The notes under the pieces are model-generated. The model ran no database searches. It worked only from the letters and a program-made list of their open reading frames with translations, and was not told the origin of the DNA. DNA of 64,000 nt from Patescibacteria group bacterium. Its GTDB lineage: Bacteria > Patescibacteriota > Patescibacteriia > Patescibacteriales > JAQTRU01. The stretch covers positions 204,731 through 268,730 of the forward strand of contig JBAZPX010000001.1 in the NCBI GenBank assembly GCA_041645555.1, read 5' to 3'. A program made the position numbers and the translations under genes. Shown here piece after piece: positions 1 to 64,000 of this stretch; within the stretch, counting starts at the first letter, position 1; each line of letters begins with the position of its first letter.

Positions 1-669
1 ATAGTTTTGGGGGCGATCGCCTTTTTAATGCTGCTGCAGCCGGATATCGGGACTCTATCTATTATTGCCCTTGTCTCTTTAATTGTTTATTTTATCGGCG
101 GGGGAAAAATTTTTCATATTCTGGTTATGATAACCATCGGCGTTCTGGCTTTTGCCGTCATGGTCCATTATAAACCTTACCAGATGGATCGTTTCCGGTG
201 CTTGGCTGACCCGGGTTTCAGCAGCAATGATATTTGCTATCAGGTTAACCAGTCTTTAATTGCCGTTGGTTCCGGCGGATTTTGGGGCCGGGGGCTAGGA
301 GAGAGCCGGCAGAAATTTATGTATTTGCCGGAAGTGAGCGGCGACTCAATTTTTCCTATCATTGCCGAAGAAACCGGCTTAATCTTCAGCGGGCTGTTGG
401 TAATTTTATATATCTACGTTTTTTACCGCGGTTATTTAATCGCTAAATACGCGCCTGATATGTTCGGCCGGATTTTGGCCATAGGCATTGTAAGCTGGAT
501 TGTTATTCAGGCGATTTTTAATATTGGCGGCATGGTTAATCTTCTGCCCATGACCGGCGTGCCTTTGCCCTTTATTAGTTATGGCGGGACAGCCATAATT
601 TCGTCTTTGGCCGCGATTGGGATATTAATTAATATCAGCAAACATACGAAGATGGGGGTTAGGTGTTAA
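1..669 (+). CDS. ftsW: SEDS-family FtsW/RodA peptidoglycan polymerase/flippase, C-terminal part (5' end outside window)
   Basis: Frame 1 is open from base 1. SEDS hallmarks are present (GSGGFWGRGLGES, YLPE..DSIF, PLPFISYGG). It lies directly upstream of murG, as in dcw clusters. Confidence 0.85.
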   Translation: MVLGAIAFLMLLQPDIGTLSIIALVSLIVYFIGGGKIFHILVMITIGVLAFAVMVHYKPYQMDRFRCLADPGFSSNDICYQVNQSLIAVGSGGFWGRGLGESRQKFMYLPEVSGDSIFPIIAEETGLIFSGLLVILYIYVFYRGYLIAKYAPDMFGRILAIGIVSWIVIQAIFNIGGMVNLLPMTGVPLPFISYGGTAIISSLAAIGILINISKHTKMGVRC

Positions 670-683
670 TTATTTTTTCATTT

Positions 684-822
684 TTGTCATCTCGACGATC
701 TCGTACCGCCGAGGCGGGACGAGGGAGGAGAGATCTGTAATAGGATGTTAGCGGTGTTGATAATGTATTATAGATTTCTCCCCGCTCAATGCGCTACGCT
801 TATGAGCGGGTCGAAATGACAA
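684..822. mobile_element. MITE-like non-coding element, family 1 (termini ttgtcatctcga ... tcgaaatgacaa)
   Basis: It has terminal inverted repeats. A homologous copy at 30621-30742 shares gaRatctgtaata, tattatagatttctc and gggtcgaaatgacaa. There is no credible ORF. Confidence 0.7.
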
Positions 823-841
823 AATATATACTTTAAAAATT

Positions 842-874
842 AAAAAAAGACCTACTGTGTTGCTTAGTAGGTCT
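842..874 (-). terminator. Rho-independent terminator abutting the stop of the 61-aa ORF
   Basis: Stem agacctact (848-856) pairs with agtaggtct (866-874). The A-run at 842-848 gives a U-run on the minus strand. Confidence 0.7.
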
Positions 875-1060
875 TTAAGAAGAATCCTGGCAGACTGGGC
901 CTGTGCCCTTACCAGTTTTGGCGCAAATACAGACGCCGGAGTATAAGCCATTTTCATTCGCTTTCATCCATGGCAAATACTTTAAAAAATAACCGCATTT
1001 CATGCATTTTTCCGGATTCACTCCCGGATAGGCATTTTTAACAAGAGCAGTAGCGGCCAT
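875..1060 (-). CDS. Small cysteine-rich protein (61 aa), unknown function
   Basis: GGGAGGTG Shine-Dalgarno lies 7 nt upstream of the ATG, and a terminator hairpin follows the stop immediately. It has five Cys, including a CMKCG knuckle and CICAKTGKGTGPVC. Confidence 0.6.
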   Translation of the reverse strand: MAATALVKNAYPGVNPEKCMKCGYFLKYLPWMKANENGLYSGVCICAKTGKGTGPVCQDSS

Positions 1061-1110
1061 AATTGCACCTCCCTATGTAAAGTTCAATTATCTTTTAGCC
1101 AAACATAAAG

Positions 1111-2223
1111 ATGATACAGCAAAAAAATAAAAATGTCAAAGTACTTCTAACTGGCGGGGGAACCGGAGGCTCGGTTTCGCCGCTTTTGGCGGTGGCTTCC
1201 GGACTTCGGATGTCGGATGTCGGACTTCGGACATATGAATTTTTGTGGGTGGGGACAAAATTTGGTCCAGAGCGGGAAATGGTTGAGAAAGACGGTATTA
1301 AATTTATAGCTATACCGAGTGGAAAATTAAGGCGTTATTTTTCTTTAAATAATTTTTTAGATCCTTTTAAGATTATTGCCGGATTTTTTAAATCTTTTTT
1401 TATAATTTTAAAATTCAAGCCGGATTTAATAATGACGGCTGGCGCTTTCGTGAGTGTGCCGATAGTTTGGGCGGGTTGGGTTCTGCGCGTACCGATTTTG
1501 GTTCATCAGCAGGACGTGCGGCCCGGCTTGGCTAACAAATTAATGGCGTTGTTTGCCCGCGTGGTTACCGTAACTTTTGAAGAATCATTGGCTAGCTATG
1601 GGAAGAAAGCGGTTTGGACAGGAAATCCCGTCAGATTTCAGATTTCAGATTTCAGATTTCAGATTGACGAATTTTGTAAGAAATATGGATTAAAAAGGAA
1701 CTTGCCAATAGTCTTAGTGGTTGGAGGGGGAACCGGCGCAGAAGCAATTAATAAACTGGTTTGGGAGAGTTTGGATGAACTAGTAAAAATTTGTCAGATT
1801 ATCCATATAACGGGAAAGAAAAAGGGAATCAGGAATCAGGAATCAGGAATCAGGAATTATGTTTCTTATGATTTTCTTGAACATGAAAAAGTGATGGGGA
1901 TTATGCAAGCGGCGGATTTGGTGGTTTCGCGAGCTGGGCTGGGATTTTTGACGGAAATTTCCTATTTAGGAAAACCGGCAATTATAATTCCGATTCCGGA
2001 TTCGCACCAGGAAGATAATGCCCAAGTATTTGTTAAAGATGAAGCGGCGATAATTTTAGACCAGAAAAAATTGACAGCAAAGGATTTTGCTAATAAGATA
2101 GGAGAATTATTAAAAGATGAAACTTTACGCCGTAAGTTAAGTAACAATGTGGCCGAGGTTATGAAGAAGGGGGCGAATGAAGCGATTGCGAAAATCGTGG
2201 AACTGGTAGCACGCAACGCCTAA
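1111..2223 (+). CDS. murG: UDP-GlcNAc:lipid I N-acetylglucosaminyltransferase MurG
   Basis: N-terminal LLTGGGTGGSVSPLLAVA glycine loop and C-terminal GT28 motifs (VVSRAGLGFLTEISYLGKPAIIIP). dcw-cluster context. Confidence 0.9.
   Translation: MIQQKNKNVKVLLTGGGTGGSVSPLLAVASGLRMSDVGLRTYEFLWVGTKFGPEREMVEKDGIKFIAIPSGKLRRYFSLNNFLDPFKIIAGFFKSFFIILKFKPDLIMTAGAFVSVPIVWAGWVLRVPILVHQQDVRPGLANKLMALFARVVTVTFEESLASYGKKAVWTGNPVRFQISDFRFQIDEFCKKYGLKRNLPIVLVVGGGTGAEAINKLVWESLDELVKICQIIHITGKKKGIRNQESGIRNYVSYDFLEHEKVMGIMQAADLVVSRAGLGFLTEISYLGKPAIIIPIPDSHQEDNAQVFVKDEAAIILDQKKLTAKDFANKIGELLKDETLRRKLSNNVAEVMKKGANEAIAKIVELVARNA
1201..1235 (+). repeat. Period-7 array inside murG (ggacttc ggatgtc ggatgtc ggacttc ggacata)
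   Basis: Read directly from the sequence. It encodes GLRMSDVGLRT in a variable MurG loop. Confidence 0.85.
1631..1665 (+). repeat. Heptanucleotide tandem repeat (tcagatt x5) inside murG
   Basis: Five perfect 7-nt units. It encodes RFQISDFRFQI. Confidence 0.9.
1824..1857 (+). repeat. Heptanucleotide tandem repeat (ggaatca x4 + ggaatt) inside murG
   Basis: Perfect units encoding GIRNQESGIRN. The same array, in the same frame, occurs in murC at 6041-6067. Confidence 0.9.
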
Positions 2224-2239
2224 CGAGTTTTACGGAAAT

Positions 2240-2267
2240 AAAAAAACCGCCAGCGAAATTCCGGCAG
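2240..2267 (-). terminator. Rho-independent terminator of the 135-aa membrane protein gene
   Basis: On the minus strand, CUGCCGG pairs with CUGGCGG (with G-U pairs) and is followed by a U7 run. Confidence 0.55.
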
Positions 2268-2278
2268 TCTGTCTCCCC

Positions 2279-2686
2279 CTATAAGAGGAATTTTGTTATA
2301 TTAACGTATAAAGCGTAAAGCAGAGCTAATAGAGAAAACGCAAAGATGGCAATGTAATTCCACTGGGCCTTGCTTGACCGCAGGCTCTTGGCAATATAGA
2401 GCAGAACGTTGCGGTCGCCCTTATTAAGTGGCTTATCGTGGTATAATTTATAGATAATTTTCCGTTCAATGATTAATTTTTTCCGTTTGTGCTCTATGTT
2501 GTAGCGGTGGGCAAAGTACCAAACAAAACCGATAGTGCCGATGTACCAGGCAATTTCTACCCAAAGCGCCGAGTAAAAGTTTAAGACGACAATGATGCGG
2601 TAGGCAATCGTAGCGATAATGCCAACCCAAAATACAAGCAGGCGGTAGGATTTGTGCGAAGTTTTCATTTTCTTTTTTTCGGGCAT
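2279..2686 (-). CDS. Small integral membrane protein (about 3 TM helices), unknown function
   Basis: Hydrophobic helices are visible in the translation, and a terminator lies downstream. AT-rich accessory context. Confidence 0.55.
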   Translation of the reverse strand: MPEKKKMKTSHKSYRLLVFWVGIIATIAYRIIVVLNFYSALWVEIAWYIGTIGFVWYFAHRYNIEHKRKKLIIERKIIYKLYHDKPLNKGDRNVLLYIAKSLRSSKAQWNYIAIFAFSLLALLYALYVNITKFLL

Positions 2687-2812
2687 ATTTTAGCAATCAA
2701 TAAATATTAAAGAGTATTGATTATTTATTGCTTTATTTTACCATACTTTTCAATTATGAGAAAGAACGCATATTGCATAGTTAGGTAAAATATTAAAATT
2801 ACTTGTTTTAAA

Positions 2813-3499
2813 ATGAATAATACAACGGATTATAAAATAATTGTTCGCGCTCAAACTGCCGATGAAGAGTTTAACTATCTTATCAAAGTTCTCGGGAAAA
2901 TGTCGTTTTATAATGAGCATGGCTACAAGATACCGATTCCTGATCATCCATTTTTTCTAAAAATTTCCAATAATCTTGATTTGCTTAAATCGTTGGATAT
3001 GGAAGAAGCGAGAGATATATTTAAAAGAGAAGTATATGATTTAGATTATTTTAAAAATGGATTGAAGACCGTAATCAAAGGAATTAGTTTAGCTGAAAAA
3101 GCGATAAAAAGAATGGAAAAATGGAAAAGCTGGGGATTTAAACTTTTTCCAAAATATGAAATTAGGCTGACGGCCTATGGACCGGGAGGATCATATGATT
3201 TTGATGCGGGGGATATTATTATAAAAACAAAGAAAGACGGCATATTTAAGCGTCGCAATCCAATTCATACTATAGTCCATGAAATTGTCCACATCGGAAT
3301 TGAAGAGTGCATTATAAAAAAGTTTAAACTAACGCATATTGAAAAAGAGGGACTTGTGGACGCAATATGCGCAAATTATTTTAAAGATATTTTAATTGAT
3401 TATGCAATACAAGAACGCGGTGATAAAAATATCTTTAATATTATTTCTGAAAATAGTATAGAAAACCTGCCAAAAAAATTGAAGAATACAAAAAAATAA
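2813..3499 (+). CDS. Hypothetical protein with an HExxH motif (putative zinc metallopeptidase-like)
   Basis: 228-aa ORF containing TIVHEIVHIGIEE. I recognise no family. Confidence 0.55.
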   Translation: MNNTTDYKIIVRAQTADEEFNYLIKVLGKMSFYNEHGYKIPIPDHPFFLKISNNLDLLKSLDMEEARDIFKREVYDLDYFKNGLKTVIKGISLAEKAIKRMEKWKSWGFKLFPKYEIRLTAYGPGGSYDFDAGDIIIKTKKDGIFKRRNPIHTIVHEIVHIGIEECIIKKFKLTHIEKEGLVDAICANYFKDILIDYAIQERGDKNIFNIISENSIENLPKKLKNTKK

Positions 3500-3512
3500 A
3501 GATTTTATAAAT

Positions 3513-3986
3513 ATGGCTCAAATTTATCAGACAGAAAATTTTATTGTTGAGGCCGTCGAACAACCACACGTTACTCGCACCGATGGCGGTCATCTGAAAA
3601 TTTCCCCCAAAGTGAGACTTATTGACCGTACGCAACTTTCACCTAAATTGGCGATTGAGCTTATGCGATTGACTATGCTGGTTGGCAAAGCAATGACCAT
3701 CGGCCTAAACAATCGAGGAATTGATGTGGGCAGGATAAACTATCAAGACAATGGCAATTGGAGCGTCTTTAAGCCGGAAGGTCCATATTTGCATATTCAT
3801 TTGTATGGTCGAGCTAAGAGCGCTAAAATTCATAAGTGGGGCGACGCTTGTAATTTCCCACATCGTGAAACTGGATTTTATGATAAATTTGAGCCTTTAG
3901 ATAATAAAGATATTTTAGAAATACAAAAACAAATTGAGATTTTGTTACGGCAAGATAAATATCAAGCTTCGGAGTGGGGGCTTTAA
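3513..3986 (+). CDS. HIT (histidine triad)-like nucleotide hydrolase/transferase family protein
   Basis: Histidine-triad-like motif HLHIHLYGR near the expected position. The size (157 aa) is typical of the family. Confidence 0.55.
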   Translation: MAQIYQTENFIVEAVEQPHVTRTDGGHLKISPKVRLIDRTQLSPKLAIELMRLTMLVGKAMTIGLNNRGIDVGRINYQDNGNWSVFKPEGPYLHIHLYGRAKSAKIHKWGDACNFPHRETGFYDKFEPLDNKDILEIQKQIEILLRQDKYQASEWGL

Positions 3987-4027
3987 AAAATTAAACATCG
4001 CATAACGTGGAACGTATAACATTAAAC

Positions 4028-4140
4028 TGTCATTCCCGCGAAAGCGGGAATCCAGGAGTGAACCATACGAATTAGACTTTGCAGAAAAGAAGATTAAAAT
4101 CACGCAACCCTGGATTCCGGCTCGGAGGCCGGAATGACAA
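4028..4140. mobile_element. MITE-like element, family 2 (tgtcattcccgcgaaagcgggaatccagg ... cctggattccggctcggaggccggaatgaca)
   Basis: About 30-nt terminal inverted repeats, each itself a hairpin. The element is 113 bp with no ORF. Confidence 0.7.
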
Positions 4141-4213
4141 GGGGTGGGAATGGGAGATAGTACGGAATATCCGATTCGCGAGCTAAATAAAATTATTTTT
4201 TATAAAATATATA

Positions 4214-4471
4214 ATGGATAATCTTATGGAAATATTATCTTTAATTTTTTCACTGTTAGCTTTAATCGTTTCTTCTTTTATTGCAATCAAAGGTTGGATG
4301 AGAAATAGAACCATTTACAATCTTGAATTTCATGAATTTTTACCAGACAAGCTTAGAGATGTTGGCAATAAAACAATTCGTGAAAAACTTAATTCCGGTG
4401 ATTATACAATATTGCATGCAAATTATACAGGCGCACAATACAATGTGTTGCTAGGTAAATTAAAAAAATAA
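4214..4471 (+). CDS. Small single-pass membrane protein, unknown function
   Basis: 85-aa ORF with an N-terminal hydrophobic helix (ILSLIFSLLALIVSSFIAI). There is no homology signal. Confidence 0.4.
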   Translation: MDNLMEILSLIFSLLALIVSSFIAIKGWMRNRTIYNLEFHEFLPDKLRDVGNKTIREKLNSGDYTILHANYTGAQYNVLLGKLKK

Positions 4472-4780
4472 TTTTATTCTTAACGCTCACTCTCCCTAAT
4501 TCAGCCACTTTTTAATTATAATAATTATAAATTTATGGAATATTTTGATTGGCCATTTATTATTAATGTAGCAATCGGTATCATTATTGGTGGTATAGTT
4601 TTATATTTACTTAAGGTTGCAGAGGAGTTAATTGTGGAAAAGTTGATGGACAGATAAAAGTAGACAAACTTTAGATATGCCGAAACGTTAGGCGAAATAG
4701 TTATTAAGAAAGGAGAAAAAATGATTTAAAAATAGGGCATATACATAGTAGTGTTATGCGTTGCGCGTTATGCGAATAAT

Positions 4781-6205
4781 ATGGATTTATCCAAGATAAA
4801 AAACATATACATGATCGGCATCAAAGGCGTGGGCATGACTATGCTCGCGCAGTTTTTGGCTGGCAAGGGTTTTTCCGTAAGCGGATCTGATATAAAGGAA
4901 AAATTTATGACGGATGAAGTTTTAAAGGATGCCGGCATAAAAGTGATAGAAGGGTTTTCTAAAGATAATCTTCCGAATGACGTTGATTTAATTATTTATT
5001 CCACGGCCTATAACGGAGAAAACAATGCGGAAGTGGCTAAGGCGCTAGCTGGTAAAACCAAAATCTTAACTTATGCCGAGGCCTTAGCGGAATTTTTTAA
5101 TTCCCATTTTGGCATAGCGGTAATCGGCTCGCACGGTAAAACTACGACCACGGCCTGGCTTGGATTCGTGCTCTCGCAAGCTGGCCTAGAGCCGAACGTT
5201 TTAGTCGGTTCCCGCGTTCCCCAATTTAACGGCTCCAGTCTGGTTGGTAAATCAGATTATTTGGTAGCGGAAATTGATGAATACCAGAATAAGTTTAAAT
5301 ATTTCCAGCCCCGGGCCACAATTCTTACCAATATTGATTATGACCATCCGGATTTTTTCCCGACCAAGCAGGATTATGAAGACGCTTTTATAAAATTTAT
5401 TGAAAAGCTTCCGGCTCGCGGTTTCCTGGTCGCTAATTTTGACGACCCTGCCATACGCAAAACCGTTAATGTCAATTGCCGGGCTAAAGTAATAAGTTAT
5501 GCCTTAAACGAAGTGGCCGATTATGTCGCTTATGATATTAAACAGGGAGCGGGAAAGCAATTTTTTAAAGTTAAGTTCGGTCTGGATGAAGAGGAAGCGG
5601 AAGGAGAAAGAGACGACCTATTGGGAGATTTTTCTATTCAGCTTTCCGGAGCGCATAACGTTTCTAACGCTTTGGCCGTGATTGCGGCAGGGATTGAGCT
5701 GGACGTTCCTTTAAATCTTATCAGGACTTATCTTGAAGAGTTTTCCGGCACGGCCCGGCGCATGCAGGTTTTAGGAGAGTACCGGGGAGCGACGATTATT
5801 GACGATTACGCCCATCACCCCACGGAAATAAAAGCGACCTTGGCCGGCGCCAGGCAGATTTATCCGAATAAAAAAATAATTGTGGTTTTCCATCCTCACA
5901 CTTTTACCCGCACCAAAGCTTTGCTTGATGATTTTTCCAAAAGTTTCGGACAGGCGGATGAAGTGATAGTTTTGGATATTTACGGGTCGGCGAGGGAGAA
6001 ACAAGGCGGGGTTAGCAGTAAAGATGTAGTGGAGAAAATTGGAATCAGGAATCAGGAATCAGGAATTAAGCAAAAATTAAACTATATTTCAACTCTTAGC
6101 GAATGTGAGAAGTATTTGCGGGAGAAGGCGGAGAGGGGAGACGTTATAATTTTAATGGGAGCCGGAGACGTTTTCCGCATCGGGGAGAACTTGGTAAAGG
6201 GCTAA
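4781..6205 (+). CDS. murC: UDP-N-acetylmuramate--L-alanine ligase MurC
   Basis: Mur ligase motifs are present (GIKGVGMT, GSHGKTTTT, DDYAHHPTE). I place the start at the ATG at 4781 (MDLSKIKNIYMIGIKG) rather than the GTG at 4751. Confidence 0.9.
   Translation: MDLSKIKNIYMIGIKGVGMTMLAQFLAGKGFSVSGSDIKEKFMTDEVLKDAGIKVIEGFSKDNLPNDVDLIIYSTAYNGENNAEVAKALAGKTKILTYAEALAEFFNSHFGIAVIGSHGKTTTTAWLGFVLSQAGLEPNVLVGSRVPQFNGSSLVGKSDYLVAEIDEYQNKFKYFQPRATILTNIDYDHPDFFPTKQDYEDAFIKFIEKLPARGFLVANFDDPAIRKTVNVNCRAKVISYALNEVADYVAYDIKQGAGKQFFKVKFGLDEEEAEGERDDLLGDFSIQLSGAHNVSNALAVIAAGIELDVPLNLIRTYLEEFSGTARRMQVLGEYRGATIIDDYAHHPTEIKATLAGARQIYPNKKIIVVFHPHTFTRTKALLDDFSKSFGQADEVIVLDIYGSAREKQGGVSSKDVVEKIGIRNQESGIKQKLNYISTLSECEKYLREKAERGDVIILMGAGDVFRIGENLVKG
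6041..6067 (+). repeat. Heptanucleotide tandem repeat (ggaatca x3 + ggaatt) inside murC
   Basis: Encodes GIRNQESGI, the same unit and frame as murG 1824-1857. Confidence 0.9.
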
Positions 6206-6286
6206 GATTGAAACCTTTTTACTGATTTTACGTATATTTATAGAGGGAAAGAGAAATTCCTCTTATTTTTATTGGTTGTCATATTT

Positions 6287-8080
6287 ATGATTGAAAAAGA
6301 ATTAAATCTAAAACTGGACAGAAGGCCGATTAATATGCGCCAGTTTTGGCTAAGACTGTGGCGGTTAATCGCGCCGGCGCATAAGCAAATTATTTATTTG
6401 CTTGTTTTAACAATGTTTTTAGAAGGATCTAAATTCATCGGCCCATATTTAGTTAAAAGAATTATTGACTTAATTACCGACTTTAAAGTTGAGTATATAG
6501 AAAATATAATAATTTTGATTATTTTGATATTAATTTCCGATTTGTTAGTCAACCTCATAGATTATTTCGGGGATAAAAAAATATTTAGAATTATTGTCGG
6601 CGTGGAAAGGTATTTATCAATTAACGCCCAGAAGAAAATGGTAGAGCTGGGGCTGGCTTACCATGAAAAAGAAAATACCGGCAATAAAATTTTTAAGATT
6701 CATAGGGGTATTGATAAGATAACCGACCTGATAGGCAATTTTTTCTGGGAAGTCGGGCCGACGATTATCCAGGTGGTTATGACCGGAGTTATTTTATTTT
6801 TGGTTGACTGGCGTTTTGGCTTAATTTTTTCCCTTTTTACCCCGGTTTTTATTTATCTGACCGCGAAGCTGAATAAAAAAATTTCTCCCTTGCGCCGATT
6901 GAGGCATGATTTGTACGAAGAAGCCGCCGGCAAAATGACCCAGACAATAATAAATATTAATACCGTGAAATCATTCGTCCAGGAGGAGAGAGAGGTAAAC
7001 GAGTTTAAAAAGATAAAAGATAAAAGCAAGAAAGTCGCGCTGTTCGAATTTTTTAAGATGCTTAGCTATAATTATTCCCGCAGCGCGGTTATAACCGCCG
7101 GCCGGGTTTTAATAATACTTTTCGGCGTTTATTTGGTTTGGAACGGCGGCATTACTATCGGCAGTTTAGTCTTTATAATTACGATTTCGGAAAAGGCCCT
7201 TGTTTCCCTATTTAGAATTTCCCGGCTTTATGACCGGATTATGGATTCAAGCGAGGCGATTGACCGCCTTTATAAACTGGCTAATCAGGAACTTGATATT
7301 ATTAACCCGGCTAATGGCCTTAAAGTGAAAGACCTGCGGGGCCAGGTTGAGTTTAAAGGCGTAACTTTCATTTATAAAGACAGCCGAGTAAGGGCGCTTG
7401 ATAAAGTAGATTTTAAAATAAATTCCGGCTGCACCACGGCTTTAATCGGCCCGTCCGGCGGCGGAAAAACTACGGTCGCGCGCCTGATTTACCGGCATTA
7501 TGATCCGCAAAGCGGGACGGTATTTTTGGACGATAAGAATTTAAAAGACTATGATTTATATGAGTTTAGAAAATTTATAGCGATTGTGCCGCAGGAAGTA
7601 GAAGTTTTTAATACGAGCGTAAAAGATAATATTTCTTACGCCAACCCGGGCGCTAGCTTGGCGGAGATCAAGGCCGCGGCCAAAATTGCCAATGCCGACG
7701 AGTTTATTGACCAGTTATCGGATAAATATGAAACTTTGGTCGGGGAACGGGGGATTAAACTCTCCGGCGGGCAGAAGCAAAGAATCGGCATTGCCCGGGC
7801 GGTTTTGGCTAATCCGCGGATTTTGATTTTTGACGAAGCGACTTCTAATTTAGACAGCAAAAGCGAAAAATTAATTCAGGAAGCGATGGAAAAAATTAAA
7901 CGGGGCAGAACCGTAATAGTTATTGCCCATCGCTTAAGCACGATAAAGAAAGCGGATAAAATTATTGTTTTAGAAGACGGGAAAGTGTCTGAAGAGGGCA
8001 GCCACTATGAGTTAGCCAGTAGAAATGGCGGCTTGTACGCCGAACTGTTAAAGTTGCAGAGGATGGGGGACGTGGACTAG
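6287..8080 (+). CDS. ABC transporter, fused permease/ATPase (MsbA/ABCB-type exporter)
   Basis: Six-TM N-terminal domain, Walker A GPSGGGKTT, signature LSGGQKQRIGIARA and Walker B ILIFDEATS. The ATG at 6287 is preferred over the TTG at 6272. Confidence 0.85.
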   Translation: MIEKELNLKLDRRPINMRQFWLRLWRLIAPAHKQIIYLLVLTMFLEGSKFIGPYLVKRIIDLITDFKVEYIENIIILIILILISDLLVNLIDYFGDKKIFRIIVGVERYLSINAQKKMVELGLAYHEKENTGNKIFKIHRGIDKITDLIGNFFWEVGPTIIQVVMTGVILFLVDWRFGLIFSLFTPVFIYLTAKLNKKISPLRRLRHDLYEEAAGKMTQTIININTVKSFVQEEREVNEFKKIKDKSKKVALFEFFKMLSYNYSRSAVITAGRVLIILFGVYLVWNGGITIGSLVFIITISEKALVSLFRISRLYDRIMDSSEAIDRLYKLANQELDIINPANGLKVKDLRGQVEFKGVTFIYKDSRVRALDKVDFKINSGCTTALIGPSGGGKTTVARLIYRHYDPQSGTVFLDDKNLKDYDLYEFRKFIAIVPQEVEVFNTSVKDNISYANPGASLAEIKAAAKIANADEFIDQLSDKYETLVGERGIKLSGGQKQRIGIARAVLANPRILIFDEATSNLDSKSEKLIQEAMEKIKRGRTVIVIAHRLSTIKKADKIIVLEDGKVSEEGSHYELASRNGGLYAELLKLQRMGDVD

Positions 8081-8123
8081 CGATTTTAGAATTAAGATTT
8101 TAGAATTAAGATTTAAATAAAAA

Positions 8124-8151
8124 AACGCTCGGGTGCTGCCTGAGCGTTTTT
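8124..8151 (+). terminator. Rho-independent terminator after the ABC transporter gene
   Basis: Hairpin acgctc...gagcgt followed by ttttt. Confidence 0.65.
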
Positions 8152-8200
8152 GATGGGTCAAGGGCTGGATTTTTATCTGTTTTTTTGGTAAAATTTGTAG

Positions 8201-8235
8201 TAGGATTATTAAGATTTTTGGGATTCTTAGGATTT
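8201..8235. repeat. Intergenic word array (taggatt/aagattt words) upstream of murB
   Basis: taggattattaagatttttgggattcttaggattt. The same word set recurs downstream of murB at 9180-9222. Confidence 0.8.
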
Positions 8236-8237
8236 GT

Positions 8238-9176
8238 ATGGGAAATATTCAAAAAGACATACCTTTAGCCCAGTTTACCACTTTCCGGATTGGCGGGCCG
8301 GCTAAGTTTTTTATTGAAGTAAAAGAGAAAGATAATTTGCTGGAGGCGATAAAATGGGCTAAGGAGAGTAAAGAAAAATTTTATATTTTGGGCGGGGGCA
8401 GCAATATAATAATAAACGATAAGGGAGTTGACGGTTTAGTGATAAAAATGGCTAATGATAATATTACGGTTCATGGCGAAAGAATGGAGACCGGAGCCGG
8501 AGCGACTTTAGCCCGGGCTGTGCTCCTCGCCACTGGTGAAAATTTGTCCGGTTTGGAATGGGCGGCCGGCATTCCCAGAGCGACAATCGGCGGAGCGATT
8601 CGGGGAAATGCCGGCGCTTTTAGCTTGTCTATGGCTGAAGTAGCGGAGACGGTTGAAGTCTTTAATGTTAAAAAGGAAAAATTTGAATTATTCAGCCATA
8701 AAGACTGCCGGTTTGATTATCGCGAAAGTATTTTTAAGAAAGATAATAGTTATTTAATTTGGAACGTTGTTCTCAAACTGGAAAAGGGAAATAAAATCCA
8801 GATTCAATCCGCGGTAAATAAATTTTTAGAATCAAGGCAGAGCCGGCAGCCAAAACTTCCCAGCGCCGGTTCGGTTTTTAAAAATTTGCCGCTTGATTAT
8901 TTAAAAGAGAACAATGCGAACATAGCGGACTTAGCCAACAAGGCCGGCGTTGTTAAAGAAGGCAAAGTCGGAGCCGGCTGGCTGATAGAGCTGGCTGGGC
9001 TTAAGGGCAAAAAAATCGGGGGAGCAAAAGTGAGCTTAGAGCACGCTAATTTTATTGTTAACACCAGCCAAGCCACGGCCGAAGATATTGTGATGCTAAT
9101 TAGTTATATTAAGCAGCAAGTCAGGAACAGGTTTAATATCCAGTTGCAGGAAGAAGTACAGTATTTAGGGTTTTGA
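8238..9176 (+). CDS. murB: UDP-N-acetylenolpyruvoylglucosamine reductase MurB
   Basis: FAD-binding N-terminus (FTTFRIGGPAKFF, LGGGSNII) and C-terminal MurB motifs (PSAGSVFKNL, HANFIVN). Confidence 0.9.
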   Translation: MGNIQKDIPLAQFTTFRIGGPAKFFIEVKEKDNLLEAIKWAKESKEKFYILGGGSNIIINDKGVDGLVIKMANDNITVHGERMETGAGATLARAVLLATGENLSGLEWAAGIPRATIGGAIRGNAGAFSLSMAEVAETVEVFNVKKEKFELFSHKDCRFDYRESIFKKDNSYLIWNVVLKLEKGNKIQIQSAVNKFLESRQSRQPKLPSAGSVFKNLPLDYLKENNANIADLANKAGVVKEGKVGAGWLIELAGLKGKKIGGAKVSLEHANFIVNTSQATAEDIVMLISYIKQQVRNRFNIQLQEEVQYLGF

Positions 9177-9179
9177 GGC

Positions 9180-9222
9180 GGGATTCTTGAGATTATTAAG
9201 ATCTTTAGGATCCTTAGGATTT
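9180..9222. repeat. Intergenic word array (period about 9, gattcttRa / ctttaggat)
   Basis: gggattcttgagattattaagatctttaggatccttaggattt, read directly from the sequence. Confidence 0.8.
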
Positions 9223-9239
9223 AATTTTCTAAATTTTTG

Positions 9240-9263
9240 CAGGGCAGGATAGCCCTGTTTTTT
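9240..9263 (+). terminator. Rho-independent terminator after murB
   Basis: cagggc...gccctg hairpin followed by tttttt. Confidence 0.65.
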
Positions 9264-9349
9264 ATTATTTGCGGCGGAGAGTTATTTTATAGGAGATTTT
9301 GCCGAAGTATAAGTTTTGTTTTCTTGCTTTTTTGTTTTTTTGATACGCC

Positions 9350-9378
9350 TTGACACATATAAAAATTTATGCTATATT
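9350..9378 (+). promoter_or_regulatory. Sigma70-type promoter (TTGACA-17 nt-TATATT)
   Basis: Consensus -35 element, exact 17-nt spacer and near-consensus -10 element, about 110 nt upstream of the 9486 CDS. Confidence 0.6.
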
Positions 9379-9485
9379 ACCAACATAGTAGACAAGATAC
9401 TTAAGTTTATTAGGATATTTTTACTAATATTAGCTAAAATTATAAATCACTTTTTTATTTTAAAACCCCTTGCTTTTATAAATTT

Positions 9486-10721
9486 ATGGATAATATCTCA
9501 ATCTTGGACAAAATAATCAATAATCAGAAAGCCGAAGAAATAGCGAAATTAAATGCGGTGGAAATCGTAAATAATTTGCTGGGCGAACTGGCGGACAGGG
9601 AAAAAGACGTCCTTACCCGTCGTTTTGGTTTGCATGGCCAGGGCAAAGAAACCTTAGAAAAGGTGGGCCAGGCCCATAAGCTTACCAGGGAAAGAATAAG
9701 GCAGATTGAAGTTTCCGGCATAAAGAAACTGCGCCAGCTGGAAAAGCTCGGGAGTTATGTTGATATTTTAAAGAAAGTAACTTCGCAGCTTCTGGAAGAG
9801 CACGGCGGGCTTATGGAAAGGCAGTATCTGCTTAATGCTTTAGCTAAATTTTCCTTAAACGGCGACGGCCGGGAAAAAGACGAGGAGCTGATCCATAAAA
9901 GCCACCTTGATTTTCTTATTTCTAAATTATTGCCGGAAGAATTTGAAGAGGTAAGCGACTCCGAGTTATTTTTGGATTTTTATAAATTAAGATATCAAAC
10001 TCTTGATCATTTAGAAGAGTTATCCCTTGAATTGATTGAGAAGATAGAAAGCCTTAAAAAAATATTTAATACGGAAGAGATGATAGATATTTTCACTAAA
10101 CTGGAAGGCTATAATAAAAATCGTGAGAAATTTAATATTCCTTACAGCCTTGATATCTCAAGAATTTTAGGCAACAATTCTTTTGCGGAAAAATTTGAGG
10201 TCATAAACAGCCATAAAGTTTTATATTCCCTCCTGCGGGCTTTAAGGAAGGTTGAGCAGAATAAATTCGGCGATTGGGGAATTTATGACTGGCGGGAAAT
10301 AAAACCGAAGACCATAAACGATAAGATATACCTCGTCTTAAAAAACCATGGCAAGCCGATGCATTTTGCCGAGATTGCCGACCATATTAATCAGACCGGT
10401 TTTGACAGCAAAAAGGCCAATGCCGCCACGGTCCATAATGAGCTTATTCTCGACGAGAAATATGTTTTAGTCGGACGCGGCCTTTATGGCTTAAAAGAAT
10501 GGGGGTATAAAGAGGGTACGGTCGCTGACGTTATAAAGGATATTTTAACCCAAGCCGGCAAGCCCCTGACTCGCGACGAGATTATTGATAAGGTTTTAGA
10601 AAAACGTTTGGTAAAAAAGACGACTATAGTTTTAGCCCTAATGAACAGGGAAATGTTTGAGAAGGCCGGGAATAAATACCAGTTAATAGAAAGCTTAAAG
10701 ACGGCTGACGTAAACAAATAA
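9486..10721 (+). CDS. Sigma-70 region-4-like HTH protein with C-terminal HARE-HTH-like domains
   Basis: EKDVLTRRFGL...TLEKVGQAHKLTRERIRQIE resembles sigma region 4. The C-terminus has winged-helix segments (PMHFAEIADHI..., GKPLTRDEIIDKVL). Confidence 0.7.
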   Translation: MDNISILDKIINNQKAEEIAKLNAVEIVNNLLGELADREKDVLTRRFGLHGQGKETLEKVGQAHKLTRERIRQIEVSGIKKLRQLEKLGSYVDILKKVTSQLLEEHGGLMERQYLLNALAKFSLNGDGREKDEELIHKSHLDFLISKLLPEEFEEVSDSELFLDFYKLRYQTLDHLEELSLELIEKIESLKKIFNTEEMIDIFTKLEGYNKNREKFNIPYSLDISRILGNNSFAEKFEVINSHKVLYSLLRALRKVEQNKFGDWGIYDWREIKPKTINDKIYLVLKNHGKPMHFAEIADHINQTGFDSKKANAATVHNELILDEKYVLVGRGLYGLKEWGYKEGTVADVIKDILTQAGKPLTRDEIIDKVLEKRLVKKTTIVLALMNREMFEKAGNKYQLIESLKTADVNK

Positions 10722-10744
10722 AAGTTAAAATATATATAAAAAAA

Positions 10745-10776
10745 TCGTTCCCTCATCAGGGGAGCGGTTTTTTTGT
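10745..10776 (+). terminator. Rho-independent terminator
   Basis: cgttccc...ggggagcg hairpin followed by a T7 run. Confidence 0.65.
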
Positions 10777-10792
10777 TGGAAAGCGGCAATTA

Positions 10793-10801
10793 TGGTAGAA
10801 T
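10793..10801 (+). promoter_or_regulatory. Extended -10 promoter element (TGGTAGAAT)
   Basis: The string tatggtagaat is identical at 12946-12956. It lies after a terminator and before the 10857 ATG. Confidence 0.45.
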
Positions 10802-10856
10802 GATAAAAGAGGCGATTTTATTAATATTTTATATATTATTCAAATTTAAAAAAATT

Positions 10857-12857
10857 ATGCAAAAGCTAAAATTTAGAAAAATGTTTGCGGTTATGACATT
10901 TTTTATTGCAGTAGCCGTCGTTAGTATTTTAGCCATTCCACAAGCTAAGGCTGCCAGTTCTACCTCACCCTCCATCACCGTTTTGAGCCCGAATGGGGGA
11001 GAGCAGTGGGAAGCAGGAAAAAACTACACCGTTCGATGGAATTCAACCGGAATTTCTCAAGATGCAAGTATTAGTTTGAATCTTTTAAATAGAACGGCTA
11101 AAACTAATGTCGGGTCATGGATTACTATGGTTCCCCAGAATACTGGTTCGAGTGATTTCGTTGTTCCATCAAATGCGGAGCCAGGATCAAGCTATGAAAT
11201 GCTCATCTCTGTTTGTAGCTCCATTAATGGGCAAGATGTCTGCGCAGATGAACGGAACCAATATTCGGGCGTTGAAGATAGAAGCGACAACTATTTCAGT
11301 ATTATTGCGGCATCTACTGCCTGTACCGATTCCGGCAAAGAGTGCAGTTATCCGGAAACCTGCGGCGGAGGCGGAACTCCTAATGTTTGCGGTCAGGGTG
11401 ATTATAACTGGTATACGGGCAACTCAGGAGAGACATGCGACACAGTATGCAAAAACAAGGGATTAACCTGCCAGGCAGTTGACGATGACAAGAATTGTAC
11501 AATCGGTAAATATTTTGATCCCGGCAACAACTGCGTTTGCTCAAAAGATAACGCCGGTGGAGTTTATGGCTCTCCCTATTATGCCACTGGTTATAACAAT
11601 TGCCACTATTTAGATATTACTCCGTCATGCACTAAAGTTAATAATGTCTGCGCCACTTGCCATCCTATATGCGCTTGTGCGGGATCCAGCAACCAGACGA
11701 AGCCGGATTTAACCGTAACTAGCATTAAGTTTGAGTCGCCAAATAATCTAAAAGGCGAAGATGGTACACTCTCTGTTGTGGTTAAAAATTTGGGCAGTGA
11801 TTTGTCTGGAACAGCAGGATTATTGAGTTGGTACAATAATTTTTCAGCCCAAAATTTTGTATTTAATAGTGCTACGCCGTCTATCTTATCATTTAAAAAC
11901 GACAGGGATGTTTTAACCGCTTCAAAACCGTTAAATACAAATGAGTCAGTTACATTTTCCTGGCTGGGAAATTTCAATACGTCCGGAAATATTTATCTCC
12001 ATTTTACCGTGGATAATAGCAATGAATTGGATGAGTCGAATGAAAAAAACAATACCTTATCGACAGTGATTCAAATAAAAGAAAATTCGCAAGACACAAC
12101 GGAAGTTGTTAAGGATGAGCAGGTTGTAGAAATTGACTACAAGGCTAAGCTTTTGAATAAGGACGAATTCAGCACAATCCTCTCTGAACTTAGAGAGCTT
12201 CGTAATATAATTAAAGAACAGAATGCCAAAATTAAATATCTGGAAAAATTAACCAAGAATGTAGAAAAATTATCCACAAGAATGGAAAGCGCCATTAATA
12301 ATTTTATAACCTATGGCGTAGACGCTAACACTCAAAAACTCGGAGAAGGCGAGAGAGCGGCGGTTATATACTCATATAAAAGCGCTTTTAGTAAGCTTCC
12401 GGAAACCGAAGTCGAGCTAGCAGACGCGATTAAAATAGCCAATGGCCGGTGGCCGAGCATTACTAATGACGAGGCCGAGAAAAAAGCCAAAGAGCAGTTT
12501 CAAAAGATCTACCAAAGAATAGCCGACATGAACAACGCTAATGATAACGCCGCCGTAACCGTCATGGCCTACGGTCTTCGCCAAAAAGCGGAAAATAGGA
12601 ATTTAAATTCAGAAAAACAAGGGATAAAAATTTTTAAGAATATTTACGGCCGCGCTCCAAGCTCAACAGAAGATTGGAATATAATGCAGGCAATTACTTA
12701 TTCCGGTTCGGCCAGGGGAATTGATTCTGACGGAGATTTATTGACTGACGAGAGAGAGGCCGAGCTGGGGACTGATCCGAAAAAGAAAGATACGGACGGC
12801 GATGGGTTTATTGACGGGATTGAAGTAGCTAACGGGCACGATCCATTGAATAAGTAA
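10857..12857 (+). CDS. Secreted modular surface protein: beta-sandwich (PNGGE) domain, Cys-rich region, CARDB-like domain, coiled coil, C-terminal TSP3-like Ca-binding repeats
   Basis: Signal peptide MQKLKFRKMFAVMTFFIAVAVVSILAIPQAKA. Also KPDLTVTSIKF...VVVKNLGS (CARDB-like) and DSDGDLLTDERE..DTDGDGFIDGIE at the C-terminus. The start is moved from 10773 because that extension overlaps the terminator and promoter. Confidence 0.75.
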   Translation: MQKLKFRKMFAVMTFFIAVAVVSILAIPQAKAASSTSPSITVLSPNGGEQWEAGKNYTVRWNSTGISQDASISLNLLNRTAKTNVGSWITMVPQNTGSSDFVVPSNAEPGSSYEMLISVCSSINGQDVCADERNQYSGVEDRSDNYFSIIAASTACTDSGKECSYPETCGGGGTPNVCGQGDYNWYTGNSGETCDTVCKNKGLTCQAVDDDKNCTIGKYFDPGNNCVCSKDNAGGVYGSPYYATGYNNCHYLDITPSCTKVNNVCATCHPICACAGSSNQTKPDLTVTSIKFESPNNLKGEDGTLSVVVKNLGSDLSGTAGLLSWYNNFSAQNFVFNSATPSILSFKNDRDVLTASKPLNTNESVTFSWLGNFNTSGNIYLHFTVDNSNELDESNEKNNTLSTVIQIKENSQDTTEVVKDEQVVEIDYKAKLLNKDEFSTILSELRELRNIIKEQNAKIKYLEKLTKNVEKLSTRMESAINNFITYGVDANTQKLGEGERAAVIYSYKSAFSKLPETEVELADAIKIANGRWPSITNDEAEKKAKEQFQKIYQRIADMNNANDNAAVTVMAYGLRQKAENRNLNSEKQGIKIFKNIYGRAPSSTEDWNIMQAITYSGSARGIDSDGDLLTDEREAELGTDPKKKDTDGDGFIDGIEVANGHDPLNK

Positions 12858-12947
12858 TTTTAAAATTCAGGAAAATATAAGAAAAACCGCCTCCTTATCA
12901 AAGGGGCGGTTTTCGTTTGTCTAAAAATGGCAAAATATGGTAGAATA

Positions 12948-12956
12948 TAGTTAGCT
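12948..12956 (+). promoter_or_regulatory. Extended -10 promoter element (TGGTAGAAT)
   Basis: Follows the terminator hairpin accgcctcc...ggggcggt (12885-12912). Same 11-mer as at 10791. Confidence 0.45.
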
Positions 12957-13049
12957 ATAAATTTACGAATTTGCTAATTTTAGGGTTGGTATTTAGTGAT
13001 TAGCCGTGGGTTTATTATATAGATAACCTTTATTTTTGATATAATAATT

Positions 13050-13117
13050 TTTAATTTCCGAATTTTTAATTCCGGATTTTCGGAATTGAAAATTGTGAAT
13101 TGAAAATTGAAAATTGG
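13050..13117. repeat. Intergenic word array (aattccg/gaaaatt, period 7) with internal inverted repeats
   Basis: ttaatttccgaatttttaattccggattttcggaattgaaaattgtgaattgaaaattgaaaattgg. Confidence 0.8.
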
Positions 13118-13120
13118 TTG

Positions 13121-14584
13121 ATGGATATTGTCATAGATTTTTCATCTGTCTACAATTTTTTTAATACCAGCCCGGATTTACTGATGTGGCGGACTTTTTT
13201 ATTGTTCGGCTGGCTGCCGATTTCTTTGGCTTTCCTTTGGGGCGCTAAAGAAAGTTGGATTTTTTACATAAAGACTCAATGGGATAAGACAAATAAATAT
13301 GTTCTTTTAGCCGTTGATATCCCGCGCAATAACGAGCAGACGATTAAGGCGGTGGAAAATTTATTCACTTATATCGGCGGCGCCCACAAAACCCATACTT
13401 TAATTGAAAAATATTGGGAGGGACAATTTCAAATACCTTTCAGTTTTGAGATTATTAGCATAGAGGGTTACACCCAGTTTTTAATCCGCCCCCACGTGAA
13501 ATTCCGGGATATGGTGGAAGCCGCGGTTTATTCCCAATATCCGGATGCGGAAATTACCGAAGTTGATGATTACACCGAGGGCATGCCCGATAAATTTCCG
13601 GACGAAGTTTATGATATCTGGGGGTGCGAATTTATCCAGGCTAAAAATCCTATCTATCCGATTAAGACTTATGAAGAATTTGAGCAACAAATGGGGCCGC
13701 CCGAGGCCCAATATAAAGACACCATGGCAACTTTAATGGATTTATGCAGCAGTTTAAAAAAGGGCGAACAGTTTTGGTTCCAGATATTAATTAAGCCTAT
13801 GGGTTTTGACTGGCCGGAGGAAGGGGAAAAAGAAGTAAAGAGAATTTTGAAGGAAAAGCTGCCGGCTACTTTCGCCAATAATGTAATAGATGGAATTATT
13901 GGTTGGATGGGAAATATTAGCGAATCTATTTATAGTATTTGGGGGGATATTGAGGAAAAAGACGAAAAAGACGACGCTTTAAAAATGATGAATTTGAAGC
14001 CGAAAGAAAAAAAACAGGTAGAAGCTATTCAAAACAAGACCAGTAAATTAGGTTTTCAATTTAAATCAAGGTTTATTTATGTCGCCAAAAAAGAAATAAT
14101 GAACAAACCTAAGGTCAGGGAAGGATTTATCGGCTATATGAAGCAATTTATGGATTTAGACCTGAATAATTTAAAACCAGACATGGATTTAACGGCGACC
14201 TCTGCAGATTATTTTTTTACGGAGTACCGCGCCAATGTAAGAAAGAATAAAATTATGCGGGCTTATAAAGGCAGGAGCACTACCCGCGGAAGAAATATGG
14301 GCATAATGAATATAGAGGAGCTGGCCACTCTTTGGCATTTCCCAATAGAGTTCGTGGTTAAAGCGCCGATGATCCAAAAAGCGCCGGGAAGAAAATCCGG
14401 TCCGCCCATGCAACTGCCGATTGGCGAAGAAATAGTAAGCGAAGCTACGCTTGAACCGGAGTTTATGGAAGAGGGAAACAAAAATAAGAATGGAAAAAAA
14501 GAATTACGGGACGAAGTTATGACTAAAGAGGAGAATAATCCGAAAAAAAATGCTTCCCCGCCGGCTAACTTGCCGTTTGCCTAA
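13121..14584 (+). CDS. Membrane-anchored protein of unknown function (two N-terminal TM helices, large soluble domain, Lys/Glu-rich tail)
   Basis: Long uninterrupted ORF. The ATG at 13121 is preferred because the TTG at 13100 lies inside the word array. Confidence 0.7.
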   Translation: MDIVIDFSSVYNFFNTSPDLLMWRTFLLFGWLPISLAFLWGAKESWIFYIKTQWDKTNKYVLLAVDIPRNNEQTIKAVENLFTYIGGAHKTHTLIEKYWEGQFQIPFSFEIISIEGYTQFLIRPHVKFRDMVEAAVYSQYPDAEITEVDDYTEGMPDKFPDEVYDIWGCEFIQAKNPIYPIKTYEEFEQQMGPPEAQYKDTMATLMDLCSSLKKGEQFWFQILIKPMGFDWPEEGEKEVKRILKEKLPATFANNVIDGIIGWMGNISESIYSIWGDIEEKDEKDDALKMMNLKPKEKKQVEAIQNKTSKLGFQFKSRFIYVAKKEIMNKPKVREGFIGYMKQFMDLDLNNLKPDMDLTATSADYFFTEYRANVRKNKIMRAYKGRSTTRGRNMGIMNIEELATLWHFPIEFVVKAPMIQKAPGRKSGPPMQLPIGEEIVSEATLEPEFMEEGNKNKNGKKELRDEVMTKEENNPKKNASPPANLPFA

Positions 14585-14594
14585 AAAATTAACT

Positions 14595-14664
14595 GGGATT
14601 CTTGAGACTCTTAGGATTATTAGGATAGTGTTATTTTCAAAATCCTAATCCCGAGTACTCGGGA
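14595..14664. repeat. Intergenic word array plus 16-nt perfect palindrome tcccgagtactcggga
   Basis: gggattcttgagactcttaggattattaggat faces aaaatcctaatcc. The palindrome with its flank (tcccgagtactcgggactaa) is repeated at 23132-23151. Confidence 0.8.
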
Positions 14665-14688
14665 CTAAAGATCCCATAGTTTAACCTT

Positions 14689-15459
14689 ATGGATGTAATC
14701 CAAAGCATAATTTTAGGAATAGTTGAAGGCTTAACCGAGTTCTTGCCCATTTCTTCAACGGCCCATTTAATAATTACGGCCAAGCTTTTGGCTATCGGCC
14801 AAACCGAGTTCGCCAAGAATTTTGAGATCACCATCCAGCTGGGCGCGATTTTAGCTGTGGTATTTTTATACTGGCAGAGGTTCTTCAAAGATCTGGATTA
14901 TCTAAAAAAAATAATTATGGCTTTTCTGCCGACGGCCGTAGTCGGTTTTATCTTTTATCAAATTATAAAGAATTTTTTAATGGAAAGTCTTTCGGTTATT
15001 GCTTTGGCTCTGCTAATCGGAGGTATAATTATTATTGTTTTTGAAGCTGGCAAAGGCAAAAGAACGGCGGATAATGGCAGCGATGCAATTACTTACAAGC
15101 AAGCTTTTTTAATAGGACTGTGCCAGTCAGTGGCAGTAATCCCTGGAGTTTCCCGGGCCGCGGCTACGATTATCGGTGGCTTATCGTTAAAACTTTCCCG
15201 CCGGGCAATCGTGGAGTTTTCTTTTCTCTTGGCGGTGCCAACGATGATAGCGGCGACTGGTTACGACTTAATTAAAACCGGGTTTAGCTTTTCCGGCCAG
15301 GAATTAGGAGTTCTTCTGGTCGGTTTTATAATTTCCTTTTTTGCCGCTTTGGCCGGCGTAAAGTTTTTCCTGAAATTTATAACCAAATACAATTTTTTCT
15401 ACTTTGGGGTTTACCGAATAATTTTAGGGCTGGTAATTTTAGCCTGGCTTTGGGTTTAG
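14689..15459 (+). CDS. uppP: Undecaprenyl-diphosphate phosphatase UppP/BacA
   Basis: GLTEFLPISSTAHL motif and PGVSRAAATI motif in a polytopic membrane protein. Confidence 0.9.
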   Translation: MDVIQSIILGIVEGLTEFLPISSTAHLIITAKLLAIGQTEFAKNFEITIQLGAILAVVFLYWQRFFKDLDYLKKIIMAFLPTAVVGFIFYQIIKNFLMESLSVIALALLIGGIIIIVFEAGKGKRTADNGSDAITYKQAFLIGLCQSVAVIPGVSRAAATIIGGLSLKLSRRAIVEFSFLLAVPTMIAATGYDLIKTGFSFSGQELGVLLVGFIISFFAALAGVKFFLKFITKYNFFYFGVYRIILGLVILAWLWV

Positions 15460-15516
15460 CGGTTTTAAATGTAAGATATTGCGCTCAGGGCAGAGTATGC
15501 CCTGAGTTTTTAGTTA

Positions 15517-15545
15517 TTGACGACAACAAAGAAATATGCTAATAT
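15517..15545 (+). promoter_or_regulatory. Sigma70-type promoter (TTGACG-17 nt-TAATAT)
   Basis: Located after the terminator ctcagggca...tgccctgag-ttttt (15484-15511) and before the 15641 CDS. Confidence 0.55.
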
Positions 15546-15640
15546 TTTTTAATGCTCTTTTTAGATTGGAATATTAAGGCATTCATCAAAATAGAAAACA
15601 GAATCTCAAAAAACAAACTTTCAAAGAAGGGGGAAGTACC

Positions 15641-16183
15641 GTGAGAAATCTTCTGGCGGCATTAGCAATTATCTTTTTTCTGCTGCCGATAGCGGGTAAG
15701 GTTGCGGCGGAAGAGGATATCGTTATCATCGCCTCGGGTTGTGAATTAAACGAGGTTGATAAAAAAATCATTAAGTCGACAATAAGGACCGATAACAGGG
15801 GGTTGCCTGTAAAGGAAGTTATAATCTTGGTGGACTCGTACGATTTCAAGAGATCAGACGGGAGCCCGGAAAAAAGAAATTTTACAACCGTCACAGTAAA
15901 TGGCGAAGCCAGTAGTGATTCCTTCGAAGGAAAAGATCTCTTCTCTGGAACGGCTAAGTCAGTTAGTTCGATTAAAAGAGCGTTGAAATTTGCGCTCCAG
16001 AAAAGGAACGAAAAGCAGGCGGCTGGGAATAAGGCCGGCGATAAGGCGGTTAACTCCACCGGCTCTGATGCTCAGATGAAACCTGACCAGACGAAGAACC
16101 AGGGCCAGGAAAAATCCGACCTCGTGACTGCCCCAAAAGTAGAAAAATCAAAAGCAAAGTTCAAAATCATCAAAAAGCAATGA
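15641..16183 (+). CDS. Secreted protein of unknown function (signal peptide, Lys-rich tail)
   Basis: GTG start preceded by AAGGGGGAA. Signal-like N-terminus LLAALAIIFFLLPIAGKVAA. Terminator acctctataa...ttatagaggt-ttttttt at 16207-16247. Confidence 0.6.
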   Translation: MRNLLAALAIIFFLLPIAGKVAAEEDIVIIASGCELNEVDKKIIKSTIRTDNRGLPVKEVIILVDSYDFKRSDGSPEKRNFTTVTVNGEASSDSFEGKDLFSGTAKSVSSIKRALKFALQKRNEKQAAGNKAGDKAVNSTGSDAQMKPDQTKNQGQEKSDLVTAPKVEKSKAKFKIIKKQ

Positions 16184-16373
16184 CCTTTCCCGTCCTTGCC
16201 CATACAACCTCTATAACTTCAGCCGAAGCATTATAGAGGTTTTTTTATTTGCCAATCTGTTTATAGCCTGGAGCCAACAAAAGCATTGAGCTTATCCAAC
16301 AATAATGGTAAAATAAATTCAGATAACCAAAACAGTTTTTCTGTCTGTTTTTTGGTATAGGGAATTTCTAAAT

Positions 16374-17132
16374 ATGAATAATTTAGTTAAAAAAATAGCT
16401 AATTTCCTGGATCTAAAAGAATTAGGCAAAAGAGCCGCTACGGTTATTGTTTTAACTCTGACCGCAATTATTACGGTTTGGGTTTACGCGGCGTTTGTTG
16501 AGCCTTCAGTTGGCCCCAATTCTTCCGACCAGGATTTCGCCCAGAATATTTTAGGCAATAATGACGCTAATAACGATTTTAGCTCTTCTAATGTCGCTTC
16601 TAACGCCGACGGCAGTATTATTGAAAGAGAAGAGTATATCCAGACAGGAATCGGCACCAATGCGAGCGCGACTACGACACCCTCCGCAGCTTCCTCGCTT
16701 TGGAGCGGGTTGAAGTATATAGAAGGTAATATGTTGAACAAAAAAAAGTATTATTTGACTTCGGCCACGATGGAGGGCGGTGGGCCTTTGACCGCCTGCG
16801 CCTCTGGGTACCACTTCGCTTCATTATGGGAATTAATTGATCTTAATCAACACACTTACAACTCATCTCTTGGGATGTATTTGGATGATTCCGGGTTGTA
16901 TGGTCCTCCAGTCGGCACACTCGGGTGGATCAGGACCGGTGGTGTCTCTAATACCACAGTTACTGTAGGTACGGGAAATTGCGCCGCCTGGACATCAACT
17001 AGCGGAGCTCATTATGGAACTATGGCAAGGATAACAACATCATGGGCAGGGGGCGCCACAACCATCTCTCCTTGGGAAGGCGACATAGACTTTTGCAACA
17101 CACAGCACAGAGCGTGGTGCATGCAAAATTAA
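16374..17132 (+). CDS. Membrane-anchored surface protein: conserved N-terminal module plus Cys-containing C-terminal domain
   Basis: The N-terminal ~110 aa are homologous to the 44261 CDS (AAFVEP..GPNSSDQDFAQNILGNNDANNDFSSSNVASNADGSIIEREEY). Terminator ccgcagtc...gactgcgg-tttt at 17208-17237. Confidence 0.75.
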   Translation: MNNLVKKIANFLDLKELGKRAATVIVLTLTAIITVWVYAAFVEPSVGPNSSDQDFAQNILGNNDANNDFSSSNVASNADGSIIEREEYIQTGIGTNASATTTPSAASSLWSGLKYIEGNMLNKKKYYLTSATMEGGGPLTACASGYHFASLWELIDLNQHTYNSSLGMYLDDSGLYGPPVGTLGWIRTGGVSNTTVTVGTGNCAAWTSTSGAHYGTMARITTSWAGGATTISPWEGDIDFCNTQHRAWCMQN

Positions 17133-17332
17133 TAGGATACCCTTAGTAGATAGAGGATTAATACTTGCTTAACGGTTTACCTTTGGTATTAATTGTTAAA
17201 TTATTTCCGCAGTCTTTTCACGGGGACTGCGGTTTTGTTATAATTGAGATTAAAATTATCTCATTTGCCAACACTGTCCTTCTTAGGTATGATAATAGAT
17301 GAAATAAAGGTTATTAATTAACGCCCGATAAC

Positions 17333-20300
17333 ATGAAATTTGTCCATCTCCATACCCATAGCCATTATTCTTTGCTTGACGGCTTAACTAAAATAGACGA
17401 ACTCGTAGCCGCGGCTAAAGAAGACGGAGTTCCCGCTCTGGCTTTGACTGACCACGGGGTTATGTATGGCGCGATTGAGTTTTATCAGAAATGCAAAAAA
17501 GCCGGGATAAAGCCGATTATCGGGGTTGAAGCATATCTCGCGCCAAAATCCCGTTTTGACAAAAATTCCAGGGCGGATGAAAATTATTACCATCTGATTC
17601 TCTTGGCGAAAAATAATGAAGGTTATAAAAATTTAATAAAACTCACGACGATCGCCCATCTCGAAGGGTTTTATTATAAGCCGAGAATAGACTGGGAAGT
17701 TTTAGAAAAATATCATGACGGCTTGATCGCCTCTACCGCCTGTTTAGGCGGGGAAATACCCCACCTCATTTTATCGGGCAAACTGGAAAAAGCTCGGCAA
17801 AGGATCATTGAATATAATAATCTTTTTGGCCAGGATAATTTTTATTTGGAATTGCAGGACCATCCCACCCTAGATGGTCAAGGCGAAGTTAATAAGAAAT
17901 TGATTGAGTTTTCCCGGGAATTGGGGGTCCCTTTAATTGCCACCAATGATATCCATTATTTAAAGAAAGAGGACGACGAAGCGCAGGATATCCTTCTTTG
18001 CCTGCAGAATAAAAAAAAGAAAGAAGATAGCGACCGAATGAACATGACCGGGGTTGATTATTCAATGCGCCCGGGCCGGGAAATAGCCGAAGCTTTCCGC
18101 GACGTGCCGGAGGCAATCGCCAATACGGAAAAGGTCGCTCTAGCCTGCGAAGTAAATATTGAATTAGGCAATATTACTCTGCCTTTTTTTGAGGTGCCGG
18201 AGGGCTATAATGAAATAAATTATTTAGGGGAACTATGCCGGCAGGGCCTGGATAAAAGATATGGAAAAAATTACGAAAAAGTTGGCAAGGAGATAAGAGA
18301 AAGAATGGATTATGAATTGTCCGTGATTGAGAAAGTGGGCTTTTCTTCTTACTTCTTGATTGTGGCGGATTTCGTTAATTGGGCGAAAGACAACGGGATT
18401 GTCGTTGGTCCGGGCCGAGGTTCGGCGGCCGGCTCTTTAGTCTGTTTTTTAACCGGCATAACGAACCTGGATCCCTTAAAATACGATTTGCTTTTTGAGC
18501 GTTTCTTAAATCCCGACCGTATCTCCATGCCGGATATAGATATGGACTTTGCCGATACCGGGCGGGATGAGGTAATCCGTTATGTGGAAGAGAAATACGG
18601 GAAAGACCATGTTTCCCAGATTATTACTTTTGGGACGATGGCGGCCAGAGCCGCTGTTCGCGACGTCGGCCGGGTTCTAGATTATCCCTATGACTACTGC
18701 GATAAATTAGCCAAGATGATCCCGATGTTTTTAAAAATTGACGAGGCTTTGAAAAATGTTAATGAGTTAAAAGAGATATATAAGAACGAAGAAGCGGCCC
18801 GGCGGATTATTAATTATGCCAAACGCTTGGAAGGCGTGGCGCGGCACGCTTCCACCCATGCTTGCGGAGTTCTTATCACTAAAGAGCCACTCACTGATTA
18901 TGTACCTTTGCAGTACGCTTCTTCGTCCGACCGCAGCATAGTTTCCCAATACAGCCTGCATCCGATCGAGGATCTGGGCCTCTTAAAGATGGATTTTTTG
19001 GGGCTTAAAAATTTAACGATCATTGAGTCGGCCATTAAGATTATAAAAAATACCCGCGGTTTTGAGATTGATATTAATGATATTCCTTTGACTGATAAAA
19101 AGACTTACGATTTATTCCAGGCCGGAGAGACGACCGGGGTATTCCAGTTTGAATCATCCGGCATGAAGCGGTATCTCAAGGAACTTAAACCCACGGAGTT
19201 TGAGGATATTGTCGCCATGGTGGCCCTGTACCGGCCCGGTCCGATGGAATGGATAGAAGATTATATCAACGGGAAACATAACCGAAAAAAAGTTTCTTAT
19301 CTTCACCCCAAACTCGAACCAATCCTTTCCAAAACTTACGGCGTGGCGATTTATCAGGAGCAGGTTATGGAAATCGCTAAAAGTTTAGCCGGGTTTTCCA
19401 TGGCCGAGGCGGATGTTTTAAGAAAAGCCGTTGGGAAAAAGATTTTGGAACTTTTAGCCAAACAAAGAGAAAAATTTGTTGACGGCTGCGTGAAGAACGG
19501 CATTGCCAAGGAGCAGGCGGAAAAGATTTTTTCTTTTATTGAACCGTTCGCCGGTTATGGCTTTAATCGAAGCCACGCCGCCTGCTATGCTTTAATCGGC
19601 TACCAGACCGCTTATTTAAAAGCCCATTGGCCGGCGGAATTTATGGCCGCGTTGCTCACTTCCGACCAGCAGAATACGGACAGGATTACTATCGAAATCG
19701 AAGAGTGCCGGAAAATGGGGATTAACATAATGCCGCCCGATATAAATGAATCTTTCGCTTCTTTTACCGTCGTGACGAGCGGCACAAAAGCCAACCAGGC
19801 GGTCGGGGAAGCCGAGGAAGTTAAGACTATCCGTTTCGGTTTAAGGGCCGTAAAGAATGTCGGCGAGAATATTGTGGGGGTAATTATAAAAGAGAGAAAG
19901 ACGGAAGGGCCTTATAAAAATATTTTTGATTTTTTGGCCAGGGTGACTGATAAGGATTTAAATAAAAAGTCTTTGGAAAGCCTGATAAAAAGCGGCGGTT
20001 TAGACCAATTTGGCGAGCGCGGGCAGATGCTTGCCAATATTGACGGCTTGCTTAGCTTTAATAAAGAGGTGAGCAAAGCCAAGGGGAGCAAACAAAACAG
20101 TTTGTTTATTGACGCTCCCAGTTTAAATAAGGGAAATGAAATAAAGCTGGCCCCAGCTCCGCCGGCCGGAAACCGGGAAAAGCTTGATTGGGAAAAAGAA
20201 TTATTGGGTTTTTATATTACCGAGCATCCGTTTTCAAGCTATGAGAAATATTTGCTAGATATAATTGTTCCTTTAGCCGAACTGCAATCAGCTTTATTGG

Positions 20301-20989
20301 AGGACCCGAGTTCATCCGGCATTTTTCCGGGGAAAGCGAATTTTTCTTCCGGCCAAAACGGAAACGGCGAGCTGATTAATATTTCCGGAATAATTACCAG
20401 CATAAAAAAAATAACTACCCGCACGAATGAATCAATGTTTTTTGTTAAAATAGAAGATGCCATAAGCAATGTGGAAGTTTTGGTATTTCCCCGTTTGCTA
20501 AAAGAAACTGCTTATATCTGGCAGGAAGGGAAAGCGATTATCTGCCAGGGAAAAATTTCCACTAAAGACCGGGAAATAAAATTATTGGCCAATAAGGCCG
20601 AAGAGCTAATTTTAGAAACTATTGAAAATTCCATAAGTAATTTTAGGAAAAAGTCGGCTAGTAACGGTTTTACTAAGAGAGGAAACGGGAATGGTTTAGA
20701 TAGCCGCAGGGAAAAATTCGCAGATAAAGCAGCGCCCCTTCTTCCTCCTAAAGCTGCCAGCCGGCCCTTGGGGTTAATGTTTAAAAAGGGTTTGGATCCG
20801 GAAGAGCTTGAAGAGCTTAAGGGTATATTTTTAAGAAATAAGGGAGAGGATAAGGTTTATTTTATAATCAGAGATGGCCAGGGAAAAAGCGTAATGGAAA
20901 CAGGTTTCCGCGTAAACAATAGTAATTATTTAAGGGAAGAAATAACCGGTTTGTTTGGCGGCAGCTTAGAGGTTGTAGACAAAAAATAA
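17333..20989 (+). CDS. dnaE: DNA polymerase III alpha subunit DnaE
   Basis: PHP domain (FVHLHTHSHYSLLDG), polymerase core (PDIDMDF, GLLKMDFLGL, RPGPM) and OB-fold region. 1218 aa. Confidence 0.95.
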   Translation: MKFVHLHTHSHYSLLDGLTKIDELVAAAKEDGVPALALTDHGVMYGAIEFYQKCKKAGIKPIIGVEAYLAPKSRFDKNSRADENYYHLILLAKNNEGYKNLIKLTTIAHLEGFYYKPRIDWEVLEKYHDGLIASTACLGGEIPHLILSGKLEKARQRIIEYNNLFGQDNFYLELQDHPTLDGQGEVNKKLIEFSRELGVPLIATNDIHYLKKEDDEAQDILLCLQNKKKKEDSDRMNMTGVDYSMRPGREIAEAFRDVPEAIANTEKVALACEVNIELGNITLPFFEVPEGYNEINYLGELCRQGLDKRYGKNYEKVGKEIRERMDYELSVIEKVGFSSYFLIVADFVNWAKDNGIVVGPGRGSAAGSLVCFLTGITNLDPLKYDLLFERFLNPDRISMPDIDMDFADTGRDEVIRYVEEKYGKDHVSQIITFGTMAARAAVRDVGRVLDYPYDYCDKLAKMIPMFLKIDEALKNVNELKEIYKNEEAARRIINYAKRLEGVARHASTHACGVLITKEPLTDYVPLQYASSSDRSIVSQYSLHPIEDLGLLKMDFLGLKNLTIIESAIKIIKNTRGFEIDINDIPLTDKKTYDLFQAGETTGVFQFESSGMKRYLKELKPTEFEDIVAMVALYRPGPMEWIEDYINGKHNRKKVSYLHPKLEPILSKTYGVAIYQEQVMEIAKSLAGFSMAEADVLRKAVGKKILELLAKQREKFVDGCVKNGIAKEQAEKIFSFIEPFAGYGFNRSHAACYALIGYQTAYLKAHWPAEFMAALLTSDQQNTDRITIEIEECRKMGINIMPPDINESFASFTVVTSGTKANQAVGEAEEVKTIRFGLRAVKNVGENIVGVIIKERKTEGPYKNIFDFLARVTDKDLNKKSLESLIKSGGLDQFGERGQMLANIDGLLSFNKEVSKAKGSKQNSLFIDAPSLNKGNEIKLAPAPPAGNREKLDWEKELLGFYITEHPFSSYEKYLLDIIVPLAELQSALLEDPSSSGIFPGKANFSSGQNGNGELINISGIITSIKKITTRTNESMFFVKIEDAISNVEVLVFPRLLKETAYIWQEGKAIICQGKISTKDREIKLLANKAEELILETIENSISNFRKKSASNGFTKRGNGNGLDSRREKFADKAAPLLPPKAASRPLGLMFKKGLDPEELEELKGIFLRNKGEDKVYFIIRDGQGKSVMETGFRVNNSNYLREEITGLFGGSLEVVDKK

Positions 20990-21012
20990 AAAGTTTGTTA
21001 TATTATTAGTGT

Positions 21013-21155
21013 AACTACGAATTATCACCGCCTAGGCGGGATCCCGCTAGCAATAAATAATAAGGAGCGGGACAAATCCGCTACGAATTTACGAATTTTG
21101 GCAGAAAAAGTTCATTCAGTATTCGTAAATTTGTAATAAATTTGTAATTCGTAGG
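21013..21155. repeat. Intergenic word array (ctacgaatt / aattcgtag words) with embedded GC hairpins
   Basis: ctacgaatt...ctacgaatttacgaatttt faces tattcgtaaatttgtaataaatttgtaattcgtag. Internal hairpins ccgcctaggcgg and atcccgct...agcggga. Confidence 0.75.
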
Positions 21156-21249
21156 GAAGTAAACATCTATAAACCGCGTTAACTTGAAAATCAGTCGAGA
21201 GTATAATACTGCTTAAGTCGTGTTAATAATATTAAAATAAGGAGGAATT

Positions 21250-22674
21250 ATGCCAAAAATAAAAGGAAAAATAGAGAAATCTTCCCTTTCAAAAAAAAAC
21301 AATAAAGAAGCCGCTCCTTTAGTTGTTGAAGAGGAGGCCAAGTTTCCCCTAAAAATAGGCCAAGTTTACCAACCGTCTTCTTCTGTGGATAATGCCAGTC
21401 CTGGCCCTAAAAAGCAGAATAAAAATCCTAAAAAATTAGAATCAAGCCCGCTTCGGCCGCTTAAGCGACCCCGCTTAGGGGGAGAGGCTGGCTCAGCCTC
21501 GTTAAGTCTAAGCGAGCCAGCCGAAAAAGAGGCAAAAAAAAATATGAATCCTCCAAAAATAAATTTATACCGCAAAATAGCCCTGAGTTTTATTGTTTTA
21601 ACGGTTATTTTACTGGGTGTTATTTTTTATTTTTCTTTCGTTAAGTTAAATATCGTTTTGATACCGGCGCAGGAAAGGTTAAGCGACAGTTTATCCATAG
21701 ATATTTATGGGAGCGGCAGCGAGCCGGCCGTATTAGAGAAATCTCTGGCTGGCATTGTGGAGCAAACAAGCATTGAGGAGAAAAATACCTATTCCGCCAG
21801 CGGATCAGAAAAGATCGGCGAAGAAGTGACAGGCAAGGTTACGGTTATAAATAATTACAATAAAAGTCAGCCGTTGGTGGCGACCACCAGATTGCTGTCT
21901 TCGGATAATAAATTGTTCCGGATAAAAAATACAATCAATGTGCCGGCAGGAGGATCGCAGGAAGTAGAAATATATGCTGATCTAGTCAATGAAGATATGG
22001 CTATCGGCCCGACAAAATTTACGATTCCTGGCTTATGGGCCGGGCTGCAGGATAAAATTTATGCTGAAAGCAAGGAAAAATTTGTTTATGGGCAGCAGGC
22101 AAAAAAATATATTCAGCAGTCAGATATTGACCAGGCGACTAAGGATTTAAAAAGAAGCCTATTGGAAAAAGCAAAGAACGAAATAGGCGAGAACTATAAA
22201 GGTTATAATGAAGTTATTTATAGTGTTGATGAAAATACGATCAGCACCGAGGTCGGCGGGAAAGTGGGCGAAGAGAAGGATAAATTTGATGTAAGCATGA
22301 AGGCGATGGTAACGATTGTCGCTTTTTCGGGCGACGAGGCGGGGAAAATGGGAAAGGAAAAATTAGCGGAAGTGGTGCCGGATAATAAGGAACTCATAGA
22401 ATTTAAGCCGGAAGAGGCAAGTTACAGTTTAAACAGTTTTGATGTGGCGGCGGGCCGGGCAACGGTTAACGCTACTTTTGAAGGCAAGATGAGCTTAAAA
22501 AGCGAAGCGGATATTATTGACCGGCAGAAAATCGTTAATTTAACGCGCGAGCAACTAGAAGATTATTTAAGCGGCTTTAAGGAAATTGCCGGTTATGAAA
22601 TTAATTTCTTCCCGTCTTTTATAGACAAGGTGCCGAATTTAGCAGACAGGATAAATATAGAAGTTAGGGAGTAA
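21250..22674 (+). CDS. Membrane-anchored protein of unknown function (disordered N-terminus, one TM helix, large extracytoplasmic domain)
   Basis: AGGAGG RBS before the ATG and a TM segment IALSFIVLTVILLGVIFYFSF. I recognise no family. Confidence 0.75.
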   Translation: MPKIKGKIEKSSLSKKNNKEAAPLVVEEEAKFPLKIGQVYQPSSSVDNASPGPKKQNKNPKKLESSPLRPLKRPRLGGEAGSASLSLSEPAEKEAKKNMNPPKINLYRKIALSFIVLTVILLGVIFYFSFVKLNIVLIPAQERLSDSLSIDIYGSGSEPAVLEKSLAGIVEQTSIEEKNTYSASGSEKIGEEVTGKVTVINNYNKSQPLVATTRLLSSDNKLFRIKNTINVPAGGSQEVEIYADLVNEDMAIGPTKFTIPGLWAGLQDKIYAESKEKFVYGQQAKKYIQQSDIDQATKDLKRSLLEKAKNEIGENYKGYNEVIYSVDENTISTEVGGKVGEEKDKFDVSMKAMVTIVAFSGDEAGKMGKEKLAEVVPDNKELIEFKPEEASYSLNSFDVAAGRATVNATFEGKMSLKSEADIIDRQKIVNLTREQLEDYLSGFKEIAGYEINFFPSFIDKVPNLADRINIEVRE

Positions 22675-22703
22675 AGAGCTTATTATAAATTAAAGTAAAA
22701 TAT

Positions 22704-23057
22704 ATGCTGAGAGAAAAAGGGCCGGATATGCCTTCCGGCAAAGAAGAATGGAGGAGAGAGTTAGAATTAAGACGCCAAGGTTTAGATCAAGCAGATCAGG
22801 AGTTATTAAAGAATAGCAGTCCGGCCAATTCAGAAGTTCATAATAAACATTGGAAGACGTTTAACAGGGTAATAACTATTGATACTTTTTTGGAGCCGGG
22901 CAATAGTGGGTTAAGCCGGGACGAACTAATGGAAAAAGTTCATAGTAATATGGGCACCGCGTTTATTAAAAGTGTGTTTGAAGAAGAGATGGATGAAATA
23001 GAGAAAGTGTCAGGGATGGAGAAGGATGAAATAGAGAAAATAAGAGACGTCGCTTAA
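22704..23057 (+). CDS. Hypothetical acidic protein (117 aa)
   Basis: ORF only; no motif recognised. Confidence 0.45.
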   Translation: MLREKGPDMPSGKEEWRRELELRRQGLDQADQELLKNSSPANSEVHNKHWKTFNRVITIDTFLEPGNSGLSRDELMEKVHSNMGTAFIKSVFEEEMDEIEKVSGMEKDEIEKIRDVA

Positions 23058-23079
23058 TAAAATTTATTATAATTTATCC

Positions 23080-23270
23080 AAGAGGCGATTGCCGTGGTTA
23101 CCAGCCATGGTGTTACGTAAGCTACGTAATATCCCGAGTACTCGGGACTAAGCCAAGAGGGTAAAGAAAGAGTGGTCTTGTTTCTAGCGAGACAATCTGG
23201 GTGGAACCGCGGAATTAAAAACTCCGTCCCGGTGTGTTAAATTATTTTAATACATTGAGGCGGGGTTTTT
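23080..23270 (+). promoter_or_regulatory. T-box riboswitch-like leader (antiterminator/terminator switch) upstream of GNAT-thrS
   Basis: T-box core GGGTGGAACCGCGG at 23199-23212. Canonical antiterminator: helix A1 cuggg/cccgg, 7-nt bulge UGGAACC, helix A2 gcgg/ccgu. Competing terminator cuccguccc (23222-23230) with gaggcgggg (23257-23265) plus U5. Stem-III-like hairpin gtcttg/cgagac just 5' of the core. TATAAT at 23068-23073. The Stem I region is atypical. Confidence 0.7.
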
Positions 23271-23306
23271 AAAATGAATAATTAATAATGAAAAATAAAT
23301 AATTAT

Positions 23307-23846
23307 ATGATCGGGTCGATTTTAAAAGGTGAAAAAGTGATATTGAGGCCGATAAAAGTCAGTGAAGCTGAGAATTTTTTGCGTTGGTTTAAAGATTCTA
23401 AAGTTACTAGGTTCCTTAGGATAGAAGGAGGGGATTTAAATTTAAAAAAGGAAAGGGATATTATCAAAAATATTAGAAAAAATAAAAATAAAATGGTGTG
23501 GTCTATTTATACTAAGGAGGGTAAACATATTGGCGACTCGGGGCTGCATGAGTTAGATTTAAAAAGAAATAAAAAAGCTACGTGGGGAATTGTAATCGGC
23601 GAAAAAAATTATTGGGGCCAAGGATATGGCACCGATACTTTGAGGACCATTTTGAAATTTTGTTTTACTAAATTAAAACTAAACAGGGTAGAATTGTCTG
23701 TTTATCCTCCGAATATAGCCGGTTTTAAATTATATACTAAATGCGGTTTTAAAAAGGAAGGGATAAAAAGAAGATCTATTATGAAGAGGGGAAAATATTT
23801 AGATGAGATAATTATGGGGATATTAAAAAAAGAATTTAAAAATTAA
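23307..23846 (+). CDS. GNAT N-acetyltransferase (RimJ/RimL-like)
   Basis: Acetyl-CoA-binding motif region WGQGYGTDTLRTILKFCF. Typical length and LRPI..SEAENF N-terminus. Confidence 0.8.
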   Translation: MIGSILKGEKVILRPIKVSEAENFLRWFKDSKVTRFLRIEGGDLNLKKERDIIKNIRKNKNKMVWSIYTKEGKHIGDSGLHELDLKRNKKATWGIVIGEKNYWGQGYGTDTLRTILKFCFTKLKLNRVELSVYPPNIAGFKLYTKCGFKKEGIKRRSIMKRGKYLDEIIMGILKKEFKN

Positions 23847-23856
23847 CTATAAAAAT

Positions 23857-25641
23857 ATGGATAAAGAAAAAAATTTAGAGATTATTCGGCATAGCTTAAG
23901 CCATGTTATGGCCGCGGCGGTTAAGGAGTTTTGGCCAAATGTGAAGTTCGCTATCGGGCCGGCGTTAGAAAACGGCTTTTATTATGATTTTGATTTTGGC
24001 AAAGAAAAAGTAAGCGAGGAAGATTTAGCCAAGATTGAGAAAAAAATGGAGGAGATTATAAAAAAAGACCTGAAATTTGAAAGGTCAGAAGTAAAAATTA
24101 ATGAAGCGATTGCCAGAGAAAAAAAATCCGAGCAGATTTATAAGGGAGAACTGATAAAAGATTTAAAAAAAGACCCAGCCTTCGCTAAAGCCTCGGCGGG
24201 CAAGGGGGGGGAAGTTAGTTATTATAAACTTGGCGAATTTGAAGATTTATGCCGCGGACCGCACGTGGCTTCAAGCGGAAAGCTGAATAATGCCGGCTTT
24301 AAACTGACTAAACTGGCCGGAGCCTATTGGCGGGGAGATGAAAAAAACGCTATGCTTACCCGGATTTACGCCGTGGCCTTCGCGAATAAAAAAGAGCTGG
24401 GAGATTATTTAAAGATGATGGAAGAGGCAGAAAAAAGAGACCATCGTAAATTAGGGAAAGAATTGGATTTGTTTGTGTTTTCCGATTTAGTCGGACCAGG
24501 TTTACCGTTATACACTTTTAAAGGCACGATTATTCGCCGTGAAATTATTAATTTTTCTAATGAGCTCCAGCGTGAAATTGGCTACCAGGAAGTGCATACG
24601 CCGAACATGAACAAAGCGGAACTTTTTAAAGTATCAGGCCATTATGATAAATACAAAGAAGATATGTTCCGAGTTGTTTCCAATTATACTGATGAAGAAT
24701 ATTTTCTCAAGCCCATGAATTGCCCGCAACACACGCAGATTTACGCCTCAGAAATGAGAAGCTATCGCGATTTGCCTATTAGGATAGCGGATTTTGCGAA
24801 TCTTTATCGTGACGAAAAGCCCGGCGAGCTTTCCGGCTTGATTCGCCTGCGCTCATTCTGCCAGGACGATGGCCATTGTTTTTGCCGGCCGGATCAGATT
24901 AAAAAAGAATTTCAATCTGTCCTTGGCGCCATTAAAAAAGCCTTGGCTGTTTACAAAATGGATTATCATATTCGTCTATCCCTCTGGGACCCAAGCCAAC
25001 CGGATAAATATTTAGGCGAACCGGCAGTGTGGGAAAAATCTCAAGCGATATTAAAAGATATTTTGGAAGAAAATAAATTAACTTATATCACCAGTATCGG
25101 CGAGGCGGCCATTTATGGCCCAAAAATGGACATTCTAACCAAGGATTCGCTCGGTCGTGAATGGCAAATATCCACTATTCAGCTTGATTTCATTATGCCG
25201 CAAAGATTCGGCTTGTCTTATATTGACGAGAATGGCAAGCAAAAGACGCCGGTTATGATCCATCGGGCGATTGTGGGCTCGCCAGAAAGATTTTTAGGCA
25301 TTTTAATCGAGCACTATGCCGGCGCGTTTCCGGTCTGGCTTTCGCCCGTTCAGGTAAAGATTATTTCTGTCGGAGAAGGCCATATTGAATTTTGCCAAAA
25401 GTTGGCCGGGGATTTTAGAGAAGAAAAAATAAGGGTAGAAGTGGATGGAGACAATGAAACCGTCGGCAATAAAATCAGGAAAGCGGTTGGCGAAAAAACA
25501 CCTTATGTTTTAGTAGTCGGGGACAAAGAAATGGAGTCTAAAAAATTAGCGGTGCGCGACCGGGGGTCTAGAGAAACCAGAGAAATAGAGAAAGATAAAT
25601 TTATTGCTGAAGTGAAAGAAAAGATTAAAAACAGGAAATAA
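23857..25641 (+). CDS. thrS: Threonine--tRNA ligase (no N-terminal TGS domain)
   Basis: Editing-domain RHSLSHVMAAAV, class II core motifs (DHRKLGKELDLF, FRDEKPGELSGLIRLRSF, HRAIVGSPERF) and the anticodon-binding domain. Confidence 0.95.
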   Translation: MDKEKNLEIIRHSLSHVMAAAVKEFWPNVKFAIGPALENGFYYDFDFGKEKVSEEDLAKIEKKMEEIIKKDLKFERSEVKINEAIAREKKSEQIYKGELIKDLKKDPAFAKASAGKGGEVSYYKLGEFEDLCRGPHVASSGKLNNAGFKLTKLAGAYWRGDEKNAMLTRIYAVAFANKKELGDYLKMMEEAEKRDHRKLGKELDLFVFSDLVGPGLPLYTFKGTIIRREIINFSNELQREIGYQEVHTPNMNKAELFKVSGHYDKYKEDMFRVVSNYTDEEYFLKPMNCPQHTQIYASEMRSYRDLPIRIADFANLYRDEKPGELSGLIRLRSFCQDDGHCFCRPDQIKKEFQSVLGAIKKALAVYKMDYHIRLSLWDPSQPDKYLGEPAVWEKSQAILKDILEENKLTYITSIGEAAIYGPKMDILTKDSLGREWQISTIQLDFIMPQRFGLSYIDENGKQKTPVMIHRAIVGSPERFLGILIEHYAGAFPVWLSPVQVKIISVGEGHIEFCQKLAGDFREEKIRVEVDGDNETVGNKIRKAVGEKTPYVLVVGDKEMESKKLAVRDRGSRETREIEKDKFIAEVKEKIKNRK

Positions 25642-25660
25642 AAAATTTTGAAAATAAAAA

Positions 25661-25691
25661 AAGCCCACCGGTTAAAAACGGGTGGGCTTTT
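25661..25691. terminator. Bidirectional rho-independent terminator between convergent thrS and aspartokinase
   Basis: agcccaccg...cgggtgggct hairpin flanked by an A-run and a T-run. Confidence 0.75.
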
Positions 25692-25704
25692 GTATTGATT
25701 TGCA

Positions 25705-26937
25705 TCAAGATGACAAAAGGTCAAACTCTTCCGCCAAAACCGAAGCGGCTTTGCCCAGGTTTTGGGCAGAAATCGCCACGGTGATACTGATCTGGCTGGT
25801 GGAGATAAATTCAATGTTTATGCCATTTTCCCCCAGGACCCTGAATAGGCGATAGGCGAAACCTGATGTTTCTTTCATATCCATATCAATAAGAGAAATG
25901 GCGACGAGCCCTTGGCGTAAAACAGTTTCCGTCCCTCCGGTTTTTTCCATGGTCGGGGCAACTCTTTCCGCCGCCGTTGTTTCCAGAAGAATGGAAATTT
26001 GGGTAGTTTCGCCCCCCTGGCCTTGAGCGATGTCAATTACGTTTATTTCTCCAAAAACGGAGAAGACTTCCGCGGCCTTCCCCGGCTCATTGGGAATGCC
26101 AGAAATAAGGAAGCAGCTGATCTCCTTTTTTATAGCTATTCCGCTTTGGCTGGCGGTTTTTTCCAGATCGGCGATATCACCGCTGGTAGCGGTGACCAAA
26201 GTTCCGCCAGTGCTTTCCCCGATACTAGGAGAAAGTAGAACTCTGATATTCACGCCATACATCTTGGCCAACATAACAGACCTGTCCCTTAGCACTCCGG
26301 CTCCGGCCACAGACATAGCGATCATCTGCTCATAGCTTATGGTATAAAAACGGCGGGCGTTAGGGACTAGACGCGGGTCAATGGTATAAACGCCATCAAC
26401 GTCTGTGTAGATTTCACAGACGTCAGCCTTTAAGACAGCGGCCAAAGCCACGGCCGTAGTATCAGACCCGCCCCGGCCTAAAGTAATTATATCCAGGCCG
26501 TTTTCGAAGATGCCCTGAAAGCCGGTGACAACAACTACTTTTCCTTCTTTCAGCAGTTTTTTTATGGGAGACCCTTTTTTTAAGGCCTTTATCCTTCCTT
26601 CTCCGAATTCGCCAGTAGCCACAAGACCGACTTGGCCTGCCGTCAGGCTTTCTGCCGGCACGCCAATATCTTCCAGGGCGATGGCGAGCAAAGACGCGGA
26701 TTGCACTTCCCCGGTCTGAACAAATTGATCTGTTTCTCGCTTTTTAGGATCACGACTTATTTCTTTGACTAAAGCGAGAAGCCTGTCGGTTTCATCTCCC
26801 ATAGCAGAGACGACGACAACAATACCGCATCCATCTTTTCGGCAGCGTTTTATATGGGCTGCCACCTTTTTGATTTTCCCCGCGTCGGCCAGCGAGCTGC
26901 CGCCGAATTTCATTACTGTAATCGGCATACGAGGCAT
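25705..26937 (-). CDS. lysC: Aspartate kinase with C-terminal ACT domains
   Basis: VMKFGGSSLADAGKIKKVA, VVVVSAMGDETDRLL and GRGGSDTTAVALAA motifs. Confidence 0.9.
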   Translation of the reverse strand: MPRMPITVMKFGGSSLADAGKIKKVAAHIKRCRKDGCGIVVVVSAMGDETDRLLALVKEISRDPKKRETDQFVQTGEVQSASLLAIALEDIGVPAESLTAGQVGLVATGEFGEGRIKALKKGSPIKKLLKEGKVVVVTGFQGIFENGLDIITLGRGGSDTTAVALAAVLKADVCEIYTDVDGVYTIDPRLVPNARRFYTISYEQMIAMSVAGAGVLRDRSVMLAKMYGVNIRVLLSPSIGESTGGTLVTATSGDIADLEKTASQSGIAIKKEISCFLISGIPNEPGKAAEVFSVFGEINVIDIAQGQGGETTQISILLETTAAERVAPTMEKTGGTETVLRQGLVAISLIDMDMKETSGFAYRLFRVLGENGINIEFISTSQISITVAISAQNLGKAASVLAEEFDLLSS

Positions 26938-26984
26938 AAGCCCCTCCTATTTTTAAGGGTTTTTTGTCGAATGAGCGTTATAAG

Positions 26985-27013
26985 ATATTATCATCTAAAT
27001 ATTCAAGCGTCAA
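26985..27013 (-). promoter_or_regulatory. Sigma70-type promoter (TTGACG-17 nt-TAATAT) for aspartokinase
   Basis: Read on the minus strand. AGGAGGGG RBS precedes the ATG. Confidence 0.55.
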
Positions 27014-27073
27014 TTGTGTTATTATCTAATATGCTTTATAATATAATCATCTCTAAAATTAATTAACATCTAC

Positions 27074-28126
27074 ATGGAAATAAACAAAAGGCCAATTAAT
27101 ATTAATATTTCCACCGTCACCATTTTAAAAACCATTCTTATTATATTAGCGCTTTATTTTTTTTATCTGGTAAGAGATATTTTGGTCATTATTTTCATTT
27201 CTTTAATACTGTCCAGCGCTCTTGAGCCGTGGATTAATTGGATGCATAAGAAAAAAATACCCCGCGGGATAGGCATTATTATCATTTATTTTTCTTTATT
27301 TATCATTGTCAGCTCCGCTTTTTATCTTATTATTCCGCCGATTGTGGCTCAAGTTAAAGAATTATCGGTAACTTTTCCCTACTACCTAGAAAAAGTAATT
27401 TCCGGGGTTTCCGCTTTAAAAGAGTATGCTAGCCAGCATGGCGTTTTAGACAATCTCAAAGGCAGTTTAGACGCTTTCGCCGCTAACTTAGAGGGAGCGG
27501 CCGGCGGAGTTTTTTCTACCGTTTCCGGAATCGTGGGCGGTGTTCTTTCTTTTTTTCTGATTTTAGTCATGACTTTTTACATGGTGGTTGAGGAAAGCGC
27601 GATGAAAAAAATTATCTGGTCAGTGGCGCCGGAAGAGTATCAGCCTTATATTATGCAGCTTATCAGCCGGATGCAAGGGAAAATCGGCTTGTGGCTCCGC
27701 GGCCAGTTAATTCTTTCCTTGATAATATTCACTTTAACATTTCTAGGGCTTTCTATCTTAGGGGTAAATTACGCTTTGACTTTAGCTTTAATCGCCGGGC
27801 TGACCGAATTTATCCCTTACTTGGGGCCGATCTTGGCGTCTATCCCGGCCATATTTTTGGCTTTTACCCAGTCGCCTATGCTCGCTTTATTTACTTTAGG
27901 CCTTTATTATATTATTCAAATGATGGAGAACCACATTATTGTGCCGAAATTAATGCAAAAAGTGGTGGGTTTGAACCCGATTGTGAGCATTGTGGTTTTA
28001 TTGGTAGGGTTTAAAGTCGGCGGTATTGTCGGAGCGATTCTGTCCCTGCCAGTCGCCACCGCTATCGGCGTTTTTTTGAAGGATTTATTTGAAGGGAAAG
28101 GAGTGAGGGAGGATGTCGCAAAATAA
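27074..28126 (+). CDS. AI-2E family transporter (PerM/UPF0118)
   Basis: Polytopic membrane protein with the family motif LTEFIPYLGPILASIPAIFLA. Confidence 0.8.
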   Translation: MEINKRPININISTVTILKTILIILALYFFYLVRDILVIIFISLILSSALEPWINWMHKKKIPRGIGIIIIYFSLFIIVSSAFYLIIPPIVAQVKELSVTFPYYLEKVISGVSALKEYASQHGVLDNLKGSLDAFAANLEGAAGGVFSTVSGIVGGVLSFFLILVMTFYMVVEESAMKKIIWSVAPEEYQPYIMQLISRMQGKIGLWLRGQLILSLIIFTLTFLGLSILGVNYALTLALIAGLTEFIPYLGPILASIPAIFLAFTQSPMLALFTLGLYYIIQMMENHIIVPKLMQKVVGLNPIVSIVVLLVGFKVGGIVGAILSLPVATAIGVFLKDLFEGKGVREDVAK

Positions 28127-28270
28127 AATTCCTAATTCACCTAATTCACCTAATATCTAATTTCTAATAAAATTCCTAATTCAAAAATTTCTAATGCCAA
28201 AAAATTTTTAATTTAAGAATTAGGCATTAAAATTTTTATTAGGAATTAGGTGAATTAGAAATTAGGAATT
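28127..28270. repeat. Long imperfect palindrome built from cctaatt/aattagg words
   Basis: The left arm aattcctaattcacctaattcacctaat... mirrors the right arm ...attaggaattaggtgaattagaaattaggaatt. The centre is near 28210. Confidence 0.85.
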
Positions 28271-28286
28271 AAAATTTTTTAAGAAT

Positions 28287-30575
28287 ATGTCCAATCGTTT
28301 TTCCGTCATTTTAGATAATTTAATCGTTTATTTAGTTAAGGGCTTGGTTTTCCTCCTGCCTTTATTTTTTTTACCCTGGACGCTTGAGTTTTTTGAATTT
28401 AACAAGCAGGTCTTGCTTTGGCTGGTAGCGATCCTTTTGGCTGTTTTGTGGCTTGTAAAGATGGTTTACCCTGTTATAAATTTTAACGAGAGTATCATTT
28501 CTAACGGGGCGAGGTTTGAAAAGCAAATAATCTTAAAGCGCACGCCTCTTGATATTCCGATTCTGACTTTTTTAATCATCACCATGCTGGCCGGTATTTT
28601 CAGCCAGGACCGATTTTCTTCCTTTTTTGGTTATTTCGGCGCCGCCGGCAATGCCTGGTTTGGCCTTTTGGCTTTAGCTATTTTCTATTTTTTAATCGTC
28701 AACCTGGCCGGTACGGACAGGCGTCTAGCTCCTATTTCTTTATTAAAACTGCTGTTCTATTCTTATGGCTTAATTCTTCTTTCCGCCTTTCTTTCTCTTT
28801 TCGGATTATGGGATAAGCTGCTTCAGAAAACAAATACTTTTTATTCCTCGGGCTTTAATTTTCTCGGCGGCTCTTTGGAGATGCTAGCTCTTTACAGCGT
28901 CGTGATGATGGCCGTACTATCGGGAGTAATATTTTGTTGCCGTCAGGACGGAGCAAACAAAGCAAGCATTTGGCTGTTTAAAATAATTTTATTCTTTTCT
29001 TTAGTTTTTTTGGTAATAGTGAATTTTTCTTTGGCCTGGCAGGGATTGGCAATCGTCGGCTTTCTGTTTATTTTTTTAGAATTCAGAAACGCTGGTTTTA
29101 AGATTGGCGGGTTAAATAAAAGAAGGGTTTTATTTTTCTCTCTTCTTGTTATTCTGGCCGCTATCTTCTTGATTTTTCCCGCCCGTTTAAATGGGGAGGC
29201 GCAGTTTTTAACCGGCCAGGACCTGTCTCCGGAAGTAAATATTGGCTTTAAAAATACCGCTTCCGTTACTTTTGCGGCTTTAAAAGAGAATATAGTATTG
29301 GGCAGCGGACCCGGGACATTTTCCTATATTTTTTCCCTATATCGCCCGAATAGTTTAAATAGCACAGACCTTTGGCAATTCAGGTTTGACCATGGCGTTT
29401 CCTATATTCTGGAGATGCTCGGAACTACTGGAATTCTGGGAATTTTAAGTTATCTCTTGATTCTATCCTCCCTTTTTTATTTATTCTATATCTTTTTAAA
29501 AAGAGGGAATGGGGGAGAGGGGAACGGCTTAGTTTCCTCCCTCTTAGTAGCGCTATCAGTTTTAATTTTTTTCCAGTTTTCCTATTATACCAGCACTTCC
29601 ATTTTGTTTTTATTTTGGCTGATGCTCGCTCTTTTAATGGTTTCCTGGCGAGCCTATCCGGGCTGGCTGATATTCAAGGAATTAAAATTAGACAAAGGCG
29701 GAAATTCTTTTAAGATATTGGAGCTGGCAGTGTTTTTTCTTTTTTCCGCCTGGCTGATTTTAGCCGGTTTTACCGTTCGGTATTGGCTAGCTGATTTTTA
29801 TGCCCGAGCCGGAGGCGAAACCAATTTAATCAAAGCCGCCCGGTTAAATCCTTATTGCCCCGATTATGATATTCGCTTAACTAAAACTTATTTAAATGAA
29901 ATAAGAAACGAGGCTTTAAAACCGGCTGATTTCAGGGATGACGAATTGATTCAGAAGTCGATTAACAGCAGTGTGGCCTGGGCCAAGGAAGCTGCCAGAG
30001 TCTGCCCTAATTGTGTAGCGTCCTGGGAAACTTTGGGAATGGTTTACCGCGATATTGGATCTTTTACCCAAGGCAGCGAAGCCTGGGCGGCTAAAGCTTT
30101 TAGCCAGGCTTCTTCCTTAGAGCCTTCCAACCCGGTAATTATAACCGAGTTAGGCAAGGCCTATTTGGACGATAACAAGTTAGCCGAAGCTGAGCAATCC
30201 CTAAAGAAAGCTCTGGAATTGAAAAGCAATTATCACGAAGCGGATTTTGCCTTAGCCCGGCTTTATGGCCAGCAGGGCAAAACCGACGAGGCCTTAGGAA
30301 TCTTAGACGAACTAAGTAAGATTTATAAAGACGAGCGGATTTACTATGAACAGGGCCGGCTTTATTATAACCGCGGGGAGACTGACGAAGCTTTAGACAG
30401 ATTTTTAAAAGTAATAGAAATTAATCCAATTCATTCTAATGCGCTCTATAGCATTGGCTTGGCTTTGGAATTAAAGGGAGAAAATAAACTGGCTTTAGAA
30501 TATTTTAAAAAAGTTTTAGAGCTTAACCCGAACAATTCAGAGATTAAGAAAAAGGTGGAGGAGATGGAGAAGTAG
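28287..30575 (+). CDS. Polytopic membrane protein (O-antigen ligase/Wzy-like) with C-terminal TPR repeats
   Basis: More than 10 hydrophobic helices, then TPR-like repeats (AEQSLKKALELKSNYHEA..., ALEYFKKVLELNPNN). Paralog of the 55448 CDS. Confidence 0.7.
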   Translation: MSNRFSVILDNLIVYLVKGLVFLLPLFFLPWTLEFFEFNKQVLLWLVAILLAVLWLVKMVYPVINFNESIISNGARFEKQIILKRTPLDIPILTFLIITMLAGIFSQDRFSSFFGYFGAAGNAWFGLLALAIFYFLIVNLAGTDRRLAPISLLKLLFYSYGLILLSAFLSLFGLWDKLLQKTNTFYSSGFNFLGGSLEMLALYSVVMMAVLSGVIFCCRQDGANKASIWLFKIILFFSLVFLVIVNFSLAWQGLAIVGFLFIFLEFRNAGFKIGGLNKRRVLFFSLLVILAAIFLIFPARLNGEAQFLTGQDLSPEVNIGFKNTASVTFAALKENIVLGSGPGTFSYIFSLYRPNSLNSTDLWQFRFDHGVSYILEMLGTTGILGILSYLLILSSLFYLFYIFLKRGNGGEGNGLVSSLLVALSVLIFFQFSYYTSTSILFLFWLMLALLMVSWRAYPGWLIFKELKLDKGGNSFKILELAVFFLFSAWLILAGFTVRYWLADFYARAGGETNLIKAARLNPYCPDYDIRLTKTYLNEIRNEALKPADFRDDELIQKSINSSVAWAKEAARVCPNCVASWETLGMVYRDIGSFTQGSEAWAAKAFSQASSLEPSNPVIITELGKAYLDDNKLAEAEQSLKKALELKSNYHEADFALARLYGQQGKTDEALGILDELSKIYKDERIYYEQGRLYYNRGETDEALDRFLKVIEINPIHSNALYSIGLALELKGENKLALEYFKKVLELNPNNSEIKKKVEEMEK

Positions 30576-30620
30576 GGACTAGTTAATTAGGTATTAGGTT
30601 TTAGGTGTTAGTTTATTTTT

Positions 30621-30742
30621 TTGTCATCTCGAGCGTAGCGAGAAATCTGTAATATCCTGCGAACGATAAGGACAAAGTGTTATTGCCGTTATTCGCGTAT
30701 TATAGATTTCTCTCCCGAGTGCTCTCGGGATCGAAATGACAA
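30621..30742. mobile_element. MITE-like non-coding element, family 1 (second copy)
   Basis: Same termini and internal blocks as 684-822. Confidence 0.7.
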
Positions 30743-30788
30743 GGGGTAGCGGCGATGTACTGAAATAGAGACTAAAAAATTTACAAAT

Positions 30789-30831
30789 AAAAAAAGAGCA
30801 CCGGTTCCGTTGTTTGGACTCGGTGCTTTTT
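30789..30831. terminator. Bidirectional rho-independent terminator
   Basis: agagcaccg...cggtgct hairpin flanked by A7 and T5 runs. Confidence 0.7.
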
Positions 30832-30862
30832 ATTACCGTTTTTGACGGTTAGCGGGTGAATG

Positions 30863-32134
30863 TTAAAATAGCTGTGAGATTACCTCTCTCAAGTCCGTTT
30901 CGACCCTTTCGTGCCAGGGACGCAAATCCGGTTCGAAACGCTGTTGCAAGAGGTGCTGGATACCCATGATATAGCGGATTGCGATAGCTGCGCGCTGCTC
31001 GTCAGAGTATCCCTCTTTCCCCTTTGACATGTCGCGGGCGAACTCTTTGGAAAAAGACTTCGGGACTATTATGACCCGGCTATTCACGACATAGTCTTTT
31101 TCCGTGATTCCTGGTTGTGTCCTTTGAAGATACTCAACCAGTCCGCTTTCATCACCGGCGAGGAAAAGTTTTTCCTGGGCGAGGTAATCTACGAGATCCC
31201 AGTAGCGAGCCGAATTCATGGTATAAAGCTCATCCTTCGAACAGAGCACGCCCAAATAATTATAGCCGTGTTCGGTTTTAACATCGACGAGAATGATCCC
31301 GCGCTCGAGAAGATAGGCCATCACCGCGCCGAACGCAGCAAGTGATTTATTCCTGAGTCTGAAGTAGGCCACGGGGGTGCAGATCTTCATTTTGAACAAA
31401 TATCCTGGTTCCACCGTAACATCATGGGATGCACTCTTCGTCGAGGGCGTGTCATAAATGGACGGCGTAGGCCCGTTCGGATACAAGTCGTCTGGAAGAT
31501 CATAGCCGGCGAACTTCCTCAGCTTTTGATTCATGTAAGCGTGATAAAGCGAAGTTTCGGTCGTAGTTTTTGCCATGAATGCGCGAAGAACGTTTTCGAA
31601 ATCCATACCCGTAACCTGTTCGGACGCGATGACCACGGAACCGGGCGGTAAACCCAGCTCAAACTGCGAACTGGGGAAAAAGGGAGTGACCAGACGACGC
31701 ATGTGATCATGGTTCAGCGCCAAAACTTGGTCATTGAACGGAATACGGCCTCGGCCAATATCATGAGTTGAAAGGCGGTTAGACCGCAACATGATATAAC
31801 CGGGGATTTTTTCAGCTCTTGTGAGCAGTGGCGGGTTTTTGAAGGAAACTCGGACTTTGGGCTTGTTATCGTCCGCCGTATCAGTGAAAGCGGTAAATTC
31901 AACCGGAAGACCTCTGAGTTGGTCCAGATAGTAAGGTTCTTTGTCGGCCGGAATAATGAATTCGCCCTCGCCACCGTTAATACAGTCGGAAACTTTACCA
32001 GGTTTTACAACGAAGCCGTTGAGGATAGGGAAAACACCAGCATTCAAAATGTCTTGTGCGGTAACGGGTTCCCCCTCTTTTGCCATGTAGGCGCGAACAA
32101 GTTCACGCGCCTCTTCTTCGGAAAGATATTGCAT
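30863..32134 (-). CDS. purC: SAICAR synthetase (PurC)-like ligase with an extra ~110-aa N-terminal region
   Basis: PurC-family blocks are present but divergent: NRLSTHD (cf DRISAFD), ENVLRAFMAKTT, ILVDVKTEHG, DELYTMNSARYW. AAAGGAG RBS upstream. Confidence 0.65.
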   Translation of the reverse strand: MQYLSEEEARELVRAYMAKEGEPVTAQDILNAGVFPILNGFVVKPGKVSDCINGGEGEFIIPADKEPYYLDQLRGLPVEFTAFTDTADDNKPKVRVSFKNPPLLTRAEKIPGYIMLRSNRLSTHDIGRGRIPFNDQVLALNHDHMRRLVTPFFPSSQFELGLPPGSVVIASEQVTGMDFENVLRAFMAKTTTETSLYHAYMNQKLRKFAGYDLPDDLYPNGPTPSIYDTPSTKSASHDVTVEPGYLFKMKICTPVAYFRLRNKSLAAFGAVMAYLLERGIILVDVKTEHGYNYLGVLCSKDELYTMNSARYWDLVDYLAQEKLFLAGDESGLVEYLQRTQPGITEKDYVVNSRVIIVPKSFSKEFARDMSKGKEGYSDEQRAAIAIRYIMGIQHLLQQRFEPDLRPWHERVETDLREVISQLF

Positions 32135-32163
32135 GCGTTTCTCCTTTCATGTCGCAGGAATGT

Positions 32164-32685
32164 TTACTCCTGATCAGACGAGGTTTCAACGTGAATTTTC
32201 GGTGGGGGATTGAATTCCTTCAGATATTGGTCCAGCACATGTCTTACAGCGGCATCATTGATACCGAACATTTGAGCCACGATAAACGCGGCATTTGTCA
32301 AGCCGTTTTTACCGATACCAGCCCACAACACTGTGCTTCCTTCAGGTCTTGCAACTGCGCATGCGATAGTGACATAAGCGGGAATAGTCGATGAATTCAG
32401 AGCAATACCGATGACCGGAACTGTGCGGGTAATCGCGGCAATAGCTCCGGGGAGAGCGGGATTTAATCCGGCAGCTGCGATGAAAACTTTTGCGCCATTT
32501 TCGGCTGCCGATACGCAGTATTTTTCCAATTCCTCCGGATTCCGGTCGGCGGAAATATACGAAAGATCCCATTCAAATCCCATTTTTCCCAGAGCTTGCA
32601 ACAATTTTGATTCATCAAGAACCGGTCGATCATGCGGACTTCCAAGCACAATTTGAACATCCTTAAATGTGGTGTTCTGATCCAT
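32164..32685 (-). CDS. purE: PurE (AIR carboxylase/N5-CAIR mutase)-fold protein, divergent active site
   Basis: Aligns along its length with PurE (VLGSPHD, ISADRNPEEL, FIAAAGLNPALPG, VPVIGIAL). SADR replaces the conserved SAHR. The ATG at 32685 is preferred over the TTG at 32724. Confidence 0.65.
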   Translation of the reverse strand: MDQNTTFKDVQIVLGSPHDRPVLDESKLLQALGKMGFEWDLSYISADRNPEELEKYCVSAAENGAKVFIAAAGLNPALPGAIAAITRTVPVIGIALNSSTIPAYVTIACAVARPEGSTVLWAGIGKNGLTNAAFIVAQMFGINDAAVRHVLDQYLKEFNPPPKIHVETSSDQE

Positions 32686-32865
32686 CAGATTGCCTCGCTT
32701 TCGGTTAAAGTAAAGTTTGTGCAAGGTACGTTGACTGCTTTATAGGTGAATTGAATTATTAAGTTCTAATGAGCGTTAAAACAAAAAAGCCGACCCTCCT
32801 TGGTTAGGCTTATTTCTAGTTTTTTCTTATTTCACTTTAACAGACTTCTTATAAAAAATCAACTA

Positions 32866-32962
32866 CCTCACCCTCCACCTCGGCGAGCCTTCGGCCCGCT
32901 TCGCCAAAGCTCCAGCGAGGCGAGCGAGACGGGCCGCCCCTCTCCTAAGTAGGAGAGGGGAT
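32866..32962. repeat. GC-rich palindromic element, family 3 (tacctcaccc...; hairpin cccctctcctaagtaggagagggg)
   Basis: Shares the tacctcaccc end and the ctctcctaRktaggagagggg hairpin with the in-frame element in mnmA (58810-58887). Confidence 0.65.
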
Positions 32963-33029
32963 TGTTTAGGAAATAAAAAAACGGCGCCTGGCTTATAGCC
33001 TGGCACCGCTTGGAACAAAAAGAGACTTC

Positions 33030-34625
33030 TTAGGTGGCAGGAATTATTCGACTTAATTCCCGCCGATATTTTCGATAGTCTCTCCTTAACAATTGCATTT
33101 CCTGGCGTACGAGTTTATGAACCGGGGCGACCAAATTCTTCGGTTCAAGGAGAGCGTCCAATTCTTCCATTTGCTCTTCCGGAAGGGAAAGATTTTCCAT
33201 CGCCGCATCAAGACCTTGACGAAATTCTTCAGCATTCGCATAGCTTCCGTCCGGATTAATCGCGATTTCCTGGATGGTTCTGTATGCGTCTCCGGAAATC
33301 CCCATTCTTTTTAGCACGGTTTGTAGACTGCTGCCGGCCATGCCAGGGTATTCGCGGAAGAATGCGCCAATCTTCCTTTGATTCGGGTGATAGTTTTTTA
33401 GCTCGGTCCGAATTCGGCTGAAGGCGATAAAAATCGGCATAAAATATCCGCCGATATTTCTGAATAGGTAAGATCTTTTCATGTCGCCCTGATGCGGATA
33501 TTTCGGCAGTTGTTTCGCGAGAAGGTGAAGATTGCTTATGGCCTCTTCAAGCATGCTGATGCCGCCTTCCATACCCCACGCATTGCTTTTGCCTGGCATC
33601 AGGGAAGAACCTTTTCCGCCCTTCTTTTTTTCTTTCACGAAGAATTGGGAAGGACAGCTTGCCAAACTTACAAAGTCCGCCGTGAATTTAATCACTTGTT
33701 CAAGAATATTCGCAATTGTGGAAAAGATTTGCGCTTCCCGAACATAGGAAACGGATTGATTCTGCATGCGATCATAATGAAGGCCGAAACTTCCAACATA
33801 ACTTTCCGCGAATCGCTGCCAATCAATGTCGGGGTATGCTGCGTAATGGCAAGTTAAGTTTCCGGTCGCCCCGCCAAAATTGCCGGTAAACCGTTTAAAA
33901 CCGTGGCCATCTCTCAATTCCCTTGTAAGAGAATTTATGGCATATAAAACGGTTACTACTTTTTTGCCGAGAGTCCCGGGCTCTGCCGCCTGCTGGTGGG
34001 TAAAATCCCCAAGAATCAAGGGCTTACGAAAAGTTTCATACAGATTGATGTATTTCAGCAAGTCATCGCAGAATTCAAGAAGTGCGGGAATGAAATGGCC
34101 GTACACGAGCCTGTTCCCGATGATTCCGAAAACGTTGCCCATTACCATTTCTGACGTGTTAGCGAAGTGAACGCCATCAATATGGCTCTCAAGCCGAGGA
34201 AACATTCTCGCAATGAGGATCTTCAGGTAATCGGTGGCTGCGGCTGTATCGTGCTCCGTGAACTTTTCCATAAACTCCGCACGAAATACGTCTTCGGCCG
34301 TGTTGCCCAAATTCCGAATGCCATTAGTTTCCTCCTCGGTCAGTCCGGGGATGACTTTTCGATGGCTGAATATTCCTTGGTAGGAACGCAATTCTTCGCT
34401 CAAGGCAATAAAATATTCAGCCGCGACCCGGAATCTCAAAGTTCCGACCGCCCTCCCCGAAGTGATGTCATGAAGAAATATTGCATTCTTCAGATATCGT
34501 CCTAAACCGGGGATCGGAGATTCCAGCCTCAAACGCTCCGCCTCGTCCGGCACTTTCAAGAATAGATCTTCCAGAGTCGGAAATTTCGGGCCGTATCCCT
34601 TAATCATTTCATCAACCAAGCTCAT
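33030..34625 (-). CDS. purB: Adenylosuccinate lyase (PurB, E. coli-type), extended
   Basis: Blocks match PurB: HFANTSE, FTHQQAAEPGTLGKK, GNFGGATGNLTCHYAAYPDIDWQRF, and the signature loop GSSLMPGKSN. Confidence 0.8.
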   Translation of the reverse strand: MSLVDEMIKGYGPKFPTLEDLFLKVPDEAERLRLESPIPGLGRYLKNAIFLHDITSGRAVGTLRFRVAAEYFIALSEELRSYQGIFSHRKVIPGLTEEETNGIRNLGNTAEDVFRAEFMEKFTEHDTAAATDYLKILIARMFPRLESHIDGVHFANTSEMVMGNVFGIIGNRLVYGHFIPALLEFCDDLLKYINLYETFRKPLILGDFTHQQAAEPGTLGKKVVTVLYAINSLTRELRDGHGFKRFTGNFGGATGNLTCHYAAYPDIDWQRFAESYVGSFGLHYDRMQNQSVSYVREAQIFSTIANILEQVIKFTADFVSLASCPSQFFVKEKKKGGKGSSLMPGKSNAWGMEGGISMLEEAISNLHLLAKQLPKYPHQGDMKRSYLFRNIGGYFMPIFIAFSRIRTELKNYHPNQRKIGAFFREYPGMAGSSLQTVLKRMGISGDAYRTIQEIAINPDGSYANAEEFRQGLDAAMENLSLPEEQMEELDALLEPKNLVAPVHKLVRQEMQLLRRDYRKYRRELSRIIPAT

Positions 34626-34757
34626 ATTAATCTCGCTTTCAAATAGAGTGAATGTGAATGTACAAAAAAGCCAAAATCCCTCTTTAGTTTGGCTTTGTTA
34701 GATTTTTAACTTTATTCTGAATTCTGCATTCTTAAATCTGAATTCTGCATTCCGATG

Positions 34758-34841
34758 TGCCCAGGGAGAGAATCGAACTCTCATGGACTTGCGTCCACAC
34801 GATTTTGAGTCGTGCGCGTCTACCAGTTCCGCCACCAGGGC
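34758..34841 (-). tRNA. tRNA-Leu (anticodon CAA), class II with long variable arm; CCA not encoded
   Basis: Minus strand reads GCCCTGGTGGCGGAACTGGTAGACGCGCACGACTCAAAATCGTGTGGACGCAAGTCCATGAGAGTTCGATTCTCTCCCTGGGCA. T-arm GAGAG-TTCGATT-CTCTC, anticodon loop CTCAAAA, one U-U mismatch in the acceptor stem. Confidence 0.85.
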
Positions 34842-35037
34842 CTTTTGATTTTAGATTTTAGATTTTAGGATTACTCCTCTTTTTAAGCCATTGGAGATGT
34901 GAATAAAAATGGGCTTTAAGCCCTTTCACAATAGTTTGGCTGTTTTCAGTATAATAAAATTAGATTAAATTGTCAAAACGGTGCGGATAAGTTATAATAA
35001 TGGGGTAATACCAAAAAGTTCAAATGGCAAAATCAAA

Positions 35038-35427
35038 ATGACAAATCAAATCCAAATGGCAAATGATAGAATAAATAATAGGATATATGATTTAGAAGAG
35101 AGGACAGCGAGAGTTGGAGAGGATTTGATAGAATTTGCAAAAAAATTAGAAAAGAATTCGATTAATAATCCATTAATTAGCCAAGTAGTCAGATCGGGCA
35201 CGAGTATGGGAGCTAATTATATGGAGGCTGATTGCGCAGATTCTAAGAAAGATTTCATTTATAAAATTTCTTTGTGTAAGAAAGAATCTAAAGAGACTTG
35301 CCATTGGTTAAGGATGATTGCTAAAGCGAATCCAGAATGCCTTAATCAATGTCGGAAATTATGGCAAGAATCCCATGAATTAACTTTAATTTTTTCTAAA
35401 ATAATATTATCCAGTAAAAGTAAATGA
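35038..35427 (+). CDS. Four-helix-bundle protein (23S rRNA intervening-sequence protein family)
   Basis: Family motifs RSGTSMGANYMEA and KDFIYKISLCKKESKETCHWLRMI. The start is uncertain (35038 or 35056) because the 5' end lies in a word array. Confidence 0.75.
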   Translation: MTNQIQMANDRINNRIYDLEERTARVGEDLIEFAKKLEKNSINNPLISQVVRSGTSMGANYMEADCADSKKDFIYKISLCKKESKETCHWLRMIAKANPECLNQCRKLWQESHELTLIFSKIILSSKSK

Positions 35428-35485
35428 TTTTTTAATTTTTTGATTTGGCATTGATTTGACATTAGGATTTTGACATTAATTAAGT

Positions 35486-36250
35486 ATGGGAAAAATTATC
35501 TCTATTGTTAACCAGAAAGGCGGGGTAGGAAAAACTACGACGGCTGTAAATCTGGGCGCTTACTTAGCTTCTTTGGGCAAGCAGGTTTTATTAGTGGATA
35601 TTGACCCGCAGGCCAACGCCACTTCCGGTCTGGGAATTGACCATAAAAATTTAGAAAGCGGAATTTATGAAGCGATTATCGGGGATAAACCAATATTTGA
35701 AATTATAAAAAGAACTTTGCAGGAGGGGTATAAAATCGCGCCTTCAACTCTGGCTTTGGCCGGAGCCGGCGTGGAGCTGGTTAATATGGAAAATCGGGAA
35801 TACCGGCTATCAAGAATTTTGGAACACATAAAGGATGAATATGATTATATTATAATTGACGGACCGCCTTCTTTAGGACTGCTCACTATAAATAGTTTAG
35901 TGGCGGCGGATGAAATTTTAATTCCGATTCAGAGCGAATATTACGCCTTAGAAGGCGTGGGGCAACTGCTGGAAACCATTGGCTTAGTCCAAAATAACCT
36001 AAAGCCGGAGCTGGGGATTATGGGAGCGGTAATTACTATGTATGACGGAAGAAACCGTTTGTCTTCTTCGGTTATGCATGAATTATACCAATATTTTCCT
36101 AACCGCGTTTTCCGCTCGGTAATTCCCCGAAGCGTGAAATTAGCCGAAGCTCCAAGCTATGGCCGTTCAATCCTTCATTACGACTCGGGGTCGCGGGGCG
36201 GGAAAGCGTATGAGAGACTGGCTAGGGAAGTAATAGACCTGGAAAGATAA
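35486..36250 (+). CDS. parA: Chromosome partitioning ATPase ParA/Soj
   Basis: Deviant Walker A NQKGGVGKTTTAVNLG. Followed by parB. Confidence 0.9.
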   Translation: MGKIISIVNQKGGVGKTTTAVNLGAYLASLGKQVLLVDIDPQANATSGLGIDHKNLESGIYEAIIGDKPIFEIIKRTLQEGYKIAPSTLALAGAGVELVNMENREYRLSRILEHIKDEYDYIIIDGPPSLGLLTINSLVAADEILIPIQSEYYALEGVGQLLETIGLVQNNLKPELGIMGAVITMYDGRNRLSSSVMHELYQYFPNRVFRSVIPRSVKLAEAPSYGRSILHYDSGSRGGKAYERLAREVIDLER

Positions 36251-36262
36251 AATGTAGTATTT

Positions 36263-36340
36263 GGGATTTTTAGGATTTTTACGATTCTTGAGATTCTTAA
36301 GATCCTAATAATCCCAAGAATCCTAAGAATCACAATAATC
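36263..36340. repeat. Intergenic period-9 word palindrome (gattcttRa / aatcctaag)
   Basis: gggatttttaggatttttacgattcttgagattcttaagatcc faces aatcccaagaatcctaagaatcacaataatc. Confidence 0.85.
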
Positions 36341-36360
36341 TTATTTTAACATTTTAAATT

Positions 36361-37242
36361 ATGTCTAACGGACTTGGTCGGGGGCTTGGCTCCCTTATAC
36401 CGCAGAAAATAAAAAAGATAGACGCTTTGCCCGAAGAGGGCTTAAGCGTGGTTGATGTTACTTCCGAAGACGACCGGGGAAAGGTGCTGGAGGTGGAGCC
36501 GGATAAAATTAAAGTTAATCCCATGCAGCCGCGGAGCCAATTCAGCGATTTTAATATGGATGAATTAGTTGAATCAATAAAAGAATACGGAATTATCCAG
36601 CCTTTAATAGTTACCAGAGCTGGCGGCGATAGCTACGAACTGATTGCCGGGGAAAGGCGTTTGCGGGCGGCCAAACAGGTGGGTTTAAAAAAAGTTCCGG
36701 TGATTGTCCGCGATGCTAATAGTCAGAGAAAATTAGAAATGGCTTTAGTAGAAAATTTGCAGAGAGAAGATTTAAATCCGATTGAAGCGGCTTTGGCTTA
36801 TAAAAAATTAGCGGATGAATTTAACCTGACGCAGGAAGAAGTAGCCAAAAGAGTAGGCAAGTCCAGGTCGGCCATAAGCAATTGCCTGCGTTTTCTTAAT
36901 TTGCCGGAAGAAATTCAACAGGCCTTAGTTGAGGGGAGAATTAGCGAGGGACATGCTAAATATTTAATCGGCCTTGACTCCGAAGCTAAGCAGATGGCTT
37001 TGTTTAAGAAAATTCTTCGCCATAACCTTACCGTGAGCGATACGGACAAAGAAGCTAAAAGAATGGGTGGGACTAAGCAGGCCCGGGTTAAAATTGATTA
37101 TGCGGATAAAGACAGGGAATTTTCTTTGCGGGAGTTTTTCGGCGCAAAGGCGGAGATTAAGCGCAAAGGAAAGGGCGGGCTGGTCGTTGTTAGTTTTTTT
37201 AGCGATGAGGAGCTAGAGAATATAATGGGAAAAATAAAATAA
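36361..37242 (+). CDS. parB: Chromosome partitioning protein ParB/Spo0J
   Basis: ParB box GERRLRAAK and HTH LTQEEVAKRVGKSRSAISNCLR. Confidence 0.9.
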   Translation: MSNGLGRGLGSLIPQKIKKIDALPEEGLSVVDVTSEDDRGKVLEVEPDKIKVNPMQPRSQFSDFNMDELVESIKEYGIIQPLIVTRAGGDSYELIAGERRLRAAKQVGLKKVPVIVRDANSQRKLEMALVENLQREDLNPIEAALAYKKLADEFNLTQEEVAKRVGKSRSAISNCLRFLNLPEEIQQALVEGRISEGHAKYLIGLDSEAKQMALFKKILRHNLTVSDTDKEAKRMGGTKQARVKIDYADKDREFSLREFFGAKAEIKRKGKGGLVVVSFFSDEELENIMGKIK

Positions 37243-37332
37243 TATAAAAACAAAATAATAAGATAATATAAAAAGAGCCGTCTGTTAAGGCGGTTTTCTT
37301 TTAGGAAGTTAAAAGTTTATAAAGTTAAATTG

Positions 37333-37418
37333 TGGGATCTTTAGGATTCTTACGATTTTTGGGATTCTTGGGATTTTTTAAAAACTCTATCTTAAGAATC
37401 CTAAGAATCTCAAGAATC
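37333..37418. repeat. Intergenic period-9 word palindrome (same word family as 36263-36340)
   Basis: gggatctttaggattcttacgatttttgggattcttgggatt faces cttaagaatcctaagaatctcaagaatcc. Confidence 0.85.
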
Positions 37419-37476
37419 CATAGGGAGAAAAGCGTTAGGTGTTATACGTTATGCGAAGGTATGTTATAATATAGGC

Positions 37477-38643
37477 ATGCAAAAAAATAAAGAAAAAACA
37501 AAGCGCATCGGCATTGACGCCCGCTTTTATGGTCCGATTGGCAAAGGTTTAGGCCGGTATACTAAAGAAGTTGTGGATAAGGTAGTGGCTTTAGACAGAG
37601 AGAATGAATATGTAATTTTTTTAAGCAATGAAAATTTTAGTGAGTTTGTTTCTGGCAATCCGAAAGTGAAAAAGGTTTTGGCCGATGTGCATTGGTATAC
37701 TTTAGCCGAGCAAATCATTATGCCTTATTTAATTTGGCGGGCGCATTTGGATTTAATGCATTTTCCCCATTTTAACGTGCCGGTCCTGACGCCGGTTAAA
37801 TTTGTCGTTACTATCCATGATTTAATTTTAACGAAATTTCCCACCGTTCGGGCTACGACTTTAAGCCCGCTTTTTTATAAAATAAAAAACCGGATTTATC
37901 GGATGGTTATTTGGCTGGCAATAAAGAGAGCTAAAACCGTCATTGCCGTATCGCAATTTACTAAAGATGATATTGCCGGGCAGTTTAAGATCAAGCCGGA
38001 AAAAGTGGTTGTTACCCACGAAGGAGTTTCCAGTTTGCTTAATAGAAAGTCAGATGATTTTCCCCATGACAAAGAAACGCCTTTAGGTTATAATATAGGC
38101 AGCCCCTTCTTACTTTACGTGGGCAATGCTTATCCTCATAAGAATTTAGAAGGGTTGGTTAAGGTTTTTTCTGTTATCCATGGGAAAAGGTCTGATTTGA
38201 GTTTAATTTTAGTCGGCAGACAGGATTATTTTTATAAGCGGGTCAAAGAGTTTACGGAAAAATATTGGGGTGAAAAAAGTCCGGTGGTTTTTCCCGGCTT
38301 TGTGCCTGATAGGAATCTGAAGCTTTTATATGGCCAGGCCTTGGCTTATGTGTTTCCTTCGTTTTATGAAGGTTTTGGCCTGCCACCCTTAGAAGCGATG
38401 GCTTGCGGCTGCCCGGTGGCAAGCTCTAATAAATCCAGCTTGCCGGAAATTTTAGGAGAAGCGGCAATTTATTTTAATCCGGAAGATGAGAAAGAAATGA
38501 CGAGGCAGATTGAGAAGATTGTAGGGGATGAAAATCTGCGGCAGGAATTGACAAAAAAAGGTTATGAACAAGTAAAAAAATATAGCTGGGAGAAATGCGC
38601 GAAGGAGACTTTAGAAGTTTATAGAGAAGTTTTTAAGAAGTGA
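37477..38643 (+). CDS. Glycosyltransferase family 4 (GT-B, GT1 clan)
   Basis: EGFGLPPLEAMACGCPV motif. TGTTATAAT extended -10 ends only 6 nt before the ATG. Confidence 0.85.
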   Translation: MQKNKEKTKRIGIDARFYGPIGKGLGRYTKEVVDKVVALDRENEYVIFLSNENFSEFVSGNPKVKKVLADVHWYTLAEQIIMPYLIWRAHLDLMHFPHFNVPVLTPVKFVVTIHDLILTKFPTVRATTLSPLFYKIKNRIYRMVIWLAIKRAKTVIAVSQFTKDDIAGQFKIKPEKVVVTHEGVSSLLNRKSDDFPHDKETPLGYNIGSPFLLYVGNAYPHKNLEGLVKVFSVIHGKRSDLSLILVGRQDYFYKRVKEFTEKYWGEKSPVVFPGFVPDRNLKLLYGQALAYVFPSFYEGFGLPPLEAMACGCPVASSNKSSLPEILGEAAIYFNPEDEKEMTRQIEKIVGDENLRQELTKKGYEQVKKYSWEKCAKETLEVYREVFKK

Positions 38644-38722
38644 GAGCAAGGCCCTTGATGAAATTTTTGCCGGAAGCATTTGCCGCCATGAGGGAAGCGG
38701 CGAAAACTTTAATCATTTTATT

Positions 38723-40126
38723 ATGAATACTCAAGAAGCTTGGGGAAAACAGCAAGAGATAATTGAATATTACAAAAAAAATGACCCAGGGATTCTTGAG
38801 CGCAAAAAAGGCTGGTTAGAAGATAAAATATTTAGCGAGATAGGTATAGAAAATATGCCAGACAATAGACCGGCTGGTTATTTACGACTTTTTCTCCAGG
38901 ATTTTATTGTTGAGGAAAAAATAAAGGATAAAATAATCAGAATTAATGAGCTTAATAGTATAAATAGTAAGCAAACAGTTACTGAAAAAGAAAAAACTTT
39001 ATATGCTCATTTAGTTAAAATAGGTATTCCGACCAATGTGGCCGTAGAAAGAATTTCGGAATCTTTAAATTATGAAAAGAAAAAAATTGGATTTGCGGGC
39101 CTAAAAGATGCGGATGCTATTACCGCTCAGCTAATAGCCATGCCGAGAATTAAAATGTCCGTTAATGAGATCGAGAAGATTAAAATCCAGAATGTTTTAC
39201 TGACTAATTTCCATTATGCTCCCGGCTCATTAAACCCCGGTGATTTAGACAGGAATGTTTTTACCATAACTATTCGGGCTAAAGAGAAAATAGATGAACA
39301 AAATTTTAGTATAAAATTGAAAAATATTGAAAAGTATGGAATCTTAAATTATTTTCAATCACAGAGATTCGGAGGTTTAAGATTAATTAGCCACAAGCTT
39401 GGCAAATTGATTTTACAAGGTAATTATGAGTCGGCAGTTAAATATTTTCTTTTAAAATCCAATGAATATGACATACCCTTGGTGGCTGAATTAAGAAAGA
39501 GCGCGGAGGAAAAATACCCGGGTTGGGGGAAGATGATGGAAATATACGAAAAATTTCCTTATTCATTTTTTAACGAGTTGAAGGCATTAGAATATTTAAA
39601 AAATAATCCTAATAATTTTATCGGCGCCTTGATTGAAATAAATGACCAGACGAAGTTATGGGTTTTTGCTTATTCAAGCTGGCTTTTTAACAAGTTTCTT
39701 TCTGATTATTCAAAAATTAACGGCTGCGTTAAGGAAGAGTTTCCCATATTATTTAGCAGTAATCCGGAGGACTATAAGAGCTTTAAGAAATATCTAATTG
39801 AAGATGGAACATTAGATTTTGCAAAAAATTTATATCCGTTTAAGTTTATTCAGTTAAAGAAACGTTTAATATCAGGGAGAATATTCCCCGAGGATATAAA
39901 CTACAAAATATTTAATGGCGGAGCAGTAATAAATTTTTCTTTGCCAAAAGCCTGCTACGCCACTACGTTTCTGTCTAATTTATTTGAGCTTACGGTCGGA
40001 TTGCCTATCCCGGAATGGGTTAATACCGAAGAAATAGACCCAAAGGAAATAATCGGGCAGGGGAGTATTGCGGAAGTAAAAGAAAAGTTTAAGGATTGTT
40101 GGTATTCGAAATTAGACCAATTATAA
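38723..40126 (+). CDS. truD: tRNA pseudouridine(13) synthase TruD
   Basis: Catalytic motif FAGLKDADAITAQ, plus NYFQSQRFG and C-terminal FSLPKACYATTFL blocks that align with E. coli TruD. Confidence 0.85.
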   Translation: MNTQEAWGKQQEIIEYYKKNDPGILERKKGWLEDKIFSEIGIENMPDNRPAGYLRLFLQDFIVEEKIKDKIIRINELNSINSKQTVTEKEKTLYAHLVKIGIPTNVAVERISESLNYEKKKIGFAGLKDADAITAQLIAMPRIKMSVNEIEKIKIQNVLLTNFHYAPGSLNPGDLDRNVFTITIRAKEKIDEQNFSIKLKNIEKYGILNYFQSQRFGGLRLISHKLGKLILQGNYESAVKYFLLKSNEYDIPLVAELRKSAEEKYPGWGKMMEIYEKFPYSFFNELKALEYLKNNPNNFIGALIEINDQTKLWVFAYSSWLFNKFLSDYSKINGCVKEEFPILFSSNPEDYKSFKKYLIEDGTLDFAKNLYPFKFIQLKKRLISGRIFPEDINYKIFNGGAVINFSLPKACYATTFLSNLFELTVGLPIPEWVNTEEIDPKEIIGQGSIAEVKEKFKDCWYSKLDQL

Positions 40127-40228
40127 TAATATTCTAATATAATAATATTATAAAAAAAGAACACCCCGGGGTAGACTTTTAGCATGTAGTTTCCACGCTA
40201 TTGTCCGCCCAGGGGTGTGTGGTCGGTT

Positions 40229-40810
40229 TTAAACTAACCGATATGTATTCCCGTCGATGCCGAGTTCCGCCGTTGTCTTCGTCGGTTTCGGCTGGTACGG
40301 CCCGGTGAGATTCACCGTATCAAGCCGGAACTGGCCCGGTCCGTCTTGCTTGTAACGCAGATTGCACCAGACCGAACAGTCTGCGAAACAGTAGTTGGCG
40401 AGAAGGTCTTTCACGGCCGGAGGGATGGGAAGCGCGTCGCCTTCCGCGCTGAACTGGAAAGTTTGAACCGGCTTGCTCTTGCCCTCCATTTTTTGGTAAA
40501 AACAGCCGGTGTATTTCAGTCCGAGTGCCTGCAACTCGGCGACCAGGTTGGTGATCCGTACGCCGGTTTTTTTCTGAAACAGGCAATAACCGGTGTCTGC
40601 CTTCCGCCGGTAGGCACCCGGGTTGAGACCCCTTCTGGTTGCTTCAGCGGTGTGGGCTGTTTCAATCCTGGTATCATCACGTTTTTTCTCTTCCACTCCG
40701 AGGACCGGGCCAATGCCCAGTACCTTGACCAGGACGATTGTCCGTGGTTTGGTGAAAACCGGCTGACGTTTCTTGGCTTCCCCTGTCGGTGCTTTAATTT
40801 CTTCTCTCAT
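40229..40810 (-). CDS. Hypothetical protein (193 aa), GC-rich, unknown function
   Basis: GGAGGAAG RBS 3 nt before the ATG. The codon composition differs clearly from neighbouring genes. No motif recognised. Confidence 0.6.
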   Translation of the reverse strand: MREEIKAPTGEAKKRQPVFTKPRTIVLVKVLGIGPVLGVEEKKRDDTRIETAHTAEATRRGLNPGAYRRKADTGYCLFQKKTGVRITNLVAELQALGLKYTGCFYQKMEGKSKPVQTFQFSAEGDALPIPPAVKDLLANYCFADCSVWCNLRYKQDGPGQFRLDTVNLTGPYQPKPTKTTAELGIDGNTYRLV

Positions 40811-40982
40811 GACTTCCTCCGATGTGTGTGGTGTTGCGGTTTGGAACGAGGATTATTTATGTGTCTCAGATAATGTTTCCAATCCATGAAAAGAACGTAA
40901 CATTACATAATATCACATTTTATAATTATTGTCAATAGTTTTATATAAAAAGTAGTATTTTTAGCTAATATTGGGTAAATTA

Positions 40983-43835
40983 ATGAAGAGTGATGATAAA
41001 AAACTAAATATTTTGTCAGTCAGAAAGGAAGAAAGGTCTTCTCGTTTTGTCATTGATTTAAAAAAGGCGGCAGAAGAGGAAGAGGCGGGGAATAAAAAGA
41101 AAGCTGATAATTATGGCCGAGGCGATTTTTTTGACAGACTGGCGGAGTTTGATTTTAAAGAATTCTTCTCAAGAGGCGGTAGCCTGAAAAAAGAATTTTC
41201 TGAATTTTTTAAAAATTATCGCGGGGATAAAACCAATATTGCCAAAGGAGCCGTTAAATTATTAGCCGCCAGCAAAGTACCGCTGGGAGCGAAAGAACCT
41301 TTTATCTTCGGCTCGAAACTGGCGATTGAATGGCTTGATATTTATAGCGGGAAACTAAAAGATCTGGCTTTTTTCAGCTTAATTAAATTTGTCTTCGTTA
41401 TTTTCTTTAAGATAGCCGGCTGGCTTTATAAATTTTGCTATAGAGTCGGCTGGCTGGCTTTATTTCTAATTCGGTTTTTATGGTTAGTTCTTTATGAACT
41501 TATCGGTTTGGTTTTTTCAGCTATCTACAAATTTTATTCAGGAGTTAAATTTATCAGCCAATTTTTGTATGTGAATTTTAGGGATTTTATCCAGGAGATT
41601 TTTGGGATAATAAAAAGATTTATTTTTTTATTGTCAAAAGAATTAAAAATAGGATGGGGTCAATCGTCGGTGAAGGCTAAAAATGTAGTGGAAACCATAA
41701 AGAGAGAAAAAGCGGCAATTAGCCAGCGGCTAGAAGATAGTTATGAGGAGAAGAAGGCAGAGATATTAGTAAACCCCGTTAGAAAAATACAATTTTCTAA
41801 CGGGGTAAAACCAAGGTTGACTTGGCGGCGTTCGGTTTTGGGTTTTGCTTTGGTTTTATTGATCTTAGTTTTGCCTTTTAAAATTTTTGCTTATTATAAA
41901 TCACTTGATTTAGAAAAATTGAAAGGCAAGATACTCGGCGCGTCTGAAGCCGCCCTGGGCGACTTGTCCACGGCTTCGCAATCAGCCACCCGACTTAATT
42001 TCGGCGAGGCGAGCGATAATTTCTCCAAAGCTGGTGAAAATTTTTTAGAGGCGCAAAAGCAGGTATCGGAAATAAATGATGTATTTTTTTCCTTAGCTTC
42101 CCTGGCGCCCGGAGGGGAAATAAAACTGGCGGGAGAGGGCAAGAAAATTTTAGCTGCCGGACAGGTCGCCTCAAGTTTGGGTGAAAATTTAAGTTTGGCG
42201 ATGCAAAGTTTATTTGAAAATAATGGTAGGGATATCCCAGAGATGATAAACAGCTTTACTCAGTATGGGAAAATAACCGCCGGCGAAGCCGCTGATTTAA
42301 ATAATAAATTGGAAGAAATTGATATTAATGCCTTGCCTGACGAATATAAAGATAAGTTTTTATTTTTGCAGGAAAAAACAGAAGTTTTAGAAAAGGGATT
42401 GGCTGAGTTTATTGGTTTAATGGACAAGTTGGGAACCTTTTTGGGGACTAATCAGGATAAGCGGTATTTATTGGTTTTCCAGAATAATGCGGAAATGAGG
42501 GCGAGCGGAGGATTTATCGGCAGTTTTGCTTTAGTAGACATGGCCGGCGGGAAAATAAAAAATATAGAAGCGCCGGGCGGAGGGAGTTATGATACCGAGG
42601 GGGGCTTAAGGGAATTAGTGGCGGCGCCTGAACCTTTGCATTTAGTTAATCCTTTGTGGCATTTTTGGGACGCTAATTGGTGGCCGGATTGGCCGACTTC
42701 GGCTAAAAAGTTAATGTGGTTTTACGAAAGAAGCGACGGGCCGACGGTAGACGGAGTTATCAGCTTTACCCCGACGGTTTTAGAAAAACTTCTGGCCATA
42801 ACCGGCCCGATTGATATGACCAAGGATTACGGCGTGACTTTAACCGCGGAAAATTTTTGGCTAACTACGCAAAAGATCGTTGAAGAAAAACCTAACCCCG
42901 AGGAAGCCGATAAGCCGAAAAAAATTATCGGGGATTTGCTGGATAAAATCATTGAAGATCTGCCGGCGAAATTAGATAAAGAAAAATTAATTAAGATTTT
43001 GGCTCTTGCCGAAGAAAGTTTAAGCGAAAAGCAAATTTTATTTTATTTTACTGACGAAGAGCTGCAAAAAGAAATAGAGAAGCGGGGCTGGGACGGAAAA
43101 ATAAGGGAGGCGGGCAGGGATTATCTGTCAGTGGTTAATACTAATATTGCCGGCGGTAAAAGCGACAAACGAATAAAAGAGAAGATAAATTTGGTGTCAG
43201 AAGTTATGCCCAATGGCTCTGTCATCAATACTTTAAAAATAGAAAGGAGCCATGAAGGAATAAAGAATGAGCCGTTTGCCGGCGTGAGAAATGTGGATTG
43301 GCTAAGAGTTTATGTGCCTTCGGGGAGCGAACTTCTGGAGGCGCAAGGATTCAACCAGCCGGATGAAATTTATTTTGAAGAACCGGAAGATGGATGGACA
43401 AAAGACCCCCTAGTTTATCAAGAAGAAACAACCGCCAAAGTTCATGAAGCGAGCAAGACAAAAATATATAATGAAAGCGACAAGACCGTTTTTGCCAACT
43501 GGTCAATGGTTGACCCGGGGAAAACCGCGACAATTTATTTAAAATACAAACTACCCTTTACTTTAAAAGAGGAAGAAAAGGGAGATGGTTTTATTGATAA
43601 AATAAAAGTGCTTCTTAATCCTGACCAGAAAGAGCTTATGCCCTATACTTTGTTCGCGCAAAAACAAGCCGGCTCTTTAGGAAGTGAAATTAACACCAGT
43701 TTAAAACTGCCTGATAATTTTAAAATAGTCTGGAAATATCCGGCCGGCTTGTCTTTAGCGCCTGGCGGCTGGCAGATAAGTGATAAATTAAATACGGATA
43801 AATATTGGGCGGTGATGTTAGAAAAACAGGACTAG
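40983..43835 (+). CDS. DUF4012 domain-containing membrane protein
   Basis: Diagnostic block RYLLVFQNNAEMRASGGFIGSFALVD, with N-terminal TM helices. The ATG at 40983 is preferred over the TTG at 40971. Confidence 0.8.
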   Translation: MKSDDKKLNILSVRKEERSSRFVIDLKKAAEEEEAGNKKKADNYGRGDFFDRLAEFDFKEFFSRGGSLKKEFSEFFKNYRGDKTNIAKGAVKLLAASKVPLGAKEPFIFGSKLAIEWLDIYSGKLKDLAFFSLIKFVFVIFFKIAGWLYKFCYRVGWLALFLIRFLWLVLYELIGLVFSAIYKFYSGVKFISQFLYVNFRDFIQEIFGIIKRFIFLLSKELKIGWGQSSVKAKNVVETIKREKAAISQRLEDSYEEKKAEILVNPVRKIQFSNGVKPRLTWRRSVLGFALVLLILVLPFKIFAYYKSLDLEKLKGKILGASEAALGDLSTASQSATRLNFGEASDNFSKAGENFLEAQKQVSEINDVFFSLASLAPGGEIKLAGEGKKILAAGQVASSLGENLSLAMQSLFENNGRDIPEMINSFTQYGKITAGEAADLNNKLEEIDINALPDEYKDKFLFLQEKTEVLEKGLAEFIGLMDKLGTFLGTNQDKRYLLVFQNNAEMRASGGFIGSFALVDMAGGKIKNIEAPGGGSYDTEGGLRELVAAPEPLHLVNPLWHFWDANWWPDWPTSAKKLMWFYERSDGPTVDGVISFTPTVLEKLLAITGPIDMTKDYGVTLTAENFWLTTQKIVEEKPNPEEADKPKKIIGDLLDKIIEDLPAKLDKEKLIKILALAEESLSEKQILFYFTDEELQKEIEKRGWDGKIREAGRDYLSVVNTNIAGGKSDKRIKEKINLVSEVMPNGSVINTLKIERSHEGIKNEPFAGVRNVDWLRVYVPSGSELLEAQGFNQPDEIYFEEPEDGWTKDPLVYQEETTAKVHEASKTKIYNESDKTVFANWSMVDPGKTATIYLKYKLPFTLKEEEKGDGFIDKIKVLLNPDQKELMPYTLFAQKQAGSLGSEINTSLKLPDNFKIVWKYPAGLSLAPGGWQISDKLNTDKYWAVMLEKQD

Positions 43836-43848
43836 AAAATTTTTTTCT

Positions 43849-44250
43849 GTCATTGCGAGTCCCGAAGCCTCGGGACGAAGCAATCTCTGGTTAAATAGAA
43901 AAACATGTTAAACGAACGATACTATTTTGTTTATATAAACACCAATAAAACCCACAACGTTTTTTATACCGGAGTGACCAATAATTTATTAAATAGGAAT
44001 TACCAGCATAAGAGCAAAGAGAATAAATTAAATTTCACAGCCAAATATAAGGTAAATAAATTAGTCTATTGCGAGACGTTTTCCGATATCCGTGATGCCA
44101 TTGCCAGAGAAAAGCAAATCAAAGGTGGTTCCAGAAAAGATAAAATCAACCTTATAATTAAATTAAACCCGGAGTGGAAAGATTTAAGCTTGGATATGTA
44201 AAACCAGAGATTGCTTCGTCTCCCGCCTCGGCGGGATCCTCGCAATGACA
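43849..44250 (+). mobile_element. IR-bounded element carrying a GIY-YIG nuclease gene
   Basis: The left arm tgtcattgcgag...cgaagcaatctctggtt is the reverse complement of the right arm aaccagagattgcttcg...ctcgcaatgaca. The ORF stop abuts the right arm. Confidence 0.75.
43905..44201 (+). CDS. GIY-YIG nuclease family protein (98 aa)
   Basis: YFVYINTNKTHNVFYTGVTNNLLNRNYQHK matches the GIY-(X)n-YIG pattern, with REKQIKGGSRKDK at the C-terminus. Confidence 0.85.
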   Translation: MLNERYYFVYINTNKTHNVFYTGVTNNLLNRNYQHKSKENKLNFTAKYKVNKLVYCETFSDIRDAIAREKQIKGGSRKDKINLIIKLNPEWKDLSLDM

Positions 44251-44260
44251 AGGGAAAATA

Positions 44261-45277
44261 ATGGATAAGCAAACCCTGAAAACTAAAATTAAAGCCCAAG
44301 CCAAGAAAATCGCTTGGCGGGCAATCACCACGGTTATTTTAACTCTAACCGCGGTTATTACGGTTTGGGCTTATGCCGCGTTTGTTGAACCCTTAGTCGG
44401 ACCGAATTCCTCTGACCAGGATTTTGCCCAGAATATTTTAGGCAATAACGACGCTAACAATGATTTTAGTTCTTCTAACGTCGCTTCTAACGCTGACGGC
44501 AGTATTATCGAAAGAGAAGAATATTTGCAAACCCAAATCGGCACTTATGCTGACGCCACGACTACGCCGAGTGCGGCAAGTTCGGTGTTCGCGGCGTTGA
44601 AGGGATTGGATTCTTCGTATCAGGAATACACTAGCGGAAGTGGGAACTGGACGGCTCCGGCTGGTGTCTATTTGATTAATGTGCTCCTTGTCGCCGGAGG
44701 CGGAGGTGGCGGTTCTACAGTGGCAAATTCAGGAGCAAGTGGCGGAGGCGGAGGTGGTGAAACTTTTTCTATGATGAATTATAAAGTTGTGCCCGGAACT
44801 GCTTATGCATATGCAGTAGGCGCTGGAGGTTCCGGAGCAACAGGAAACGACGCGGATGGTTCAAATGGCTCAACCTCCACCTTCATGGGTTATTCTGTTG
44901 CGGCTGGTTATGGTGGGAAGAGGGGAACGGTTATGACCGCCGGAAATGGTGGCGGGGTGGGTGGCGGAACAGCCGGCGGTACTCCAGGAAGTGGTACGAC
45001 GATGGGAGGAGCACTTTTTTCGAGGACTGGCGGAGGAGCAGGGAGCAATGGCAATAGCGCCTCCGCCGCTGGAAGCAGTATCGGTTCTGGCGGTGGACTA
45101 ACGGCTCCGGGCGGCGCAAGCTATCGTTCATCTCCGGATGGTCCTTATACGAATGGGGTTGGAATAAATGCACCTGCCAATAGTGGTGCCGGCGGCAGCG
45201 GAGCAACTAATTCGAACGCAGGCGGGATTTTGCCTGGAGGAAATGGTGGTTCTGGTTATATTTTAATAACTTGGTGA
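44261..45277 (+). CDS. Membrane-anchored surface protein: conserved N-terminal module plus glycine-rich C-terminal domain
   Basis: The N-terminus is homologous to the 16374 CDS. The C-terminus has GGGGGGS.../GGNGGSGYILITW glycine-rich repeats. Confidence 0.8.
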   Translation: MDKQTLKTKIKAQAKKIAWRAITTVILTLTAVITVWAYAAFVEPLVGPNSSDQDFAQNILGNNDANNDFSSSNVASNADGSIIEREEYLQTQIGTYADATTTPSAASSVFAALKGLDSSYQEYTSGSGNWTAPAGVYLINVLLVAGGGGGGSTVANSGASGGGGGGETFSMMNYKVVPGTAYAYAVGAGGSGATGNDADGSNGSTSTFMGYSVAAGYGGKRGTVMTAGNGGGVGGGTAGGTPGSGTTMGGALFSRTGGGAGSNGNSASAAGSSIGSGGGLTAPGGASYRSSPDGPYTNGVGINAPANSGAGGSGATNSNAGGILPGGNGGSGYILITW

Positions 45278-45313
45278 GTAATAATAAGTGCAAAAATTAA
45301 AAGAGCTTCCTTT

Positions 45314-45514
45314 TGTCATTGCGAGGAAGGAGTTCCACAGAATTGCGGGACGACTGACGAAGCAATCTAAGGTTAGCTGGAAGTAACAAGAAAATTAAAA
45401 AACATCATTTTATCCGAATAAATACTAATGATAGACATTTAACAGAATCAGACTTTATACCTTTAAACCAGAGATTGCTTCGGCTCCCGCCTCGGCGGGA
45501 TCCTCGCAATGACA
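45314..45514 (+). mobile_element. ORF-less derivative of the GIY-YIG element
   Basis: The right arm at 45466-45514 differs at 1 of 49 nt from 44202-44250. The left arm starts tgtcattgcgag...gaagcaatctaaggtt. The interior is only ~90 nt. Confidence 0.7.
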
Positions 45515-45557
45515 GGAAGTATTATTTTTGAGATTTACATTTTAAATTTTATATTTT

Positions 45558-47561
45558 ATGCCAAACACAAATAAAAATAATAATGATGATTATGAAGGAA
45601 AAATAAAGGTGAGAAACGGCAATTCCGGCTTGTCTGAATTTGTAAAACGCCCCTTGCCGACTGATGATGAAATTAAAGAGTTCGAGGAGGTTATTGGAGA
45701 AGAGGCGCGGGAAGGCGAAATTGACGAGAGTTTGTCGGAAATTTATCAGGATGAAAAGGGCGATATGGTGGATGTCATGAAGCTTAACATAAAAAAGAAA
45801 CGGGGATTTTTCTTTAAGATGCTTAATCTTATTTTTTTTCTGGCGATTTTAGCCGGCGTGGGCTACGGGTTTTATTATTATATTTTCCGCGGCGGCTCTG
45901 ACGCTACGGCTTTGGATTTATCTATTTCGGCTCCGGAAAAAGTTATCGCCGGAGAAGAATTTTTTTCCGTTCTTTCCTACAAGAATTTAAGCCGGGCTGA
46001 CGCCAGCCAGGTAAGGATTGAGGTCACCTATCCGGATAATTTTATATTTTTAGACAGCCAGCCGAAAGCGGCAGAAAAAGATTCGGTTTGGCAATTTGAA
46101 AAACTGGCGACCGGGGAAAACGGCGAAATAAAAATAAAAGGTAAAATAGTTAACGGGAAAGAGACAAATAATATAATTTTAGCCAAAATAACCTATACGC
46201 CGGCGAACTTTTCTTCCGAATTTAAAAAAGAAGCCTCCCAAACTATTTTAGTTGAGGATATCGGGATTGATATAAATTTTGATTATCCTTCCGCCGTGCT
46301 GGTCGGGCAGGAGAACGAAATCGCCGTCAAAGTTAGGCTTAAGGAGAATAATTTCCTGCCTCAGTTCAAACTGACCATTGACCCTTTAGAAAATATGGAA
46401 ATTATTTCCGCGGCCGTAACGGAGGCGGAAGAGAAGAAAGAAGGCCAGAATTTAAAAATAGAGAAGGTGAGAGCCGGCGTTTATAACGTGAGCGAAATAG
46501 GTGCGAGCGAGCAGGAATTTAAAATAAAATACAAACTAAGCAAAAAGATGGCCGATGAGCAGGAAATTGTCATGCGCTTTGCCAATTTAGCCGAAGACGA
46601 TAAAACCCGCTCTTTCCTGGAAAAGAAAATAAAAATCGAAGTGATGAAAAGCGATTTAAATCTGACCTTAATCATAAACGGCTCAAAAAATGACCAGGCG
46701 GTAAATTTTGGCGACCAGCTTAACTATTCCCTTGTCTATAACAATAAAGGCGAAACCAGCATGAAAGACGTGGTGTTGATGGCGGTTTTAGAAAGTGATT
46801 TTCTTAATTGGAAAACCTTAAAAGAAGAAAATAACGGGCGGGAGAAAGGCAATTCTCTTACCTGGACAAAAGAAGAAATTCCGGCTCTGGCCGAGTTAGA
46901 GCCGAACAAAGAAGGAATAATAGATTTTTCTATTGATATTGTTTCTTTGGAAGAAACGCAAGCTATGGCTAGCCGGAGTTTCCAGATAAAAAGCTATGTC
47001 CAATTTAGCATTGGCAATAGCGAAGAATTTAAAGAAAATCTTGATAACCGCAGCAATACGATTATCAATAAAATTAATAGCGACTTATCTTTAAAAGAAG
47101 AAGTAAGATATTTCAGCGCCGACAATGTGCCGGTAGGCAACGGGCCTTTACCGCCTAAGGTCGGGGAAACAACGAGTTTTAAAGTTTATTGGACTTTAGG
47201 CAATAATTTGCATGAGTTGAACGACGCGAAAGTGGAAGTTAGCCTGCCGGAAGATGTAAGCTGGAATAATAAAAACCGGACTTCGGTCGGCGCTATTAAC
47301 TATGACAGCGATTCCCGCAAGGTTACCTGGCAGATAGGCCGGTTGCCGGTTACGGTTTATCGGGCCGATGCCGAATTTAATATAAGTATCACACCGGCAG
47401 ATTCTGACAAAAACAAAATTATGGTCCTGTTGCCCGAGGCTCGCGTTACGGCGATTGACAGCGAAACGGGAGGGGCTATTACCAGCACGACTAAAGCCAA
47501 AACCACAAAGCTGGAAGATGACGAAATCGCGGGGATGAGCAGCGATGGACGGGTGGAATAA
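45558..47561 (+). CDS. Large membrane-anchored surface protein with repeated beta-sandwich (DUF11/CARDB-like) modules
   Basis: One TM helix (FFFKMLNLIFFLAILAGVGYGFYYYIF) followed by repeated ~110-aa segments of similar pattern. The family assignment is tentative. Confidence 0.7.
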   Translation: MPNTNKNNNDDYEGKIKVRNGNSGLSEFVKRPLPTDDEIKEFEEVIGEEAREGEIDESLSEIYQDEKGDMVDVMKLNIKKKRGFFFKMLNLIFFLAILAGVGYGFYYYIFRGGSDATALDLSISAPEKVIAGEEFFSVLSYKNLSRADASQVRIEVTYPDNFIFLDSQPKAAEKDSVWQFEKLATGENGEIKIKGKIVNGKETNNIILAKITYTPANFSSEFKKEASQTILVEDIGIDINFDYPSAVLVGQENEIAVKVRLKENNFLPQFKLTIDPLENMEIISAAVTEAEEKKEGQNLKIEKVRAGVYNVSEIGASEQEFKIKYKLSKKMADEQEIVMRFANLAEDDKTRSFLEKKIKIEVMKSDLNLTLIINGSKNDQAVNFGDQLNYSLVYNNKGETSMKDVVLMAVLESDFLNWKTLKEENNGREKGNSLTWTKEEIPALAELEPNKEGIIDFSIDIVSLEETQAMASRSFQIKSYVQFSIGNSEEFKENLDNRSNTIINKINSDLSLKEEVRYFSADNVPVGNGPLPPKVGETTSFKVYWTLGNNLHELNDAKVEVSLPEDVSWNNKNRTSVGAINYDSDSRKVTWQIGRLPVTVYRADAEFNISITPADSDKNKIMVLLPEARVTAIDSETGGAITSTTKAKTTKLEDDEIAGMSSDGRVE

Positions 47562-47633
47562 AGAATTTTTAATTTTATAATTTTCAATTTTTAAACAATT
47601 TTCAATGGTTTAATTTTTAATTTTTAATTCTCT

Positions 47634-48719
47634 ATGGTTATGAGATTGGGGAAAATTATAAGAACGCCGCATGGGAGTATCATAACTCCTTTTTTTATGC
47701 CGGATGCGACGCGGGGTTTTGTTAAATTAACTGATGGCGAAGAACTGGAAAAAGCCGGAGTTAAAGCCTTGGTGATAAATACTTTGCATCTTTATCTGCA
47801 GCCCGGGATGGAAATTATAAAAAAAGCCGGTAATATTCACAAATTTATAAATTGGAACGGGCCGATTTTGTCTGACAGCGGCGGATTCCAGGTTTTTTCC
47901 TTAATCCATAAAAATCCGGTGATGGGAAAAATTACTGATAAGGGGGCGGTATTTAAGTCTCCTTTAGACGGCTCCCAACATATTTTAACGCCGGAGAAAT
48001 CAATTCAGATTCAGTTTGATTTAGGGGTTGATATGATGGTTTGTCTGGATGATTGCCCGCCGAATGATTTTAGTCGTCCCGATTTAGAGAAATCAGTAGA
48101 GCGGACAATTAGCTGGGCGAAAAGGTGCCGGGCCGAATATGACGGGCAAGTTAAGAAGAGAAAAATGAAAGCAGGAGAGAGGCCATTATTGTTTAGCGTT
48201 ATCCAGGGCGGAGCCGAATTGGATTTAAGGAAATATTGCGCGGAAGAATTGGTTAAAATTGGTTTTGACGGATATGGCTTTGGCGCCCGGCCGGTTGATA
48301 AAGACGGGAAGTTTCTAGGCAAAGTTCTACAATTCACGGCTGATTTAATTCCGAAAAATTCTATTCGTTTCGGCTTGGGCATAGGATTGCCGGAAGATAT
48401 TGTTCGCTCCGCGGCTATGGGTTGGGATATTTTTGATTGCGTAATTCCGACGCGCGAGGGCCGGCACGGTAAGCTTTTCCTTTGGAAAGAAAATCGCGTA
48501 TCAAAGAGCAATTTTTATAGAACGATAAATATTATCAATGCGAAATTTGCAAAAGATTTTTCGGCGATTAATAAAGATAGCAAATTGCCGGAACTGCGGC
48601 AATACACTAAAGCGTATTTGCATCATTTATTTAAATTAAAGGAGCCTTTGGGAGCCAAGCTGGCGAGTTTGAATAATTTGGAATTTTACATGGAGTTAAT
48701 GGATAAAATAAGAAAATAG
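47634..48719 (+). CDS. tgt: tRNA-guanine transglycosylase (Tgt) family protein lacking the zinc-site ligands
   Basis: LSDSGGFQVFSL, LFSVIQGG and GLGIGLPEDIV motifs are present. The CxCxxC...H zinc site is replaced (DSKLPEL...N). Confidence 0.8.
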   Translation: MVMRLGKIIRTPHGSIITPFFMPDATRGFVKLTDGEELEKAGVKALVINTLHLYLQPGMEIIKKAGNIHKFINWNGPILSDSGGFQVFSLIHKNPVMGKITDKGAVFKSPLDGSQHILTPEKSIQIQFDLGVDMMVCLDDCPPNDFSRPDLEKSVERTISWAKRCRAEYDGQVKKRKMKAGERPLLFSVIQGGAELDLRKYCAEELVKIGFDGYGFGARPVDKDGKFLGKVLQFTADLIPKNSIRFGLGIGLPEDIVRSAAMGWDIFDCVIPTREGRHGKLFLWKENRVSKSNFYRTINIINAKFAKDFSAINKDSKLPELRQYTKAYLHHLFKLKEPLGAKLASLNNLEFYMELMDKIRK

Positions 48720-48782
48720 AGAAAAAAAATTTAAAATAAAAAAATTCCCCCTCCCGCGTATTTCTTGCGAGAGGAGGAATAT

Positions 48783-49553
48783 TTATGCCAACACTCCAAT
48801 CCTTTTAGAATGATGGCTTTTGATTATCGCGCAGATTTTTTCTGCGAGATATTGATCATGCAACGGATAGTGGGGGAGCTCAGGAAGGAACTCCGGGGTA
48901 GTTCCCAAGCCTAAGGCTATAGCCCTAGACACACGTGGTGTCACCATTCTGTCTTTACCGCAATATATCATGTTTATGTCGCAAGTAAGGCCATGGACAG
49001 AAGTGATGGGGTCTTTTTCCATCAATTGCGATAACATACTGCCCGAAGCCCAACGAGCACCAGAAACGATTCTATTCTTAATGTCTGGCGGCAAGTTGTG
49101 CCCGATAGCGCGTATGGTCTGCCTTGGTGTACGCCTGATGGGTTTATTTTCCCAGCCTGGCCTCAAAATGATTGGCAGATAGTTTAGCAGAGCGGACCAG
49201 CTAAAACCATTCACGCCGAACTGCGGTGCCGGGTTGATGAGAATTATTCGCTCGATTTTTTGGTTCTTTGAAGCGAGAATTTCACCGATAAGGGCGCCTA
49301 GAGAATGGCCGATGATGATTATTTGCCCATCAATCTTTTCGATAAATTCGTGCTGCAGATGAGCAATCGCATCTTCAATTCTGAATGGACCAAGATGGTC
49401 ATCTGGCTCTTCGTCTATACTCGTTTCATGATAAGGCAAGGTGGGGCAGATGATATCCGCATTTGGGAATTTTTCACTAATATTGTCAGCCAAGAATTTA
49501 AAGCACCTTCCCCACGAAAACATGCCGTGCAAGAAAAGAATTGTCAAATCCAT
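48783..49553 (-). CDS. Alpha/beta-fold hydrolase
   Basis: Nucleophile elbow GHSLGA and an N-terminal LHG oxyanion region. GC-rich relative to its surroundings. Confidence 0.75.
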   Translation of the reverse strand: MDLTILFLHGMFSWGRCFKFLADNISEKFPNADIICPTLPYHETSIDEEPDDHLGPFRIEDAIAHLQHEFIEKIDGQIIIIGHSLGALIGEILASKNQKIERIILINPAPQFGVNGFSWSALLNYLPIILRPGWENKPIRRTPRQTIRAIGHNLPPDIKNRIVSGARWASGSMLSQLMEKDPITSVHGLTCDINMIYCGKDRMVTPRVSRAIALGLGTTPEFLPELPHYPLHDQYLAEKICAIIKSHHSKRIGVLA

Positions 49554-49717
49554 GACAGTCTCCCTTAGTGACAGTTGTTATTTGTTGGAAAATATTTTTT
49601 TGTTCCAAGAAAGGAAAGAGCAATGTTTTGTGTTAATATATTAATACATTTTTTTGGTATTGTCAAGTTTTCTGAAAAAAAACGGCGGAGTTGGTTAGAA
49701 GTCTCCGCCGTGTGTTT

Positions 49718-50764
49718 TTAGCCGAGAATAAGGCCGCGATTACGCATTTCCTGGAGGATAAATCTTTCCTGGATATGAGCAGCCTGGTTGAACAGCAGGG
49801 GGTTACAATACTTGGGGTTCTCGCCTTTTTTGAGCCTGGAGATGAGTTGGTCAAGACCCCAGGCCTCCGGAGTATACCAAATTCTTCCATCCCCAGGTTT
49901 TACCGAGAAAAATTGACCGGCTTTTGTTGCTTGCCGCCAGTTATTAACCCGTTCATTCAGCGAGCCTTCTCTAGAAATAAGCTCTTTAACTGTCGGGGCC
50001 AATTCATCCCAGGCCTGGCATTTGCTTCCCTGATCCCCATAGGCAGGGCTGGCGTTAAGCACACGAATTAAAAATTCATATGCTTTGAAAGCTGCTTCAA
50101 GAAAGTCTTCAATATTGTCTCTGACAACCGGCCGCCTATCCTCGGTCTCATATTTAAGGCGTAAATAAGGGATATCTGCCAGCGTGCCCAGAGCACAGTG
50201 ACCCACGGGGATGGTTTCAGCAATTGATCCCTGAAGTTTTTCCCGAAAATCTCTGAAAACATTCAGGAATTGTTCCGCAACTGATTTAGACCGCCCCTCG
50301 ATTTTAAGCGAGCCGTTTCTGATTTTGTTGCTTTCATGGCTCAACCCGATGAAATCCCAATGCGAATAGGAATCGCATAAGGCATGAAGGGCAATCCCGA
50401 CAAGATGAAGGAAAAACGGTTCGCTCTTATAAAGAAGGACATTGTCGAGCAGCAAGGGGATTAAGATCCCGTCTTTCTGGCACCTCATTCTTTTGAAGGG
50501 GTCACCAGATTCTTTGCCGTTCGGCAGAAAATGAAATTCTGTCCAAGGCCTTGACCTTCTTTGGGTCTTGAATATTTTCAGGTCAAGCGGCTTGTGGGAC
50601 GTGCCAATCATGTTAACAAGAAAATTGCCGGCACGTACCAAATCGTTGCACTCCGCAAAATCAACATTCTGCGAGGAGTGAGCGATTAATCTGGCTGCCC
50701 AAGGGTAACATCCGATTGCTCTGGCCAGAAAATATATTTCGGAAAAATGCATATCGGTCTGCAT
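49718..50764 (-). CDS. Hypothetical protein with His/Asp-rich motifs (possible metal-dependent hydrolase)
   Basis: 348-aa ORF with MHFSEIYFLARA at the N-terminus and HALCDSYSHWDF. The family is not confidently recognised. Confidence 0.6.
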   Translation of the reverse strand: MQTDMHFSEIYFLARAIGCYPWAARLIAHSSQNVDFAECNDLVRAGNFLVNMIGTSHKPLDLKIFKTQRRSRPWTEFHFLPNGKESGDPFKRMRCQKDGILIPLLLDNVLLYKSEPFFLHLVGIALHALCDSYSHWDFIGLSHESNKIRNGSLKIEGRSKSVAEQFLNVFRDFREKLQGSIAETIPVGHCALGTLADIPYLRLKYETEDRRPVVRDNIEDFLEAAFKAYEFLIRVLNASPAYGDQGSKCQAWDELAPTVKELISREGSLNERVNNWRQATKAGQFFSVKPGDGRIWYTPEAWGLDQLISRLKKGENPKYCNPLLFNQAAHIQERFILQEMRNRGLILG

Positions 50765-50931
50765 GGCTAAACTCCTCGTATCTGAATTTCGTTGTTTTTC
50801 TCGGTTTTTAAAGGTACATGTTTAACATTCCTTTATATCATATAATTTATAATTTGTCAATACTTTTTAATTTGTTTATTTTTAATAATTTTGGCTAAAA
50901 TTAAATATAATATAGCAAATTTGTTGACTTT

Positions 50932-50960
50932 TAAGTTGTCCAGTGCTATGTTATTTGTAT
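50932..50960 (+). promoter_or_regulatory. Sigma70-type promoter (TTGACT-17 nt-TATGTT) for rnpB
   Basis: Exact 17-nt spacer, about 20 nt upstream of the start of the extended P1 helix. Confidence 0.55.
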
Positions 50961-50980
50961 AATTAGCCCTTTAAATTCCA

Positions 50981-51450
50981 ATAATATCAGGGTAAGCGAA
51001 TAGTCGATCGCTTGAGAAAACTTGAGCGGTAGGAAAGTCCGGACTCCCGCCTACGCTAAAGCTTCGGCGGGCAAGTCGTAAAGATTTTGCCTGCTAAGTG
51101 ATTTAGTTAGGTGCCATGGCAGCGGGTAACGCCCGCCAGAAGTAATTCTAGGGAAAGTGCCACAGAGACTATACTAATCAATGCGAAGCATTGGTCAAAC
51201 GTGAAAAGTTCTAGGGTGTGTAAATTGATCTCGGATATCCGTTTAATTTACGCTACTTGGATCGTCCTCTGGCAACAGAGTGACGTGGTAAACCCTGCCT
51301 GAAGCAAGAGCAAACCCCGCTCAGAATGTTAAAGCATTTGAGCGGGATGAAAAGTGGCTCGCTTGATCCCGAGAGCGATTTCGGGACTAGATAGATGACT
51401 ATTTAAAACAAAATCCGGCTTACAGCTTGCCCTGATATTAGTGGAATTTA
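50981..51450 (+). ncRNA. rnpB: RNase P RNA (bacterial type A-like), enlarged
   Basis: GGAAAGTCCGGAC (P4 5' strand), GGTGCC...GGGTAACGCCC, AGTGCCACAGAGAC, and AGATAGATGACTAT...ACAAAATCCGGCTTAC (P4 3' strand). P1 pairs aaattccaataatatcagggtaagc with gcttgccctgatattagtggaattt. P2 pairs aatagtc with gactatt. The ends are approximate. Confidence 0.85.
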
Positions 51451-51539
51451 TTTTCGCAAACGCTAGAACGCATAACACATAACGTTTTATAATTAGAACG
51501 TTATTTATGTTATGTTTTAGGCGTTAGGCGCTAAATATT

Positions 51540-52979
51540 ATGAAACGCAGTGAATTAATTTTTACTTTTTTGCTGGTGCCTCTGGATTTTTTAATGATAG
51601 TTTTGGCCGGCGTTTCCGCTTACTATATCCGTTTTTCCGAATTTACCACGGGGATAAGACCGGTTATTTTTAATTTACCTTTTTCTTCTTATTTTAAAGT
51701 CGTCCTGTTGATTTCTCTTTTGTGGATAATTATTTTTGCTTTGTCGGGGCTTTATAATATAAAAGATGCCCGGAAATTTATAAAAGAATTTTACCGAGTC
51801 GTGTTGGCTTGTTCTACCGGTTTGATGTTAATAGTAATTTTAATTTTTGTCAGGCGGGAATTATTTGATTCCCGTTTTATTGTTTTAGCCGGCTGGATAT
51901 TGGCTATTTTTTACGTAAGTTTTTCCCGCGCCCTAATCAGGGGTTTGCAAAGAACTCTTTTCTCTTTTGGTATTGGCGTCCATAAAATTGTTTTAGTCGG
52001 CAACAGCCAGACGACAGACACTTTAGTCCGGGAATCTTTCCGCAATAAAAAGTCCGGCTATGAAATTGTAAAGCGTTTGCGTAATTTTAATATTGAAGCG
52101 GTTGAAGAGCTGGCTGAATTTTTAAAAACTTTTCGTCAGGGGGGCCAAGATATAGATGAAATAATCCAAAGCGACCCCAATTTAACTAAGGGGGAGATTT
52201 TGCGTTTATTTGATTTTGCCGATGAGCACCATATTACTTTTAAATACGCGGCCGACCTTTTAGGCACAAAAGTTTTAAAGACCGAGGTGGCGGAAATTGC
52301 CGGCATCCCAATTGTGGAAGTGAAAAAGACGCCGCTGGAAGGCTGGGGCCGGATTATTAAAAGAATTTTTGATGTTGTTTTTTCTCTTTTTTTCATTATC
52401 CTTTTCAGCCCGATTTTGATTATTACGGCCTTAGCCATAAAATTAGAATCAAGAGGGCCGATAATTTATAAAAATGAAAGAGTGAGCAAAAATGGAGTCT
52501 TTAAGGTTTTTAAATTCAGGTCAATGTCAATCCAGTATTGCGTCGGCGAAGATTATGTTAATAGCGAAAGGGCCGTTAAGTTTGAAAAAGAGCTGATCGA
52601 AAAACAGAACACCAAAGAAGGCCCGGTTTATAAAATTGCGGCGGATCCGAGGATAACGAAGGTGGGAAGATTTATAAGGCGCTGGAGCCTTGATGAATTG
52701 CCGCAGTTTTTTAATGTTCTATTCGGCAATATGAGCTTAATCGGCCCCCGGCCGCATCAGCCGCGGGAAGTGGCTAAATATGAGCGCCACCACAAAAAAG
52801 TTTTAACCATTAAGCCTGGCCTTACCGGATTGGCGCAGATTTCCGGCCGGAGCGACCTGGGCTTTGAGGACGAAGTAAAGTTGGACACCTATTATATTGA
52901 AAATTGGTCTCTTCTCTTTGATCTGGGAATATTGTTGCGGACGCCGTTGGCGATTTTGCGGCCGAGGAAGGCGGAGTAG
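51540..52979 (+). CDS. Polyprenyl-phosphate glycosyl-1-phosphate transferase (WbaP/bacterial sugar transferase family)
   Basis: N-terminal TM helices and a C-terminal catalytic domain (KFRSM, DELPQFFNVLFGNMSLIGPRP, TGLAQISGR). Confidence 0.85.
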   Translation: MKRSELIFTFLLVPLDFLMIVLAGVSAYYIRFSEFTTGIRPVIFNLPFSSYFKVVLLISLLWIIIFALSGLYNIKDARKFIKEFYRVVLACSTGLMLIVILIFVRRELFDSRFIVLAGWILAIFYVSFSRALIRGLQRTLFSFGIGVHKIVLVGNSQTTDTLVRESFRNKKSGYEIVKRLRNFNIEAVEELAEFLKTFRQGGQDIDEIIQSDPNLTKGEILRLFDFADEHHITFKYAADLLGTKVLKTEVAEIAGIPIVEVKKTPLEGWGRIIKRIFDVVFSLFFIILFSPILIITALAIKLESRGPIIYKNERVSKNGVFKVFKFRSMSIQYCVGEDYVNSERAVKFEKELIEKQNTKEGPVYKIAADPRITKVGRFIRRWSLDELPQFFNVLFGNMSLIGPRPHQPREVAKYERHHKKVLTIKPGLTGLAQISGRSDLGFEDEVKLDTYYIENWSLLFDLGILLRTPLAILRPRKAE

Positions 52980-52982
52980 CGG

Positions 52983-53074
52983 AAGATTTAAGAATTATGA
53001 ATTATGAATAAAGTGAAAATAGAATCAAAAAAATTAACTTATCATTCTTAAATCTTAATTCTAAATTCTTAATT
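52983..53074. repeat. Intergenic word palindrome (aagaatt/aattctt words)
   Basis: aagatttaagaattatgaattatgaata faces tatcattcttaaatcttaattctaaattcttaa. Confidence 0.8.
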
Positions 53075-53075
53075 T

Positions 53076-54182
53076 ATGCGCGTAGCTTTAATTCATGACC
53101 ATCTAGCCCAAGACGGGGGCGCGGAAAAAGTTTTAAAAGTCCTGACGGAAATGTTTCCCGAGGCGCCGATTTATACCCTGCTTTACGAGAAGAAAAACGC
53201 CGACAAATATTTTAAGAACCGGCAGATAGAAACTTCTATTATTCAAAAGCTTCCGGGCGGGATAAAGCATTACCAGTGGTATATGCCGTTTATGCCTATG
53301 GCCGTAGAATTTTTTGATCTGCGGGAATATGATTTGGTGATTTCCGACACCAGCTCTTTTGCTAAAGGCGTCATTACTTCAACTGATACTCTTCATATTT
53401 GTTATTGCCATACTCCGACCCGTTATCTTTGGGATTATACCCATCAATACATAAACGAACTTAAATACAATAAATATTTAAAAAAAATAATTTCTCTGAT
53501 TTTAAATTACATCCGGGTGTGGGATAGAGAGGCGGCGGATCGGGTGGATACTTATGTTGCCAATTCCGAGACCATAAAAAAAAGAATTAAAAAATATTAC
53601 CGGCGGGAGGCAGCCGTAATTTATCCGCCGGTAGAGATTGAAAATTTTCATATTTCCGAAAGCCAGAAAGATTATTTTTTAATTGGCGGCCGGCTAGCCC
53701 CCTATAAACGGGTGGATATTGTGGTGGAAGCTTTTAAAAATTCAGGTAAAAAACTTAAAATTTTTGGGGACGGGGTTGATTTAGAAAGACTAAAAGAAAT
53801 AGCCGCTGGCAGTAAAAATATCGAATTTTTAGGCCGGGTCAATGATAAAGCTAAAGCGGAGTTATATAGCAATTGCCAGGCATTCTTAAATCCGCAGGAG
53901 GAAGATTTCGGCATTACCGTTGTCGAAGCCATGGCTTCCGGCCGGCCCATAATCGCTTTTCGCAAAGGCGGGGCCACTGAAACCGTGATTGAAGGAAAAA
54001 CCGGCATATTTTTTGACGAGCAGACGCCGGCGGCGGTCGCCGAAGCTGTGGAAAATTTTAGCGCTAAAGAGTGGCAGCCGGCTGAAATCCGCAGCCAAGC
54101 CGAGCGGTTTTCCGTGGAAAAATTTAAAAGAGAACTGGGAAGTTTTATCGAGGAGGAATACAGGAAGTTTAAAGAGAAATAG
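53076..54182 (+). CDS. Glycosyltransferase family 4
   Basis: EDFGITVVEAMASGRPIIAF motif. Located in the glycosylation gene block. Confidence 0.85.
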   Translation: MRVALIHDHLAQDGGAEKVLKVLTEMFPEAPIYTLLYEKKNADKYFKNRQIETSIIQKLPGGIKHYQWYMPFMPMAVEFFDLREYDLVISDTSSFAKGVITSTDTLHICYCHTPTRYLWDYTHQYINELKYNKYLKKIISLILNYIRVWDREAADRVDTYVANSETIKKRIKKYYRREAAVIYPPVEIENFHISESQKDYFLIGGRLAPYKRVDIVVEAFKNSGKKLKIFGDGVDLERLKEIAAGSKNIEFLGRVNDKAKAELYSNCQAFLNPQEEDFGITVVEAMASGRPIIAFRKGGATETVIEGKTGIFFDEQTPAAVAEAVENFSAKEWQPAEIRSQAERFSVEKFKRELGSFIEEEYRKFKEK

Positions 54183-54201
54183 GAAGGAGGCCCCTAAAAA
54201 T

Positions 54202-55356
54202 ATGAAAATCGGCATTGATATAAGAACTTTAATGGAAAAGGAATATAGCGGCGTGTCAGAGTACACGCTTAATTTAGTTAAGGCGATTTTAGAGCAAGAC
54301 AGGGAAAACGAATATAAATTATTTTATAATTCCGGCCGGAATATAAGCGGGAGAATGCCCGAATTCAAATATAAGAATGCGCAAGTAGTTAGTACTCACT
54401 ATCCCAATAAGATATTCAATTATTTAATGCAGAAAACTTTGCGGCAGCCGAAGGTTGACCAGCTGCTTGGCGTGGACGTTTTTTGGCTGCCAAACCTTAA
54501 TTTTATTTCCCTGTCCCCTAAAGCGAAAAAAATACTAACTGTGCACGACTTGTCTTTTCTCCGTTATCCCGATTTTTTTAGCTTGCGGAGAAATTTGTGG
54601 CATTATATAATTGACATTAAGAAACTGATAAGAGAGTCTGATGAGATTATAGCGGTTTCAGAAAATACAAAAAATGATATAATAGAGCTGGGAGAAATCA
54701 GCGAAAAGAAAGTGAAAACCATTTATTCCGGTGTCGCCGAAGAATTCGGGGTTATTGATAAAAATAACGAGGCCCTCCGGGAGGTTAAGGAAAAATATAA
54801 TTTGGCGGATAAATTTATTTTATTTTTGGGGACGCAAGAGCCGCGCAAGAATATTATCGGTTTGATAAAAGCTTATAATGAATTTAGGAAGAATCGGGCC
54901 GGCGGGAAGGAGGAGGTAGAATTGGTAATAGTCGGCGGTAAGGGCTGGAAAGAAAAGGGAGTCGTGAATGAGTGGAAGAAATCAAAATACCAAGGGGATA
55001 TAAAATTTTTAAATTATATTCCCCGCCAAGACAAAGTTTATCTTTATAATTTAGCCACAGTTTTCGTTTACCCCTCGTTTTATGAAGGATTTGGCTTGCC
55101 GCCCTTAGAAGCTATGGCCTGCGGGCTGCCGACCATAGTCGGTTTTTCTTCCAGTCTGCCGGAAGTGGCCGGCGGTGCGTCTTTGTTGGTTGATCCGTAT
55201 AAACCTCAAGAGATCGCTCAGGCGATAGAGAAAATTTTGTCAGACGGCAATCTTAAAAATAATTTAATAGAAAAGGGCAAGGCGAAAGCTTCAGAATTCA
55301 GCTGGCAGAAAGCGGCAGGGGAATATCTTGATGTTTTTAGAGAATTTTCAAAATAA
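54202..55356 (+). CDS. Glycosyltransferase family 4
   Basis: EGFGLPPLEAMACGLPTIV motif. The ATG at 54202 is preceded by AGGAAGGAGG. The upstream extension from 53989 overlaps the previous gene. Confidence 0.85.
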   Translation: MKIGIDIRTLMEKEYSGVSEYTLNLVKAILEQDRENEYKLFYNSGRNISGRMPEFKYKNAQVVSTHYPNKIFNYLMQKTLRQPKVDQLLGVDVFWLPNLNFISLSPKAKKILTVHDLSFLRYPDFFSLRRNLWHYIIDIKKLIRESDEIIAVSENTKNDIIELGEISEKKVKTIYSGVAEEFGVIDKNNEALREVKEKYNLADKFILFLGTQEPRKNIIGLIKAYNEFRKNRAGGKEEVELVIVGGKGWKEKGVVNEWKKSKYQGDIKFLNYIPRQDKVYLYNLATVFVYPSFYEGFGLPPLEAMACGLPTIVGFSSSLPEVAGGASLLVDPYKPQEIAQAIEKILSDGNLKNNLIEKGKAKASEFSWQKAAGEYLDVFREFSK

Positions 55357-55441
55357 TAAAATAACAAAATAATAAAATAATATAAAAAGTAGTAGAAGGT
55401 ATTCCCACTGAATTTTTAAATTATTTTATTATCTTATTTTT
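55354..55441. repeat. Intergenic word palindrome (aataaaataa words)
   Basis: aataaaataacaaaataataaaataatataaaaag faces tttttaaattattttattatcttattttt. A related string lies at 37243-37275. Confidence 0.75.
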
Positions 55442-55447
55442 AAAGTT

Positions 55448-57904
55448 ATGACCGGACTAAAAAATTTGATATCGCTAGGGCGGGCGGGCAAGAAGACGGA
55501 AGGAAAACCGGCAACTAGATTTCTGGATTTTATTATTATCAGTTTAATTGTCCTGACGTTTTTCCTCTGCCCCTTATTTTTCTCCGGCCAGGCGCTGTCG
55601 GGCTTGGGTTTTGAGAAAATAATGTTATTTTATTTTCTTGTTCTCATCGCTATTGTTGCCTGGGTAACGAAGGGGGTTTTAGACGGGGAGTTAGAGCTAA
55701 AAAGGACGCCGCTTGACTGGCCGATTTTACTTCTAGTGGGGGTTTTTATCATAGCCACAATCCTTTCTATAAGCCCGAAAGACAGTTTAATAGGCACTTA
55801 TACAAATTTAACAAAGGGGCTGGCGGCAGTAATTATTTTTTCCTTGTTCTATTATTTAGTCTCAAATAATATCAGTCCAAAGAGGATAAAGGTAATATTT
55901 TGGTCGTTAATCATTTCTTCCTCTCTTGTGACTTTTTATTCTCTGTTTCAGCTACTGGGGTTTTTTGTCCTGTCCCTGCCTTTCACGCAGACGATCAATT
56001 TTAATCCCCTTGGCTCTTCGTCTGGTCTGACAATGTTTCTCGTTTCGTGCCTTCCTTTTTTCATCATAATAGCTTGCCAGATAAGGGAGATTCATCCTCG
56101 CCTGAATAAGGCAGCCGCGGCCTTCATAAAAATCCTGATTATTTTAACGGCCCTGGCGAATTTAACTATTTTAGTCCTTCTTAACGGGTTTACTTTCTGG
56201 CCGGCCGCTTTAGTGGGGGTAGTAATTATTTTGATGTTTTTTTTGGCCAAAATCATATCTGTGGCAAGCAGTAACTTAATTATCCCCCTGGCCGCTTTTC
56301 TCCTTATTATTATTTTTTTAGTTTTAGGCAATTTTAATGTAAAGAGTCTGGATCTGCCGGCAGAAGTGAGCCTTTCCCGCAGCGCTTCCTGGGATATTGC
56401 CAAGAATAGCTTAAAGGCAAACCCGATATTCGGTTCCGGGCCAGCCACTTTTTATTATAGTTTTTCCAAGTTTAAGGGAATTGATTTTAACGCTTCGCCT
56501 TTGTGGAATGCCCGTTTTAATAGCGGCAGTGGAATCATTTTCGAATTGCTGGCTGGTATTGGTGTAGTCGGGGCTTTGGTTTTCATAGTGGTCGGCTTAA
56601 TAGCGCTGTCTATTTGTTTTCTTACGCTCCTCAAAATGACCGACAAAGAGCTCCAACCCATCATTCTAGCTCTATTCTCCAGTTTTATAGTAATAATTAT
56701 TTTTGCCCTGCTTTTTTCCTTAAATAGCAGCCTGATATTATGGTCGGTTCTGGTTTCCTGTCTGATGGTCTCTTCCGCTATTCGGCTCTATCCGGAAAAA
56801 TTTAAGTCCCTGAAACTTTCCTTCCGGTCTTCGCCTAAGTACGCCTTAGCTTTAGCGGCTATATTTTTATGCGTAAGCGCTGGCGTGGTTGTTCTTTTTA
56901 CTATGGGAATGAAAATGTATTTGGCTGATGCCCATGCCAAGAAATCTTTGGCGATTGAAGATGCTAACGGCAAAATTGTCGAGCTAAGAAAGGCGGTAAC
57001 TTTATTCCCTTATGAAGATAGTTATTATATGGAATTAGCCAGTAATTATATGATCTTGGCCAACCAAGAGGTTAGCGGCGGCGGGGACCAGGTAAAAATT
57101 GAAAATAACTTAAGCCAGGCGATTGAGATGGGCAAAAAAGCCGTTGAGATTTCTCCTAATAAGGCGGCCGCCAATGAATCTTTGGCCCTGATATATGAAA
57201 ATGCCAGTTTTTATACAAGAGGCGCTTTAGAATGGGCGGAAAACCTTTATAACAAGGTGCAGGAACTGGAACCGGATAATCCAACGCCATTTTTGCGCCT
57301 GGCTTTGATAAACATGGCCCGGTCTAACGCCCTAGAGGATAAAACTGAAAAAGAGTATTATATTAATGAAGCTATAAAAAAATATGATGAGGCCATAGGA
57401 AAGAAAAGCGATTTAGCTCCGGCTTATTACGGTAAAGCTGTTGCTTATGAGAAATTAGGCGATAACGATGAGGCGATTGAACAGCTTAAGAAAGCCGTAA
57501 TTTTAGTCAAAGACAACATAGATTATCGTTTTGAATTAGGCAGATTATATTTTAACCGCGGCGTTTCCCAACTTGACCTATCGCAAAGCGCCACTAAAGA
57601 ATTAACCGAAGAAGAAATAACTAGTGGCGAGGAGGGGGGCGAGGAATTGAGCGTGGAGTCAAGCCAGCCAGCCGGAGCAGTTATTAGCCCCAATGATGAT
57701 TTGATTTTGGCTGAGCAAATTTTTTACAGCGTCTATCAATTAAATCCGAAACATGCCAATGCCCTGTATAGTCTAGCTCTTCTTTATCAGAAATTAGGCG
57801 AGAACGATAAAGCCAGGACGGCGGTCGGGGCTTTACTCCCCGTAATAGCCGATGATACCAAAGCTGTCCAAGCGGTCCAGCAGCAATTTCCGGGGCTATA
57901 TTAA
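55448..57904 (+). CDS. Polytopic membrane protein (O-antigen ligase/Wzy-like) with C-terminal TPR repeats
   Basis: Paralog of the 28287 CDS (shared KRTPLD.PIL block, many TM helices, TPR tail). Confidence 0.7.
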   Translation: MTGLKNLISLGRAGKKTEGKPATRFLDFIIISLIVLTFFLCPLFFSGQALSGLGFEKIMLFYFLVLIAIVAWVTKGVLDGELELKRTPLDWPILLLVGVFIIATILSISPKDSLIGTYTNLTKGLAAVIIFSLFYYLVSNNISPKRIKVIFWSLIISSSLVTFYSLFQLLGFFVLSLPFTQTINFNPLGSSSGLTMFLVSCLPFFIIIACQIREIHPRLNKAAAAFIKILIILTALANLTILVLLNGFTFWPAALVGVVIILMFFLAKIISVASSNLIIPLAAFLLIIIFLVLGNFNVKSLDLPAEVSLSRSASWDIAKNSLKANPIFGSGPATFYYSFSKFKGIDFNASPLWNARFNSGSGIIFELLAGIGVVGALVFIVVGLIALSICFLTLLKMTDKELQPIILALFSSFIVIIIFALLFSLNSSLILWSVLVSCLMVSSAIRLYPEKFKSLKLSFRSSPKYALALAAIFLCVSAGVVVLFTMGMKMYLADAHAKKSLAIEDANGKIVELRKAVTLFPYEDSYYMELASNYMILANQEVSGGGDQVKIENNLSQAIEMGKKAVEISPNKAAANESLALIYENASFYTRGALEWAENLYNKVQELEPDNPTPFLRLALINMARSNALEDKTEKEYYINEAIKKYDEAIGKKSDLAPAYYGKAVAYEKLGDNDEAIEQLKKAVILVKDNIDYRFELGRLYFNRGVSQLDLSQSATKELTEEEITSGEEGGEELSVESSQPAGAVISPNDDLILAEQIFYSVYQLNPKHANALYSLALLYQKLGENDKARTAVGALLPVIADDTKAVQAVQQQFPGLY

Positions 57905-58024
57905 GTGATAGATTTTAGTAATTAGGTTTTAGATATTAGTCAATAATAAAAGGCGTTTTAATTATAAAGAACGTCTTTTATTATTGGAGTTGATGAAAGA
58001 GATAAATACGGATATAATTCAATT

Positions 58025-59278
58025 ATGGCTGAAACAAAAAACAAAAAAATTATTATGGCGATGTCCCCGCGCAAATCCCTTCGGGATTCTGCGGGGCAAG
58101 CTGGCGGCAATAAAAAAAAGCACATAATTATAGCGATGTCGGGCGGAGTTGATTCTTCGGTGGCTGCAAAATTATTAAAGGACCAGGGGCATGACCTTTT
58201 GGGAATCTTTTTGCATTTCTGGAAGGATGAAAATAATCCCCCTAACCCCCTTTATCAAGGGGGTGCGGCAGAGAATAAATGCTGTTCGCTTGAAGCTTTA
58301 ATGGACGCCAGACGGGTTTGCTCCAATATCGGCATACCTTTCTATACCCTGAATTTCAGCAGTATTTTTAAAAAAGAGGTGGTCGATGACTTTCTTGATG
58401 AATATAAAAAGGGCAATACTCCTAATCCCTGTATCCGTTGCAACAAATTGGTTAAGCTGGGTTTGCTTGTCGAGCGAGCGAAAAAATTAGGGTTTGACTA
58501 TGTGGCCAGCGGCCACTATGTGAAAAACCAAAAACCAAAAACCAAAAACCAAAAATATAAATTATATAGAGCGAAAGATAAGAACAAAGACCAATCATAT
58601 TTTTTATACACTCTGACGCAAGAGCAATTGGAACATCTGCTTTTCCCTTTGGGGAATTATATAAAAGAGGGGGTGAGAAAAATAGCCGGAGCTTCCGGTC
58701 TGCCGGTGGCAGCGAAAAAAGAAAGCCAGGAAATTTGTTTTATTTCCGGCAAAAGCCACAATGATTTTTTAAAAAGATATCTTAAATTAAAACCGGGGCC
58801 AATAAAACTATTACCTCACCCTGGCCCTCTCCTAATTAGGAGAGGGGAGGAGCTCCGCCAGCCGGCGGAGCGAAGGGGTGAGGTAATTGGTAAGCACCAG
58901 GGTCTGCCTCTTTATACCATCGGCCAAAGGAAGGGAGTGGAGATCGGAGGTGTCGGCCCGTTTTATGTAGCTAAATGCGATTATAAAAGCAATACTTTGT
59001 ATGTGGTGAAGGACGGCGATGACCCGGCTCTGTATGATAGTAAACTAATAGCCGGCAATGTCAACTGGATAGCCGGGCAAGAGCCAAAAATACCTCTTAC
59101 CTGCGAAGCGGTAATCAGATATAGGCACAAACCCACGAAGTGTAAAGTTACAAAGTCAAAAGTTAAAAGTAGTTATATAGTAAAATTTAAAAAGCCGCAG
59201 AGGGCGATTACGCCTGGGCAAAGCGTAGTTTTTTATAAGAAAGATGAGGTTTTGGGCGGCGGGGTTATTAGTCCTTAG
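58025..59278 (+). CDS. mnmA: tRNA 2-thiouridine(34) synthase MnmA, carrying several in-frame insertions
   Basis: PP-loop AMSGGVDSS, NPCIRCN, SGHYV, KDQSYFLY, QEICF, HQGLPLYTIGQRKG and C-terminal ITPGQSVVFY all align with E. coli MnmA. Confidence 0.9.
   Translation: MAETKNKKIIMAMSPRKSLRDSAGQAGGNKKKHIIIAMSGGVDSSVAAKLLKDQGHDLLGIFLHFWKDENNPPNPLYQGGAAENKCCSLEALMDARRVCSNIGIPFYTLNFSSIFKKEVVDDFLDEYKKGNTPNPCIRCNKLVKLGLLVERAKKLGFDYVASGHYVKNQKPKTKNQKYKLYRAKDKNKDQSYFLYTLTQEQLEHLLFPLGNYIKEGVRKIAGASGLPVAAKKESQEICFISGKSHNDFLKRYLKLKPGPIKLLPHPGPLLIRRGEELRQPAERRGEVIGKHQGLPLYTIGQRKGVEIGGVGPFYVAKCDYKSNTLYVVKDGDDPALYDSKLIAGNVNWIAGQEPKIPLTCEAVIRYRHKPTKCKVTKSKVKSSYIVKFKKPQRAITPGQSVVFYKKDEVLGGGVISP
58810..58887 (+). 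repeat. 78-nt element bounded by perfect 12-nt inverted repeats, in frame inside mnmA
   Basis: attacctcaccc ... gggtgaggtaat, with internal hairpin gccctctcctaattaggagagggg. It replaces ~5 residues of the E. coli alignment with 26 residues. Confidence 0.75.
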
Positions 59279-59344
59279 GTGTTAGCTTTTAGCTTCTAGA
59301 GCGGTATTTTGTATCTCTATTGTTTTATGGTATAATATTATTAT

Positions 59345-59442
59345 TAAGATTCTTAAGACTCTTGGGATATTTATGATTTTTGAGAAACTCGGAACTTTGA
59401 AATCCTAAGAATCTTAAGAATCGCGATAATCCTAAAAATCTC
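59345..59442. repeat. Period-9 word palindrome between an extended -10 element (59327-59335) and the first Cys-rich paralog
   Basis: aagattcttaagactcttgggat ... aaatcctaagaatcttaagaatcgcgataatcc. TGGTATAAT lies just upstream, so the palindrome is probably in the 5' UTR. Confidence 0.8.
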
Positions 59443-59457
59443 AAATAAAAATTCCCC

Positions 59458-61008
59458 ATGCTTCCAAAAAAATTCTCTCTACTTCTAATCTTCTCTATTA
59501 TCCTAACCCTAGGCCTATCCATATCCCTGGGTTCTCTTTTGGCGGCCTGGACGGCCCCGGCTTCTAGTCCTCCGGAAGGTAATATTGCCGCCCCGATTAA
59601 TACGGGCGCGACTTTACAAGCAAAACAAGTCGGTTTGTGGCTTAACTATTTACCATTGGATGAGGGTGGTAGCGCCAACGGTTTACTTGTCCAATATGGC
59701 AATGTCGGCATTGGCACAACCACCCCCCAAGCTAAATTAGAAGTGGTAGGCAATATTATTGCTGATGCCCCAACGGCCAGTAATGAAGTAGCGACAAAAG
59801 GATATGTGGACGCATCGGGAGGCAGCGCCGGTCTTGATCAATATTATGAATCCTGGTGCGCGGCTCACCAAGGCCAGAAATGCGCGCGAAGCGGAACTAT
59901 GGATTATAAATGTATGGGTGATTTCTGCACTAAAGCCGGTATTTCCAATGATATGGATGAAGATGGAGTTACGGGAGCGACTGATTGCAATGACAGTCCT
60001 GGGAGTGGCTCGACCATCGGCGCGGCGGCTGACGGCACTTGCGATGGTGACGCGGATGGCAAAATTGACGTATCCGCCTATCTCACTACTCCCAAGCCGG
60101 CCGAGGCTGATTGTTACGACAGTAATCCGGCCAAATATTCTTGTTTGAGCAATGGCACGACTTGCAGCAGCGGAATTTATTGCGCTTCCACTTATTGCGT
60201 AGATGGATATTGTTGCGAGAGCACCTGCACCGGCCAGACTTGTCAGACTTGCGGAATCTATTCCAGCGCCGGAGCTGGTAAGTGCGGTTATGTAAATAAT
60301 TCTTTGCAAGATCCGCATAATAACTGCAGCCAAGGCTCAACGGCCAGTGATGGGTGCAGTTCTAATAATTGCAGCGGTACTGGCTATTCTTGCGGCACGC
60401 CGCAAACTTCAGGATATGGCGGTTGCCCAACATGTGGATATTGTAATGGCGCGAGCATTGCTTGCACGGCTTATATTAATGGTTTTTATGACTCCAGGTT
60501 GCAGGGATGCAAAACCTGTAATGGAACCATAGGAGGTTTTAATACTATGCCCGATACTAATTGGGGCGCTAACCAATATAACTGTGCTGGTTCCTCTTCC
60601 CGTTGCGTTTCCGGAAATTGCCGGGCTTGTGACGGTTATCTTTATAGCGATGGTTGCAATGGTTGTGCGGGCCAGGGCGGACAAGCCTGTTGGCGCGCTA
60701 TAATGCAAGGATCATGCGATGATAGTTGTAATAACTATGGCGGCTGTATCGCGGGAGGATGGAATGATGATGCTAGCTGTTCAGTTTGCAAGCACATAGA
60801 ACCCGCTGCTACAGAATGTATAACTCATCAGTATGATTTTTTCCCTGCCAATTATTATTATAATTTTAGTTACGGTTCCAGCACTAAATACTGCTATCGA
60901 AGGGATACTGCCCAGACTCCCAATATTAATTGTAGTCTTTCCGTAAGCCCTTATTGTTCCGGAGCGGGGTGCAGTGGATACATAAGGTTATGTGTGTGTA
61001 AGTGGTAA
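59458..61008 (+). CDS. Membrane-anchored cysteine-rich surface protein, paralog 1
   Basis: Signal anchor LLLIFSIILTLGLSISLGSLLAAW, then the conserved block TAPASSPPEGNIAAPIN...GNVGIGTTTPQAKLEVVGN, then a Cys-rich C-terminus. Confidence 0.85.
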   Translation: MLPKKFSLLLIFSIILTLGLSISLGSLLAAWTAPASSPPEGNIAAPINTGATLQAKQVGLWLNYLPLDEGGSANGLLVQYGNVGIGTTTPQAKLEVVGNIIADAPTASNEVATKGYVDASGGSAGLDQYYESWCAAHQGQKCARSGTMDYKCMGDFCTKAGISNDMDEDGVTGATDCNDSPGSGSTIGAAADGTCDGDADGKIDVSAYLTTPKPAEADCYDSNPAKYSCLSNGTTCSSGIYCASTYCVDGYCCESTCTGQTCQTCGIYSSAGAGKCGYVNNSLQDPHNNCSQGSTASDGCSSNNCSGTGYSCGTPQTSGYGGCPTCGYCNGASIACTAYINGFYDSRLQGCKTCNGTIGGFNTMPDTNWGANQYNCAGSSSRCVSGNCRACDGYLYSDGCNGCAGQGGQACWRAIMQGSCDDSCNNYGGCIAGGWNDDASCSVCKHIEPAATECITHQYDFFPANYYYNFSYGSSTKYCYRRDTAQTPNINCSLSVSPYCSGAGCSGYIRLCVCKW

Positions 61009-61032
61009 GTTTATTATAAATATTACATAAAA

Positions 61033-62619
61033 ATGCTTCCAAAAAAATTCTCTCTACTTCTAATATTCTCCATTATTCTCACTCTGGGATTATCCATATC
61101 TCTAGGTTCTCTTCTAGCGGCCTGGACCGCTCCGGCTTCTAGTCCTCCGGAAGGTAATATTGCCGCTCCGATAAACACGGGTGCGACTTTACAAGCGAAA
61201 CAAGTCGGTTTATGGCTTAACTATTTACCATTAGATGAGGGTGGTAGCGCCAACGGTTTACTTGTCCAATATGGCAATGTCGGCATTGGCACAACCACCC
61301 CCCAAGCAAAATTAGAAGTAGTAGGCAATATTATTGCTGATGCTCCGACGGCCGGCAACCACTTAGCGACTAAGGCTTATGTGGATGCGGCCGGAGGCGC
61401 TGGAGGTGAATATGTGCAGGGAAATGCGGTTTATTTTACTTCTGGCGGTAATAATTATTATTGCTCCCAACGTTCCGTAAGTTCAAGCGGGGTGGTTACC
61501 ATAAGCAACGTAAACGAGGGGCAGCCTTGTGATATCAATAAGGTGTGTAATTCTGGGCGATGCTCATCTCTCGGTGAATTCGCTACGGCCTGCACTACCA
61601 GTTCCCAATGTTCTTCCGGTTATTGTGTGGATGGATATTGTTGCGATAGCGCTTGCAGCAGCGTTTGCCGGGCCTGTAATGTTTTTGGCAGTTCCGGCAT
61701 TTGTACCAGTATCCCGGTTGGCACAGATCCGGCTAGTGAATGTTCTTTGGTTACCTGTACTAATTATATATATGGCGGGACAAACCCTTCATGCTATAAA
61801 TATGCTAGTGCCAACTCTAACAATGGTATGTGCAACGGAGCTGGTGCTTGTTATACTTCATCGGCTGATTCCTGCACCGGTCAAGGGGGAGCGACTATAA
61901 CTTGCGGTAACACTGGCTGCTGGAAAGCCTGTGTGGCTGATGCCTTAGCGACTTCTTTTGATAATTATAGTGAAGTTTGCCATACCTCCGGTACTCAAAA
62001 TTGCACTAGCGGTCTTGTCTGCGATGCTACTGGCGCCTGTAAATCAGGGGCCGGAGCGGTTTGCACAGCTGATAGCCAGTGTGGTAGTGGCTATTTATGC
62101 GGTGTTGATGCCGATGGCGATAGATATTTAACTAGTGCCACAACCGGTACTTGTGTTTTGGGGACAGCCCATATTGATTGCTGCGACTCCGATTCCGGAG
62201 TACATCCGGGTACTGGGATTAGAAGCACTGCAAGTGCATGCGGTGGATGGGACTTAGATTGCAATGGATCAGTGCAAAAAGATTCTTCGTGTAAGACATG
62301 TACGTCTTGTTCCTTGTGTGGCACCTCTCGTTCGGCTTCATCTGTAGGACAATCCTGTGTGAGTTGCACGGGAGCATCTACTGTTTATGATGGGTGGTCT
62401 CATACTTGCGGCGTTTCAGCCAATTGCGGACAAACTTTCACTCAAAGGGGTTGCAGGCCCAAGGCCGTGAGTTGCCCCACTTGTTATAGTGATTGGCAAC
62501 CTTGGGGTTGTTATCTTCATGATGCAACCGGTTGTGATGTTTGGGGGCCAACCTTTGGAATTTATTTTTGGCAAAATGATTTATGCGATATTGGAGCTCA
62601 AACTTGCGGATGTAATTAG
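61033..62619 (+). CDS. Membrane-anchored cysteine-rich surface protein, paralog 2
   Basis: The first ~112 aa are identical to paralog 1. The Cys-rich C-terminus is different. Confidence 0.85.
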   Translation: MLPKKFSLLLIFSIILTLGLSISLGSLLAAWTAPASSPPEGNIAAPINTGATLQAKQVGLWLNYLPLDEGGSANGLLVQYGNVGIGTTTPQAKLEVVGNIIADAPTAGNHLATKAYVDAAGGAGGEYVQGNAVYFTSGGNNYYCSQRSVSSSGVVTISNVNEGQPCDINKVCNSGRCSSLGEFATACTTSSQCSSGYCVDGYCCDSACSSVCRACNVFGSSGICTSIPVGTDPASECSLVTCTNYIYGGTNPSCYKYASANSNNGMCNGAGACYTSSADSCTGQGGATITCGNTGCWKACVADALATSFDNYSEVCHTSGTQNCTSGLVCDATGACKSGAGAVCTADSQCGSGYLCGVDADGDRYLTSATTGTCVLGTAHIDCCDSDSGVHPGTGIRSTASACGGWDLDCNGSVQKDSSCKTCTSCSLCGTSRSASSVGQSCVSCTGASTVYDGWSHTCGVSANCGQTFTQRGCRPKAVSCPTCYSDWQPWGCYLHDATGCDVWGPTFGIYFWQNDLCDIGAQTCGCN

Positions 62620-62683
62620 CATTTATTTTTTAAAGGGCAGAGTATTTAGGGTATGATAAGTTTATTATAAATATTACATAAAA

Positions 62684-64000
62684 ATGCTTCCAAAAAAATT
62701 CTCTCTACTTCTAATATTCTCCATTATCCTTACCCTAGGATTATCCATATCTCTAGGTTCTCTTCTAGCGGCCTGGACCGCTCCGGCTTCTACTCCTCCG
62801 GAAGGTAATATTGCCGCTCCGATTAACGCCGGCTATACTGCCCAAGCTAAAAAAGGCGGTTTAATCTTAAACACTGGCGAAGGCGGCGAAGCTATGCTTA
62901 ACGGCTTGATAGTTCAATTTGGCAATGTCGGCATTGGCACGACCAGCCCCCAAGCTAAATTAGAAGTAGTAGGCAATATTATTGCCGATGCTCCGACGGC
63001 CGGCAACCACTTAACTACCAAAGAATATGTTGATGCCATAGGCGGCGGTAGCTGTCTAGACCAATATCAGCATTCTTGGTGTACCGATCATCAAGGAGAA
63101 AAATGCGCTCGGAGCGGCACTATGGACTACAAATGCGTAGGCGATTTTTGCACTAAAGCCGGAATCTCCAATGATATGGACGGCGACGGGATAAGTGGCG
63201 CAACCGATTGTAATGATAATGACCCGACCATTGTCGCGGCCACTGACGGCACTTGCGACGGAGATGCGGACGGGAAAATTGACCAAACCGCCTATCTTGC
63301 TACCCCCAAACTAGCCGCGGCCGATTGTTATGACAGTAATCCCGCTAAATATTCTTGTTTAAGCAATGGTACAGTTTGCAGTAGTGGAATTTATTGCGCT
63401 TCCACTTATTGCGTAGATGGGTACTGTTGCAATAACGCTTGTACAGGAAGTACCTGCCAGACTTGCGGGATTTATTCAAGCAACGGAGTCGGCGCCTGCG
63501 GTTATATAAATAATTCTTCGCAAGATCCTGATAGCGAATGCAGTCAAGGTTCAGCCACTGGCGATGGCTGCCGTTCTAATTATTGTAGCGGCAATAGTTA
63601 TGCCTGCGGGATTCAAACCAGCGGAAATGGCGGATGCCCGGCTTGCCAGACATGCGCTGACTCCGATATTGCTTGCGAATATGAGACCGTCAGCACCGAT
63701 CCTGGTGATCGATGTCCGGCCATAACCTGTATGAATTATATTTATGGCTGGTCCGGAAATAGTTGTTTAAAATATTCTTCAAATACAGCCAACAACGGGT
63801 TATGCGACGGAGCTGGATCCTGTTATGGCGTAGCTAGTTCCTGTTCAGGCGCCGGGCTAATTTCTGCTTCTTGCGGGAACTCCCAATGCAATAAAGCCTG
63901 CGTCGCTAATTCCTTAGCCACTAGTTATGACACTGCGGCCGAAATATGTTATGTGAATAATGAGCCAGCTTCTTGCTCTACTGGTTATTCCTGCAGCCCA
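62684..64000 (+). CDS. Membrane-anchored cysteine-rich surface protein, paralog 3 (3' end outside window)
   Basis: Absent from the ORF track because no stop lies in the window. The ATG at 62684 is preceded by the same gtttattataaatattacataaaa leader as paralog 2. The frame is open to base 64000. Confidence 0.85.
   Translation, partial: MLPKKFSLLLIFSIILTLGLSISLGSLLAAWTAPASTPPEGNIAAPINAGYTAQAKKGGLILNTGEGGEAMLNGLIVQFGNVGIGTTSPQAKLEVVGNIIADAPTAGNHLTTKEYVDAIGGGSCLDQYQHSWCTDHQGEKCARSGTMDYKCVGDFCTKAGISNDMDGDGISGATDCNDNDPTIVAATDGTCDGDADGKIDQTAYLATPKLAAADCYDSNPAKYSCLSNGTVCSSGIYCASTYCVDGYCCNNACTGSTCQTCGIYSSNGVGACGYINNSSQDPDSECSQGSATGDGCRSNYCSGNSYACGIQTSGNGGCPACQTCADSDIACEYETVSTDPGDRCPAITCMNYIYGWSGNSCLKYSSNTANNGLCDGAGSCYGVASSCSGAGLISASCGNSQCNKACVANSLATSYDTAAEICYVNNEPASCSTGYSCSP

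Follow-up and report, generated by a model that had tools for sequence, protein, structure and literature searches.

A very likely tRNA-sensing T-box RNA switch of the threonyl-tRNA synthetase operon in an ultrasmall CPR/Patescibacteria bacterium

The element at positions 23080-23270 of the window, the 64-kb stretch of a Patescibacteria group bacterium genome that was analysed as a whole, is very likely a tRNA-sensing T-box RNA switch that governs the ThrRS operon of this ultrasmall CPR/Patescibacteria bacterium. We hold with high confidence that it is a T-box riboswitch with specificity for tRNA-Thr that works by attenuating transcription, with a canonical 3' sensing half joined to a non-canonical, minimal 5' decoding half. 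It is a terminator-type T-box without the elbow-binding platform, the K-turn or Stem II, and its tRNA-reading half is much smaller than that of textbook T-boxes and differently built. The analysis established the sequence anatomy of the leader, the covariation of helices P1, P2 and A1, the invariance of an ACC triplet, the exclusive association with thrS, the competition between terminator and antiterminator, and the presence of U73 in related tRNA-Thr genes. The leader region folded much better than shuffled sequence (z = -7.7). All parts of the leader and the two genes that it precedes lie on the plus strand, and every sequence feature that the initial annotation of this region had listed was found in its place.

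The 3' half carries the T-box core GGGUGGAACCGCGG at 23199-23212, as read from the sequence. When the conserved 14-nt T-box sequence AGGGUGGNACCGCG was compared with the window, which has UGGGUGGAACCGCG at 23198-23211, 13 of the 14 positions matched. The core is preceded by an A-rich linker (23155-23174), also read from the sequence, whose 3' end is the purine string GAGUG (23170-23174), an RRRxG motif as defined in the review PMC7583486. In the relatives, the five nucleotides preceding Stem III were AAGUG, GAGUG, AAGAG or AAGCG. Stem III (23175-23193), a 6-bp stem with the loop UUUCUAG, was delineated by the alignment to the Rfam T-box model RF00230 and by the fold, and is followed by AA at 23194-23195; it was present in 84 of 109 relatives and absent in 25.

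The antiterminator occupies 23197-23232 (-10.4 kcal/mol) and was supported by the highest class ('*') of RF00230 posterior probability as well as by covariation. Its helix A1 pairs CUGGG (23197-23201) with CCCGG (23228-23232); this helix was 97% paired in 110 relatives, and three of its five pairs covaried in their alignment. The 7-nt T-box bulge UGGAACC (23202-23208), read from the sequence, is followed by helix A2, in which GCGGA (23209-23213) pairs with UCCGU (23223-23227); all pairs of the antiterminator are standard. At the base of A2 lies the wobble G23209·U23227, the aminoacyl sensor, a position at which 64 of the 110 relatives had G·U and 44 had G-C. An intrinsic terminator follows, with a minimum free energy hairpin at 23215-23272 (-30.4 kcal/mol), a G+C-rich core stem at 23222-23265 and a U5 run at 23266-23270 that ends 36 nt upstream of the start codon of the first gene, a GNAT acetyltransferase. 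Since antiterminator and terminator share 23223-23232, the two structures are mutually exclusive. The initial annotation had described a T-box-type antiterminator here, with the core, A1 as cuggg/cccgg, the UGGAACC bulge, A2 as gcgg/ccgu and a mutually exclusive terminator plus U-run, and all of this was confirmed: RF00230 matched the region with E = 5e-9, the discriminator was aligned at top posterior probability, and all the discriminator hallmarks listed in PMC7583486 were present. A run of at least four T followed the core in 108 of 109 relatives, which indicates that the class works by transcription termination.

Relatives of the leader were gathered by two routes. ThrRS homology yielded the 80 closest loci, species-representative and all from Patescibacteria/CPR MAGs, in agreement with the earlier description of the genome as CPR-like; in 21 of the 80 a T-box core preceded thrS on its coding strand, and 17 of these became family members. 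The other route was a metagenome search whose pattern prescribed the strings GAUUG and CUAA, a single A and the T-box core, and allowed any base in the loop triplet and at the variable bulge position. It gave at least 120 loci, and 96 of the 120 matches listed qualified as family. In all 96 a hairpin with NNACCAN formed and the P1 strands were complementary, and ThrRS followed in every case with sufficient sequence downstream. The remaining 24 or so of the 120 listed lacked both the hairpin and ThrRS, differed in the bulge base and appear to be other T-boxes that matched the pattern by chance. The family thus defined brings together, from Patescibacteria genomes and metagenomes, at least 113 relatives that precede thrS and share the layout NNN-GAUUG-[6-bp stem, 7-nt loop YYACCAR]-[one or two hairpins]-CUAA-N'N'N'. 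Part of the invariance of ACC, GAUUG and CUAA stems from the way in which the members were gathered.

For the covariation analysis, 110 non-identical leaders, with the window excluded, were aligned with MAFFT, with no structural fitting, and the alignment was scored on the explicit structure. Paired cells amounted to 92.8% compared to 69.3% in shuffles, and the covariation score was 0.713, compared to 0.247 in shuffles and 0.05-0.13 when the partners were slid by one to three columns. None of 500 shuffles attained the observed values of pairing or covariation.

The 5' domain (23084-23154, approximately 70 nt) is without Stem I, and a short helix, P1, closes a four-way junction that holds the hairpins P2, P3 and P4. 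P1 is formed by GGC (23084-23086) and GCC (23152-23154) and was recognised by covariation: in the relatives all five pairs changed on both sides, 88.7% of the cells were paired, and the complements, three to five bases long, included GGC/GCC, AGA/UCU, CGGA/UCCG, UUGA/UCAA and AGCU/AGCU. P1 pairing was never a criterion for choosing relatives. Two conserved junction strands lie inside P1, GAUUG at 23087-23091 and CUAA at 23148-23151. GAUUG was found in 18 of the 21 thrS loci with a T-box core, which had been gathered by ThrRS homology alone, with no use of the GAUUG string; CUAA was present in 17 of 18 independently gathered GAUUG-bearing genome loci, and the other had CCAA.

P2 (23092-23110), the specifier hairpin, was supported by both covariation and fold. 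In the window it is an uninterrupted hairpin with the 6-bp stem CCGUGG/CCAUGG and the 7-nt loop UUACCAG, which displays the predicted specifier ACC (23100-23102) followed by the purine A23103, and thrS lies downstream. In the relatives both sides of all six stem pairs varied, as many as six pair types being seen at one position, and ACC was invariant in at least 113 relatives, including the 96 metagenome matches for which the triplet had been left free. The loop uuACCAg with its Thr codon, pointed out in the initial annotation, therefore belongs to a stem that covaries in 110 relatives, with ACC invariant although the triplet was left unspecified. P3 (23113-23129), a fold prediction with 7 bp and the loop AGC, is variable, its sequence being unconserved in the relatives. 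P4 (23132-23147), also predicted by folding, is the 16-nt palindrome UCCCGAGUACUCGGGA, which forms 6 bp with the loop GUAC and adjoins CUAA. The lack of an obvious long Stem I and the three short hairpins (23092-23110, 23113-23129 and 23132-23147) had likewise been recognised before and were found again here. After P2, two hairpins were present in 61 relatives and one in 47. The minimum free energy fold of the whole leader gave a different picture, with the 5' arm and loop of P2 (CCGUGGUU.ACC) paired to the T-box sequence. This pairing was specific to the window and unconserved, and it was rejected in favour of the comparative structure because the P2 arm varies freely in relatives and the T-box sequence does not.

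When the window was searched with Rfam at gathering thresholds, only RNase P RNA and one tRNA were found. With the region searched alone, RF00230 scored 45.8 bits (E = 4.8e-9), a significant E-value but a score far under the gathering score of 93, so that by the rule of Rfam the element is not an annotated T-box. The covariance scan that had been proposed for this region therefore supports the T-box reading by its E-value and falls short by its score. The same held for the family: RF00230 reached the gathering score in none of 20 loci and gave 29-53 bits on 12 relatives. In the alignment of the window, the part from Stem III through the T-box to the antiterminator had the highest posterior probability. 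The model fits this part and not the 5' part, indicating that the 3' half is canonical and that the 5' half is undescribed by the Rfam model.

Because the RF00230 alignment spans 23004-23234 and includes an AGAGA-like string, the element could also be read as an ordinary T-box with a long Stem I upstream, at about 23004-23090, as the model draws it. However, this full-length alignment places Stem I in the 3' end of an upstream ORF (22704-23057) and in the promoter, at low posterior probability and with several non-pairs, and the specifier that it implies is UUU, which is not a Thr codon. A -10-like box, TATAAT, was read at 23068-23073, about 10 nt ahead of P1, and the transcript probably starts at about 23080-23083. 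Of 109 relatives, 107 had a TAnnnT box upstream, and its positions cluster sharply at 7-9 nt from P1, which indicates that the RNA starts at P1 and leaves no space for a long, canonical Stem I. In addition, the sequence 5' of P1 was unconserved among the relatives, and RF00230 performed on them as poorly as described above. Taken together, a long upstream Stem I is extremely improbable.

Other known motifs were considered for the 5' domain. P3 was examined as the F-box of Stem IIA, since Rfam aligned ACGUAAGCUACGUAA at high posterior probability, but P3 sequences were unrelated in the relatives and the match was regarded as a coincidence. A K-turn formed by P1, GAUUG and CUAA was also rejected; by inspection, the consensus of a 3-nt bulge and tandem G·A/A·G pairs misfits in both orientations. 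The GAU and UAA of these strands might form a UAA/GAN-type internal-loop motif.

A covariance model, R1, was built from the 110-leader alignment without the window. On the 64-kb window it gave a single full-length match, at 23080-23253, with 90.3 bits and an E-value of about 1e-17. Over the loci the R1 scores were bimodal, with family members at 70-113 bits and other T-box-like matches at 31-41, and the model detected the class in 23 of the 80 species-representative thrS loci. The score in the window, together with the failure of RF00230 on the relatives, indicates that the element is typical of a separate class which escapes standard annotation. No member with a different specifier or target was found, either among the metagenome matches listed or by R1 over the loci, and the AspRS and AsnRS/LysRS genes adjoining the window had no such leader.

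The bulge began with UGGA in nearly all members and, among the 96 qualifying matches listed, in all but two. Two members had UGGG, which could still pair with U73 through a G·U pair. The initial annotation had predicted from UGGA a tRNA with U73. Three tRNA-Thr genes were present among all 200 loci, in L064 (anticodon UGU), L073 (CGU) and L162 (UGU), and all three had U73, which agrees with this prediction for the UGU and CGU isoacceptors of other, related Patescibacteria contigs. The gene in L162 is on the same contig as a T-box of the family. The tRNA-Val and tRNA-Leu genes neighbouring those tRNA-Thr genes had A73. No tRNA-Thr gene was found in the 64-kb window, where the only tRNA was tRNA-Leu, nor in approximately 20 kb beyond its ends, where there was no tRNA at all; none was found in the loci of 60 relatives, and the GGU isoacceptor was absent from all 200 loci.

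The loop of P2 resembles that of a tRNA. The anticodon loop of tRNAs has the pattern Y32-U33-NNN-R37-A38, and the P2 loop, with the family consensus C/U-U-A-C-C-A-A, follows the same Y-U-NNN-R-A pattern in 7 nt on a 6-bp stem. The translational operator of E. coli thrS is a mimic of the tRNA-Thr anticodon arm that is bound by ThrRS, and with this precedent P2 could be taken for part of a tRNA-independent element, either an operator of the same kind or a decaying relic with constitutive termination or readthrough. Both systems place an anticodon-stem-loop-like hairpin in the leader of the same gene. However, the E. coli operator mimics the anticodon and binds the synthetase, while the loop in the window shows the complementary codon and is coupled to a sensor of the tRNA 3' end and to a terminator. 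As the loop displays the codon ACC, and not an anticodon-like NGU that ThrRS would recognise, it is not a ThrRS operator of the E. coli type. A full T-box discriminator, with a UGGA bulge that matches U73, is conserved alongside, and compensatory change and conservation over more than 100 divergent lineages argue against a relic. A tRNA-independent element is thus very unlikely, and the T-box that senses tRNA-Thr is the reading followed below.

From this anatomy we infer tRNA binding, the loop-loop geometry, the roles of GAUUG, CUAA, P3 and P4, and the regulation itself. Transcription would start just 3' of the TATAAT box at 23068-23073, and the first 70 nt would fold into the junction closed by P1, in which the 6-bp hairpin shows ACC-A in its anticodon-loop-like loop of 7 nt. 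This loop would pair with the GGU anticodon of tRNA-Thr, and the UGGA of the discriminator with the free 3'-UCCA end of uncharged tRNA-Thr, in which the U is U73. The pairing of UGGA with UCCA is expected to stabilise the weak antiterminator against the much stronger terminator and so permit readthrough into the GNAT gene and thrS. Charged Thr-tRNA could presumably not be accommodated, and transcription would then stop at the U-run at 23266-23270.

According to the review PMC7583486, short or truncated Stem I hairpins alone barely bind tRNA and need the help of Stem II, and transcriptional T-boxes need contact with the tRNA elbow and fast, bivalent binding. Set against these rules, a bare hairpin may need help to gain sufficient co-transcriptional affinity and speed, and the GAUUG and CUAA strands and the junction closed by P1 are obvious candidates for a compensating contact. 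A variant of the same T-box reading, which we put forward tentatively and at slightly less than even chances, holds that the ACC loop alone is insufficient and that a second tRNA contact, made through GAUUG/CUAA or through P3 and P4, stands in functionally for the platform of Stem I or the S-turn of Stem II, or else that a protein assists. The conservation of GAUUG and CUAA in loci found independently of these strings, which pairing within the leader cannot explain, is in favour of such a contact, as are the constant presence of one or two additional hairpins inside P1 and the two rules of the review (PMC7583486) just cited. P3 and P4, on the other hand, are unconserved in both sequence and number, and by inspection no S-turn, K-turn or T-loop consensus fits the junction.

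With class I T-boxes (RF00230; for example the thrS, tyrS and glyQS leaders of Bacillus subtilis) the element shares the T-box sequence, the succession of RRRxG, Stem III and AA, the arrangement of A1, 7-nt bulge and A2, and the G·U pair at the base of A2. The competing intrinsic terminator and a specifier followed by a purine and matching the regulated aminoacyl-tRNA synthetase are also common to both. In class I the UGGN of the bulge matches the discriminator base of the tRNA, and the window has UGGA. In contrast, class I T-boxes have a long Stem I, with a K-turn, a specifier internal loop with an S-turn, an AG bulge and a distal-loop platform, as well as Stem II and the IIA/B pseudoknot, and the element in the window has none of these. 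Its specifier lies in the 7-nt loop that caps a plain 6-bp hairpin, within a three- or four-way junction closed by P1 and flanked by GAUUG and CUAA. It reaches approximately half of the Rfam gathering threshold, occurs in Patescibacteria and is here only on thrS. The glyQS-type T-boxes are also without Stem II, and their decoding domain joins Stem III and the antiterminator through a simple linker, as in the window; glyQS, however, retains a complete long Stem I, platform included, and relies on a strong GGC:GCC pairing, whereas in the window Stem I is reduced to a hairpin.

The class II ileS T-boxes of Actinobacteria, with an ultrashort Stem I (M. tuberculosis and N. farcinica; structures PDB 6UFG and 6UFM, as cited in PMC7583486), have in common with the window an apical-loop specifier on a short hairpin, the absence of an elbow platform and a canonical discriminator. 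They act on translation by sequestering the Shine-Dalgarno sequence, whereas the element in the window and 108 of 109 relatives have a terminator or T-run. Class II also relies on a K-turn, a long Stem II with an S-turn purine string and the IIA/B pseudoknot, whereas P3 and P4 in the window are short, perfect hairpins with no internal loop; and class II is without a long-range closing helix, whereas the domain in the window is closed by the covarying P1. The misfit of a K-turn was judged by inspection, and the junction with GAUUG and CUAA may mimic the class II supports in tertiary structure. In sum, the discriminator half has every sequence-level characteristic of a T-box, and the decoding half has neither the Stem I of class I nor the architecture of class II.

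We lean towards regarding the family as an undescribed structural class of T-box, in which an anticodon-stem-loop-like hairpin reads the anticodon within a junction closed by P1 and carrying GAUUG and CUAA. Such a class would be widespread in Patescibacteria, at about a quarter of the species-representative thrS loci, and apparently dedicated to thrS, with Dtd (D-Tyr-tRNA deacylase) or GNAT genes slipped under its control in some lineages. The class II model of TBDB was built from Actinobacteria only. A search for papers on T-boxes together with CPR or Patescibacteria names found none, within a literature coverage that was incomplete, so an earlier description is possible. What is new here is that the element is not a one-off but belongs to a large, conserved and thrS-dedicated Patescibacteria family that has a minimal decoding domain and an expression platform of the terminator type. 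With a bare specifier hairpin coupled to a terminator, the family calls into question the rule, given in T-box reviews, that transcriptional T-boxes depend on a long Stem I and its contact to the tRNA elbow for rapid binding and that truncated types are translational only and work with the help of Stem II. The domain of approximately 70 nt is perhaps the smallest natural tRNA-decoding module and could serve structural work, kinetics and engineering. Although the genomes of Patescibacteria are tiny and few regulators are known in them, many appear to keep an RNA sensor of the charging of tRNA-Thr; since the Rfam threshold misses the whole family, T-boxes are under-reported in the current annotation of this radiation.

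Downstream of the leader lie a GNAT acetyltransferase gene (23307-23846; Pfam Acetyltransf_3, 88 bits) and, after a gap of 10 nt, thrS (23857-25641), assigned by homology to threonyl-tRNA synthetase and the conserved target of the leader. The gene order GNAT-thrS was therefore as the initial annotation had it, although GNAT is not a general target. In 94 of 107 members, the metagenome members being those among the matches listed, no gene intervened between leader and thrS; GNAT did so in only four: the window, L013 (87% identity), L072 (76%) and L142 (51%). We therefore regard GNAT as a sporadic, lineage-specific passenger. By its position as first gene behind the terminator it would be co-regulated with thrS. 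Its Pfam matches were to generic GNAT families only, no NCBIfam model reached its cut-off (the best, PseH, scored 59 versus 93), and its best PDB relatives were AAC(6') and spermidine acetyltransferases. Two functions were considered for it, a RimL/MccE-like detoxification of inhibitors of aminoacyl-tRNA synthetases and an action on aminoacyl-tRNA, and neither was retained, as the family matches were generic and pointed specifically to neither. Unrelated genes take this position in other lineages: L048 has one for a DUF2238 membrane protein, L100 one of the Ham1 family, and L005 and L008 have Dtd, with further ORFs behind it. Dtd is a true aminoacyl-tRNA enzyme, and its presence in the GNAT slot elsewhere is suggestive at most.

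The palindrome that forms P4 had been taken for an insertion. The palindrome itself and its repeat were found: besides the copy at 23132, the 64-kb window has just one more, at 14649, where shuffles lead to an expectation of 0.01 copies, and the stretch common to both is 21 nt long with CUAA included, not 20 nt. An insertion, however, does not agree with the relatives, in which the P4 helix is kept with unrelated, compensating sequences. The subclade of the window itself retains the helix with different sequences that compensate one another, indicating that the palindrome is a regular structural helix of the junction. Among 108 members, a helix ended within 1 nt of CUAA in 71, compared to 22% of shuffles. 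As a separate observation, the particular palindromic sequence, 14-16 nt in length, is oddly recurrent.

In the T-boxes that have been studied, Stem III is described as indispensable for binding the tRNA 3' end (PMC7583486), whereas it was absent in 25 of the 109 members of the patescibacterial thrS leader family, about a quarter. In such leaders, for example those at the relatives' loci L020 (2829-2963), L065, L085, L140, L145, L172, L174, L175 and L179, helix A1 was directly joined by a purine-rich linker. The pair at the base of helix A2 is held to be a steric sensor in T-boxes and a conserved G·U, but at the corresponding columns 203 and 246 of alignment A1 (MAFFT, n=110) it was G-C in 44 of the 110 members.

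Divergent variants without GAUUG were found at L053, L067, L076 and L031, scoring 29-36 bits with R1, the covariance model built from 110 relatives' leaders without the window. All four keep a short ACC-A hairpin (7-9 nt loops) 5' of a T-box core and thrS, and in L076 two T-box-like cores are arranged in tandem.

When we searched 1.44 Mb of sequence, including the window and relatives' loci, the palindromic hairpin (U)CCCGAGUAYUCGGG(A) was detected at only seven distinct sites, six of which fall within thrS T-box leaders: window 23132-23147, L014 at about 2764, and, on the minus strand, L106 at about 1991, L118 at about 3952 and L178 at about 1777 and 1820. The seventh site, window 14649-14664, lies 40 nt 5' of the bacA/uppP gene (14689-15459), and CUAA follows the hairpin directly there, as it does at the leader copy. 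Placement differs among the leaders, the hairpin capping P3, P4 or Stem III or occupying a site about 100 nt 3' of the core. In this it resembles a portable hairpin module.

Genes seem to have inserted repeatedly into the gap between leader and thrS. In two Patescibacteria the ACC-specifier leader (L005 1902-2057; L008 1549-1757) is followed by a gene for D-Tyr-tRNA deacylase (Dtd; Pfam 183-192 bits; ORF from 2068 and 1874, respectively), another ORF and then thrS. This arrangement places a tRNA-proofreading enzyme under predicted Thr-tRNA charging control. The inserted gene encodes a DUF2238 membrane protein in L048 and a Ham1-family NTP pyrophosphatase-like protein in L100.

Convergent with thrS in the window is an aspartokinase gene with AA_kinase and ACT domains (25705-26937, minus strand). 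Aspartokinase acts at the start of the threonine biosynthetic pathway, and its position adjoining thrS is notable given that the host lineage is usually poor in amino-acid biosynthesis. Genes for AspRS and an AsnRS/LysRS-type synthetase, with a 23S_rRNA_IVP-family gene between them, were located just outside the window, about 4-8 kb from its start (L201 3041-6750); no T-box-like leader was found at either synthetase gene in L201. The only Rfam gathering-level matches in the window were a tRNA-Leu(CAA) (34757-34841, minus strand) and a bacterial class A RNase P RNA (50988-51438, plus strand, 174.8 bits); compared with the model, the RNase P RNA contains large insertions.

Follow-up and report, generated by a model that had tools for sequence, protein, structure and literature searches.

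A 30-nt hairpin in thrS and rnpB of a Patescibacteria genome: a candidate REP-like mobile element with relatives in many phyla

How did nearly the same small hairpin come to lie in a protein gene and inside RNase P RNA, and what kind of element is it? The question is raised by a window of 64 kb from a Patescibacteria genome, which is the whole stretch of DNA analysed here and which holds two copies of a 30-nt hairpin family, one in thrS (24174–24204, cccagccttcgctaaagcctcggcgggcaag) and one in rnpB (51046–51075, cccgcctacgctaaagcttcggcgggcaag). An earlier note on this DNA, which took these two and a third hairpin in mnmA to be insertions of one kind, had the sequences and coordinates of all three right, and the thrS and rnpB copies are indeed identical at 22 of 24 core positions. 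With up to three mismatches allowed, the 22-nt core CGCTAAAGCYTCGGCGGGCAAG has exactly two occurrences in the window and none in 100 shuffles. When the 30-nt consensus is scanned against the window by masked Hamming distance, only the thrS and rnpB copies are recovered at eight or fewer mismatches, and shuffled sequence gives no hit; these shuffle counts of 0 rule out a chance resemblance. We read the two hairpins as copies of a very small (30–31 nt), non-autonomous, REP-like mobile element, with a probability that we put at roughly 0.6. The family is apparently undescribed and apparently enters essential genes without breaking them.

Insertions in thrS, rnpB and mnmA

The thrS gene (23857–25641, plus strand) encodes a ThrRS of 594 residues that has no TGS domain, as judged by Pfam and PDB alignment. 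The hairpin unit within it, CCAGCCTTCGCTAAAGCCTCGGCGGGCAAG, occupies 24175–24204 on the plus strand, the left boundary being ambiguous by 1 nt (24174), and encodes PAFAKASAGK, residues 107–116 of the protein. This peptide falls in an alignment gap, as had been claimed, which measures 11 residues relative to S. aureus ThrRS in the PDB alignment. The AlphaFold2 model of the enzyme has a mean pLDDT of 83.8, with local values of 63–77 in the insert, and places the peptide in a surface loop that leads from helix 94–105 to strand 119–125. The copy differs from the family consensus at two positions, both of them third-codon positions, and its stem has decayed (−8.1 kcal/mol, z −0.4).

Alignment with orthologues, a check that the note had proposed, shows the thrS site to be empty in 118 of 120 ThrRS orthologues. 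The second filled lineage, P0024, carries its copy at the same codon position as the window, belongs to a different clade and has 95%-identical relatives in which the site is empty, so the two thrS insertions are independent, and a single ancient insertion followed by losses is ruled out. The P0024 insert is 31 nt long, and a 1-nt deletion behind it restores the frame, which argues that the element is translated and not spliced; the net gain in thrS is 30 nt. No target duplication is visible when filled and empty thrS sites are compared, and an origin of the left arm from a 6-nt target duplication is rejected because the empty sites contain no CCCRCC. The same ThrRS loop holds unrelated insertions in other lineages, so the recurrence at one site can be explained by a selection filter. 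The filled thrS loci are identical in independent ENA and JGI assemblies.

The rnpB gene (50988–51438, plus strand) encodes a bacterial type A RNase P RNA that matches RF00010 with 174.8 bits over model positions 1–367 and is not truncated; at gathering thresholds, this RNA and one tRNA are the only Rfam matches in the window. Its copy of the element, CCCGCCTACGCTAAAGCTTCGGCGGGCAAG (51046–51075, plus strand), lies at the junction between P5 and P7 in the RF00010 alignment, where the note had located it, directly after the 5′ strand of P4/P5, and the next stretch cannot be aligned to the model. The copy is a perfect match to the pan-bacterial consensus, with 0 mismatches outside variable positions, and its predicted fold is stable (−12.9 kcal/mol). 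The 44 nt that follow (51076–51119, plus strand) form an extension for which folding predicts a single long helix with the element (MFE helix of 28 bp, 6 G–U pairs, z −2.1). The extension may tentatively be seen as a diverged, inverted second unit; its resemblance to an inverted copy does not reach significance (110/2000 shuffles), and we therefore keep it only as a predicted helix. The closest relatives L129, L130 and L131 do without the copy: a short A-rich linker stands in its place, and they lack the entire insert of ~66 nt. The empty orthologous sites in thrS and rnpB rule out that the hairpins are ancestral sequence and, together with the Pfam, RF00010 and AlphaFold2 results, bear out the claim that the hairpin was inserted and left these two hosts apparently intact.

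The claim fails for the third hairpin as a member of the same family. The N-terminal hairpin of mnmA (58065–58100, plus strand; CCCCGCGCAAATCCCTTCGGGATTCTGCGGGGCAAG, giving SPRKSLRDSAGQ) shares with the 30-nt units a general design of GC stem, UUCG loop and GGGGCAAG tail and nothing more; the consensus Hamming scan rules out membership on sequence and leaves it as part of a different hairpin family with that tail. It is all the same a genuine lineage-specific insertion. The gene start is duplicated around it (KKIIMAMS / KKHIIIAMS), and it is common to L129 and L130 (where there are two tandem copies) and absent from L131, L173 and L177. The host gene (58025–59278, plus strand) contains GC-palindrome insertions at 58065–58100, 58238–58264 and 58796–58886. 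In L130, mnmA carries the true 30-nt family at another site, and the sister L129 is empty there.

A sharply bounded family in many phyla

The motif search beyond the window found 123 copies at no fewer than 119 loci in many phyla. Unit boundaries are identical among these copies and the flanks are unrelated; the element is a sharply bounded multi-phylum family of units of 30–31 nt, which goes beyond what the earlier note could see. Each unit has a 6-bp GC stem (consensus CCCGCC/GGCGGG) around a conserved 14-nt loop, U-W-CGCURAAGCU-W-C, which is almost invariant from phylum to phylum and itself folds into a 3×3 internal loop, 2 bp and a tetraloop. The single-stranded 3′ tag is CAAG (CTTG on the opposite strand) in 47 of 85 distinct units; CGAA and CAAA are other frequent tails, and the tail variants are phylum-specific. 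The stem covaries, with changes on both sides at four of the six pairs (21 cells), a result equalled by 0 of 500 shuffles, and 90.7% of stem cells pair in register, compared with 29–50% when the partner is slid. The loop also contains the self-complementary AAGCUU.

The left-flank logo of the copies is flat and the right flank is biased at +1 only, where C is found in 70%; no conserved target sequence is seen in these logos. Nested copies are present in L007, L076, L093, L005 and L130, and a tandem array in L054. The nested copies may stem from a few composite units, in which case those events would not be independent.

The carriers at these loci are mainly Patescibacteria and Bacteroidota, with other phyla in addition, and no cyanobacterial genome is among the matches listed. 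Most are metagenome-assembled genomes; the cultured carriers are Chryseolinea serpens DSM 24574, Flavihumibacter petaseus NBRC 106054, Niastella soli, Imperialibacter and Geomesophilobacter sediminis, and the loci span 35–68% GC. Some taxonomic labels in the 'other' group look doubtful because the flanks are AT-rich and CPR-like. There was no real match to the element in PLSDB plasmids or GenBank phages and a single match in the 2.9 million contigs of IMG/VR, and on these searches a plasmid or virus vector is rejected. Other tiny hairpin families of the window, such as GTCATTCCCGCGAAAGCGGGAATCC, likewise recur in several phyla.

About one third of the copies lie inside long ORFs, and many others in ordinary intergenic DNA. 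The protein-gene hosts are thrS, mnmA (L130), GatB (L005), TatD-like and glycosyltransferase genes, and the RNA-gene host is rnpB. None of the 41 ORF-embedded copies uses a frame that contains a stop, and 26 of them share a single frame, that of PAFAKASAGK; copies in ORFs must be read through. These counts and the compensated 31-nt copy of thrS contradict the suggestion that the insertion is self-splicing-like.

Copies are concentrated in and beside stable-RNA genes. Copies adjoin tRNA genes in 11 of 123 cases where 1.1 are expected (p = 3e-8), and some lie directly after a tRNA 3′ end and are themselves followed by a T-run. The rnpB gene is a hotspot: it makes up 3% of the sequence and holds 7 of 17 copies (p = 4e-7), an enrichment of more than 10-fold over intergenic DNA, and two of the 123 copies sit in rnpB of other phyla. 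Copies in rnpB are mainly in the sense orientation and occupy at least five different positions in rnpB, and most rnpB genes of close relatives have none. Orientation is also biased relative to replication: the top strand of the copies lies on the G-rich strand in 83 cases and on the other in 33 (p = 4e-6), with GC skew serving as a proxy for the replication strand, and the bias recurs in Patescibacteria (29:12) and Bacteroidota (38:12). Relative to genes there is no bias (64:54).

Known small repeats and the search for an enzyme

We found no description of the element in the searchable literature, by sequence, peptide or concept, which agrees with its having been called possibly undescribed. 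It resembles the REPs and REPINs, which are GC-rich imperfect palindromes of 20–40 nt, in its length of 30–31 nt and 6-bp GC stem, in its conserved tetranucleotide tag at one end and lack of target duplication, and in its occurrence as singles, inverted pairs and arrays and as possible terminators. REPs within ORFs are on record, in some cases at a site shared by related species, and GTAG and CGTC are the sole REP tags given (PMC3733652). The CAAG tag (CTTG on the other strand) departs from both. Furthermore, the stem here is short and the large 14-nt loop is the conserved part; the sequence crosses phyla, whereas REPs are species- or genus-specific; and the apparent copy number is low, with about a third of copies in ORFs and a strong rnpB hotspot, whereas REPs are high-copy and mostly extragenic. 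REPs are mobilised by RAYT (TnpA-REP, HUH Y1), which is typically flanked by REPs, whereas no RAYT was found in the loci examined here. With respect to REPIN-type doublets, single units insert alone, as in thrS, and the inverted-doublet similarity in rnpB is the non-significant one given above.

Rickettsia palindromic elements (RPEs) are selfish palindromes that lie in frame in protein genes, and also in RNA genes, without inactivating them, and that add an extra surface peptide. The present element has in common with them that it enters protein and RNA genes in frame and leaves them functional, here thrS, mnmA (L130), GatB and rnpB. It is set apart by size and range, since RPEs are about 100–150 bp long and limited to Rickettsia and relatives, as against 30 nt and many phyla here. 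The GC clusters, double-hairpin elements and byp elements of fungal mitochondria are short GC-rich palindromes that spread within an AT-rich genome and lie inside functional protein and rRNA genes; they are organellar and unrelated in sequence, and byp is skipped by the ribosome, in contrast to the read-through that the frame statistics indicate here. An RPE-1 has been placed in a tRNA pseudouridine synthase gene (PMC3733652), and the small dispersed repeats (SDRs) of Nostoc and other cyanobacteria are mentioned in PMC3116915.

The element resembles SDRs in its form of tiny nested hairpins for which no transposase is known; SDRs differ from it in sequence and are not known outside cyanobacteria. 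The SDR hairpins of Elhai et al. 2008 are said to be 21–27 nt long, mobile-looking, nested and found in varied contexts, with no known transposase. To our knowledge they are the only precedent for mobile units this small, and we know of no reported SDR hotspot in rnpB or tRNA genes and of no cross-phylum conservation. A further comparison is with the hairpin MITEs derived from IS200/IS605 (PATEs), whose mobility depends on hairpins, leaves no target duplication and is biased to the lagging-strand template. The 83:33 strand bias seen here, which rests on the GC skew proxy, and the absence of a duplication at thrS are similar. PATEs, however, are at least 100 nt long, carry a pair of dissimilar subterminal hairpins and go in 3′ of a fixed 4–5-nt target, whereas the unit here consists of one 30-nt hairpin and the flat left-flank logo shows no conserved target. 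An orientation bias relative to replication fits single-stranded DNA (Y1) chemistry as known from IS608 and REP work.

ORF clustering across the 119 loci (~0.9 Mb, cross-phylum) revealed no recurrent transposase or other gene family near the copies, and Pfam scans of the genes that adjoin arrays or inverted pairs turned up no transposase, of Y1 or any other type. In the window, the small ORFs include a GIY-YIG nuclease and a 23S-IVS protein and no transposase. RAYT was absent from all three of these places, and neither a reverse transcriptase nor a template locus was found in the window or the examined loci.

For the mechanism, we infer a single-stranded DNA route and the kind of enzyme that would serve it. 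The hairpin and tag, as single-stranded DNA, would be recognised by a putative trans-acting enzyme, for which an HUH/Y1-type transposase, similar to RAYT or to those of IS200/IS605, suggests itself as the model. Insertion would produce no target duplication and would use DNA exposed for a short time as single strands at the replication fork, and hairpin-prone DNA such as stable-RNA genes would be favoured as target. Copies would survive only where they are harmless or useful, which is partly shown. In proteins they would be read through as a 10-residue surface loop rich in Ala, Ser, Gly and Lys, in RNase P RNA they would become extra peripheral helices, and between genes they would adjoin tRNA genes and, with a T-run behind, may act as terminators.

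Weighing the explanations

Several observations count against a mobile element. The absence of a transposase or recurrent gene family from the ~0.9 Mb of loci, from the surroundings of arrays and from the small ORFs of the window is one; the tag, which is neither of the known REP tags, and the low observed copy number of two in 64 kb are others. A loop that is nearly invariant across phyla would not be expected of a common selfish repeat; it may point to a conserved host factor or to a functional role, and the enrichment in rnpB could mean positive selection and not targeting. The thrS recurrence is open to the selection-filter account, GC skew is only a proxy, and the nested copies are perhaps dependent. 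If loop and tag bind a host factor or form RNA tertiary contacts, with AAGCUU kissing, the unit would be a functional module and not mainly selfish, positively selected in stable-RNA genes as RNase P RNA helices and as tRNA-flanking hairpins or terminators, and the copies in proteins would be accidental. We regard this as rather unlikely, even though a near-invariant loop on a covarying stem, the strong over-representation in rnpB and beside tRNA genes, the mostly sense orientation in rnpB, the T-run-followed copies after tRNA 3′ ends and the contrast between an intact rnpB copy and a decayed thrS copy in the window all speak for it, as do the large helix extensions known, with no cause given, in CPR RNase P RNAs (PMC8172020). 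The same contrast divides the proposal that the insertions are neutral, which suits the thrS copy with its decayed stem and may fail for the strongly over-represented rnpB copies. RNase P does not need the element, however, since at least five rnpB positions are used and most close relatives have none; about a third of all copies lie in ORFs and many in ordinary intergenic DNA, and a replication-strand bias with no transcription bias is unexpected for a role at the RNA level. Since a functional module also leaves the origin of new copies unexplained, it is less a replacement for the mobile-element reading than an addition to it.

New copies could instead be templated by an abundant small hairpin nucleic acid, either retron-like multicopy single-stranded DNA or a reverse-transcribed small RNA from a conserved locus, that anneals at forks or breaks with no transposase involved. 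We consider this improbable: the lagging-template-like strand bias, the missing target duplication at thrS, the lack of a transposase near the copies and the presence of one sequence in many phyla, which a conserved template locus would bring about, are all in keeping with it, but there is no reverse transcriptase or template locus in the window or examined loci, the phylum-specific tails and covarying stems look like families that evolve by copying and not like the output of one template, and microhomology between element ends and targets is inconsistent. It is very improbable that the element behaves like an intron, being removed from RNA by self-splicing or with the help of proteins, or is bypassed by the ribosome like the yeast mitochondrial byp, so that its coding content would be irrelevant. 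That would account for essential genes that remain intact around a stable hairpin; the frame statistics and the compensating frameshift rule out splicing and bypass, however, as the 41 ORF-embedded copies avoid any stop-containing frame and are strongly skewed in frame use, and the net addition is 30 nt even where a 31-nt copy had to be offset by a 1-nt deletion. Moreover, no known self-splicing ribozyme comes close to being as short as 30 nt, and Rfam matched only RNase P RNA and tRNA. Ancestral sequence, chance or an assembly or binning artefact is scarcely credible as the source of the pattern. Most carriers are metagenome-assembled and some 'other'-group taxonomy, with its AT-rich, CPR-like flanks, is doubtful; against this stand an expectation of 0 chance matches, the empty sites in orthologues, the agreement of independent ENA and JGI assemblies at the filled thrS loci, and copies in cultured isolates and at loci across the whole 35–68% GC range.

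The mobile-element reading may have a wider form, which we offer tentatively and hold to be possible at most. In this form there would be an unrecognised class of ~30 nt hairpin-plus-tag mobile elements, GTCATTCCCGCGAAAGCGGGAATCC-like families included, that occur across phyla, are moved by a conserved enzyme or host process and prefer the hairpin loops of stable-RNA genes, and that would be a main source of lineage-specific RNase P RNA helix extensions, perhaps also of those in rRNA, and of low-complexity protein loops in Patescibacteria.

If the mobile-element reading is correct, a unit of 30 nt can be mobile in very distant phyla with a near-invariant loop, and this would imply that a factor which mobilises or binds the unit is conserved widely. 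The association with tRNA genes and rnpB, along with the strand bias, would make the mechanism testable in cultured Chryseolinea, Niastella, Flavihumibacter and Imperialibacter. Annotators would be cautioned that PAFAKASAGK, LPAEALAKAG, LARRSFSEGG and similar peptides derive from repeats, and the copies would amount to natural insertion scans of essential proteins and a ribozyme that reveal which places in them accept 10 residues or a 30-nt helix. For Patescibacteria, the element would provide a concrete source for the RNase P RNA helix extensions that have been noted without a cause (PMC8172020), and for the numerous short Ala/Ser/Gly/Lys-rich inserts in their otherwise conserved enzymes.

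Insertion of the hairpin into thrS and RNase P RNA

The window comes from a Patescibacteria (CPR) bacterium with a GC content of about 40%. The earlier note, working from the sequence alone, had proposed one hairpin shared by thrS, RNase P RNA and mnmA. Read back from the window, the three sequences lie where it placed them, and Pfam, PDB and Rfam matches agree with its gene names: thrS (23857–25641; Pfam and PDB matches), the RNase P RNA gene rnpB (50988–51438; RF00010, 174.8 bits, full length) and mnmA (58025–59278). The thrS copy (24174–24204) and the rnpB copy (51046–51075) are identical at 22 of 24 core positions, as claimed. Two sites in the window, and no more, match the 22-nt core CGCTAAAGCYTCGGCGGGCAAG at up to 3 mismatches, while none of 100 dinucleotide-preserving shuffles contains a match; a masked Hamming scan of the window with the 30-nt consensus (up to 8 mismatches) finds these two copies only. 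Both are on the + strand, along which GC skew is positive throughout the window. In rnpB the copy matches the consensus perfectly. In thrS it departs from it twice, each time at the third position of a codon, and the stem is lost.

Among 120 aligned ThrRS orthologues, an alignment the earlier note had proposed, the ten residues PAFAKASAGK are confined to the window protein, with a variant, PTFAEASAGE, at the same position of orthologue P0024. The nearest relatives of P0024 (P0037 and P0046, 95% identical) have no insert, and P0024 belongs to a clade other than that of the window ThrRS and is no close relative of it; hence the element entered this one codon position at least twice. In the 95% pair, with slashes at the junctions, the empty site reads ...GCCAAG/GGCGAAACTTCC... 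and the filled site ...ACCAAA/CCCACCTTCGCTGAAGCTTCGGCGGGCGAAG/GGCGAAAC-ACA.... The P0024 gene thus differs from its empty relative by a 31-nt insertion that lacks a target duplication, and a 1-nt deletion a few bases 3' of the insert restores the frame (GETS to GRNT). A third orthologue, P0117, has a compensated-stem variant, CCCTCCTCCGCTGAAGCTTCGGAGGATAAA, in another ThrRS loop. Since the recurrently hit loop holds unrelated inserts of 14–17 residues in further lineages, its tolerance can explain the same-site recurrence. In an AlphaFold2 model of ThrRS (mean pLDDT 83.8), helix 94–105 and strand 119–125 border the insert; local confidence falls to 63–77 there, and the remaining fold is intact.

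For rnpB, we fetched 80 syntenic loci via the neighbouring sugar-transferase gene and found rnpB in 57. The closest relatives, L129 and L130 (anchor protein 91% identical) and L131 (82%), have just about 10 A-rich bases from P5 to P8, where the window has a 66-nt insert consisting of the element and 44 more bases; the comparison with relatives envisaged by the earlier note finds the insert missing in all three. The additional 44 nt (51076–51119), immediately 3' of the element, are likewise missing there; structure prediction pairs them with the element in a helix of 28 bp, six of the pairs being G-U. They may represent a second, inverted unit that has diverged, but their similarity to an inverted copy is not significant. 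In two other loci, L128 and L139, this junction holds a GC hairpin unrelated to the element. Given the empty orthologous sites, the central idea of the earlier note, that a hairpin has inserted into essential genes and is tolerated there, holds for thrS and rnpB.

RNase P RNA is a frequent host. In the syntenic Patescibacteria loci, chosen without regard to the element, 7 of 17 family copies are inside Rfam-called rnpB, which makes up about 3% of the sequence (p = 4e-7), and 3 or 4 further copies are in probable rnpB. Copies in rnpB are mostly in sense orientation, number at most two per gene and are spread over five or more positions: the P5/P7 junction (window, L202), after P8 (L181), the P16/17 region (L156, L157, L181), the P2/P4 junction (L154, L157) and P12 (L089). 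Among the cross-phylum matches listed, the rnpB genes of one Bacteroidales and one Giovannonibacteria genome hold two copies in all. One or two copies, at various peripheral positions, are seen in rnpB of L181 (9330–9883), L154 (412–1050), L157 and L156, and likewise of L202, L195, L089 and L092; the L154 gene is 639 nt long, and that of L157 is so interrupted that Rfam makes no call at the gathering threshold. Helix extensions in RNase P RNA were noted without explanation in a CPR genome paper (PMC8172020).

A hairpin family across phyla

Further copies, which the earlier note suggested seeking beyond the window, do exist: when one genome per species was searched for CGCTRAAGCYTCGGCGGGC(N)AAG, at least 119 loci matched. 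The 123 copies among the matches listed have identical sharp boundaries, unrelated flanks and the consensus CCCGCCTT-CGCTRAAGCTTCGGCGGGC(R)AAG; they show no conserved target in the left flank, and the first base 3' of the unit is C in 70%. The main carriers among these matches are Patescibacteria of many classes and Bacteroidota, the latter including the cultured Chryseolinea serpens DSM 24574, Flavihumibacter petaseus NBRC 106054, Niastella soli and Imperialibacter. Scattered copies are listed from Acidobacteriota, Chloroflexota, Planctomycetota, Verrucomicrobiota, Proteobacteria and Desulfobacterota (including the isolate Geomesophilobacter sediminis), and the GC content of the listed carrier loci ranges from 32 to 68%. 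A 31-nt tail variant accounts for 31 of 50 Bacteroidota copies versus 3 of 41 Patescibacteria copies among the matches listed, a phylum-level substructure that a single recent cross-phylum sweep fails to explain. Five loci (L007, L076, L093, L005, L130) hold nested copies, one unit lying between CGCT and AAAGCT of another; we do not count these as independent events because they may descend from a few composite units. L054 contains an array of the element with a 37-nt period. In Chryseolinea (L035, L037, L088, L090) a conserved extension, TTGAACCGCC, regularly stands in front of the unit, which suggests a longer, lineage-specific version.

The hairpin is under selection, with a conserved loop and tag. 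Its predicted fold (-12.9 kcal/mol) comprises a 6-bp stem, a 3x3 internal loop, 2 bp, a tetraloop and a free CAAG tail. Diverged Patescibacteria members keep the loop and tail, with both arms changed together (CCCTCC/GGAGGG, TCCTCC/GGAGGA, TCGTCC/GGACGA, CCTCCC/GGGAGG, TCCACC/GGTGGA). Among units selected by loop sequence alone, 79 of 85 pair at 5–6 of 6 stem positions, against 2–3 in shifted controls. By pair counting, four of the six stem pairs have changes on both sides (21 cells), matched by none of 500 shuffles, and 90.7% of stem cells pair in register versus 29–50% with the partner slid.

Copies show a replication-strand bias and hotspots in hairpin-rich stable-RNA genes, and are read through in proteins. 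Among the cross-phylum matches listed, a tRNA gene lies no more than 60 nt away from 11 of 123 copies, where 1.1 would be expected (p = 3e-8); some of these copies overlap the tRNA 5' end, and others come after the 3' end with a T-run, terminator-like. In 83 listed copies versus 33, the top strand of the element coincides with the strand that is locally richer in G (p = 4e-6). Patescibacteria (29:12) and Bacteroidota (38:12) each show this bias, and with respect to neighbouring genes the copies are oriented at random (64:54 among the same matches). About one third of the listed cross-phylum copies lie in long ORFs, with housekeeping hosts that include a TatD-like gene, a glycosyltransferase gene, GatB and mnmA (L130). 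None of the 41 listed ORF-embedded copies is in a stop-containing frame, and 26 use the PAFAKASAGK frame (p = 2e-7 versus equal use of the four open frames); the others translate as LPAEALAKAG, LARRSFSEGG or CPPKLQRRR. This frame use, together with the compensating thrS deletion, shows that the element is translated, contradicts the self-splicing option of the earlier note and rules out splicing or ribosomal bypass as a general explanation.

Other hairpins in mnmA and the window

The mnmA hairpin at 58065–58100, previously taken for a looser relative, belongs by sequence to another family and has only its design in common with the element: a GC stem, a UUCG loop and a GGGGCAAG tail. This N-terminal hairpin and its duplicated flank occur in L129 and L130, there as two tandem units, and are absent from L131 and more distant orthologues; comparison of MnmA orthologues upheld a lineage-specific insertion. 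Two more GC palindromes in the gene (58238–58264 and 58796–58886) are lineage-specific too, and relative to solved structures MnmA has three separate GC-palindrome insertions, at these two sites and at 58065–58100. Around the N-terminal one the start of the gene is duplicated (KKIIMAMS / KKHIIIAMS). In L130 mnmA, sites b and c hold different insertions of independent origin, among them two nested copies of the thrS/rnpB family.

A tiny hairpin, GTCATTCCCGCGAAAGCGGGAATCCAGG (4029–4056), adjoined in the window by another at 4112–4141, occurs 18 times in 10 fetched loci, including other phyla (L034, L044, L107); it is a second ultra-short family of very wide distribution and suggests a wider class of elements. 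Palindromes at 32865–32960 (an intergenic GC-rich cluster with loop-like CTTCGCCAAAGCTCCAGCGAGG) and 21443–21501 (GC hairpins within ORF 21250–22674, encoding ...LRPLKRPRLGGEAGSASLS...) may be further decayed mini-insertions. A 98-residue GIY-YIG nuclease ORF (43905–44201) is directly followed by the 40-nt hairpin ATTGCTTCGTCTCCCGCCTCGGCGGGATCCTCGCAATGAC (44210–44249), and a copy with one mismatch (45474–45513) lies 3' of the next ORF (44261–45277); this may be a nuclease-plus-hairpin cassette. That ORF also contains one copy (44334–44568) of a 235-nt direct repeat, the other (16447–16681, 83% identity) being in the distant ORF 16374–17132. Intergenic AT-rich arrays with a 9-nt period, built of GGATTCTTA-like units and their reverse complement and sometimes forming inverted pairs, lie at 8198–8240, 9176–9227, 14582–14633, 36259–36340, 37330–37418 and 59333–59449. 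Three tandem paralogues (59458–61008, 61033–62619, 62684–63519) have a Cys-rich motif in common and 64–92% DNA identity over 300-nt stretches. On the minus strand, a 23S rRNA intervening-sequence protein gene (PF05635, 34981–35427) adjoins a long-arm tRNA gene (34758–34841).

Probable mobility of the element

Discrete units appear and disappear between close relatives, and we consider it fairly probable (roughly 0.6) that the element is mobile and REP-like. Neither a target duplication nor a fixed target sequence is seen at the thrS before/after site or in the flanks of the listed copies. We found no mobilising enzyme among the ORFs of the listed loci, the genes beside arrays and inverted pairs or the small ORFs of the window, and no real matches in PLSDB or GenBank phages, with one in 2.9 million IMG/VR contigs. 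Plain selfish spread explains neither why the loop is nearly invariant across phyla nor why copies are more than 10-fold enriched in rnpB relative to intergenic DNA; both features leave room for the alternative of a hairpin with its own function or with affinity for a conserved host factor.

Among known systems, REP/REPIN sequences are the closest kind. The element shares their palindrome but differs in tag, species specificity and extragenic high copy number, and no RAYT, the REP transposase, is seen near copies, so we do not file it as a REP. REP architecture, and REPs inside genes, have been described (PMC3733652). Like Rickettsia palindromic elements (RPEs), the element enters genes for proteins and RNAs in frame, yet it is about four times smaller and not limited to one lineage. 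Mitochondrial GC clusters of fungi offer a parallel, and cyanobacterial small dispersed repeats resemble the element in size and nesting. Searches by sequence, peptides and concept found no description of it in the searchable full-text literature, in keeping with the earlier note's 'possibly undescribed'.

HUH/Y1 transposases treat IS200/IS605 elements and REPs as single-stranded DNA hairpins at the replication fork. For the mobile, REP-like element we infer a comparable single-stranded-DNA mechanism and enzyme: a trans-acting factor would handle the unit as a single-stranded hairpin and insert it at the replication fork, and selection would then spare copies in protein surface loops, peripheral RNA helices and intergenic DNA.

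Follow-up and report, generated by a model that had tools for sequence, protein, structure and literature searches.

Within the window, by which we mean the whole 64-kb stretch of DNA analyzed, from a member of the Patescibacteria close to Falkowbacteria, the spacer between an AI-2E transporter gene and a TPR gene carries two arrays of short words that face one another:

28127-28202, plus strand: left arm of the focal palindrome, CTAATTY-type words of 7 to 9 nt, starting 1 nt past the AI-2E transporter stop codon (28124-28126)
28210-28270, plus strand: right arm of the focal palindrome, RAATTAG words, ending 16 nt ahead of the TPR-gene ATG at 28287

Between the end of the right arm (28270) and the TPR-gene ATG (28287) there is no Shine-Dalgarno sequence. 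The minimum free energy (MFE) of the fold is -46.1 kcal/mol, compared with -16.5±3.2 for 200 dinucleotide shuffles (z -9.2), which bears out the description of 28127-28270 in the initial annotation as a long imperfect palindrome; the opposite strand gives a fold z of -8.9. Alignment of the two arms shows that an irregular word order is retained in both.

Word arrays of this kind are abundant throughout the window. Tandem arrays of 7- to 9-nt words cover 14.6% of the non-coding nucleotides in the 64 kb versus 1.4% of the coding nucleotides, and the 33 intergenic arrays (1121 nt) far outnumber those in equal-composition dinucleotide shuffles (4.4±1.8 arrays, 108±46 nt), which fail to yield comparable arrays or hairpins; the shuffle control proposed with the initial annotation thus comes out in favor of the arrays. 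The dominant TRF periods are 7 and 9. More than 10 unrelated, AT-rich word families occur in the one genome, none of them with four G-tracts, in agreement with the initial view that different spacers use different words, and all-against-all blastn of the spacers finds similarity at the word level only. The word TTAGGAT, for example, is present in 10 copies in 8.1 kb of non-coding DNA versus 3 copies in 55.9 kb of coding DNA. The 9-mer family RRGATTNTT is found at 8201, 9180, 14595, 36263, 37333, and 59345, matching the earlier count of one family at six or more loci. The window sequence overlaps between two independent assemblies with 100% identity over 7.0 kb and 1.6 kb, so it is not an assembly artifact; it is present in ENA ERZ27249422 and SRA SRR8449827.

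The initial annotation described nearly every spacer as a palindrome with arms of 40 to 70 nt. The word structure is real, but a word array is present in 25 of the 44 spacers that are 20 nt or longer and a hairpin in about nine, and the arms measure 25 to 75 nt, mostly 30 to 45. Among the 14 spacers it listed, seven have folds far more stable than those of their shuffles (z between -3.2 and -9.2), another two are borderline, and five contain direct arrays only. The palindromic and partly palindromic spacers, besides the focal one, are:

13046-13117, plus strand: palindrome of AATTTTT- and GAATTGA-type 7-nt words (z -4.5)
14595-14664, plus strand: following a stop codon, four 9-mer words in direct orientation, together with a short stretch in reverse complement and a small CCCGAGTACTCGGG hairpin (z -2.0)
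21013-21155, plus strand: composite structure after dnaE, TACGAATT words with nested GC-rich hairpins (z -7.0)
36263-36343, plus strand: palindrome in the parA-parB spacer, 9-mer family RRGATTNTT, arms 36263-36302 and 36303-36343 without a loop (z -3.9)
37334-37421, plus strand: palindrome downstream of parB, 9-mer family RRGATTNTT, arms 37334-37378 and 37389-37421 (z -7.0)
52983-53074, plus strand: weak palindrome from the upstream stop to the downstream start, TTATGAA on the left and ATTCTTA on the right (z -2.2)
55350-55441, plus strand: palindrome from the upstream stop to the downstream start, an A-rich arm (AAAATAAT) and a T-rich arm (z -3.2)
59340-59445, plus strand: 9-mer-family palindrome within a predicted 5' UTR, the stem starting at 59340 and the ATG lying at 59458 (z -6.5)

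By our own count, array pairs of one family within one spacer are inverted in eight cases and direct in one or two. Three palindromes of the 9-mer family (36259-36340, 37329-37418, and 59344-59422) align from end to end with 75 to 78% identity, and the left arms at 36263 and 37334 have an identical order of variant words, with the rare ACGATT word third in both. After dnaE, the TACGAATT words and their reverse complements lie at 21072-21096 and 21121-21145. The weak palindrome at 52983-53074 is equaled by 4 of 200 shuffles. An extended -10 box, TGGTATAAT (59328-59336), immediately precedes the 59340 hairpin, where a promoter-like sequence had been suspected. The palindrome at 37334-37421 has a terminator-like hairpin (~37275-37300) on one side and, on the other, a TGTTATAAT box that abuts the ATG at 37477; placed in this way ahead of the next promoter, it may be little transcribed.

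Other arrays are direct:

1631-1665, plus strand: perfect (TCAGATT)x5 array within murG, encoding VRFQISDFRFQI
8082-8114, plus strand: GATTTTAGAATTAA in 2.4 copies with 100% matches, 1 nt past the ABC-transporter stop, non-palindromic
8201-8235, plus strand: 9-mer words in 3.9 copies, filling the predicted murB 5' UTR from TGGTAAAAT (8186-8194) to the ATG at 8238
9180-9222, plus strand: 9-mer words beginning 3 nt past the murB stop and followed by a GC-rich terminator (9239-9258)
30586-30611, plus strand: TTAGGTN in 3.7 copies, 10 nt past the TPR-gene stop, with TAG every 7 nt
34714-34752, plus strand: ATTCTGN in 5.6 copies beside tRNA-Leu (minus strand, 34757-34841)
34843-34868, plus strand: GATTTTA in 3.7 copies on the opposite side of tRNA-Leu
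47564-47629, plus strand: AATTTTN in 9.6 copies filling the spacer ahead of tgt, with no hairpin (z +1.5)
57909-57939, plus strand: TAGATTT and TAGNNNN words, 4 nt past a stop codon

The spacers at 8083-8115, 8201-8235, 9180-9222, and 47562-47630, earlier taken for palindromes, thus hold direct arrays only. The same reading of 34700-34750/34845-34875 fails as well, since the two sides of tRNA-Leu use different words and leader-trailer pairing across it (34714-34752 with 34843-34868) is not significant (z -0.87). The observation that one word family flanks murB as direct copies stands, with 90.6% identity over 32 nt between 8201-8235 and 9180-9222. GC-rich terminators adjoin some arrays, such as that at 9239-9258, and the two are distinct, as first supposed. 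Further arrays lie inside open reading frames at 1200-1232, 1825-1857, 6041-6066, and 58523-58555; the in-frame heptamer arrays sit in the genes for MurG, a Mur ligase, and MnmA.

Arrays accumulate at gene boundaries. Twenty-one of 36 lie at most 10 nt from a gene end, compared with 8.1±2.2 under random placement; gene starts were taken as those of the longest ORFs, which may exaggerate closeness to start codons and leaves the stop-side positions unaffected. Arrays after stop codons are about as numerous as those before start codons, and 30 of the 36 lie between co-oriented plus-strand genes in a window that is itself almost entirely of this kind. Those ahead of genes end 1 to 17 nt before start codons that have no Shine-Dalgarno sequence, and the genes downstream of hairpins likewise have none. 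At 59340 and 8201 the stems or arrays begin within a few nucleotides of the transcription start predicted from TGnTAtAAT boxes, and in the relatives L142 and L145 stems likewise begin near the predicted transcript start and end a few nucleotides before the ATG. No clear sense-strand signature emerges among the palindromic spacers: the more stable fold is on the plus strand in seven and on the minus strand in six, and G-U pairs are unbiased. An excess of G over C in post-stop arrays (8 of 9) is not relied on, as the GC skew of the plus strand is positive anyway.

Orthologous spacers of the relatives carry other words, other copy numbers, or nothing. The AI-2E to TPR spacer is 160 nt of CTAATTY words in the window; L178 has the same palindrome minus one word, L179 has 157 nt with TTTTCAA words (fold z -2.8), L180 has 108 nt with A/T words around a central AAAAAATATTTTTT, and in L003 the mini-palindrome AAAAAATATTTTTT constitutes the entire 21-nt spacer. 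This mini-palindrome is central to short and expanded versions alike. Downstream of parB, the right arm has three words in the window and four in L005 to L007, the order of the words is not the same in L005 and L007 even though their ParB proteins are identical, and the left arm of the L148 palindrome is homogenized. The array at 30586-30611 has TTAGGTN words in L005 and TAGTATN words in L003. Relatives have peptide repeats at the corresponding place in MurG, and the words that these imply differ by 1 nt from those of the murG (TCAGATT)x5 array. Comparison of these relatives shows arrays being created, homogenized, and resized, evidently by slippage, faster than the flanking genes change; words do expand or contract, the outcome that the initial annotation had proposed to look for. 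It had also been proposed that orthologous spacers lacking any such structure would count against a function, and the relatives go part of the way: hairpins are absent from orthologous spacers in L003 and L004 (21 nt) and L008 (38 nt), and with a close relative's focal spacer reduced to 21 nt and no word palindrome, no individual hairpin appears indispensable.

The arrays are very probably long simple-sequence-repeat arrays of the STRR or LSSR5-11 type, of slippage origin. The initial annotation recognized no described repeat class, but heptamer arrays near ORF ends are already documented (PMC4692102, PMC4679880). LSSR5-11, as the work of Mrazek et al. 2007 is summarized in PMC4679880 and PMC4692102, have units of 5 to 11 nt with heptamers the commonest, are mostly non-coding, and are proposed to originate by slippage. 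Those in the window share with this type a tandem excess, a non-coding excess, location at ORF ends, about eight to nine spacers with convergent pairs, and variation between relatives. They have none of the few G-rich, quadruplex-capable words that belong to the described examples rather than to the LSSR category. Their host, a member of the Patescibacteria, also has a small genome, whereas the summary given in PMC4679880 links LSSR5-11 to large ones. LSSR5-11 is a statistical category and not a defined element, with hairpin arrangement and stop-to-start bridging outside its definition.

The closest described examples are the tandem intergenic heptamers GGGAATC of Xanthomonas and GGGGA(C/T)T of Nostoc, the latter corresponding to the cyanobacterial STRR of Mazel et al. 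1990, which lie mostly between co-oriented ORFs and within ~50 bp of a stop or start, with a mode of ~4 units (Rehm et al. 2015, PMC4692102). There are 70 to 75 convergent inverted pairs per genome with stem-loop potential, and length and sequence differ between close species (PMC4692102). Convergent inverted pairs are therefore already noted for this class. The Xanthomonas and Nostoc repeats are heptamers of essentially one G-rich, quadruplex-capable word, whereas here there are more than 10 AT-rich families, none quadruplex-capable, with both 9-nt and 7-nt units, and inverted pairs that often bridge a whole spacer from stop to start. TAACTGA direct heptamers in marine Beggiatoaceae, cyanobacteria, and Bacteroidetes (MacGregor 2015, PMC4679880) are also similar, being short arrays (2 to 6 copies) a few nucleotides upstream of starts in spacers without Shine-Dalgarno sequences, partly inside ORFs, and patchily distributed across phyla (PMC4679880). 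That system uses one word, almost always in direct orientation (one indirect in 170 sets), whereas many words and common inverted pairs are found here. New in the present case are the phylum in which the arrays occur, the large number of AT-rich word families, units of 9 nt, and the in-frame arrays in MurG, a Mur ligase, and MnmA. A degenerate three-word pattern, permissive enough to match many coding peptide repeats also, finds word palindromes in Bacteroidota, a gammaproteobacterial MAG, and Ignavibacteriae among the matches listed, and a 32-nt piece of the parA-parB palindrome has no exact match among species-representative genomes.

Inverted words also enclose a gene upstream of parA:

35023-35057, plus strand: left inverted arm of AAATCAAAATGACAAAT words, pairing with 35443-35477 and bracketing a 23S_rRNA_IVP-family ORF
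35443-35477, plus strand: right inverted arm bracketing the same ORF and ending 8 nt ahead of the parA ATG

These arms are 35 nt long, 83% complementary, and 385 nt apart, and the enclosed ORF is assigned by Pfam. Two non-orthologous IVP-family ORFs, in the window and in L005, each lie in the loop of a 31- to 35-nt inverted word stem, and the position of the IVP-family ORF differs between lineages. This recalls the intervening sequences (IVS) of 23S rRNA, in which an IVP-family ORF has a stem-loop architecture (PMC4990558); as in Coxiella (PMC4990558), a PF05635 ORF is looped out of a long inverted-repeat stem (35023-35477, and also in L005 and L008). IVS are inserted in helix 25 or 45 of 23S rRNA, however, whereas the window element is in mRNA spacers beside parA and parB and its stems are of tandem words. 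Relocation of an IVP cassette was considered and is weakened, as the window and L005 proteins are only 36% identical; these are different paralogues, and one cassette has not simply moved.

Our preferred interpretation, held tentatively and at a little short of even confidence, is that these are slippage-generated arrays of the STRR or LSSR5-11 type, and that any function they have would be that of generic RNA stem-loops where cistrons meet. None of the roles first suggested (insulator, RNA stability, translation control, or recombination) is favored over the others by these results. When a spacer contains two arrays of the same family in opposite orientations, a long imperfect hairpin would result, as the folds in part show; the second arm probably came from the first by an inverted, fold-back duplication centered on a small AT palindrome, and would then decay by slippage. 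Transcription would place the arrays in 3' UTRs, between cistrons, or in 5' UTRs, and they may act only as sequence-independent stem-loops, a role that is possible but that we consider rather doubtful in itself. Double-stranded RNA stems of 25 to 60 bp are a natural RNase III substrate and protect RNA ends, and the IVS stems in 23S rRNA are cut by this enzyme. Polycistronic transcripts would therefore be divided into units at such stems, and the cutting would leave short, AU-rich leaders without Shine-Dalgarno sequences, which suit a genome in which most genes lack these sequences or have leaderless-type promoters. Judged from the orthologous spacers, any single hairpin can be dispensed with.

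Mutation by itself may be explanation enough, because perfect arrays inside essential genes (murG, the Mur ligase gene, and mnmA) imply a generator that acts regardless of function. By this account, which we regard as unlikely on balance but a serious contender, the palindromes are a non-functional by-product of 7- to 9-nt slippage and of fold-back or template-switch duplication at AT-rich mini-palindromes, with selection purging only the harmful ones. The presence and absence of arrays at orthologous spacers of close relatives is as expected, as are the irregular word order kept by both focal arms, which one inverted duplication predicts, the AAAAAATATTTTTT center of short and expanded spacers, and the lack of a clear strand bias. 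Nor is there own-arm covariation in the 9-mer family: local alignment scores of arms with their own partners are 22, 19, and 17, compared with 18 to 28 for arms of other loci, so the complementarity reflects the shared word core, with no locus-specific compensatory evolution. What a by-product does not readily explain is the concentration near stops and starts far beyond random placement, the independent recurrence of palindromes at the same spacers in many lineages, the coincidence of stems with predicted transcript starts, and the persistence of long stems between co-transcribed genes, which should be costly if useless.

Two other functional proposals are both improbable. In the first, the word hairpins would be an actively maintained device of Patescibacteria poor in Shine-Dalgarno sequences, replacing Shine-Dalgarno-based coupling and including the nested Avd-like IVP-family proteins. 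Palindrome growth seeded by hairpins would fill spacers with matched arrays, reaching from one gene's stop to the next gene's start, and the stem would bring the terminating ribosome to the downstream AUG in a shunt-like manner, or RNase III cutting would yield near-leaderless mRNAs. In the second, as proposed for the Beggiatoaceae TAACTGA repeats (PMC4679880), the words would be mRNA platforms for an S1, cold-shock, or CsrA-like protein that drives or tunes translation without Shine-Dalgarno sequences. Beyond this precedent (PMC4679880), the ends of arrays shortly before such start codons, the single direct array forming the murB 5' UTR, and the GGA in some words (AGGAUU) are consistent with a platform, but more than 10 unrelated word families in one genome argue against one sequence-specific binder, the words of a palindrome are base-paired and unavailable to single-strand binders, and post-stop arrays are about as numerous as pre-start ones.

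It is quite improbable that the arrays work as DNA, whether as cruciforms, phased sites for nucleoid or replication proteins, or recombination substrates that move gene cassettes. Equally stable folds on both strands, one palindrome in a probably untranscribed gap, and inverted arrays that bracket parB and the differently placed IVP-family ORFs would fit, but the spacers share no binding consensus, a period of 7 or 9 bp is not helically phased, a candidate binding protein was not found in the window, and the IVP genes are the different paralogues described above.

Miniature mobile palindromes resembling MITE or REP elements, transposing into spacers and possibly remnants of IVP-gene cassettes, are very unlikely. 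REP and BIME elements of enterobacteria are intergenic imperfect palindromes, often within operons, whose RNA stem-loops stabilize upstream mRNA; REP elements have one genome-wide consensus of 35 to 40 nt and are mobilized by RAYT (Y1) transposases, and the REP/BIME class is defined by a conserved palindromic consensus of 20 to 40 nt. The spacers here differ in having no shared consensus and arms of tandem short words. The end-to-end alignment of the three 9-mer palindromes, the matching variant-word order at 36263 and 37334, the 140-nt element that is present in the window and absent from L003, and the similar palindromes in other phyla among the matches listed are all suggestive of mobility, but ~78% identity is expected for any two arrays of a 9-mer family with seven fixed positions. 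The six 9-mer loci have no common boundaries, distinct terminal inverted repeats, or target-site duplications, alleles differ by single words, and the MITE interpretation was rejected on these grounds; no transposase, reverse transcriptase, or, by Pfam, RAYT transposase was found among the scanned ORFs of the 64-kb window.

Intrinsic terminators have a short GC-rich stem directly followed by a U-tract, whereas the word stems are long and AT-rich and separate GC-rich terminators adjoin them. Rfam at the gathering threshold finds only RNase P RNA and one tRNA in the whole window, and at E values up to 1 only chance matches to plant-miRNA hairpins in the focal region. CRISPR arrays have repeats of 23 to 50 nt with unique spacers of similar size between them, and the early conclusion that this is not CRISPR is upheld by contiguous, spacer-free units of 7 to 9 nt. 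A role as guide-RNA arrays, whether CRISPR-like or TIGR-Tas-like, is effectively refuted by this architecture, even though TIGR arrays occur in Patescibacteria with short repeats of 8 to 12 nt, some forming palindromic stems (PMC12045711; bioRxiv 10.64898/2026.09.09.750476): TIGR has 36-nt dual-spacer units, box C/D, and an adjacent Tas gene (PMC12045711), whereas TRF and repeat output for the window shows no 36-nt dual-repeat period, there is no box C/D architecture, the short arrays are dispersed among housekeeping genes and not grouped next to a single effector gene, and Pfam finds no Nop domain among the ORFs scanned, ~12 of which have no Pfam match, such that a divergent Tas, a protein found by structure mining, could escape.

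Several other candidates were set aside. DnaA boxes or an origin do not fit a cumulative GC skew that rises monotonically and arrays spread over 60 kb; DNA uptake sequences are not tandem, and the arrays are not built from one word; GANTC and GATC methylation sites are absent from most words; AGGA/AGGT matches are only weak as anti-Shine-Dalgarno mimicry; and resemblances to telomeres or the tRNA T-arm are judged coincidental.

Reports of short-unit (5- to 11-nt) tandem arrays beside gene ends go back 35 years in cyanobacteria, with later ones from Xanthomonas, Beggiatoaceae, and Bacteroidetes, and to our knowledge neither their function nor their generating mechanism has been established. The clade described here is an unusually dense and diverse case, with ~15% of non-coding DNA in arrays, many families, and inverted pairs that run from stop to start. 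Because the arrays are dense and there are many metagenomic relatives at graded distances, their birth, growth, homogenization, and loss can be read from alignments. G-quadruplex formation, the property emphasized for the Xanthomonas and Nostoc repeats (PMC4692102), cannot be the general explanation of the class, since the AT-rich words cannot form quadruplexes. For annotation, the arrays explain long spacers without Shine-Dalgarno sequences, ORFs that are spuriously extended, and the variable insertion of peptides into proteins of the candidate phyla radiation.

Short tandem arrays of 7- to 9-nt words in this Patescibacteria clade are real, non-random, and fast evolving, and they are concentrated at gene ends and characteristic of the clade; often they form inverted pairs predicted to fold into long hairpins. 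The window is a 64-kb piece of bacterial chromosome (G+C ~41%) with almost every gene on the + strand and a cumulative GC skew that climbs monotonically. It codes for housekeeping functions (ftsW, murG, a Mur ligase, murB, bacA, dnaE, thrS, parA, parB, glycosyltransferases, tgt, and mnmA), RNase P RNA, and one tRNA, and its best named protein matches are Patescibacteria, the nearest named lineage being Candidatus Falkowbacteria (ParB identity ~65%). Across 7.0 kb and 1.6 kb that take in the focal spacer at 28127-28270 and the parA-parB spacer, two independent assemblies (ENA and Logan) match it at 100% identity, so these structures are not assembly artefacts.

Tandem Repeats Finder periods are mostly 7 and 9, and arrays cover 14.6% of non-coding versus 1.4% of coding bases. 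The 33 intergenic arrays (1121 nt) compare with 4.4±1.8 (108±46 nt) in shuffled sequence, placing the word structure well beyond chance. The initial annotation reported one recurrent family with direct copies on both sides of murB, and the 9-mer RRGATTNTT is indeed present at six loci and flanks murB; TTAGGAT is enriched 20-fold in non-coding DNA. Its statement that nearly every spacer is a palindrome was too broad, with arrays in 25 of 44 spacers of at least 20 nt and hairpins in about nine. We note that a 21-nt stretch containing the palindrome CCCGAGTACTCGGG is identical in two unrelated spacers (14648-14668 and 23131-23151).

The focal spacer, between the AI-2E transporter and TPR genes, extends from 1 nt past the AI-2E stop codon to 16 nt short of the next ATG and is predicted to form one long imperfect hairpin, with an MFE of -46.1 kcal/mol versus -16.5±3.2 for 200 dinucleotide-preserving shuffles (z -9.2; 0/200 fold as well; opposite strand, z -8.9). 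Among the spacers first listed as palindromes, seven including this one clearly beat shuffles and two are marginal, but 47562-47630 has no hairpin (z +1.5), 8083-8115, 8201-8235, and 9180-9222 are not palindromic, all four being direct arrays only, and pairing between the two arrays flanking tRNA-Leu, whose words differ, is not significant (z -0.87).

Folding of other spacers against shuffles (spacer start, z, outcome)
37333, z -7.0, clearly better than shuffles
21013, z -7.0, clearly better than shuffles
59340, z -6.5, clearly better than shuffles
13046, z -4.5, clearly better than shuffles
36263, z -3.9, clearly better than shuffles
55350, z -3.2, clearly better than shuffles
52983, z -2.2, marginal
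14595, z -2.0, marginal

The more stable RNA fold is on the + strand in 7 palindromic spacers and on the - strand in 6, and no G-U pair bias was found across them. Left arms of three 9-mer palindromes score 22, 19, and 17 against their own right arms and 18-28 against those of other loci; own-arm scores being no higher, the complementarity is explained by the shared word core alone. The focal palindrome differs in that an irregular order of variant words is common to both arms, as would be expected from a single inverted duplication. Spacers that hold two same-family arrays have them inverted 8 times and direct 1-2 times (our count), and it is this orientation that is the non-random feature. 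The arrays would have originated by slippage, with occasional fold-back duplication.

Placement is also biased: a gene end is no more than 10 nt away for 21/36 intergenic arrays, versus 8.1±2.2 under random placement within the same spacers; gene starts are those of longest ORFs, which may inflate closeness on the start side and leaves the stop side unaffected. Arrays begin 1-10 nt past a stop codon at 8082, 9180, 28131, 30586, 36260, 47564, 52988, and 57909, and several finish 1-17 nt ahead of an ATG lacking a Shine-Dalgarno sequence. Two open within a few nucleotides of the transcription start implied by a predicted extended -10 box, in agreement with the suggestion that 59345-59442 lies downstream of a promoter-like sequence; these boxes were called by reading the sequence, and the scan tool, which needs a -35 hexamer, does not list them.

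Predicted extended -10 boxes
59328-59336, TGGTATAAT, stem starts at 59340
8186-8194, TGGTAAAAT, array starts at 8201

The same box-then-stem layout is present in two relatives (L142 and L145). The palindrome at 37334-37421, by contrast, has a terminator-like hairpin on one side and the next promoter on the other. A Shine-Dalgarno sequence is missing from most + strand genes (e.g., starts 37477, 58025, 4214, and 61033), and in several a TATAAT box sits 6-10 nt away from the ATG, a leaderless-type arrangement. Strong AGGAGG sites are seen at several minus-strand genes.

Essential genes contain perfect or near-perfect in-frame heptamer arrays, coding for insertions of 9-12 residues such as VRFQISDFRFQI and GIRNQESGIRN.

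In-frame arrays within genes
murG (1200-1232, 1631-1665, and 1825-1857), three arrays: CGGAYKT x4.7, TCAGATT x5, and GGAATCA x4.7
Mur ligase gene (6041-6066), GGAATCA x3.7
mnmA (58523-58555), AAAAACC x4.7

When 19 MurG proteins are aligned, these positions hold 7-residue-periodic peptides of varying sequence and length (VRFQISDFRFQI, IQLSINNYQLSI, VGFRMSDFGCRISDVGFRMSDVGFRMSDFG, GIRNQESGIRN, and ITNYKLQITN). The murG word TCAGATT is one base off the TCGGATK-type word that can be deduced from peptide repeats in relatives, a shift that fits mutation followed by homogenisation. Arrays within essential genes indicate that the generating process is genome-wide and that selection filters the sites at which arrays last. 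That the arrays and hairpins are purely a mutational by-product is a serious rival to any role for them.

Syntenic loci with ParB identities from 94% down to 61%, together with AI-2E orthologues (84-91% identity), show rapid turnover.

AI-2E to TPR spacer in the window and in comparison loci (L numbers)
Window, 160 nt, CTAATTY words
L177 and L178, the window palindrome minus one word, centre altered
L179, 157 nt, unrelated TTTTCAA / TTGAAAA words, z -2.8
L180, 108 nt, A-rich and T-rich words around AAAAAATATTTTTT, z -2.6
L003 and L004, 21 nt, little beyond the mini-palindrome AAAAAATATTTTTT
L008, 38 nt, no repeat

In L177 (1200-1310) and L178 (1430-1549), relatives at 90-91% identity to the window, the AI-2E stop codon is lost (compared with window 28110-28140), and the ORF continues for 8 codons within the word array and ends at a stop that the array provides. 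The parA-parB spacer carries the 9-mer family in the window; L003 and L135 have AAAAATC words there, enclosing a GC-rich hairpin, L136 has CACAAAT words, and L139 and L141 have yet others. In L137, L140, L143, and L146 this spacer is short. The palindrome downstream of parB is kept in L005-7, L131, and L148 with word-level changes: the right arm has three words in the window and four in the conserved relatives, word order differs between L005 and L007 despite identical ParB, and the left arm is homogenised in L148. Words expand and contract between strains. Relatives lacking the structure, which in the initial annotation would count against a function, do occur at the AI-2E to TPR spacer, where L003/L004 and L008 have no hairpin. 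Arrays cover 10-34% of non-ORF DNA in most loci whose ParB is at least 63% identical, and about 0-9% at 35-40%. With other words, other counts, or no array across syntenic loci, the phenomenon is clade-wide and single arrays are short-lived; no individual hairpin is indispensable.

A GC-rich 42-nt hairpin (ACCTGCCCGCC...GGCAGGCGGGT) just past the parB stop, present in L005 (7872-7913) and L006 but missing in L007 and the window (37243), seems to be a small mobile palindrome in its own right; similar hairpins occupy word-palindrome centres in L003 and L135. L007, with ParB identical to that of L005 and L006, also has an additional small GIY-YIG ORF (7546-7761) after the glycosyltransferase gene, absent in both. 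In the window, a small GIY-YIG ORF (43905-44201) is flanked by members of a GC-rich hairpin family (TGTCATTGCGAG ... CGAAGCAATCT; 43847-43895, 44202-44250, 45313-45370, and 45466-45514), two copies of which are 98% identical over 49 nt. Elements of ~125-145 nt with inverted ends TTGTCATCTCGA ... TCGAAATGACAA (682-824, 30622-30745, and L005:1955-2100) share an internal TATTATAGATTTCTC motif, and the spacers holding them have preliminary folding z-scores of about -5 to -6. A T-box leader (23004-23234, +) precedes a GNAT gene and thrS; its score (45.8 bits, E 3.5e-9) is below the Rfam gathering score of 93, and the default scan therefore missed it. L008 has an apparent equivalent (797-1066) sharing the GGGTGGAACCGCG motif.

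RNase III excises 23S rRNA intervening sequences at the stem. Upstream of parA, a 23S_rRNA_IVP-family (Avd-like) ORF lies between inverted word arms (35023-35057 / 35443-35477; 35 nt, 83% complementary, 385 nt apart), and L005 (6524-6972) and L008 (9542-9995) have another paralogue (36% identity, window versus L005) between parA and parB, within 31-33-nt inverted arms of different words. The architecture, an ORF in the loop of an inverted stem, is that of 23S rRNA intervening sequences (PMC4990558), although these stems are in mRNA spacers beside parA/parB.

Several known classes are excluded: CRISPR, as initially concluded, because the arrays have no spacers; TIGR-Tas, with no 36-nt dual-spacer unit, box C/D layout, or Nop-domain gene by Pfam among the window ORFs scanned; MITEs, as fixed ends and target-site duplications are absent and alleles differ by single words; REP, with no consensus common to the spacers in a similarity search among them; and intrinsic terminators, from which the arrays had been distinguished and which adjoin them as separate GC-rich hairpins. 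No Rfam family matched the arrays in a scan of the window.

The class, not recognised in the initial annotation as a described one, is already in the literature. Xanthomonas has about 185 GGGAATC arrays per genome and Nostoc has GGGGA(C/T)T arrays, for the most part separating aligned ORFs and no more than 50 bp from a stop or start, with four units preferred, 70-75 convergent inverted pairs per genome, differences between close species, and no established function (Rehm et al. 2015, PMC4692102). In Beggiatoaceae, cyanobacteria, and Bacteroidetes, TAACTGA arrays directly precede start codons in a setting of few SD sites (MacGregor 2015, PMC4679880), and Mrazek, as relayed there, has heptamers dominating long repeats of 5-11-nt units, possibly through polymerase slippage. 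The window arrays share all positional and dynamic features of this class, but they have many AT-rich word families incapable of G-quadruplexes, 9-nt units, and hairpins bridging entire spacers. A degenerate pattern scan, itself too permissive, places word palindromes of this kind, among the matches listed, in Chitinophagales, other Bacteroidota, a gammaproteobacterial MAG, Ignavibacteriae, and other Patescibacteria.

Distant palindromes or arrays in non-ORF DNA (GGATTNTT family or other 7-9-nt words)
L089:2815-2915, Chitinophagales
L113:1150-1280 and L124:2296-2465, one gammaproteobacterial MAG
L013:1198-1437, Bacteroidota
L123, Ignavibacteriae

The likeliest role of the arrays, if any, would be that of RNA stem-loops, acting irrespective of sequence, at the boundaries of transcripts and cistrons, and what is new is a variant of a repeat class already described yet without explanation.
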